NCBI GenBank assembly: GCA_032718475.1
Contig: JAUCBJ010003657.1
Coordinates: 1-38,518 of the forward strand
Length of the DNA stretch: 38,518 nt
Direction of reading: 5' to 3'
Source of the DNA: Nemertoderma westbladi
Lineage: Eukaryota; Animalia; Xenacoelomorpha
The notes below the pieces were generated by a model. That model searched no databases. It saw nothing but the letters and a program-made list of their open reading frames with translations, and had not been told where the DNA came from. Made by a program: the position numbers and the translations under genes. Positions within the stretch are counted from its first letter, which is position 1; every line of letters starts with the position of its first letter. This document shows positions 1-38,518 of the stretch, in pieces.

Positions 1-199
1 CAGGAAAAGTCACGCAGACAATAGGTCAATAGGGTTAATAGAAAAGGTGACGGGAGGTAATTCGGAATTTAGTGAAATATATAATGCGGTGTAGGCCTAC
101 CTAGGGATTTAAATAATAAAGTAAATAAATGCCGTTGCAATAACAACAGCATCACAGCATCTTGTAAACGAGGCCCGTATTAAATATAGAAAGTCTTAC

Positions 200-540
200 G
201 GAATTCGAGACATGACTAGAAATTAAATCAGTCAAAAATTCTAGCAAGTCTCAGCCAGAGAGACAGTAAAAAATTTGGAAACAGAAATGTAGCGGCAACG
301 AAAGTGACACTGGTAATACTGATATCAATATACTTTCGAGAAACATTACAGGGAATTAAACAGTGGTAAATATGATTTTCTTGGTACTGTTGTAACTTGG
401 CTACAGTAAGTACAAATATCTCGATAAATTAATCTAGGAATAACTTTAAATACTTTTTATTTGAACCATTTGAAGAAGAGGAGGTACATTAGGCTATTCA
501 AAATCTCAAAAAGGGGAAAGCTCATGGGGATGATACGATA
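200..540 (+). pseudogene. Decayed non-LTR (LINE) ORF2 fragment, region just upstream of RT
   Basis: 460-540 translates FEPFEEEEVH*AIQNLKKGKAHGDDTI, matching the LINE EEV..AI..LK.GKA.G.D.I motif; the 5' limit is uncertain. Confidence 0.7.
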
Positions 541-740
541 AGCTCTTATGGGGAATGTCTTAAGTGGTTAAACTATTGAGTGTTGTCATCTCAAATATAA
601 TTTTACATGCTACTACAAAAAGTGGGCGTGGCAGAAAATTTTGAAATATCCACCACATTACAAGAAATCTGAAATGAGTTGGGGGACAACTGATAGGAGC
701 CTCGTCATTCGTCTGGCCAAAAAAATTAAAAAATGATTTC

Positions 741-1614
741 TAGGGTGGTTCGTTTTTTACTTTTTTTCGATTTCATTGTTCTACCGGTGCACAAAAGTTG
801 CCAAATGGTACTGTAAAAAAATAAGGCAAAAAAAATTTCTTTAAATTTCCTCTATATCTTCACAGATCCCAAGAGGGTTGAAATTTTGAGCCGTCGCGAT
901 GCACCCTAATGAGATATATAAAAATATAACACATTGATGAAAGATCAAAGACACAAGAAAGAACTTCCTCCCTGCATCAAATGTCTTCAAATTGGTCCAA
1001 ACCTACTGTAGTTAGATACCAAAATTTAAATTTTTGGATCAATGGAACTAGTGCCACTAGATTATTCTCAATTTTCGCGATGGCCAACTTCGAGTTCCCC
1101 TACGGCTTAATATTATACTCATTAGAACCGCAATGTCCGACTTAGTGGGGGTAGACACCTTCAAAACAAACGTAGAGCGAATAGTTCTTGAGATATCGCA
1201 GAAAATGTGAAGTCAGGCACAAGTCTACATTACAGCCTTTTTATAGCCTAAAAGTTGTCCATCACCAAAATTGAGAATAAGAGTCACTTGTGCCAAAGGG
1301 TAGGTTCTGGCCATGTGCCCGTGGCACTACTTCCCTTAGTCCCAACTATCTAACTAAGTTTGGACCCATTTGATCACATTTGATGCATGCAGGAAGTTCT
1401 TTCTTTGAGTCATTGATCTTTCATCAATGTGTTAAATTGTTATATATCTCATTATGGTGCATCGCGATGGCTCAAAATTTAACCCTCTTGGGATCCGTGA
1501 AGATATAGACGAAATTTAAATAAATTTTTTTTGCCTTACTTTTTTACCATTTAGCAACTTTGGTGCACCTGTAGAGCAATAGAATCGAAAAAAAGTAAAA
1601 AGCGCACCACCCTA
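741..1614. mobile_element. hAT-like MITE with long (about 275 bp) imperfect TIRs
   Basis: TAGGGTGG...CCACCCTA termini; 741-1018 is the inverted copy of 1346-1614; 8-bp TSD ATGATTTC / ATTATTTC (7/8). Confidence 0.85.
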
Positions 1615-1899
1615 ATTATTTCAGGATTCCAATAATGGTTTGAATTGGTTTAGGTTGGGAATAACAGTTGTTCTCTGACATTTCATATTTCGTTAAGGAC
1701 CATTTTGGTTGCCGTATTTTTGGCCGCTTTTTTTGCCACGTTTTCCCCGCGTTTTTGCCACGTTTTTTCCATTGCTTGACTTTAACACAATTCATAAAAT
1801 AGTGTATTCTAGAATACCGGTACATATGTAGTACGTTGAAACAACAGGACAAGGAAACAACAGGTCTAACATTATAATTTTAAATAATTGTTAATTCCT

Positions 1900-2603
1900 G
1901 TATTCTATATATTCTCACATATTCTTTATATTCTCATATATTCTTTATATATTCTCATATATTCTTTATATATTCTCATATATTCTTTATATATTCTCAT
2001 ATATTCTTTATATTCTCATATATTCTTTATATTATCATATGTTCTTTATATATTCTCATATATTCTTTATATTCTCATATATTCTTTATATATTCTCATA
2101 TATTATTTATATTCCTTTATATTCTTTATATATTCTCATATATTCTTTATATTCTCATATATTCTTTATATTCTCATATATTCTTTATATTCACATATAT
2201 TCTTTATATATTCTCATATATTCTATATATTCTCATATATTCTTTATATTCTCATATATTCTTTATATTCTCATATATTCTTTATATATTCTCATATATT
2301 CTTTATATTCCTTTATATTCTTTATATATTCTCATATATTCTTTATATATTCTCATATATTCTTTATATTCTCATATATTCTTTATATTCTCATATATTC
2401 TTTATATATTCTCATATATTCTATATATTCTCATATATTCTTTATATATTCTCATGTATTCTTTATATATTCTCATATATTCTTTATATTCTCATATATT
2501 CTTTATATTCTCATATATTCTTTATATATTCTCATATATTCTTTATATTCCTTTATATTCTTTATATATTCTCATATATTCTTTATATATTCTCATATAT
2601 TCT
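1900..2603. repeat. AT-rich simple repeat (TATATTCTC / TATATTCTT variants)
   Basis: About 700 bp of interleaved 9-13 bp units, nearly G-free on the + strand. Confidence 0.97.
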
Positions 2604-2693
2604 TCTATTTTTTAAATAGATTATGTTGTCGTGCTGATAATGTTTTTGGCAGTTTGGAGAACAATACATTTTTTTGAGTGTATAAACCGGGCT

Positions 2694-2797
2694 TTAAGGA
2701 AACATCCAACCCACACTTTATAAGGTAAAACTTCCCTTCTGTGTCGCAGACGCCTGTTGGATTTACTGGCGAAAGGAAAGGAGCTGAGAGCAGACAA
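2694..2797. repeat. Interspersed repeat family A, left part (target of the LTR element; continues at 17794-17950)
   Basis: AAGGAAACATCCAACCCACAC...GGAAAGGAGCT matches 24012-24107 and 33118-33210. Confidence 0.85.
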
Positions 2798-3663
2798 AGT
2801 AAACAAAGTTATGACTTATACTACACACAACGATATGGCTTAGAATTCACGTATGAGACGCATTCTTTAGGAAATGCTTAGTTATCAATCACAATCTCGA
2901 TCATACACACTACCGGTACCGCACAATACTGCTCACTGGTTTGCCGACAGTTACTGACTTTGATCACACATAAAGAGAACAGCAATTGACTCATGTAGTG
3001 GCTATCAAATAGCATTAGATTCAATACAAACCACAATAATATACGTCGCAATTGTTATAAATAGCCTGTCTCTCTAACCTGTAGTGCATCAAGAAAATTG
3101 GGAAATTTGGGTTATTTGTTGATATTCTCCAAATAATAACATCCAACTAACTGACACAAATGATCACAAACAGTAAAGCAGTAAGACGGTAGGTTAAGAT
3201 AAGATATGATGTGTGTGATACACTGATATGAATTGAGTTGATAACAGTTATACGTTCTATAATCTAAGCCGACTAATATTTCTTATAAAATCAGAGAATG
3301 AATTGATTCTATAGCCGTTGTTTCTGGCTTAGAGATAAACACGTGACAGAAAGATCTAAATACTAAGAATACAAGCTACTCTTATGTTACAAGGGATCCC
3401 GTTCAACACATGGAAAGAGCATACAGATAGGATTTTCAGTTCAGTAGCTCTGTGATAGGTCAAAATCAAAACCAACTCAAATCCTATTGGCAGATACATA
3501 AGGCAGGGCTTATTGGCAACTTTCCTCCAGGGAAGAGCAATCAGCCAATCAACGAGTAACTTGTACCATTCAAACCAAAGATCCCCCTTTAGAGTATTCC
3601 AGCTCTTGGGGGGAACTGATTAGCAAAGCAAAATGAATCAGTGATCCCGCAAAAGCTTTTACA
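2798..3663 (-). repeat. 3' LTR (866 bp)
   Basis: Matches 16958-17793 except a 30-bp extra segment (3081-3110), one substitution (3562 T vs 17692 C) and the outermost base (A at 2798 vs T at 16958). Confidence 0.97.
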
Positions 3664-3671
3664 CCGCTCCC
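3664..3671 (-). promoter_or_regulatory. Short polypurine tract (GGGAGCGG) abutting the 3' LTR
   Basis: Minus strand reads ...TTCTGGGAGCGG|TGTAAAAGC; expected PPT position. Confidence 0.65.
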
Positions 3672-3741
3672 AGAAAATGGGATTTAAGTCTATAAAATAT
3701 ACAAAATCACAGTTTCTAAAATACGAAAATACTCTAAACAG

Positions 3742-5004
3742 TTAGTCTTTCTTGCTTGGACGGCGTTTACGCTGTTTTTTAAAGCTAGCCAGAGTCCTTT
3801 TCTTATTGGGGCGAGCCACTTTACAAGGAGGGCTATAACTCCTGGGCGAAGGGTGCAATATAATTGCATCAGAAGGTGCAGGATTGTGGTCGGTGTATCC
3901 GCCGGTTGAAGTGCCTGGTAGGTTGACATCAACTTCGGGGGACTGGGGTCTAACGGCCTTTAGAGCGCGTTTTAGGATGGCTGCTCTGACGGGTCCTTTA
4001 CGAGTGGTCTGAACGGAAGCTGTGGGAGGACCATAGGCCGTCAGAAACTGCCTGGGTTTAATGGTTCTTTCCAACTCGCGTTCGCGGGCTCGATATTCGT
4101 AAGGCCGCCGATATACTTCTTGTAACTCAGGATGTGAGTTAACGAATAATTCTCCATAGTCCGGGTCACTACGGATAAAATTAATTAAGTGATAGGAATG
4201 AATATCACTGGGATTAACTCTTCTGAGGAATTTGCGCACAAACTTAGTCGAGATGCATTCTCCGACGCGCTTCAGTAGTTCGTAACTCGGTATACGTGCT
4301 TTCTGTTCGACAGAAGCGAATAGATAAGGATGGAACGCATAAACTCCTTCGTAAGCGCGTCCAGGGTAGTAACGATGACGTGAGTTACAATGCAAGTCAG
4401 CATTCGCTTCCCAAGCTTTGATATAACGGAGTGGAATCAATTCATCTACACTTTCTAAATCGTTATTAAATGGACAATCAAAGCTGGCGTGTCCTTTCAG
4501 TTGACAATGGTGGCATTGCGTCATAAATTGGGGACAGACTGCAAAAATGTGAGAACTATTGAGTCGACAATAGGCACAGTAAATTTCCATCAACGGTTGT
4601 TCGTGGAAATAAGAACATGGGACGTTCGTGTCCATGGGCGTAATATGGTCTCTAGATGCGCATAACCGACAACGCTGTCGATCAACATAGTTGGCATGGC
4701 GATAATCGTACGCAGTGAGACACTGTGGACCTTGATACCATTCTAGAATGTAATCGTTGTCTTCGTTCCGGGGCGTGGTAGGTTGAATCTCTTCGGATTC
4801 TAGACATATTGGTTCGTCTTCCCAGTACATAGCTGAGGTGGACGTAGCTGTCTCTTCCGGTGGACCTACCGTTTGAATTTCCACGACAGAATAACCTGTG
4901 GTGATTCGAGGTCTTTGAATAACAGAAGAATGTAAATTCGATGTACAAATATCCTTAAAAATGGCAAATCCAGCACTATCTAGCTTCTCAGAGGCTGAGT
5001 TTGG
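3742..5004 (-). CDS. Accessory ORF segment 3: three CCHC-type zinc knuckles and a basic, NLS-like C-terminus
   Basis: Frame open from 5004, +1 to the preceding ORF; CRLCASRDH...C, CAYCRLNSSHIFAVC, CHHCQLKGHASFDC; ends KKRTLASFKKQRKRRPSKKD about 80 bp before the 3' LTR. Confidence 0.75.
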   Translation of the reverse strand, partial: PNSASEKLDSAGFAIFKDICTSNLHSSVIQRPRITTGYSVVEIQTVGPPEETATSTSAMYWEDEPICLESEEIQPTTPRNEDNDYILEWYQGPQCLTAYDYRHANYVDRQRCRLCASRDHITPMDTNVPCSYFHEQPLMEIYCAYCRLNSSHIFAVCPQFMTQCHHCQLKGHASFDCPFNNDLESVDELIPLRYIKAWEANADLHCNSRHRYYPGRAYEGVYAFHPYLFASVEQKARIPSYELLKRVGECISTKFVRKFLRRVNPSDIHSYHLINFIRSDPDYGELFVNSHPELQEVYRRPYEYRARERELERTIKPRQFLTAYGPPTASVQTTRKGPVRAAILKRALKAVRPQSPEVDVNLPGTSTGGYTDHNPAPSDAIILHPSPRSYSPPCKVARPNKKRTLASFKKQRKRRPSKKD

Positions 5005-6886
5005 TCAACGCGCGGTATTTAAATTGGCTATCCACGTTACGAAACGGTGTTAGAAATCGTCGGAAACATTCAAAGCGGATGAATTTATTATGTTCATCTA
5101 GCTTAGCGAGTTTGGTCCCAAGTACTAATGGATGAGCGCGTATAGTACGACTGCACACATCGGCTAGCCAACCGGAAAGTGCGGTATTTTCAAAGATCGT
5201 GTAGATAGCTAAGGAGGGACGGAGTGGAACACTCATGAAGCTATACACGGCGCCAGGTGCGGTCAATGGTCCGTCAAAGTATAATCGGGAATAATGGTCT
5301 CCATATACTTGTTGATAGTTTATGGGATTTCCAACTTTGAAATTCCATCCGTATTCCTGAAAGGCAAGATGTCCGATGGAAGTTCGTTGAACTTTGGTAA
5401 TGTTGCTAGACGTATTAGCATACATGGTGCGGAAGAAACCTTGGCCTTCTGCCCAAGGGGCAATTAACTGCGTATCCACGAAAGGATATGGTATATCCTC
5501 CATATTCCGAAAGTCGTTTTGGAGATCGCCATAAACAGCGGAACCGATTTTAAGGATTCTTTCGTTGAACAACATCTCAAGCACGGGCTGTGGTAACATC
5601 GATCCATCGATACCCATGGCCGGTTTGCGTTCGGTGTCGATGACATAACGCTCCGCAAGTACGAATTGACCATGTCGGAGATTCTTTTGTGTTTCAGTGA
5701 GAGTTTCAAAAGAATAATCAATCACGTCGGAACACGCTCGAGTAAACACGTGGGTAGAGCCGGCTAATCCGCGTATGTGGATCATGCGTGTGGTTCCTAA
5801 TTCTCCGATCGGAACGCTGCCTTCATTATCGTAGGTGACGACTCCATACATCTCAATGATATTAAGAGTTTCATTCCACTCCTTTGTAGCGTTCTCGAGA
5901 GTCATCCCTACTGGATGCCACAGGGTGGCGCATTGGTTAGCGTCAGGGAGATCACTATACTTCAGGGATTGAGTATTACACGTCTCCATATTTCCATTTC
6001 TTTGTATTCTCTCTTCCTCGAATAATACGTCGAGATTCCAATGGACTAATCGAGTTTTAATGAATCCATTGAGGTTATAGGGAGGTGTTGCCTCATTCTC
6101 AATTCTAGAGATGTTATATGGTTTTCTAAATGAGTTTACCTTTACTAACTGATCCAGATGTTTCTGTAATTGCTCGAGTTTGACAATGTCTAGAGGATTT
6201 ATTAGCGGTAGAAACTTAAAGTTATGCGTCGGATCTTCCGGTTTTATCAGATAATATTGAGTCAGATTAACGTAATAAGGGTGGTCTTTAATCCCATAAA
6301 ACGAGTTAGTTAAAGGTCTAGCGCGCATGTTGACATCGTGTACCATACGACGGACAAGATCCGCTCGATCGTCCGGAGGTTCAACGAGTATACCGTCAAC
6401 ACGAGCAGCTTCGATCGGCGGACGCTGTAACATGGGGGCGTCGGCGATAAGATCGCGTGATCTTATACTAATATCAACCGGTTGAGGTTGTGCCGTCGCG
6501 AAGAGTTTGTCTCCGAAATGGGGAATCATCGAGGGGTGACGGATGGTTTTAGAGTAGAGATCCGACATAAGGATTTGGGCTTCGGGTTGGGCTAAAGCGG
6601 CTTCTTCCCTCTCGTCCATTTCCGTATGTTTCTTTTCGAGTTGGTTCTCCTCCGCTTGTTGTTGTAGACGCTCGTCCAGAAACTCCTGTAGGGAATACGC
6701 CGCATCTCCGCGGATGTTTATGTCTTTCCGTTTGTTGATTGGGTCTAGGGCATTCGTCACAATAATACCAAAGACGTACGTCCTGGAGAGGAAACGCGGG
6801 TCATCGTTCTCCAGTTTTACAATATTCCTCCATTTGTTCAAAGCTATCGGGAACAACGGGTAGTGGACGATCGGCGGTGAGATACA
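4988..6886 (-). CDS. Accessory ORF segment 2: DEDDy 3'-5' exonuclease-like domain (RNase D/WRN/MUT-7/EXD-like)
   Basis: Frame open from 6886. ExoI VVTYDNEG (about 5820-5843), ExoII ILKIGSAVYGDL, FVDTQLIA, SIGHLAFQEYG and ExoIII-like PLRPSLAIYTIFEN occur in the expected order and spacing. Confidence 0.75.
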   Translation of the reverse strand, partial: CISPPIVHYPLFPIALNKWRNIVKLENDDPRFLSRTYVFGIIVTNALDPINKRKDINIRGDAAYSLQEFLDERLQQQAEENQLEKKHTEMDEREEAALAQPEAQILMSDLYSKTIRHPSMIPHFGDKLFATAQPQPVDISIRSRDLIADAPMLQRPPIEAARVDGILVEPPDDRADLVRRMVHDVNMRARPLTNSFYGIKDHPYYVNLTQYYLIKPEDPTHNFKFLPLINPLDIVKLEQLQKHLDQLVKVNSFRKPYNISRIENEATPPYNLNGFIKTRLVHWNLDVLFEEERIQRNGNMETCNTQSLKYSDLPDANQCATLWHPVGMTLENATKEWNETLNIIEMYGVVTYDNEGSVPIGELGTTRMIHIRGLAGSTHVFTRACSDVIDYSFETLTETQKNLRHGQFVLAERYVIDTERKPAMGIDGSMLPQPVLEMLFNERILKIGSAVYGDLQNDFRNMEDIPYPFVDTQLIAPWAEGQGFFRTMYANTSSNITKVQRTSIGHLAFQEYGWNFKVGNPINYQQVYGDHYSRLYFDGPLTAPGAVYSFMSVPLRPSLAIYTIFENTALSGWLADVCSRTIRAHPLVLGTKLAKLDEHNKFIRFECFRRFLTPFRNVDSQFKYRALTKLSL

Positions 6887-7427
6887 TCATAGTGAAATAG
6901 AGTCGTTTGAGTTCTACCATGGGGTCATGATGTATACCTTGAGGATATCGAGTCTCTAGGTTCTGTTGACTGGCAATATTGAGATAAGTTTCTCTCAAAA
7001 ATTCCAGGTAGTCGTTGAAGTCGATACGTTTATCTGGTTCCTCAATGTTTTCTCTTTCAAGTCGGTTACGAATAGAGTTCTCGTGATCTATTCTCGGTTT
7101 ATCGTTACGACTCCGCTGGGTATGATACTTAAATAAAACCATTTCCCTTTCGGTGTCTACATCGTCAGTATCATGTAAGTCGATAGGGTGGCCGGTAGTT
7201 AGGAAGTCCATATACGTACCATTACGATGTGTATAACGAGCAGTGAATTTTCTATAGTCCAATTCACGCGTGAGTTGCTCTTGAGACATCGGCGGTTCAA
7301 TATAACGACCATCGTCTTCCGTAGTAGTGGGATTGGGTTCACCACTTATCAAGCTATCCACAAACGCTTGTAAAGGTAGAGTATATCGCTCCCTGATACC
7401 AAGGTCATCTTCTATCAGCTCCGTCAT
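6801..7427 (-). CDS. Accessory ORF segment 1 (unknown acidic/helical domain); probably the N-terminus of a ~1,227-aa protein
   Basis: ATG-started 208-aa ORF overlapping the next ORF, which is in the +1 frame. Confidence 0.7.
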   Translation of the reverse strand: MTELIEDDLGIRERYTLPLQAFVDSLISGEPNPTTTEDDGRYIEPPMSQEQLTRELDYRKFTARYTHRNGTYMDFLTTGHPIDLHDTDDVDTEREMVLFKYHTQRSRNDKPRIDHENSIRNRLERENIEEPDKRIDFNDYLEFLRETYLNIASQQNLETRYPQGIHHDPMVELKRLYFTMMYLTADRPLPVVPDSFEQMEEYCKTGER

Positions 7428-7478
7428 ATCTGCTATCGGAGTTTATTAATGTTACAACGAGTTTATATTGTATATTTC

Positions 7479-7657
7479 AGGCGAGCGGGCGTCGCTGCCT
7501 AACACTCTCGGCCCCCCGGACAGTGGGATCCTCAGCGCCGATGTACCGCTGTCGCAGTGTTTACGCCAACGTTGTAGCAACAGCACGACAACGATAACCG
7601 GCACAAGTCACTCCACTGTCCGTCCCAAAGGCTTGGATCCACTTGAGGTTCTTTATA
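7479..7657 (-). promoter_or_regulatory. Candidate internal TATA promoter and GC-rich structured leader of the accessory ORF
   Basis: TATAAA at 7657-7652 (minus strand), about 30 nt upstream of a GC-rich island with nested complementary segments; ATG at 7427. Confidence 0.4.
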
Positions 7658-8180
7658 TGAGAGTTAGGTTTACTTTACAATTGCGACTAGCTACTGTAAA
7701 CACACTTTAGTAGCAACATTCACCTACAAACACACAAACTCCACACAACTGTCACCAATTATAAGCATACAGGCCATTTGTCTGTTAGTCAATGCCTTCC
7801 AGAATGTCACGTTGTTATTGCGTATCTTTGGATACTAAACAGTGTGCTATGTAATCTCTATACTAGGCAATGGGACAAGCTTTCTATTGTTCCTTTAACT
7901 CGTTTCTAATTCTAGCGTGGGTGTTGCCATGGTGACATTATGGAAAGCTAGCGGTAGAATTAGAGTAATTCTCATGCATACAGATCTGGGATGCTATTTA
8001 ATAGTAATTCTTTGATTGTTAATATCCTCTTTATGCATGATTTTATTAATTTTATCGGCTATTGACTATATGTTGGAGATTCTCACACTCTAACACACTT
8101 AATGGGATGAATCTCCGCTCCCATGATCTATTAATTAATGGCATTTTGGGAATATTATAAATTGCATAAAATGACAATTT

Positions 8181-9018
8181 GTGGCTGGCCACGAGAAAAG
8201 GGACCTTATGTCGCAAAACCTGATTCTGAGATAATCGCGTTTAAAGTTTCCCTCTATTTTTGAACAAATTTAATTGGATTATCAATTTAGAAATGTATAA
8301 AACGATGAGGGAAATTCAAATTGGTTCTGATATTCAATATACCTAGGAAATAACTAATTACAGGAAGCAATATAAGATGTTGCAGTGTTGTATATAACAC
8401 TGTCTTAGGGTTTTCATGTCTGAATATAGGACTGTAATAAAATTGTACTAACTGTAATAAGTAGGTACTGTAGGCCTACAGTTATTTTTTAAATGCAATA
8501 TGGCTGTCATTTTCTTAATTTATCTTCGTTAGTTCTTAAATTTTGTAATCCCAATAAAGAATTCAAAATACAAATAATTTTAAATTTTGTAAAATAAATT
8601 TATCTTTTTGAAAAGATTTTAAATTAAAAAAATAAAATTTTTGGTTACATGTTTTTTTGAAAATTTTGCAAAAATGTTTTTAAAATAGTTCATGAACAAT
8701 GTTAATAGTTTCAAAGTGTTAAAAGTTGTATAAAAAGTCAAATAACATTGAGTTGCCTAACTATATAGTAAGAATTGCTATGATATTATTAATATTTTCC
8801 ATTTTTTTTAAATAATCGCTTATTATAACCACTATTAATAAAATTTTTTTGGCTACCCGTTTCACCTTCACATAAATCGCTATAACGTTTTTTTAGAAAT
8901 AGATATTGAGACACCGTTTTTTTTTGTTAGAATCTCTGGAAAATTCTGCATCTCATAGACCTAATAACTCAAAATCGACCTCCGGTGACATAAGGTCCCT
9001 TTTCTCGTGGCCAGCCAC
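8181..9018. mobile_element. Non-autonomous DNA transposon (Sola-like MITE) nested in the retrotransposon
   Basis: Perfect 32-bp TIRs (GTGGCTGGCCACGAGAAAAGGGACCTTATGTC; 8181-8212 / 8987-9018), 4-bp ATTT TSD (8177-8180, 9019-9022), very AT-rich non-coding interior. The superfamily call rests on the AWWT TSD. Confidence 0.88.
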
Positions 9019-9097
9019 ATTTATTAAATTCATTTAAAGATATGAATTTAAATTTATTCCCGTGAATTTTATTATTTGATGGTAAAAGTGACATAAT

Positions 9098-9403
9098 TTT
9101 ATTCCAGAGCATGTCTGGGGACCTAGGATCCTTAATTCTATGAAAATTGTCGTTTAAGAGTATCGGTAAGTGCTACGATATCTTAATCGACTAGAATTGT
9201 TAAAGGATCTGAATTTTACAGATTTTGATTTATAGATTTATAAATATTAAATAATTAATATTTGAGATGGGCACCAATTTATTCCAGAACTTGTCTGGGG
9301 ACATTAACCACTGATTCTAGAATTTGTCTTTCAAGTATATCGGTGGGTGCCACGATATCTTAATCGACTAGAATTACAGATGGTCAAAAAGTTTAACAGA
9401 TTT
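9098..9403. repeat. Diverged duplication (period about 177 bp) of a two-hairpin unit
   Basis: TTATTCCAGA...TGTCTGGGGAC at about 9099 and 9279; identical 24-mer at 9175-9198 and 9352-9375. Confidence 0.85.
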
Positions 9404-9943
9404 ATTTGCGTTTTACGCTACTGTTTAGGGACATCACGCTACTATATGTATTATTTAATATAAGGTAGAAGAGCAATATCGCACGAAGCAATGTCAGTGT
9501 GAAGAGGCAAGTCGTTTCCAAGGTCTACCCAGAGCTTGGTTTAGCCGAGACACGAGGATCTGAACTTTGCATTCCTAATACTCTGCCTACCAATAATACT
9601 TGAATATAGTAGGAGCTTTATTGTACTTTAATAAGTACGGACATGTCATCTTACTGTAGTCTCGCATTTATAATATAATACGGACAGTAAGGAAAGAGAA
9701 AAGAATTATTTCTCGCCGTCGCACTAGATATATTATATGTAATTATGTAATAAACTCTAATATATTGCACTAATCTACTAAATAATCTAAAATAACATTC
9801 TACTAAATAAAATTAAATAAAACGATTATAATAAAATACATAATAATCCATAGATAAATATAAAATAATAAAAAAAAATATAAAATAATATAGTCACACA
9901 CCCACTCCATATATAATTACGTTATGGAGTCCCTAGATCTTTG

Positions 9944-11665
9944 TCAAATTAGGGAAGTGGTCGTAGGAAGAGTATCTTGCCTTCCATGGTTTCCGGACAG
10001 TTTTCGGTCTCTTTCCAGTAAACCTAAGCGACCAGCTGGGCGATTAGGCTGTCGTGTTACTTCCTCCGCTCCCTTGGCCTGTCTAATCTTCGCCGTGGTA
10101 AGATGAAAAGGCCATTCATCTTCTTCTTTACTTAGGGAGTCGGGTCCACCTAACCAGCCGGGAGTATCTATCCGTTCTTGAGGAGTTGCTCCTCTGGAAG
10201 CGATGTCGGCTAGATGAATCATCTCGGGGCGATGTCTCCATTGATCTACATTGGAGTTAATATCGTCATTATCTGAGGAGTATGGTGTTCCCTCAGTGGG
10301 TTCGTCCACTTCACTGCTCCCCTCTTCCCAATCCTTTACTTGAAGTAGCCGGTCTTGTGGCAATCTTTCTTCAAGAGTTCTGCGGGAAGGGCCAGTAAAG
10401 TACCAACCTACTCTAGTTCTTACCGCATAAGTTTGTAATGGCTGCGGTTGAGCAGGCCGTTTCTCCAATGTCTCGAGCGCCTCATGCGCGTTTTGGCCGA
10501 TGAGGATTTGCACTCCAGGATAATCGGTTTGGAATCGAGGTATCTCAAGATGTTGGATGCTCTCGTCCTCGTCCCAGTTATAAGGTTCTACTTGGGTAGT
10601 AGCGAAGTTCTTTATTGCCACCATTTTTACTGACCTTATACTTTGTTCTCCTAATTTATCCTGTGGGGTGGACAACGCACCTATATAGTAATCTGCCATT
10701 ATGGTAGATTTCCAAACTGGCATAATTCCGGACATATTTAACTTAGTTCGGAATTTGGGTTGTCCAGCAAAGATGTCCTCGGCTAGTTCTTTGTCGATGA
10801 ATGTTCCTGTACTGCCGGAGTCAAGGAGGGCATTCACTATGTAACTCTTATTAGGACCGTGAACTCTTACCTGTACCACAGGAAATTCTCGTATTCCTAC
10901 GTGGGAGGTTGGAGCTTTCCAAGATGGTTGTCTGTCAAAGGTGGTTGGGGGGAACTCCGTGTTGGTGTCTTTTTCGTACGTAAGTGCTCGATACACTGCG
11001 GTATTTATTAGATAACAGGATTCGTTGGCATCGGAGAATTCATCCGTATAGAATCCTTCCCACTCAGAACTTTGGTCAGTGTCGTTCACATCACTGAATT
11101 GGACATGTGATTTGGGCTCACTTACCTGACTCGGGCGGTTTCGTTCGAATTCCGTGTGCAACAAGCTATGATGTTTCGCGCCGCACTTAGCACACCTTGC
11201 GTCAGAGTAACAGGTTCGCCGCTGGTGTCCGCGTCTGAGACAGTTATAACACAACCGCTTATCCCACAGGACTCCACGTCTATCTGCCAGGGATTTCTTT
11301 AGGAATTCTGCACACGCACTCAAACGGTGGGGCCCGTCGCACAGCGCACATTTTGGTTTGATGTTACTCACTTTACCTTGGGTAATGTTATGCACTTTCG
11401 CTCGTTCTTCGGGCTTTCTTACCTGAATTCTGTTGGGAGACTGAGGAGGGGTCTTGGCAACCTGTTCTCTCCTATCATTGGTTCGAGACTTGTATTTACT
11501 TACGTCTTTTGGGGTTTTGTGGTCATAGTAAGATCTTGCTGTGTCTTTCCCGCTGTCCTCATCTTGAGAAGCTTGGCTTTCGCCGTCGTCAGTATAACAT
11601 ACTGGGTTTACCCTTCTCCTAGTAACTGGTTTCTCACTTTTCCGATGTTTTTTCTCTAGACTGCT
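9944..11665 (-). CDS. pol: Gag nucleocapsid zinc knuckles + aspartic protease + RNase H C-terminal remnant (internally deleted pol), +1 frame relative to gag
   Basis: Frame is open from 11665 (the ORF-track start at 11395 is a GTG). CALCDGPHRLSAC, CYNCLRRGHQRRTC, CAKCGAKHHSLLH; ALLDSGSTGTFI; ILIGQN; RTRVGW; then QWRH...ADIASRG...WLGGPDSL...EWP. No RT YxDD and no integrase motifs. Confidence 0.9.
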   Translation of the reverse strand, partial: SSLEKKHRKSEKPVTRRRVNPVCYTDDGESQASQDEDSGKDTARSYYDHKTPKDVSKYKSRTNDRREQVAKTPPQSPNRIQVRKPEERAKVHNITQGKVSNIKPKCALCDGPHRLSACAEFLKKSLADRRGVLWDKRLCYNCLRRGHQRRTCYSDARCAKCGAKHHSLLHTEFERNRPSQVSEPKSHVQFSDVNDTDQSSEWEGFYTDEFSDANESCYLINTAVYRALTYEKDTNTEFPPTTFDRQPSWKAPTSHVGIREFPVVQVRVHGPNKSYIVNALLDSGSTGTFIDKELAEDIFAGQPKFRTKLNMSGIMPVWKSTIMADYYIGALSTPQDKLGEQSIRSVKMVAIKNFATTQVEPYNWDEDESIQHLEIPRFQTDYPGVQILIGQNAHEALETLEKRPAQPQPLQTYAVRTRVGWYFTGPSRRTLEERLPQDRLLQVKDWEEGSSEVDEPTEGTPYSSDNDDINSNVDQWRHRPEMIHLADIASRGATPQERIDTPGWLGGPDSLSKEEDEWPFHLTTAKIRQAKGAEEVTRQPNRPAGRLGLLERDRKLSGNHGRQDTLPTTTSLI

Positions 11666-14552
11666 TTATGAGTTGTAGTTTGACTTCACCGTCTAGGAAT
11701 GACATGAGATCAGCCATGGTAGGGCTCCGTCGTTGTTGCTCCATCATATACAACACTTTCTTGTCCCAGCAAGTACATACTCCACCCTTTGGTAAAGTAG
11801 AGACTATGGCTCCAATAACCATAGAACTCTGATATTCATGAGACTTACCTAACCAATCCAATTGTCGACAGATCTCTTGAATCTCATCGGAAAACTCTAT
11901 AATCTCGTTACTAAGGAATTTTCGGGGAGCTACTAATTTTGCATACAAATACTTAGCTATGTTATCCTTATTACCATACCTGGTGTTTAATGTATCCCAA
12001 ACTTGTCTTAATCCATTTGGATGTCCAATAAACTTCAACGCCATTAACTTGGGAGGTCCTTCCAAACATTTGATGAGGAATCTCAGTTTCTCTCCGCTAG
12101 ATAGTACAGAGTTCTGTATGCTATCTTCGTAATATTCATTAAAAGGTAACCATTTCATCTCGTCCCCATTGAATTTGACGATTTCTCCCACTTTGACTGC
12201 TTGGCGGGCTTCTGTTCTAGCCATCTGACGCGTAAAGCTTTCTTGGGCCATCGTGTTATTTAATATCGAATTATCGGTATATAAATTTCTCGGATTATTA
12301 TCAGGTCTATAGGGAATATCATTACCAACAGGTTTATAATCACCCTTAATAGGGTTTGCTATAGGAGTTTCTACTTCACTAGCAGTATAGATGCGTGTAG
12401 GCTCCACACCTTGCGCATGAAATATTTCAGGCCTAACAGGTTGACACATTGTTACAGGGGGTGTTGGTATGCCCCTTTTTACATTTACTAATTTATCGCG
12501 TTCTAGCGCGATACTTTGCTGCACTTCTTGCAGCTCTAACCTACTTTCCCTGACAGTTCCCCTGAACTGGTGGACCGTCTCCTGCATCTGTCCGAGCAGG
12601 ACATTCATCCCCCTCCATCCCTCTTCCACCCACTCGACCGCCGAAGCGGGAGTCGCCAACGTTGTGGCGGGCGGGCGAGGGACTACGGGCGACCAATCCA
12701 TTCGCTCGGAGTCCATGACAGGAACCATTTCAGGGGCTATTCTACTAGGCACTGATAGTTTCGTGCTGTGTAAAGGGAATTTAGAGGTTGCTCCCTGGAA
12801 TACAGGTGTCTCTAGCACCGGAGTGGTGGCTTCGAGAACAGGCCTAATTATTTCAGGCTCATCTGTTATAGTAGGGAGTCTACTTACAGTAACAATTCGG
12901 TCTGTGGGTCCTGCACTACTTACGGCTGTGCTAGCTAGTTGTCTTCTAACAGCTGGAGGTAAATCAGGCAATTTCTGACGGGGAGACGTTCTTTTACGCC
13001 TACTTAGACGAGACCTATTTCCTCCACCTTCAGGGTCGGTGGTGTCTCCTTCCTCCGATGATGTATAGCCTTGTCGTTTGGAAGTAGATCGACTCATCAT
13101 TTGCATTCGGCTATCCGTTAACCGTTTATTTATACTATCTTGACTTTCCTGAATATTTTCCAACGCTAGCTGGGCGATCTCGTCAGACGCTCTCCTTTCT
13201 GCTTCGGCCAATGCCTCCGCCGCTTTTCTTTCTGCCTCTGCAACTGCAGTCTTTCTTTCTGCCTCTGCCTCTGCCTCTGCTTCTGCGGCCTTTCTTTCTG
13301 CTGCCTTTCTTTCTGCTTCTGCCTCCGCGGCCTTTTTTGCCGCTTCCACTGCCGCTGCCGCTTTTGCCGCTGATTCTACCTTTCGGTCCTCTATCTGTTT
13401 TTTCTTAACTTGTTCTTCCTGGGCTCTAGCGATGCGGAGTTGTTCATCAAATTTAGCTTGGTTTGCAGCTAACATTTCAATATCAATTGCGTCCAACACA
13501 TGCTTGGTTCCTTCACTATTAGGGGAAAGTCCAGCCAGCCGTCTTCTCAACTCCTCGTCTCCTAGGAATCTCTGATAGTCTGATAGATAGATATCAATGT
13601 CGTCTCTCGGTCGCGGTCTCTCTGATGTCACTTCACTTTCCACTTGAGAAAAGGTGGCATTGGTCGATTCTTCGTAGGTTGGTCGCTCAGCCAACCGGGA
13701 TTTCCACTGGGCTGTTTCTTGAACCTTGAGACCTACCCGCTGGAACCAAGTCTTGACAGCAACTTGCAGCGACGTGTCCTGCCTTCTTTTGGAAGTTTCC
13801 TCAAAGGCCGATAGGATCAGTCTGATGCGTAGAGTTCTTTCGCGTACTTGATAAAGCAGCTCTTCCTGCTCTTGGGGTCCTTTTGGTTGTCGAAACAGTT
13901 GTTCTTCTAGTCTCTCTAAGGAGCCGAAGAATCCCTGCACATATCCTGCTGCCGACCTCTTCCAAACAGCTGGATCCATTGTATCTTTAGCCACTCCCAT
14001 CCGGTATATTTCTTCCCAAGTAGCTTCTGACAAATCTAACGGGAATCCGGGTCCGGGAAAGTTCCATTGTGACTCGACAATAGACATCAATTCTTCCCTT
14101 GCGTATCCCGCATAACTATCCTGGGTCGATCGCTTATTCCTCGCCCAATCGCCTTGGTGTTCCTCCACCGCAATCAAGATCGTAGTTAGTACTGCGGCGG
14201 GAAGAGTTAGAAGGGGATCCGAGTAAGCTGTATCCACCATCTTCACTCCGCGTTCGGGAATCAGCTCGACAGTATCCGAACTACTGGAGCTATCGGGTCG
14301 CTTGGAACTAGGTTCTTGACCAAGACGTTGCTGCGATAGGCCAGCTGCCTCTCGATTCCGTTTGACCTGGGCTCGAGTGCCTATGATAGACCTATGGTGG
14401 ATTAGCTTAGGGTCTGATACTACTGGAGGAGTGACCTTTCTTTTAGTAGGAGGTGAACTGAACTCCTTTCTTAATCGTTCCACACTCCTATCCTTGTCAC
14501 AGATGGTTATATCAAGTAGACTATCCGATAGGTTTTGTTGTGTGTCAGACAT
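11634..14552 (-). CDS. gag: Gag (BEL/Pao capsid-like DUF1759-type domain at the C-terminus; long N-terminal extension with Ala/Glu/Lys coiled-coil repeats)
   Basis: 972-aa ATG-started ORF; IVKFNGDEMKWLPFNEYY...EKLRFLIKCLEG...WDTLNTRYG...PTMADLMSFLD is the typical BEL Gag pattern. Confidence 0.9.
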   Translation of the reverse strand: MSDTQQNLSDSLLDITICDKDRSVERLRKEFSSPPTKRKVTPPVVSDPKLIHHRSIIGTRAQVKRNREAAGLSQQRLGQEPSSKRPDSSSSSDTVELIPERGVKMVDTAYSDPLLTLPAAVLTTILIAVEEHQGDWARNKRSTQDSYAGYAREELMSIVESQWNFPGPGFPLDLSEATWEEIYRMGVAKDTMDPAVWKRSAAGYVQGFFGSLERLEEQLFRQPKGPQEQEELLYQVRERTLRIRLILSAFEETSKRRQDTSLQVAVKTWFQRVGLKVQETAQWKSRLAERPTYEESTNATFSQVESEVTSERPRPRDDIDIYLSDYQRFLGDEELRRRLAGLSPNSEGTKHVLDAIDIEMLAANQAKFDEQLRIARAQEEQVKKKQIEDRKVESAAKAAAAVEAAKKAAEAEAERKAAERKAAEAEAEAEAERKTAVAEAERKAAEALAEAERRASDEIAQLALENIQESQDSINKRLTDSRMQMMSRSTSKRQGYTSSEEGDTTDPEGGGNRSRLSRRKRTSPRQKLPDLPPAVRRQLASTAVSSAGPTDRIVTVSRLPTITDEPEIIRPVLEATTPVLETPVFQGATSKFPLHSTKLSVPSRIAPEMVPVMDSERMDWSPVVPRPPATTLATPASAVEWVEEGWRGMNVLLGQMQETVHQFRGTVRESRLELQEVQQSIALERDKLVNVKRGIPTPPVTMCQPVRPEIFHAQGVEPTRIYTASEVETPIANPIKGDYKPVGNDIPYRPDNNPRNLYTDNSILNNTMAQESFTRQMARTEARQAVKVGEIVKFNGDEMKWLPFNEYYEDSIQNSVLSSGEKLRFLIKCLEGPPKLMALKFIGHPNGLRQVWDTLNTRYGNKDNIAKYLYAKLVAPRKFLSNEIIEFSDEIQEICRQLDWLGKSHEYQSSMVIGAIVSTLPKGGVCTCWDKKVLYMMEQQRRSPTMADLMSFLDGEVKLQLIKQSREKTSEK

Positions 14553-15783
14553 ATTCAGTTATACAGTTGAATGCCTACTGCTATAGTTTCAGTTAAAGCA
14601 AATCTAGTAATTCAGTAAGACTGTTGGCCTAGTACCGGTAATTAATTACAATATATTAGGATACCGGTATACACTTATAATATATATAAGTATTGCAGAC
14701 TAGGTTTGTTACAGAATACCGGTATATAATTACAGTGCAAATATATACAACTATATAATAAGCCTATTATAGATACCGGTATGTCAATTATTTAGGATAA
14801 TTGAATTTCTGAAATTATAAGGTTACTTAGTTACTTGAGTTTACTCTATTACCGTTATTTTAGCAGTAGTCCAACTGATATTAAGACCTAATTGTTGTAT
14901 GACAGGCCTACTAGTTTATAAATCTTTTAAGTTGATTTATAATATTTATATATATATACCCTGATGATAAGGGGTTTTGTTACAATACTGAAATAGATGT
15001 TACTATTTCTGGGAAATAATCACTACACAGAAGCTGTGCGCTCTCAGTGAAGTGCTACTTGTTGGACACTAAAACGAATAATCCTACTAGTCTACGTTAC
15101 TTATCTACTAATTACTTACAATATTGGTGAGATTACAATCTCTAATAAACACACGAAAAAACTATACGTACGAAATTTTAGGGTAATTTAACAGGGAAAC
15201 TACGAACCAGTCTAGCAAAGGGTTAGGAATTCTGGTTATTACAACGGACAGGATAATACGGTATTTGAAAATAATAAGCAGAAGTAATATACTGCGTTGT
15301 CCAGATAGAAAAATACCACCGCCTGACGACCTACAGCCGTATCGTTATAGGTACTACGTTATGTATCACGGAGTGTTCCTACCTAGAAGTTAATAGAGCT
15401 AACGAATGTGCCTATCAACCACTTTACAACACAAATATAACGCCTACACTAATTACTTTCGGAAAGCACTGTACACTAAACCCTAAATTAGGTACAAGTA
15501 CTTGTAAAACAGATAACCAGTAGTTAAATATACTTGAACAGTTAAAAGAACCACAGCATCTGCTGGAGTGACCGGAGCACAAAGTCACCAGTCTTTACCT
15601 ACGCCAAGCAGCCCGTGTAGTACCGGGGTTAATTTAACTATAACGGTATGTATAACAAACACAATTACTGTAGGAATAAACTTGGGGACATGAATGTTGC
15701 GAGTAATCGCATAAACTCTGAATAATAAATATTACGCTACCCGTACAGAATACTCAAATAAAATACAAACCAAAATGCTGGCA

Positions 15784-16290
15784 GACTACTATCAAGCCTA
15801 AACAAACTACAGTATGTGCAGATTCCGAAACTGTTAGTTAGTATGCGCGCTAATACGGTAGTACGACTTATTCTTTAGCAGGGGGTTGACCTTACAACTA
15901 CGAGTTGCCCCAACTTACTAACTGGCACTTTATCAGACTTACTCTACACACGCAGCTGTTCCTTCAGACCTAACAACAGCCAGACAACAATCCAGCCTAC
16001 AAATATCTGAATAATTTTACGGTACCTGAACAGACTATACAAACAATACAGGATAAACGCTGACGGACTACTATCAAGCCTAAATAAACTACAGTATATG
16101 CAGATTCCGAAATTGTTAGTTAGTATGCGCGCTAATACGGTAGTACGACTTATTCTTTAGCAGGGGGTTGACCTTACAACTACGAGTTGCCCCAACTTAC
16201 TAACTGGCACTTTATCAGACCTACTCTACACACGCTGTAATCTTCAAGCCTAACAACAGTCAGACAACAGTCCAGCCTACAATGATCTGA
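15784..16290. repeat. Direct repeat (two copies of about 225 bp, period 282 bp) in the retrotransposon 5' leader
   Basis: GACTACTATCAAGCCTAAA...CTCTACACACGC at 15784 and 16066, nearly identical over about 170 bp. Confidence 0.93.
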
Positions 16291-16456
16291 ACAATCTGAG
16301 CAGACTTACACGTCTTCAGCTCAATATTAACTTACTAGGAAATAAAACCGACAGAAATAAATAAGCTCCAAAAGAAACAAGGGGTGTACAGTCCCTAATC
16401 TCTTAAACAGCCTACCGGTATATAATAATCAAAATCGAATAATACTAATGTACTTA

Positions 16457-16587
16457 TACAGCAGTACCGGTTATGACAGTTGGGCCTACTGACCTACAGA
16501 AGTACCGGTTCTGGCAGTTGGGCCTACTGACCTACAGCAGTACCGGTTCTGGCAGTTGGGCCTACTGACCTACAGAAGTACCGGTTC
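16457..16587. repeat. 38-bp tandem repeat (about 3.4 copies) in the 5' leader
   Basis: TACAGMAGTACCGGTTCTGGCAGTTGGGCCTACTGACC units start at 16457, 16495, 16533 and 16571. Confidence 0.93.
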
Positions 16588-16898
16588 AGGTTTACCGGTC
16601 GACCGGTACTTAGCAACCTTATTGCTTACTGCAATAAGAACGTATAACTGTTATTGTACGCGCTTTTGGAGACCTTTAGCAGTTTAACCTGCCAAAATTT
16701 ATATGTCTCTTGTTGGTAAATTGATTTTATAAGAATGACAAGATTTAATACAAAATAAACACAACATTAGCCGAAGCCAGCCTGTGCGCGTTCATTCACC
16801 CGATGGCTACGCCCGGGAGACTGGATTCGTGTGCTTAGATTTATTGCAGTGAAGCCTACGTGTATTATTCGATTGATCAGTAATATATAATCTCTGAT

Positions 16899-16953
16899 AA
16901 ATATTATTCACTTTCGGGAAATATTAACAGTTCCTTTAGGACGTGGCGCTCTA
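16899..16953 (-). promoter_or_regulatory. Primer-binding-site region (non-canonical, no TGG) and conserved leader block
   Basis: Starts after a 4-nt spacer following the 5' LTR; 55 nt identical to 37213-37267 in the diverged sister element while the adjacent LTRs differ substantially. Confidence 0.7.
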
Positions 16954-16957
16954 TCTA

Positions 16958-17793
16958 TGTAAACAAAGTTATGACTTATACTACACACAACGATATGGCT
17001 TAGAATTCACGTATGAGACGCATTCTTTAGGAAATGCTTAGTTATCAATCACAATCTCGATCATACACACTACCGGTACCGCACAATACTGCTCACTGGT
17101 TTGCCGACAGTTACTGACTTTGATCACACATAAAGAGAACAGCAATTGACTCATGTAGTGGCTATCAAATAGCATTAGATTCAATACAAACCACAATAAT
17201 ATACGTCGCAATTGTTATAAATAGCCTGTCTCTCTAACCTGTTATTTGTTGATATTCTCCAAATAATAACATCCAACTAACTGACACAAATGATCACAAA
17301 CAGTAAAGCAGTAAGACGGTAGGTTAAGATAAGATATGATGTGTGTGATACACTGATATGAATTGAGTTGATAACAGTTATACGTTCTATAATCTAAGCC
17401 GACTAATATTTCTTATAAAATCAGAGAATGAATTGATTCTATAGCCGTTGTTTCTGGCTTAGAGATAAACACGTGACAGAAAGATCTAAATACTAAGAAT
17501 ACAAGCTACTCTTATGTTACAAGGGATCCCGTTCAACACATGGAAAGAGCATACAGATAGGATTTTCAGTTCAGTAGCTCTGTGATAGGTCAAAATCAAA
17601 ACCAACTCAAATCCTATTGGCAGATACATAAGGCAGGGCTTATTGGCAACTTTCCTCCAGGGAAGAGCAATCAGCCAATCAACGAGTAACTCGTACCATT
17701 CAAACCAAAGATCCCCCTTTAGAGTATTCCAGCTCTTGGGGGGAACTGATTAGCAAAGCAAAATGAATCAGTGATCCCGCAAAAGCTTTTACA
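16958..17793 (-). repeat. 5' LTR (836 bp), TGTAAA...TTTACA termini
   Basis: Direct repeat of 2798-3663; TG...CA ends with a 6-bp inverted terminus; lacks a 30-bp segment present in the other LTR. Confidence 0.97.
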
Positions 17794-17950
17794 GTCTCAT
17801 AAAGGCAATCAAAGGCGGCAAGTATTAAGACCTTTATAGAACAATTATTAGTAACTAACCTTAGTATAGATACCACTGCGTGTTAGTTATCACTTTAAAT
17901 TACATTCTTATGATTAACTGTCAAAGAAAGACCGCTGCCGCCTGGCTTCC
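17794..17950. repeat. Interspersed repeat family A, right part
   Basis: GTCTCA...AATCAAAGGCGGCAAGTATTAAGACC...GCCTGGCTTCC matches 24144-24301 and the copy near 33248-33405. Confidence 0.85.
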
Positions 17951-18062
17951 AGTTACATACAGACTGCCGGCACCGGCCTACCAGTTACAGACAGGGGCGT
18001 CGCCAATTTTTACATCAATGTAATTTACTTGAACAGTGAAAAAATAATAATAAAATTAAAGG

Positions 18063-18638
18063 TGCCGGTGTTCAACCCGCTGGCGGACACCAACGCAGCG
18101 ATGTCGCTGGACGCCGCCCACCTCCATCACGAGGCGAGGAAGATCTGTGAGGTTGAGCACTCAACCTTCACCCCCCTCATATTTTCCGCGTTCGGGGGCA
18201 TGGCGCCGGTTGCGAAGCAGTTTGTTAAGCGGCTGGCGGTGTCGGAGAAATGACAGGTTCCCTACCCGGAGTCGGTAGCGTGGGTGCGGCGACGCATCAA
18301 CTTCGCCTTACTCCGGTCGTCCCTGATGTGCCTCCGTGGGTTCCGGTCGGCCGTTAGAAGACCGGAGCGGGCAGCGGTGGTGGACGCGTCCATTGTGGGG
18401 GCGAACGCGGACTCGGACCCCGGACGGCTTGGATCTTAGATGTTAGAGGTCTGGCAGGTTTTGTTGGGTACCGGCAGTAGTGGCAGACTGGTGAACTGAA
18501 CCAATTTGTATTGTTGCTAGGTAACAGTTTGAATCAGCTGGTGGTGGGTTATTTTTGTACTTGTTTATGTGCGTTTTTATATGTGAATTATTGTTTGTTT
18601 ATATCATAATATACGGAGGCTTTTGAGTAAAAAAAAAA
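18063..18638 (+). mobile_element. 5'-truncated CRE-like (restriction-like endonuclease) non-LTR retrotransposon 3' end
   Basis: GC-rich island translating VFNP...EVEHSTFTPLIFSAFGGM...FVKRLA..SEK*QVPY...WVRRRINFALLRSSLMCLRGFRS (internal stop 18251-18253, final stop 18437-18439), then a 3' UTR and a poly(A) at 18629-18638. Confidence 0.82.
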
Positions 18639-18743
18639 TTATTATTCAATATTATACAGATATACAGTAGGCCTATGATTGATTTAAAGATTGTCAATTG
18701 TAAATTGAAAGATTGTTAAAGATTATCAGTATTTCATCTCCTA

Positions 18744-18886
18744 ATTAACTGTCACAGAAAGACTGCTGCCGCCTGGCTTCCAGTTACATACAGACTGCTG
18801 GCACCTGCCTACCAGTTACAGACAGGGGCGTCGCTAATTTTTACATCAATGTAATTTACTTGAACAGTGAAAAATAAAATTAAAGG
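18744..18886. repeat. About 145-bp direct duplication of 17913-18062 bracketing the CRE fragment
   Basis: ATTAACTGTCA...AAATTAAAGG is present on both sides with a few differences. Confidence 0.9.
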
Positions 18887-18911
18887 TTACTAAATTACAA
18901 CACTCCAAATC

Positions 18912-20842
18912 CGGGCGCGGGGTCACGCTTCTACACGGGGTGATGTGTCACGTCTCTACCCGAGCGCGGGGTCACGTCTCTACATGGGCGTGGGGTCACG
19001 CTTCTACACGGGCGCAGGGTTACGCTTCTAGACGGGCACGGGTTGATGTGTCACGTCTCTACCCGGGTGCGGGGTCACGTCTCTACACGGGCGCAGGGTC
19101 ACGCTTCTACACGGGCGCGGGGTCCCGCTTCTACACGGGCACGGGGTGATGTGTCACGTCTCTACCTGGGCGCGGGATCACGTCTCTACACGGGCGCAGG
19201 GTCACGCTTCTACACGGGTTGATGTGTCACGTCTCTACCCGGGCGCGGGGTCATGTCTCTACACGGGCGCAGGGTCAAGCTTCTACACGGGCGCGGGGTC
19301 ACGCTTCTACACAGGCACGGGGTGATGTGTCATGTCTCTACCTGGGCGCGGGGTCACGCTTCTACACGGGCATGGGCTGATGTGTCACGTCTCTACACGG
19401 GCGCGGGGTCACGTCTCTACATGGGCGCAGGGTCACGCTTCTACACGGGTGCGGGGTCACGTCTCTACACAGGCACAGGGTGATGTGTCACGTCTCTACC
19501 TGGGCGCGGGGTGACGTCTCTACACAGGCGCAGGGTCACGTTTCTACACGGGCGTGGGGTCACGCTTCTACACGGGCACGGGGTGATGTGTCACGTCTCT
19601 ACCCAGGCGCGGCGTCACGTCTCTACACAGGCACAGGGTCATGCTTCTACACGGGCGCGGGGTCACGTCTCTACATGGGCGCAGGGTCACGCTTCTACAT
19701 GGGCGCGGGGTCACGCTTCTACACGGGCACTGGTTGATGTGTCACGTCTCTACCCGGGTGCCGGGTCACGTCTCTACACGGGCGCAGGGTCACGCTTCTA
19801 CACGGGCGCGGGGTCACGCTTCTACACGGGCACGGGGTGATGTGTCATTTCTCTACCCGTGCGCCGGGTCATGTCTCTACACGGGCGCAGGGTCATGCTT
19901 CTACACGGGCACGGGGTGGGGTGATGTGTCACATCTCTACCCGGGCACTGGGTCACGCTTCTGCACTGGCACAGGGTGATGTGTCACGCTTCTACACGGG
20001 CGCGGGGTCCCGCTTCTACACGGGCACGGGGTGATGTGTCACGTCTCTACCTGGGCGCGGGATCACGTCTCTACACGGGCGCAGGGTCACGCTTCTACAC
20101 GGGTTGATGTGTCACGTCTCTACCCGGGCGCGGGGTCATGTCTCTACACGGGCGCAGGGTCAAGCTTCTACACGGGCGCGGGGTCACGCTTCTACACAGG
20201 CACGGGGTGATGTGTCATGTCTCTACCTGGGCGCGGGGTCACGCTTCTACACGGGCATGGGCTGATGTGTCACGTCTCTACACGGGCGCGGGGTCACGTC
20301 TCTACATGGGCGCAGGGTCACGCTTCTACACGGGTGCGGGGTCACGTCTCTACACAGGCACAGGGTGATGTGTCACGTCTCTACACGGGCGCAGGGTCAC
20401 GTCTCTACACGGGCGCAGGGTCATGCTTCTACACGGGCGCGGGGTCACGATTCTACACGGGCACAGGGTGATGTGTCACGTCTCTACCCGGGCGCGGGGT
20501 CACGCTTCTACATGGGCACGGGGTGATGTGTCACGTCTCTACCCGGGCGCGGGGTCACGCTTCTACACGGGCACGGGGTGATGTGTCACGTCTCTACCCG
20601 GGCGCGGGGTCACGCTTCTACACGGGCAAGGGGTGATGTGTCACGTCTCTACCCCGGGCGCGGGGTCACCCTTCTACACGGGCACGGGGTGATGTGTCAC
20701 GTCTCTACCCTGGCGCGGGGTCACGCTTCTACACGGGCACAGGGTGATGTGTCACGTCTCTACCCGGGCGCGGGGTCACGCTTCTATATGGGCACGGGGT
20801 GATGTGTCACGTCTCTACCCCGGGCGCGGCATCATGTCTCTA
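18912..20842. repeat. GC-rich minisatellite of mixed 24-bp and 31-bp units
   Basis: GGGCGCGGGGTCACGCTTCTACAC (24) and GGGCACGGGGTGATGTGTCACGTCTCTACCC (31); higher-order duplication with an 885-bp offset. Confidence 0.97.
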
Positions 20843-20979
20843 TCGTCTCGTCATCGTTATACCCGTAATATATAAAATTGTTAAAATAAAAAAAAGTATA
20901 TAATTTACATTTCTGAATAGTAGGCCGCAAACTGTATTTTGACAGCCATCTCTACTGTATATTTTGTAAAAAAAAACTA

Positions 20980-22883
20980 AGGGAAGCCTCTACAAAATAA
21001 TTAATACGGAAGCCCACAACTGTCAAGGACAAAACATTAATAAAACTTGGACGCAATTAAATAAATTTCATACAAAGCCATAGAAAGCATGCCATTTCAA
21101 AATTCATCAAGGCGTTTTGCCCTGAGGGCATTTTGCCCTGAGGGCATATTGCCCTGAGGGCGTTTTGCCCTGAGGGCGTTTTGCCCTGAGGGCGTTTTGC
21201 CCTGAGGGCGTTTTGCCCTGAGGGCATTTTGCCCTGAGGGCATTTTGCCATGAGGGCATTTTGGCTTGAGGGCATTTTGCCATGAGGGCATTTTGCCCTG
21301 AGCGCTTTTATTAGGAATATTACTGCTCTCATGTACAGTATATGACCATCCTTGCTGCCCATTACTAACTACCAGATTACCGTGGTATGGTAGTGGTTGG
21401 CCTACAGTATAATGTCTGAAACTAATCAGGAGGATATAATTAGGTATTACTTCAGTAGTGGCTTTGATTATAAGGAAATTCTGGATTGGACTGAGGGCAA
21501 AATGCCCTCAGGGCAAAACGCCCTCAGGGCAAAATGCCCTCAGGGCAAAACGCCCTCAGGGCAAAACGCCCTCAGGGCAAAATGCCCTCAGGGCAAAATG
21601 CCCTCTGGTAAAAATGCCCTCAGGGCAAAACGCCCTGATGAATTTTGAAATGGCATGCTTTCTATGGCTTTGTATGAAATTTATTTAATTGCGTCCAAGT
21701 TTTATTAATGTTTTGTCCTTGACAGTTGTGGGCTTCCGTAAATTAAAGCCATTTTTTCAACAAATTTTATTAGAATTTATGATGGACTGCGGTTATCTAA
21801 GATTATAGCCCAGATACGGGGATTGTTGGCACAGGGTGAATGTCTCAGTCCTTTATTGTTTGTGATTTTCATTTCTGATATTGTTGGTTTTGTTAGAGAA
21901 GCAGTACGGGAAATAGGCGAAGTTGTAATATTGCTGTTTGCTGATGACCTTTTATTTTACGCCCATACTAGAGAGGAAATTCAAGCCGCATTAGACGCCC
22001 TTTGGGATTGGACACAAGCAAAAGGTCTTGAAGTTAATTTGGATAAAACTGCTATTATTAAGTTTCGACGAGGTGGGAAGTTGTGTCTAAACGATAAATT
22101 TTACTTAAATGGAAAACTAGTTAAAATAGTAAATAACTACAAGTATCTTGGAATGATTTTTCAACCGTCCCGATCGTTTACCAAACATTGTGTTGCAGTC
22201 ACTTGTAAATGTTTAAAATCAATCCATTCCATACACGATCCGCACTTATTGTCAGTATCGACAGCTATGCGCTTATTTTCTATTAAGATTGTACCGGTCA
22301 TAACATATGGTTTACGAGTAATATGGCCCCATCTGAAATCCAGTGATATGGAAACTTTAGTAAAATTAAAACAGTCTATCTGAAGAAGACTATCAGTTTC
22401 AAAATTTAGTAAAATTCGCCTAGTCTACGCATTGGCTCAGGAACCTCCGTTGACACTGGAGTTGGTGGACAAGTTAAATCTTCCACTCACAACAGAGTTT
22501 AATATCACACAGTAATATTAATGAAAAACTCGATGACATCCAAAGTGAATTTTGGTCTTTAAGACTACACTCTGATCGAAGTTGGGCGAACTCGAACCAA
22601 AAGTCTCGACAAATTCTCTCACGTTTAGCAATGCACGGATACCATCACCATATTTGCTCGACAGGGCGTTTTCACGAAGCCTCTAGTAGTTGCTGTTGTA
22701 GACTCTGTGGCGAGCCTGCGTCGCAGTACCATCTCATATCTTGTAGAGCGAACTCTAAAAGTTTATATTATTACAGCAATCTTAATTAATCGTGCGTAAT
22801 CTCTTCGTAATACCATATGCATATGTGAAATTTTGTACATTGTTTTTACTGTACCAATATTTTTGGTTTAATAAATTATATTA
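20980..22883 (+). mobile_element. 5'-truncated LINE (RT C-terminal half + Cys/His tail), interrupted by an IS3EU-like element
   Basis: LAQGECLSPLLF, LLFADDL and YKYLG RT motifs (21823-22383); CRLCGEP...H..SC near 22700-22745; AATAAA/ATT tail; 13-bp TSD TAAAAAAAAACTA at 20967-20979 and 22884-22896; frameshifted. Confidence 0.9.
21005..21740. mobile_element. IS3EU-like non-autonomous DNA transposon with long TIRs and 16-bp subterminal tandem repeats
   Basis: TACGG...CCGTA termini, about 105-bp perfect outer TIR, inverted arrays of CCCTGAGGGCRTTTTG, 6-bp TSD AATTAA; core encodes MSETNQEDIIRYYFSSGFDYKEIL, resembling an IS3EU/integrase-core transposase N-terminus. Confidence 0.8.
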
Positions 22884-23587
22884 TAAAAAAAAACTAGCTA
22901 TAGTAGCAAATAATTAATAGCTATCCTGATTATCAAATACAAATTACTAGCTATGTTTCATAAATTATTTCAGAGAAATTTAATTGATGAGAAAAGTATA
23001 ATTTTAATTTTTTTACATTCTAATAACATGTAGGCTACTAGCTCACACACAAAATTGTTAGCTACCGTATTTACAGTCAGAAGGTCAAATATTTATTCTA
23101 TAACAAAAAACCTCATGATAAAACCATTTTCATAGGATAAAAAGGGGTTAAAAACAAGGCGTAGCATCAATGCCTTACATTGCGACACAGACAATTCTCA
23201 GACAATTATTAATAATAATTAAGGGGGGGGGGGGGGGGGGGGGTTCACCATTTTGGTCAAAAATGTGTCGAATTTTTTTTATGGTCTATTATAATGCACC
23301 ATTGAATGGTGTTTCCAAATCTGAAAACCGCTATTTAATAGCTCTTTTAGTTTTAACAATTTCCATTTAGGGATTCCTATTGAAATTACTATTAGTATGT
23401 ATAAGGAAATGTCGATTATCTCAAAATAGTTTTTTATGAAATTGTCAACTTCAAAACCCTACTACTTCTACAATTTTTGAGCAATTTGTCTGAAACTTTC
23501 TGTGGGTGTCTACATAGCCACCTTGTATAAAAGTATCAGACAACTTTTCGAAATTATTTTTTAATAAAATGTAATACTATTTATAAC

Positions 23588-23862
23588 ACACGGGGTCACG
23601 CTTCTACATGGGCACGGGGTTATGTATCACGTCTCAACCCGGGCGCGGGGTCACGTCTCTACACGTTCGCGGGGTCACGCATCTACATGGGCACAGGGTG
23701 ATCTGTCACGTCTCTACTCGGGTGCGGGGTCACGTCTCTAAACGGGCGCGGGGTCACGTCTCTAAACGGGCGCGGGGTCACGTCTCTACACGGGCACGGG
23801 GTCACGTCTCTTCCCGGGCACGGGGTCACGTCTCTACCCGGGCTTGGGGTAATGTCTCTACA
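23588..23862. repeat. Second short array of the same minisatellite
   Basis: Same GGGGTCACGTCTCTAC core. Confidence 0.93.
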
Positions 23863-23881
23863 TCCTCTTTGGTCTCATCGT

Positions 23882-24401
23882 TGGTCATCCTCTTTCTTTA
23901 TATAAAAATCTCTGGGAGCGACAAGAAAATAGACCTTGGTCCGATCAAATATATTTTCTTGGTCATTGGAAATAAAAATTTATGTAATTTATCTTTAGTA
24001 CGCAAAAGGTTAAGGAAACATCCAACCCACACTTGATGAGGAGGTACAGCTTCCATTCTTTGTCGCCGCAGACGCCTGTTGGATTTACTGGCGATAGGAA
24101 AGGAGCTCACTCTGACAGCAGAGAGCTTTATGCAATCAATATAGTCTCAAGGGGAATCAAAGGCGGCAAGTATTAAGACCTATTATTAAACAATTATTAG
24201 TAACTAACCTTAGTATAGATACCATTGTATGTTAATTTACCACTTTAAATTACCTTCTTATGATTAACTGTCTCAGACAGACTGCTTGGCGCCTGGCTTC
24301 CGCCAAGTTTTACAACAACGTCATGACCAACTACAGATACGACCCGCCAAGCTGCTGCAAAGCCCCTAAATTTAGTGGGCCAGTTATTTCTCTTACATAG
24401 A
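23882..24401. repeat. Interspersed repeat family A, uninterrupted copy (unclassified)
   Basis: Highly similar to 32984-33504 end to end. Confidence 0.9.
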
Positions 24402-26485
24402 TTACTCTGGAGATATGGCTGTCTGTCCGTTTTACTGTCGGTTTGTCCGTCAGTAGGCGTATCTATTATTTCAATCAGCCGATTCTAAGTTTTCAATACT
24501 AAAGCCATGGACATTTTTTAAATGTTGTGGCAGACGTTTATAACATCCCTCTATTTTTCATCACATTTTGGACATTTTGAGATTCTACGCTATCCTATAT
24601 TTAACAGACCGGGGTTTATTAGAAATCCTCCCCTTGAATGATATATGTTAACTCCTCCTTCTTCCTAATATTATGCATTTTATTTGCATTGCATTGTATT
24701 TTGTTTTTATTTTATTGATTTTCCGTTTTCTGATACCGGTACACCACCCTCAGGATGAAAGTGATCCTCTGAAAAATAAATAGGTATAAAAGTAAAGAAA
24801 ATTAGACAGCCCGGGCCGGGGGAGGGGGGGGGGGGGGGGGGTCAAACTATATGCAGCATTTTCATCAGCATGGCTCTGATTACTATGGCCTGTTCACACA
24901 ACATTATTTTTTTTCCAAGTCGGATCCCATTTAAACACTATTATATACATTCATCCCATTCACCACCACCATTAACGCTATTAAACGAGAGAAAGCCGCC
25001 CCAATATTAGATTAAAACAACAACATTTGCATTGGGTAAGAAAGTGGAGGAGAGCCAGGCCCGACTCTCAATTTTTTAGTTTATATTACGCGATCAATTT
25101 TCACTCATCTCGTCATGAACACAACATGTATGTAAACTTTTGATAAATTTGTTGGCTATGCGTTTGCGGCTGTTTGGGCGGAGTGTGGTAGGCCTACACT
25201 TTTCACACTGAAACATTTTGGTTGTGAAATGTTCAGGGCACAGCGATCAGAGATATTTCATATATATTTTATTATGAGAGGAAGAAGAACATACAACGTT
25301 ATTTACTATATTATATGTAACGAAATAATTGTTTTTAGGTTTGGAAGCCTCCCCAAATAGTTGATATACAATTATATTTAAAATTATTTCCATGGTCATG
25401 GTCATTCACCCGTCTTTAGTTAGAAATTTGTTTGCATGAAAGACAGTTTAGTTTAGTTTTTACTGATTTATTATCTCTTATCTGACTGGGGTAATAATAA
25501 AGGATAGGATAAATGGAAGCAAAGTGTGACAGTAACAAATATTTCCCCGTCACCCTAGCATGTCTTAAGTATATGATATATCAAAGGGGGAAGTTTGGAT
25601 TCACTGCATAAATGCAGTTCACCAAACTTCCCCCGAATGCACACTGTAACTTCCCCCTTCCCCCAAATATCCACTGTTGAATTAATTTGAAGCGATATAA
25701 TAAGTACAAAATTGTGCGAGTTTTTAATTGTGTAGTCCATTTGTTATTTGATCTCTATTTATTGTTTAAAGTGCATTTAATATCACACTGGTTTTTTAGA
25801 ATATTACAACCTTATGTTTTATTTATTAACCCAATCGAAGCCTTAATAAGGGCCGCTTATTTGTACGCATATCCCTAATGCGCTCAGTATGAGCCAAACA
25901 ACATATTAATATGAAAATAAAGTATCTGCAAAGAAAAGAACCCAATGCTATATAATTTGACCTTATTAAAAAATTTGCACTTTTGCACACTTATTTGTAC
26001 AAGTGCACTTCAGCAGATCGTAATGGTGGTTCTTATTTAACAAACTTATGTCTATCCTCTACCGATCTACGATGATGTATGATCAAGTGTCAGTCACTAA
26101 AAGTGTAAAAAATCTAATTTAATAAATCGCGACATTTGCGATTTTGGACCATATTCATGGGCATTTTAAGTCACTTTATATACATAAAAAGTTAAACAAA
26201 TGTTACGATTATAGTTAGAAATCACTCCAAACTACATTTTAATCCAAAAAATAACATTCTACGATGAATGGAACTGGAAATAATAGTGTTTGAAATATCG
26301 AAAAAATGTGTACTTTTTAAGTGCAATATGCACTAAGTGCACATGCGTCTTTTCCCAAGTTATATCCTATTTCACACACTACAATCTATCCTCTATCCAA
26401 TGAAAAAAGTTTCAGATCAAACGGCCCAGTAGAACAGAAGTTATTGATGTTTAAAATTAATCACTCGAAAATTTCAAATTCTCTT

Positions 26486-26558
26486 GGTCACGTAGTCTAG
26501 TGGTAATCAATCACGTTAACGATACTTAAGTTCGTGGGTTCGAAACCCAATATGACCA
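26486..26558 (+). pseudogene. tRNA-like remnant (A box/B box), copy 1
   Basis: 73 nt; TAGTCTAGTGG and GGTTCGAAACCC; GGTCA/TGACC acceptor pairing; anticodon arm does not pair. Confidence 0.6.
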
Positions 26559-29495
26559 TTCTTAATTTTTTGCAAAAAAAAATATTTTTAATTTTTGACT
26601 AAATTTCGGTTCTGGTGCTCCAAATTCAATAAAATTGGTATATTCTTTGCCGTAATTTTTTTTTCTATCTTTTGAGAGGGGGTATTTTTGGCCCCAAAAA
26701 AAATAAAAAAAAGGGCCAAAATTACGCGATATTTTTCGACCCTTAAAACTCGTTATTTTAATTATAAATGTTAAGAAAAAAGATAGTGGAGTTAATTTGC
26801 TACATTTTACAGGAACTTTTGGCGCAAAAAGTTAAATTATAATGTAATGGCGATTTATTAAAAAAAAAATTTTTTGTCCCTTTTTTATAAGTAGTATATT
26901 TCACACGATCGTCTGCCGCTTCAGTTATATAATAGCTATGGCGCTGTAACTACCGTTGAAAGATAGATAATTTGACGCTCTATAAGACTGTTTAAATAAG
27001 TCTCCCAGACCTAATGTATTTTTCGAGCTAGACGAGTTCCCGCGAAGCGAGTTTGAAGCGTGAAATTATAATTTGGGCCCTAATTTTTTTAATATCGTTT
27101 GCGCGGCAAAACCAATCGAATATTTGGATTCCCCATATCGATATTAACCGTATAAAATGTACTTTAACCTTCAAGAGTCAAAAATAAAAAAGTTGTTAGT
27201 TATAAACTTTTTATTATTTTCTGGCCCTTTTTGGACCCCTTTGCCTACATATTTTTTGTACCCCCATTCGATAGGAATGTAGCCCCTGTGGTCTTCTACG
27301 CTTTCCGAAAAAGAATTGGCAGATTCCTACCTGCGTTGTCGAATTAAAAATTTTGGAAATAATAATTATGTAAAAAAGATGGAAAAAACGGACAAAGTTA
27401 CGGCCCCTTTTTCCACCCGAAATATTAATAAATATTTTACCCCCATTCGATACGAAGGTAGTACCACTCTTCCCCGTTCCAACCGCGTTAATTTCGTCCC
27501 CGTACGATTAATATTAGACGAGTCAGAGCGGATCCCGCAAAGCCATTTTGTCCGTTTTTTCAACTTTGACGGACAATTTCGGGAAAAAGGCGTGGTAATC
27601 TTTTTTGAAAATAAAAACGAATTCACTAATTAATCCCTTCTATCGTATCCCGGCGTCGGTTAAGCATAAACCTAGGGTTTTTTCGAGCCACTGTAGAGCG
27701 CCTTTCAAAAATTTTTTAAAATTGTCAAAAAAATGACGGTTTTTTGTCCGCCGTGTCCGTCGAGGGGATCGATTTGCTAATGTTAGAGTGGCTAATATCT
27801 TAGAATTCCGAGTCGCTCCCCTGGTGAGAAAATAAAAAAATTTGGTCTGTTCCTTCATCGAAAAGTCCCCCAGAATCCCAAGTTAACCTATATAGTTGGC
27901 GATGGCCTGCGGCTTTAGGAGCGGCCGCGGTATTCACCTACCTCATAGCGGCCGCGGCGGTGTTGCGTCAAATGGAGAAATATTTATCCCACCGAGAGAA
28001 AGCCGCCCCAATATTAGATTATTACAACAACATATCCATTGGGTAAGAAAGTGGAGGAGAGCCAGCCCGTCTCTTAATTTTTTAGTTTATATTACGCGAT
28101 CAATTTTCACTCATCTCGTCATGAACCCAACATGTATGTAACCTTTTGTTAAATTTGTTGGCTATGCGTTTGCGGTTGTTTGGGCGTTGTGTGGTAGGCC
28201 TACACTTTTCACACTTAAATGTTTTGGTTGTGAAATGTTACAGGGCATAGCAATCTGAGATATTTCATTTATATTTTATTATGAGAGGAAGAAGAACATA
28301 CAACGTTATTTACTATATATGTAACAAAATAATTGTTTTCGGGTTTAACTTGGAAGCCTCCCCAAATAGTTTATATACAATTATATTTAAAATTATTTCC
28401 ATGGTCATGGTCATTCACCCGTCTTTAGTTAGAAATTTGTTTGCATGAAAGACAGTTTAGTTTAGTTTTTACTGATTTATTATCTCTTATCTGACTGGGG
28501 TAATAATAAAGGATAGGATAAATGGAAGCAAAGTGTGACAGTAACAAATATTTCCCTGACAACCTAGCGTGTCTTAAGTATATGATATCTCAAAGGGGGG
28601 AGTTTGGATTCACTGCATAAATGCAGTTCACCAAACTTCCCCCGAATGCACACTGTAACTTCCCCCTTCTCCCAAATATCCACTGTTGAATTAATTTGAA
28701 GCGATATAATAAGTACAAAATTGTGCGAGTTTTTAATTGTGTGGTCCAATTGTTATTTGATTTCTATTTATTATTTAAAGTGCATTTAATATCACACTGG
28801 TTTTTTAGAATATTACAACCTTATGTTTTATTAATTTACCCAATCGAAGCCTCATAAGGGCCGGTTATTTGTACGCATATCCCCTAATGCGCTCAGTAAG
28901 GTCCAAACAACATATTAATATGAAAATAAAGTATCTTCAAAGAAAAGAACCCAATACTATATAATTTGACCTTATTTAAAAATTTGCACTTTTGCACACT
29001 TATTTGTACAAGTGCACTTTAGCAGATCGTAATCGTGGCTCTTTTATTTAACAAACTTATGTTTATCTTCTACCGATCTACGATTGTATATGATCAAGTG
29101 TCAGTCGCTAAAAGTGTCAAAAATCCAATTTAATAAATCTCGATATTTGCGATTTTGGACCATATTCATGGACATTTTAAGTCACTTTATAGACATAAAA
29201 AGTTAAACAAATGTTACGATTATAGTTAGAAATCATTCCAAACTACATTTAATCCAAAAAGTAACATTCTACGATGAATAGAACTGGAAATAATAGTGTT
29301 TGAAATATCGAAAAAATGTTCCCTATTTAAGTGCATTTTGCACAAAGTGCACATAAGTCTTTTCCCAAGTTGTTTACTATTTCACATACTACAATCTATC
29401 CTCTATCCAATGAAAAAAGTTTCAGATCAAACGGCCCTGTAGAACCGAAGTTATTGATGTTTAAAAATAGTCACTCGAAAATTTCAAATTCACTT

Positions 29496-29569
29496 GATCA
29501 CATAGTCTAGTGGTTATCAATAACGTTAATGAAACCTAAGTTCGCGGGTTCGAAATCCAATATTGACCA
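29496..29569 (+). pseudogene. tRNA-like remnant, copy 2
   Basis: Homolog of 26486-26558 in the second 3-kb unit. Confidence 0.55.
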
Positions 29570-32500
29570 TTCTTAATTTTTTGCAAAAAAATTACTTTTA
29601 TTTTTTCACTAAAATCGCTCTAACTTCGGTTCTGGTGGTCCAAATTCAATAAAATTGGTATATTCTTTGCCGTAATTTTTTTCTTAATCTTTTGAGAAGG
29701 GGATATTTTTGGCCCCAAAAAAATTAAAAAAAAGGGCCAAAATAACGCGATATTTTTCGACCCTTAAAATTCGTAATTTTAATTATATATGTTAAGATAA
29801 AAGATAGCGGAGTTAATTTGATACTTTTTACAGGTACTTTTGGCGCAATACGCTAAATTATAATGGAGTAGCGATTTGTTAAAAAAAAAAATTGTTCGTC
29901 CCTTTTTATAAATATTATATTTCACACGATCGTCTGCCGCTCCAGTTTTATAATACCTCCGGCGCTGTAATTAACGCTGTTAGATAGATAATTTAACGCA
30001 ATATAAGTCTGTGTAAACAAATCTCCCGTAAGTTAAGTAGTTTTCGAGCTAGACGATTTCCCGCGAAGCGAGTTTGAAGCGCGAAATTATAATTTTGGCC
30101 CTCATTTTTTTTATATCATCCTTGGAGCAAAACCGATAGCATATTTGAATTCCCCGTATCGATATTGACCGCATAGAATGTACCTTAACCAACTAAAGTT
30201 AAAAATAAAAAAATATTCGATAAAAACTACTTTACAAATTCTGGCCCTTTTTGGCCCCTATTGCCGACATATTTTTTGTACCCCCATTCGATAGGAACGT
30301 AGCCCCAATGGTCTTCTACGAGTTTCATAAAATAATTAGTCGATTCCTACCCGCGTTGTCGAATTAAACATTTCGGAAATAAGTGTTCCAAAAAAGACGG
30401 ACAAAAACGTACAAATTTACGGCCCCTTTTTCCACCCGAAATTTTAATAAATATCTTATCCCCATTCGATACGAAGGTAGTACCACTCTTCCCCTTTCCA
30501 ACCGCGTTACTTTCGTCCCCGTACGATTAATATTAGCCGAGTTATAGCGGATCCTGCAAAGTCATTTTGTCCGTTTTTTCAACTTTGACGGACAATTTCG
30601 GGAAAAAGGCGTGGTAATCTTTTTTGAAAAAAAAAAACGAATTCACTAATTAATCCCTTCTATCGTATCCCGGCGTCGGCTAAGCAATAACCTAGGGTTT
30701 TTTCGAGCCACTGTAGAACGCCTTTCAAAAATTTTTTAAAAAAGTCGAAAAAATGACGGTTTTTTGTCCGCCGTGTCCGTCGAGGGGATAGATTTGCTAA
30801 TGTTAGAGTTGCTAATATCTTAGAATTCCGAGCCGCTCCCCTGGTGCGAAAATAAAAAAAATTGGTCAGTTCCTTCATGGAAAAGTCCCCCAGAATCCCA
30901 AGTTAACCTATATAGTTAGCGATGGCCTGCGGCTTTAGGAGCGGCCGCGGTATTCACCTCCCTCATAGCGGCCGCGGTGGTGTTGCGTCAAATGGAGAAA
31001 TATTTATCCCACCAAGGGGGGGGGGGGGGGGGTGGTTTTTGTGTTATAACTTTGAAACAAACGCCGTTGGGAATTTTAAATTTTTCAAATTTTCATAAAA
31101 TTATTTTGTCTTCCTAATTGTAAAAACAGTTAGATAGTTAGACATTTTTCGAGTTTATCACCACTTTTGAACTCAATTTTTGGCACTATTTTTCGAGTCA
31201 ATGGCGCTAAATGACCGCAAATTCCATCATCCCTGTGTTTAGTGGGTTTAGTATGGTTCGTCTACTTTGTGGTTGTGGGTTTTGTGGACATTATGGGGTT
31301 ACTGGACATAGTGGGTTTAGTGGTTAGTGGGATTAGTGTTAAATTCGAAGGAATACGGAAATGTGGTAGAAATTTCAAACTTGTTTTTCATTTGCGGGTG
31401 CCAAAATTTGGTTCTAGCACCAAATTTTGAATTCCACCAAATATATCAATTGGCTACGTCATCTTGTTTCTTAGGTTACACGGGTTTGTGAATCCCAACC
31501 CGTCCATGAATTAAATAAAATTAAAAAATTTATCTTCCAAAATATGTTTTGGACGATGGAGCAAAAAATATATCTAATTATAATCAAAATTCGAAAAAAA
31601 GTGAAATACGGACCACGTGAGCGTGTAGACTACAGGCCAGAGTAACGCCGCAATAATTGTTTTGTAATGTTGCCCTCTGATGTTATATTTTGCTACATAG
31701 CAGCCCATTTCAGTACATCCTATCGGCAGCTCCAAACCAAAACCCAGTATGTACATTTTTTTTTAATCGATTTGTTTAGATTTTTGGGGTTTTGGGGGGC
31801 GTAGAATTCACCTGACTCAGTTTCGAAAACGTAGCACTATCCGATTTCGCAGTATTAACAATTAATTAATTAATTAATTTAGAGCAAATACCACGTCGAA
31901 ACACAGTATAGTTACTGGGTTTCGTTTATCCTTTCTGACAGTGTTATTTTATATTTTCTGCTAACTGAAAAAAAACGACCACAAAATCGAAGTTAAGTTC
32001 AAAATTGTAAAGCCACAGTCCAAACCCCACTCACTCCCCACCCCACCCCCCCCCCCCCCCCCCCCCATCCCCCCAAAAGCTCCCACCGGTAGCAGCCCTC
32101 GACTAGCTATGCTATTGGCTGCTACCCTTTCCCATAATTATATATTATATATACTTATATAATGTTAAATGTTGTAAAATGTATTTTGATTGTTCTGGAT
32201 TTGTTTTCATTGGGAAATAATAATTATTATTATAATTAGACATTTAATTTTTACTACAACATGAACATGATAATATTTTGCAGCATTGCAAGTGTAGAAG
32301 AACAGCGGTTAATTAGAACCACCTCAAAGGCTCAATCCAAAGTAAAGTACGGTACTTTCGTACACAATTTTAAACTTTGATTGACTGTACAATGTTATCC
32401 ACAGCATATATTTGCACAAAATTGTGCTTGGATTGAACTTTCGAATATCAGCTTTGATTTCGCTAAGATTATTGCGGGACTCGGTCACTTTTGAGAAAAC

Positions 32501-32983
32501 ACTAGTTTTTCTAATTAAGGTAAAGTACGGATTCGTACGAAATAGTTTTTTTATTTTATGATTTTAATTCTAAAGGTTAGCGAATTGTGCGCAGGTACGG
32601 TGTTGAGTTGATGTTTAGGATAAAGCTGTAATATTAAGCTTAAATAAAAATATAAATATCAGACGAATTGCTACATTGCTAATTATTTACAACGTGGCTT
32701 GTTTGGTAAGGTATGAGACATGATCAGATGCATCTGATTTCAGATGATCTGAATCTGATATTCGATATTAATTTAATATTGCTTGCATGGGTTCCTATTG
32801 GTTTGGGGGCATTTTAAATGACATAATTTATGCAATTTAATTTCAATTTAGCCAATAATATTCTTACAAATGATTAAGGCGGCAATGTGCCGCCCAAGGG
32901 GTTCTAATGAAAGATTTAACAAATTTCGAAAATGGCTAGAGGTGGCCATGTCTTCCTTTGATTGTAGGATAAGTATAATAATA

Positions 32984-33504
32984 TGGTCATCCTCTTCTTT
33001 ATATAAAAATCTCTGGGAACGACAAGAAAATAAACCTTGGTCCGATCAAATATATTTTGTTCGTCATTGGATGTAAAAATTTATGTACAGTAATTTATCT
33101 TTAGTACGCAAAGGTTTAAGGAAACATCCAACCCACACTAGATGAGGTACAGCTTCCATTCTTTGTCGCGCCGCAGACGCCTGTTGGATTTACTGCGATA
33201 GGAAAGGAGCTGCTTCTGACATCAGAGAGCTTTATGCAATCAATATAGTCTCAAATGGAATCAAAGGCGGCAAGTATTAAGACCTATTATTGAACAATTA
33301 TTAGTAACTAACCTTAGTATAGATACCATTGTATGTTAATTTATCACTTTAAATTACATTCTTATGATTAACGGTCACAGACAGACTGCTTGGCGCCTGG
33401 CTTCCGCCAAGTTTTACAACATCGTCATGACCAACTACAGATACGACCCGCCAAGCTGCTGCAAATCCCCTAAATTTAGTGGGTCAGTTATTTCTCTTAC
33501 ATAG
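32984..33504. repeat. Interspersed repeat family A, uninterrupted copy (unclassified)
   Basis: Highly similar to 23882-24401. Confidence 0.9.
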
Positions 33505-34224
33505 AATCCCTGAAACCAGTGTCGCAGCCACTACTACTATTACTACTATTACTACTATTACAATTTAGACCTGATACTTAGGAAACCCAGGAATGTCACC
33601 TCTAGACCAATCTGCTTTATCCAAAATAAACATATAGACACTTTTTAGGCGATTCATAACTTCGGCCTTTGGGAGATATATTTCTTTACGTTTCTTTCAT
33701 CATCATCTTATCATTACCAACAACATTTAGCTCATTTATCACACATCAAACCATACAGTAGGGCCTTATGCACTGCTGGCGCATCCCGGGGCTCACGGAC
33801 AACGGCTGTCACTCATCCTGGACCAGCACTGCATTGTTCATTTGCCAAAAAGTAACGGCAGCCACACTCTTTAAATCACTTAGCTTTAAGTCTGCCTACA
33901 GTACCTGTCTGAAGTCTGCATGTGTCAGTGCGTGCTGTGCACTTCTTACTGCTGTTACTGTTTATACTTTTGGTTTATTTGTATGTACAGTATTTATATT
34001 TCGCCAGTCAGTTAGGTTGTACTGTACCCATCTTGTTCATATATATATTTCTTGAGCAGTAGGCCTATGCCTCTTCTTGTACTCAATTGAAACCTAGAGT
34101 AGTTGCTTCCGTTTCTCCGGTTCTGGGAGTTTCTAGTAAACAATTTTGGTCCTAATTATTCTTACTTTTGGTTCTTTCTTATTTTGGTTGCATGTACTTA
34201 GGCGGTTGGTTTGTACTTTATTGG

Positions 34225-36233
34225 TATCAGTTTTGGGTTTCATCTATCTACTATCTGTCTGATTTCTTTTAGTTCTGTATTTCAGTAGGCCTACCTATTC
34301 TTTTGCGTTTCCTGTGATATTGGTCAACCGGTGCAATGCCGTATTTACAGTACATAGGGATAGGGATTCAAAAGTACACCGCTGACGATGGAGCTGTGTT
34401 TCCCTGGGTACAGTGTTTAAATCCTGAAAACCTTTATTTTTATATTTTACAGTATTATTTTTTTGAGCGAAGGTGAAGACGGCTAAGTAGTAAACATCCT
34501 GAAAATAATTTCATATTTCAATTATTCCGCTATATTAATATATTAGATTACAGTATTATATAATTTCCAACGTTTCAACTACACAGTAGCCATCATCAGG
34601 GATAAACAAACCATAAAAAGAAGCAAAGAATGAATTGATTAAATTGATTAAATTAAAATGATTAAATTGAAAAATTTATTTAGACATAAAATATGAAAAC
34701 AATAAAATATAGGACATGGGGTCTTATTCCCTCAGATACTACCTAGCATTTAGGGCCACTTGGGCCACTGTTAGTACTCAGGCACTGAGGCCCATTAATA
34801 AACAAAATACCCAATCGATTTTAGTGCTACATAACCCAACCCAACTTCCACAAGAAAAACTACACCAAACCATACAGTAACGACAGGTTCCGGTAAGTAT
34901 TGCACGAAATAGGCTATCCCATAAATTACGAAAAATATAGGACATTTTGTCCGCCGAAAAAGGTAAGTCTAAGTAATAAATTTTATAAAAATAAAAGGGT
35001 TTCGGAGATTTAAACACTGAACCCTGGGATTCGTGGTTCTCCTCATCAGCAGTGTGCCACGAACCCCACCTCTACCCTAACAAAACTGCACCACTAAATT
35101 AAGACAATGACCAATAAATTAGAAATCCTACCGTACCACCGAACAGAGTTGAAACCACCCACCCCCAATGTATGTTACCATCAGCCCCAAATGCATAAAC
35201 ATGATTTCCCAACTGGATGCAACCAACCCCAATTAGCACCTACCGGTATGTACAGATATATGATCAGATTTTTAAACAAAATTGCGCAGATGTCAGAAAA
35301 TACCCCTTTAATTATATAATTATATGATGTTGACAACCACGACTTTAGAGGGATTGTAATATTAATATTAAAACAATAAAATAGGACATGGGGTCTATTC
35401 CCTCAGATACTACCTAGCATTTAGAGCCACTTGGGCCACTGTTAGTACTCAGGCACTAGGCCCATCAAAAAACACAAAACAAAATACCAAATCGATTTTA
35501 GTGCTACATAAACCCAACCCAACTACCACAAGAAAAATTGCACCAAACCATACAGTAACTACAGGTTCCGGTAAGTATTGCACGAAATAGGCTATCCCAT
35601 AAATTACGAAAAATATAGGACATTTTGTCCTCCGAAAAAGGTAAGTCTAAGTAATAAATTTTATAAAAATAAAAGGGTTTTGGAGATTTAAACACTGAAC
35701 CCTGGGATTCGTGGTTCTCCTCATCAGCAGTGTGCCACGAACCCCACCTCTACCCTAACAAAAGCATATTCAAATAGCCTATTTCGTGCAATACTTACCG
35801 GTTTAATTATCAGTTTTGGGTTTCATCTATCTACTATCTGTCTGATTTCTTTCATTTCTGTATTTCAGTAGGCCTACCTATTCTTTTGCGTTTCCTGTAA
35901 TATTGGTCAATTCGTGCAATGCTGTATTTACAGTAAATAGGGATAGGGATTCAAAAGTACACAGCTGACGATGGAGCTGTGTTTGCCTGGGTACAGTGTT
36001 TAAATCCTAAAAACCTTTATTTATATTTTACTGTATTAGATTTTTGAGCAAAGGTGAAGACGGAACAGAAAGGTGAGTATTAAACATACTGAAAGTAATT
36101 TTATATTTCAATTATTCCGCTTTCTTATTAATATATTATATAACAGTATTACTGTATTATATAATTTCCAACGTTTCAACTACACAGTAGCCATCATCAG
36201 GGATAAACAAACCATAAAAAGAAGCAAAGAATG
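34225..36233. repeat. Local A-B-x-B-A duplication complex
   Basis: A: 34225-34632 and 35808-36233; B: 34696-35085 and 35370-35763; all in direct orientation. Confidence 0.9.
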
Positions 36234-36323
36234 CAGGATAGTAATCACAAAAATTAAACTGAAGAATTATTAAGATCTATGTAAAAGTGATAACTGTAAA
36301 CTACAGTAGTACCGGTAGGTAGG

Positions 36324-37352
36324 TGTAAAGGCTTTTGCGGATCTAGCTAGTCATTTTCCCCGCAAAGTACTCTGTAGGTGTTTTAGCGGACATAAAAAGC
36401 CGTTTTCTTACTGTGTAGGTGTTTTAGTGGACATAAAAAGCCATTTTTCTGTATGTGTACTTTAGCGGACATAACAAGCCATTTTATGCCGCAATGCGCC
36501 AAAATACTCTTAATACAGTGTAGTTCAGATGACGACATCTATCAGCTGATATGTCGATGTGGAGCTTTTTGGCTTTCTTTGTTCGGCTCACTCGACCAAT
36601 CAGAGCGATTTTCATTTTATCTTGCACAGAAGCCTACGGAAGATCGCGCAATGCATTATGGTCTTTGTTTACCTTTTTCCCTGAGCCCAGAACATCGGCT
36701 TTGGAATTATTCTGTGTTTCAGACTTTATCCAAGCATTAGAACGGCTTTGATCATAGAAACGTATAACTGTTATCACAATACATAATTCATAACTCAAAT
36801 ACTATACATACCTTTCACCGCATTATTTTACTGCTATTCACTGTCGATTATTAGTTGTTATCAGTTGATTGAATGTTGTTATATTTGGAGAATATCGATA
36901 AATAATCAGAAAACCCCAATCTTCTTGATATACTAAAGGTTAGAGAGACCGTTTACATATAGCAATTGCGACTTACATTAAAGTGGTTTTGGAGTGGATT
37001 GAATGCTATTTCATAGACCCTACATGTGTCAGTTGCTGTTCTCCTTATATATGATCAAATTTAGTGAAGGTCGGCAGATCAGTGTGCAGCAGTGTGCGGT
37101 AGTGTGCATGAATGTGATAGATAACAAAGCATTTCCTAAAGTATGCGCTTTATACGTAAATCATTAGCCATCCCGTTGTGTTTAGTGTAAGTCATAACTC
37201 TGTTTACATACTTAGAGCGCCACGTCCTAAAGGAACTGTTAATATTTCCCGAAAGTGAATAATATTTGTCAGAGATATTATAGTAACGATCAATCGAATA
37301 ATACAGTAGGTCTACACCGCAATAAGGTCAGAGCATCCGAATCCAGTCTCCC
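36324..37352 (+). mobile_element. Diverged sister-family 5' LTR (36324-37208) plus truncated leader (37209-37352)
   Basis: Starts TGTAAAGGCTTTTGCGG, ends TGTTTACA; its 3' half and following leader align to the reverse complement of about 16815-17390; homology stops at CCAGTCTCCC. Confidence 0.9.
36373..36486. repeat. About 42-bp degenerate tandem repeat (3 copies) in the U3 of the sister LTR
   Basis: TGTAGGTGTTTTAGYGGACATAAAAAGCC repeated. Confidence 0.8.
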
Positions 37353-37736
37353 TTAAGCCCAGTTAGCAAGTACAGTACCGAGGTACAAACACTTGAGTCT
37401 ATATCTCCACAGCGACAAGGGTATTGAGTTGCCCTTTACCAATGAGGGTCGAATTTTTGTTGTAGAAAATTTGGTTCTAAATTTGATGTTTTGTGGTTCT
37501 AAAATCGGTTTCAGCAGGCGTTTTAGGCGGCCTTTGAGAAGACTTGAAGATTTACACCCCCCCCCCCCCCTTTTTGGTAAATCAACTGTGCTCAAGACGG
37601 CCAAGTAAGGTTAGGTTGAACACAGTGGCAGCATATGATGGTATTGACAGATGGGTGGCCATGAGTAGGTAAATTGCGGACATACAAGGTATCAGGAATC
37701 AGGTAGTCGTAGTGTTTCCAGGTCTATATTTTACCT

Positions 37737-37810
37737 GAGCCGCTAGCTGAATGGTTAGAGCATCAGATTTCCAAACCGGAGTTCACCAGTTCGATCCCAC
37801 CTGGACGTCA
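37737..37810 (+). pseudogene. Degenerate tRNA-derived sequence / SINE head
   Basis: TAGCTGAATGGTTAGAGC A box and AGTTCGATCCC B box at tRNA spacing; stems poorly paired. Confidence 0.55.
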
Positions 37811-38518
37811 TTGCCGACTTTTCAAAAACTGTGCCCAACAAAAAGTTAGAATAATTTTATATAGCGCAGATAACACAGAAGAGCCGGAGGATGCTATAAG
37901 GTTACCCGTGAGGTATCTCAATATATTAACTCCACCAGGACTTCCACCGCCTTGGTTCTAAAGGTTGGAAAAACTGTTTCACAAAAACTATTTTTTTATT
38001 TCTTTGGCTTCTATGAAAAACTGAAATGTAATAACAAAATTAGATTGTTTATGCAGGTTTAGTGAATTATTGTGTGAATTTTAATTAAATATAGGCTAAT
38101 CTAATGCATGTCGTTATTCCTGCCTAGGCCTATAGATAGACTCGAAAATATTATTTCAGGTTGGCATTATTCTTATGCTGTTTAGAAACTTGAACTCCCC
38201 GCCCGTCAAGGACTTTGCAATGGGACCCGCCTCATTCTGGATAAAGTCTGCGGTCGCCTACTACAATACAATATTGCCAGTGGTAAGTTTCAAACAATAA
38301 TAAAACCCCAATTATTCTTCCCTTTCGTCACTTTATTTAGGTTATTGTTAACAAACTTTTTTTGAGGTAGGCCTACATTTACACTTATTAAAGTTTAATT
38401 ATTTATTACAAAGTATAACTTTTTTCCACTATTCTCGAGGCATTTTATTTACCGAGCGTTTTTCCCCCATAAAATGCGTAATTTTATTCTCAAACATTTT
38501 TGTTGCTCAATTCTTTAA

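What the first reader, a model, noticed from the sequence alone, without database searches (positions are those of the whole stretch)
3742..7427. BEL/Pao retrotransposon carrying a DEDDy exonuclease + zinc-knuckle accessory gene in the env slot
Seen: 3.7 kb of sense-strand coding sequence between the pol remnant and the PPT. It has ExoI (YDNEG), ExoII (KIGSAVYGDL), FVDTQ and ExoIII-like (YTIFE, Glu in place of the last Asp) motifs, then three CCHC-type knuckles and a basic tail. It has no signal peptide or TM segment, so it is not env. Joining the two +1 junctions gives one protein of about 1,227 aa. Known: this nuclease fold includes RNase D, MUT-7/Nibbler and EXD1 (small-RNA pathways) and Egalitarian (RNA localisation); knuckle arrays occur in Air1/2/ZCCHC7 RNA-surveillance adaptors. 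Inference: an element-encoded RNA-processing module acting as a piRNA/siRNA counter-defence, a primer-maturation enzyme or an RNA-transport adaptor. I recall an RNase D-like domain being reported in a nematode Cer element, so novelty needs checking.
Basis: partly seen in the sequence, partly recalled or inferred. Interest (0 to 1): 0.9.

Follow-up and report, generated by a model that had tools for sequence, protein, structure and literature searches.

The report
Retrotransposon-borne RNase D with zinc knuckles
A many-copy BEL/Pao jumping gene carries, where an envelope gene would sit, an extra gene (broken in this copy) whose protein resembles the RNA-trimming enzyme RNase D and ends in three zinc knuckles; it is likely an active nuclease and may destroy the host's silencing small RNAs, which is untested.

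Summary
The gene is real. On the minus strand, an internally deleted BEL/Pao element (LTRs 834/835 identical; RT and integrase missing) carries a third, non-envelope gene before the PPT. Its middle domain is a very divergent RNase D-type exonuclease: a two-sequence profile picked 14 matches from 201 bacterial genomes, all DEDDy exonuclease domains in RNase D-sized frames, and hhalign gave 92.6%. Folding was inconclusive. The last catalytic Asp is Glu here and in the only homolog found (P0001, same exonuclease-linker-three-knuckle order). The family has many copies in public runs of four studies, and differences between copies avoid second codon positions (10/1/15, p 0.003). Best reading: a TbRND-like 3'-5' RNase acting in trans, most likely on silencing small RNAs; function untested. 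DEDDy third genes are published for rotifer gypsy elements, and this scan noted Rrp6-like ones with a knuckle in gypsy elements on other DNA. I found no BEL/Pao case in print, but a recalled nematode Cer precedent could not be checked. New variant of a known kind.

The parts
16959..17793 (-). 5' LTR (the stretch shared with the 3' LTR); begins TG on the minus strand; the inner (U5) boundary is uncertain
   Evidence: 834 of 835 aligned bases identical to the 3' LTR; lacks a 30-nt stretch that the 3' LTR has
11634..14558 (-). gag ORF, 974 aa, with BEL/Pao DUF1759 capsid-like domain and an Ala/Glu/Lys repeat
   Evidence: PF03564 E 3.9e-13
9944..11665 (-). nucleocapsid triple Cys-His box, aspartic protease, then short stubs that look like the end of RNase H and the end of integrase; RT and the catalytic cores are absent
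   Evidence: three knuckles; Asp_protease_2 E 0.0014-0.007; the stub assignment rests on recalled BEL motifs, Pfam gave no hit
8180..9019 (.). MITE-like secondary insertion with perfect 33-bp inverted ends in the pol-ORF3 spacer
   Evidence: inverted 33/33; contigs in X1 and X2 skip 846 bases here
6801..7442 (-). third gene, piece A (first ATG 7427), no known domain; ends in a stop that other copies do not share
   Evidence: no family at E <= 0.2; table 3
6662..6705 (-). first real break: other copies hold several hundred further bases here
   Evidence: loose ends at 6705-6707 in X1 (31 contigs), X4 and X5 (255 letters); X3 record 14 and X4 records 22-24 stop at 6659-6699 and run on unlike the window; X3 record 16 and X5 record 32 cross 6814-6951 and 6730-6957 with 0 gaps
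4988..6886 (-). third gene, piece B (632-aa open frame; probably coding only below about 6700)
   Evidence: codon positions 10/1/15
5126..5896 (-). RNase D-type 3'-5' exonuclease domain: ExoI Asp 5830-5828 and Glu 5824-5822, ExoII Asp 5527-5525, DTQ, ExoIII Tyr 5203-5201 and Glu 5191-5189
   Evidence: homolog P0001
4988..5004 (-). second break: short out-of-frame deletion of this copy
   Evidence: table 4 (one contig each in X4 and X5, making up all depth there) and table 7 (loose ends in X1, X3)
3742..5004 (-). third gene, piece C (420 aa): acidic Pro/Ser/Thr linker, knuckles, basic tail
4474..4671 (-). three Cys/His zinc knuckles (CX2CX4HX9C, CX2CX5HX4C, CX2CX4HX4C)
   Evidence: zf-CCHC_3 E 0.00074, below the curated cut-off
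3664..3671 (-). short polypurine tract next to the 3' LTR
   Evidence: read from the sequence
2799..3663 (-). 3' LTR; the outer end lacks the terminal CA and no target-site duplication is seen

Best explanation
A BEL/Pao retrotransposon family carries in the env position a third gene, broken in this copy, whose protein joins a divergent RNase D-type exonuclease domain to three zinc knuckles; it is likely an active 3'-5' RNase that would act in trans and most likely trims or destroys short single-stranded host RNAs such as the piRNA/siRNA guides that silence the element. Shown: gene, position, domain homology, many copies, coding-type constraint, breaks of this copy. Inferred: the knuckles would hold single-stranded RNA and feed its 3' end to a two-metal site built from Asp, Glu, Asp, Tyr and Glu, as the knuckles of trypanosome TbRND do for guide RNAs. 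Also inferred: action in trans, because this copy has near-identical LTRs and so probably moved after its third gene, RT and integrase were already damaged. Least supported step: the choice of silencing RNAs as the substrate.
For: Homology. TIGR01388 RNase D E 0.0036 over ExoII. The profile of window domain plus P0001 matched in 14 of 201 bacterial genomes at E <= 0.01, and 14 of 14 matches are DEDDy domains in RNase D-sized frames of 387-461 aa (E <= 2e-55 to a profile of 30 PF01612 domains). hhalign against those 30: probability 92.6, E 4.5e-7, ExoI, ExoII and DTQ in register. Atlas features: 24 of 30 hits PF01612, 0.92. The motif PL-x6-Y-x3-[DE] is in 16 of 30 bacterial domains (all Asp) and in both element-type proteins (both Glu); chance 115 and 198 of 20,000 shuffles. 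All five putative catalytic positions are the same in window and P0001 at 29-31% identity. Family. 4,663, 2,028, 95 and 40 contigs lie on 4880-6980 in runs of four studies. Of 26 listed differences in 5005-6662, 10/1/15 fall on codon positions 1/2/3, p 0.003; 1/1/8 inside the exonuclease domain; none in a catalytic codon. Analogy. In TbRND the CCHC domain enhances RNA binding and cleavage (PMC7797062, passages).
Against: No activity, substrate or expression was shown. Both folds were low-confidence (pLDDT 30 and 32), and Pfam and PDB sequence searches missed the domain. Single-sequence scores to the 30-domain profile are low, 7.5 and 12.1 bits, though 0 of 1000 shuffles reach them. hhalign did not place ExoIII where I do; that assignment rests on motif spacing. 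Glu in place of the last Asp may lower activity. The codon test uses 26 of the 40 rows shown out of 373. The few rows shown for piece C (1/3/4 of 8), gag (3/2/2 of 7) and pol (1/1/2 of 4) show no such pattern. Nothing here separates small-RNA substrates from the element's own RNA. The rotifer authors found no clear link between DEDDy ORF3 and copy number (PMC5408684).
Confidence: 0.45

Rival explanations
1. Active RNase D-like enzyme that serves replication: it is packaged or recruited through its nucleocapsid-like knuckles and trims the primer tRNA, the 3' end of the element's RNA or reverse-transcription intermediates.
For: RNase D, a tRNA 3'-end processor, is the bacterial type that the profile picks, also in genomes that hold stand-alone exonucleases (G013, G029). 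P0001's knuckles resemble retroviral NC and Air2 (E 1e-4 and 0.06). No canonical primer-binding site was recognised behind the 5' LTR. Rodriguez 2017 proposed 3'-end processing.
Against: Most BEL/Pao elements replicate without it (ICTV profile; no such domain named in PMC3118150). Gag already has its own three knuckles. The LTR inner boundary is uncertain, so the missing PBS is weak evidence.
Confidence: 0.27
2. Catalytically weak or dead RNA-binding adaptor, like EXD1, Maelstrom or Egalitarian: the exonuclease fold and knuckles bind RNA to sequester small RNAs or to carry the element's RNA into the germ line.
For: The last catalytic Asp is Glu in both proteins. There is a long N-terminal part of unknown fold and a basic tail. 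Inactive DEDD derivatives in the piRNA pathway are cited in PMC5408684.
Against: Four acidic residues and the Tyr are all kept across 30% identity; pseudo-enzymes usually lose several (general knowledge). Tolerance of Glu at this position in Klenow exonuclease is recalled only; one search found 0 papers.
Confidence: 0.19
3. A captured host or foreign gene riding neutrally in a non-autonomous element.
For: This copy is broken at three places and lacks RT and integrase, yet moved recently. Rotifer ORF3s showed no clear departure from neutrality.
Against: The frame has no introns over 3.7 kb, second codon positions are avoided, long contigs of a second organism align without gaps (X5 records 27, 28, 31), and no close cellular homolog was found among 1.84 billion representatives.
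Confidence: 0.07
4. A divergent envelope or other membrane protein.
For: Position only.
Against: No hydrophobic segment; nuclease and knuckle homology. The stretch missing from this copy could not be examined.
Confidence: 0.02

Closest known systems
DEDDy ORF3 of bdelloid rotifer Juno and Vesta LTR retrotransposons and Terminons (Rodriguez et al. 2017, PMC5408684; results part 2 of 5, passages and Discussion read)
   Same: RNase D-like exonuclease as a third ORF in the env position, no TM or coiled-coil segment, one acidic position altered, function unknown
   Different: Carrier is BEL/Pao. The altered motif is DEDE rather than DEED. Three C-terminal CCHC knuckles (the term CCHC occurs 0 times in that paper) and a long N-terminal part. 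Many copies with a sign of constraint. Sequence relationship not tested; their alignments were not visible.
TbRND, RNase D of Trypanosoma brucei (PMC7797062, passages read)
   Same: Exonuclease domain followed by a linker and an array of CCHC knuckles; the Atlas's first cluster for P0001 has this Pfam pair, commonest in Euglenozoa (0.86, a lead only)
   Different: Cellular mitochondrial enzyme with four knuckles and a short linker. No sequence link was found, so the likeness may be convergent.
Bacterial RNase D (TIGR01388, PF01612)
   Same: ExoI DxE, ExoII D, DTQ and PL-x6-Y spacing; best bacterial match
   Different: No HRDC domain found; two insertions in the domain; Glu at ExoIII; knuckles added
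RNase D-like domain in C. elegans Cer BEL elements (recalled from Malik et al. 2000; paper not held)
   Same: If the recollection is right: the same superfamily of element and of nuclease
   Different: Unverified. As recalled, those elements also carry env and no knuckle array. PMC5408684 states that DEDDy exonucleases had not been reported in retrotransposons before 2017.
Dada DNA transposons with a DEDDy domain (PMC3706591, passages read)
   Same: Mobile element encoding a DEDDy exonuclease
   Different: Domain inserted in a DDE transposase, all four DEDD residues kept, proposed to act on DNA ends

Membership tests
BEL/Pao (Belpaoviridae) | LTRs of 0.2-1.2 kb and a short PPT | tested here: met
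   ranges from PMC8742986
BEL/Pao (Belpaoviridae) | gag with DUF1759 domain and triple Cys-His box ending in CX2-4CX3HX4H | tested here: met
   pattern from PMC554778
BEL/Pao (Belpaoviridae) | protease with LLDXG and LIG motifs | tested here: met
   translation
BEL/Pao (Belpaoviridae) | RT, RNase H and integrase in that order | tested here: not met
   RT and integrase cores are absent in this copy, so it is filed as an internally deleted derivative, not as an autonomous member
BEL/Pao (Belpaoviridae) | 18-nt PBS for tRNA-Arg or tRNA-Gly | tested here: inconclusive
   none recognised by eye; LTR boundary uncertain; no host tRNA set
DEDDy 3'-5' exonucleases | ExoI DxE | tested here: met
   alignment
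DEDDy 3'-5' exonucleases | ExoII Asp | tested here: met
DEDDy 3'-5' exonucleases | ExoIII YxxxD | tested here: not met
   YxxxE in window and P0001: filed as a DEDE variant, not a canonical DEDDy
DEDDy 3'-5' exonucleases | RNase H-like fold in a structure | tested here: inconclusive
   models at pLDDT 30-32
DEDDy 3'-5' exonucleases | metal-dependent 3'-5' activity | not testable with these tools
   needs an assay
RNase D / Rrp6 proper | HRDC domain behind the exonuclease | tested here: inconclusive
   no Pfam HRDC hit in pieces B, C or P0001; a divergent one is not excluded
Rotifer retroelement DEDDy ORF pool | DEED motif | tested here: not met
   third acidic residue is Asp here; DEED from PMC5408684
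Rotifer retroelement DEDDy ORF pool | groups with Juno, Vesta and Athena ORFs in a tree | not tested
   sequences not fetched; supplements not opened
TbRND-type exonuclease with zinc fingers | exonuclease followed by several CCHC knuckles | tested here: met
   B and C are one frame in other copies
TbRND-type exonuclease with zinc fingers | sequence orthology to kinetoplastid RND | tested here: inconclusive
   no TbRND chain among PDB hits at E <= 10
env of LTR retroelements | signal peptide and TM anchor | tested here: not met
   for the sequence present in this copy

The most novel reading that the evidence does not exclude
An animal BEL/Pao lineage encodes its own small-RNA-destroying RNase, a DEDE-type RNase D with a knuckle array, as an enzymatic counter-defence against piRNA/siRNA silencing; and the many-copy form is an RT-less, integrase-less satellite that keeps gag, protease and this nuclease and borrows the rest from an autonomous partner.
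Probability: 0.15. Interest if true: 0.88.

Novelty: new variant of a known kind. Interest (0 to 1): 0.55.

Why it matters
Why retroelements pick up DEDD exonucleases has been open since the rotifer report of 2017, where copies were few and selection was not shown. This family extends the arrangement to BEL/Pao, has many copies in at least one animal, shows a sign of constraint on the nuclease, and adds RNA-binding knuckles with a solved cellular analogue (TbRND) that suggests a concrete assay. If it acts on piRNAs or siRNAs it would be an element-encoded enzymatic counter-defence in an animal. The shared Asp-to-Glu change may mark an undescribed DEDE subfamily.

Tried and rejected
Whole genome: none held, so flanking by LTRs in other copies and dN/dS over full copies were not tested. 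Homolog searches: 0 hits for B residues 300-632, only itself for P0001, 0 for alignment A2, 1 hit among 1.84 billion representatives. Locus scans: nothing in metagenome contigs with B, one 25-residue match with A2 (L001; weak PF01612 E 0.05), nothing in viral contigs or prokaryote contigs with A2, nothing in phages or plasmids. P0001's genomic setting is unknown: a 9,449-base ENA contig. Structure: both AlphaFold models unusable; Foldseek 0 matches at E <= 0.001, VIA best Z 2.5; this says nothing about the fold. Expression: no RNA holder listed; X5 is only guessed to be RNA. Rfam: 0 matches in 2500-18000. Rejected: my first impression that the region behind the knuckles is conserved with P0001 (score 19, reached by 4,924 of 5,000 shuffles); the knuckle match itself (1 of 5,000) may be generic. 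Rejected: programmed frameshifting at the B/C junction and a +1 shift within 6804-6886. Literature: no BEL/Pao exonuclease gene found in searches; and 66 used a phrase that probably misses the spelling with a slash. Repbase, GyDB and subscription papers were not searchable. Scan notes: nothing by sequence or place or by BEL words. No complex prediction was run.
Full report
Setting. The finding lies inside a 15-kb LTR element on the minus strand. Two LTR copies, 16959-17793 and 2799-3663, are identical at 834 of 835 aligned bases apart from a 30-nt indel. A 974-aa gag carries the BEL/Pao DUF1759 domain (E 3.9e-13). A second frame of 573 aa has the triple Cys-His box and the LLDSG and LIG protease motifs that PMC554778 gives as hallmarks of Pao-like elements (passages). 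RT and the integrase core are missing. What follows the protease looks like the ends of RNase H and integrase; these motifs are recalled and Pfam gave no hit. The copy is therefore an internally deleted BEL/Pao derivative. No genome is held.

Observation. Between a 2.5-kb spacer, which holds a MITE-like insertion, and the PPT lie three open stretches: A (213 aa), B (632 aa) and C (420 aa), each +1 to the one before. There are three knuckles, one canonical, and a basic tail. No stretch is hydrophobic enough for a signal or TM segment.

Is it an exonuclease? Standard searches miss it: Pfam had no hit for B and PDB sequence searches none. Two AlphaFold models had pLDDT 30 and 32, and their fold searches were uninformative. 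Profile evidence is consistent, however. The Atlas put 24 of 30 feature hits in PF01612 at 0.92, with 157 shared features, below the 170 typical of the same family. NCBIfam gave RNase D at E 0.0036. A search of 1.84 billion representatives returned one protein, P0001 (648 aa, E 1e-6, 31%). A profile of the two domains, run over 201 bacterial genomes, matched in 14 at E <= 0.01. All 14 matches are DEDDy domains in frames of RNase D size, and the four that fall in genomes also searched with PF01612 coincide with PF01612 loci. hhalign against 30 bacterial PF01612 domains gave probability 92.6 and E 4.5e-7, with ExoI, ExoII and DTQ in register; it did not align ExoIII as I do. My ExoIII assignment rests on spacing: PL-x6-Y-x3-[DE] occurs in 16 of 30 bacterial domains, always with Asp, and once each in the window and in P0001, both with Glu (chance 0.6% and 1%). 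The site thus reads D-E-D-Y-E in two proteins that are only 30% alike. P0001 has the same order: exonuclease, low-complexity linker, three knuckles, basic end, but lacks the long N-terminal part. The region behind the knuckles is not detectably conserved. P0001's setting is unknown.

Is it a family gene? Five public runs from four studies hold parts of the stretch; none is on record as RNA. Laid on the whole element, four runs cover all 30 bins. On 4880-6980, 4,663, 2,028, 95 and 40 contigs were laid, most of them under 99% alike. Depth is no copy number, but this many divergent contigs means many copies, in organism A and in a second organism. No contig links the third gene to gag or an LTR, so that link is shown only for this copy. 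Of the 40 differences displayed (373 in all), 26 lie in 5005-6662; they fall 10/1/15 on codon positions 1/2/3 (p 0.003), 1/1/8 within the exonuclease domain, and none in a catalytic codon. The few rows shown for piece C, gag and pol give no such pattern. This is a sign of constraint on B, not a dN/dS estimate.

The breaks. The B/C junction is a lesion of this copy: contigs in X4 and X5 that cross it carry further bases there, so B and C are one frame in other copies. Contigs cross the overlap 6804-6886 without gaps, the stop that ends A is not shared by other copies, and many contigs diverge from the window at 6659-6707 and run on for 130 to 490 letters. This copy lacks several hundred bases there. 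The 1,227-aa figure is therefore wrong; the intact product is longer, or A is a separate frame. Since the LTRs differ at one base while the interior holds a stop, two deletions, a MITE and no RT, the copy probably moved in a damaged state, so the third gene is not needed in cis (inference; recent LTR conversion or assembly collapse would also explain it).

How it probably works. The nearest studied architecture is trypanosome TbRND, an RNase D domain followed by four CCHC fingers that enhance RNA binding and cleavage and read the U-tails of guide RNAs (PMC7797062, passages). By analogy the knuckles would hold single-stranded RNA while a two-metal site removes nucleotides from the 3' end. Retention of four acidic residues and the Tyr argues for activity; tolerance of Glu at the last position is recalled from Klenow mutagenesis and was not found in the library. 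I put 0.45 on short host silencing RNAs as the main target, 0.27 on the primer or the element's own RNA, 0.19 on binding without cutting, 0.07 on a neutral passenger and 0.02 on env. No result here separates the first two; I prefer the first because BEL/Pao replication generally does without such a gene and because action in trans fits a diffusible counter-defence.

What is known. DEDDy third ORFs in the env position are published for rotifer Juno and Vesta elements and Terminons, with a DEED motif and no function shown (PMC5408684: part 2 of 5, passages and Discussion). Reviews repeat this (PMC5718144, PMC6431247, PMC6338049; passages). Dada DNA transposons hold a DEDDy domain (PMC3706591, passages). 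The BEL/Pao survey PMC3118150 has 0 occurrences of 'exonuclease', and the ICTV profile names only env-like extras. PMC3985635, PMC7998251 and PMC11662393 (passages) gave no BEL precedent. Searches found none either. No supplements were opened; those of the rotifer paper may bear on the relationship to its ORFs.

Verdict. A real, many-copy accessory gene of a BEL/Pao family, encoding a DEDE-type RNase D-like domain with three knuckles; this copy is broken, and the function is untested. New variant of a known kind; interest 0.55. The boldest reading left open, an anti-small-RNA RNase carried by an RT-less satellite element, gets probability 0.15.

Noticed in passing
window 9944-10330 (-): After the protease the frame stays open through what look like the last motif of BEL RNase H and the last motif of integrase (recalled motifs), so RT/RNase H and the integrase core seem removed by two in-frame deletions. 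Whether this RT-less form is family-wide was not testable.
   Followed up: partly
window 11634-11665: Gag is split by a +1 offset between the capsid-like part and the nucleocapsid knuckles; lesion or programmed shift not examined.
   Followed up: no
window 2768-2799 and 17794-17801: The 3' LTR lacks its terminal CA and no target-site duplication is seen; one X1 contig joins 2768 to 17801, like an empty site.
   Followed up: partly
window 36666-37352: A third, inverted, older LTR-like remnant (about 80-88% in the best blocks) that matches 16815-17471, includes the 30-nt stretch missing from the 5' LTR and runs 140 bases past the shared LTR end; the true LTR may be longer than 835 bases.
   Followed up: partly
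window 6801: One contig each in X4 and X5 leaves the window sequence here and runs on in AT-rich letters that by eye resemble the DNA just upstream of piece A: possibly a variant that lacks piece A.
   Followed up: no
window 8180-9019: MITE-like insertion with perfect 33-bp inverted ends inside the element, absent from some contigs.
   Followed up: partly
window 9796-10309: In run X5 this bin has about ten times the depth of its neighbours (510 against 40-90); unexplained.
   Followed up: no
window 17918-18253 (+): 111-aa frame that resembles the C-terminal end of a non-LTR retrotransposon protein (recalled likeness, not searched).
   Followed up: no
window 21005-21740 and 741-1614: Two foldback-like elements; the first has inverted arms built of 16-bp tandem repeats.
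   Followed up: no
window 25059-30920: Tandem duplication with about 3,010-base spacing, 81-98% alike.
   Followed up: no
window 1901-2604, 18912-20829, 23591-23862: AT-rich 19/21-bp and GC-rich 24/55-bp minisatellites.
   Followed up: no
L001 644-1088: Metagenome fragment with ExoI- and ExoII-like motifs in two frames, matching the window's ExoII stretch at 56% over 25 residues.
   Followed up: partly
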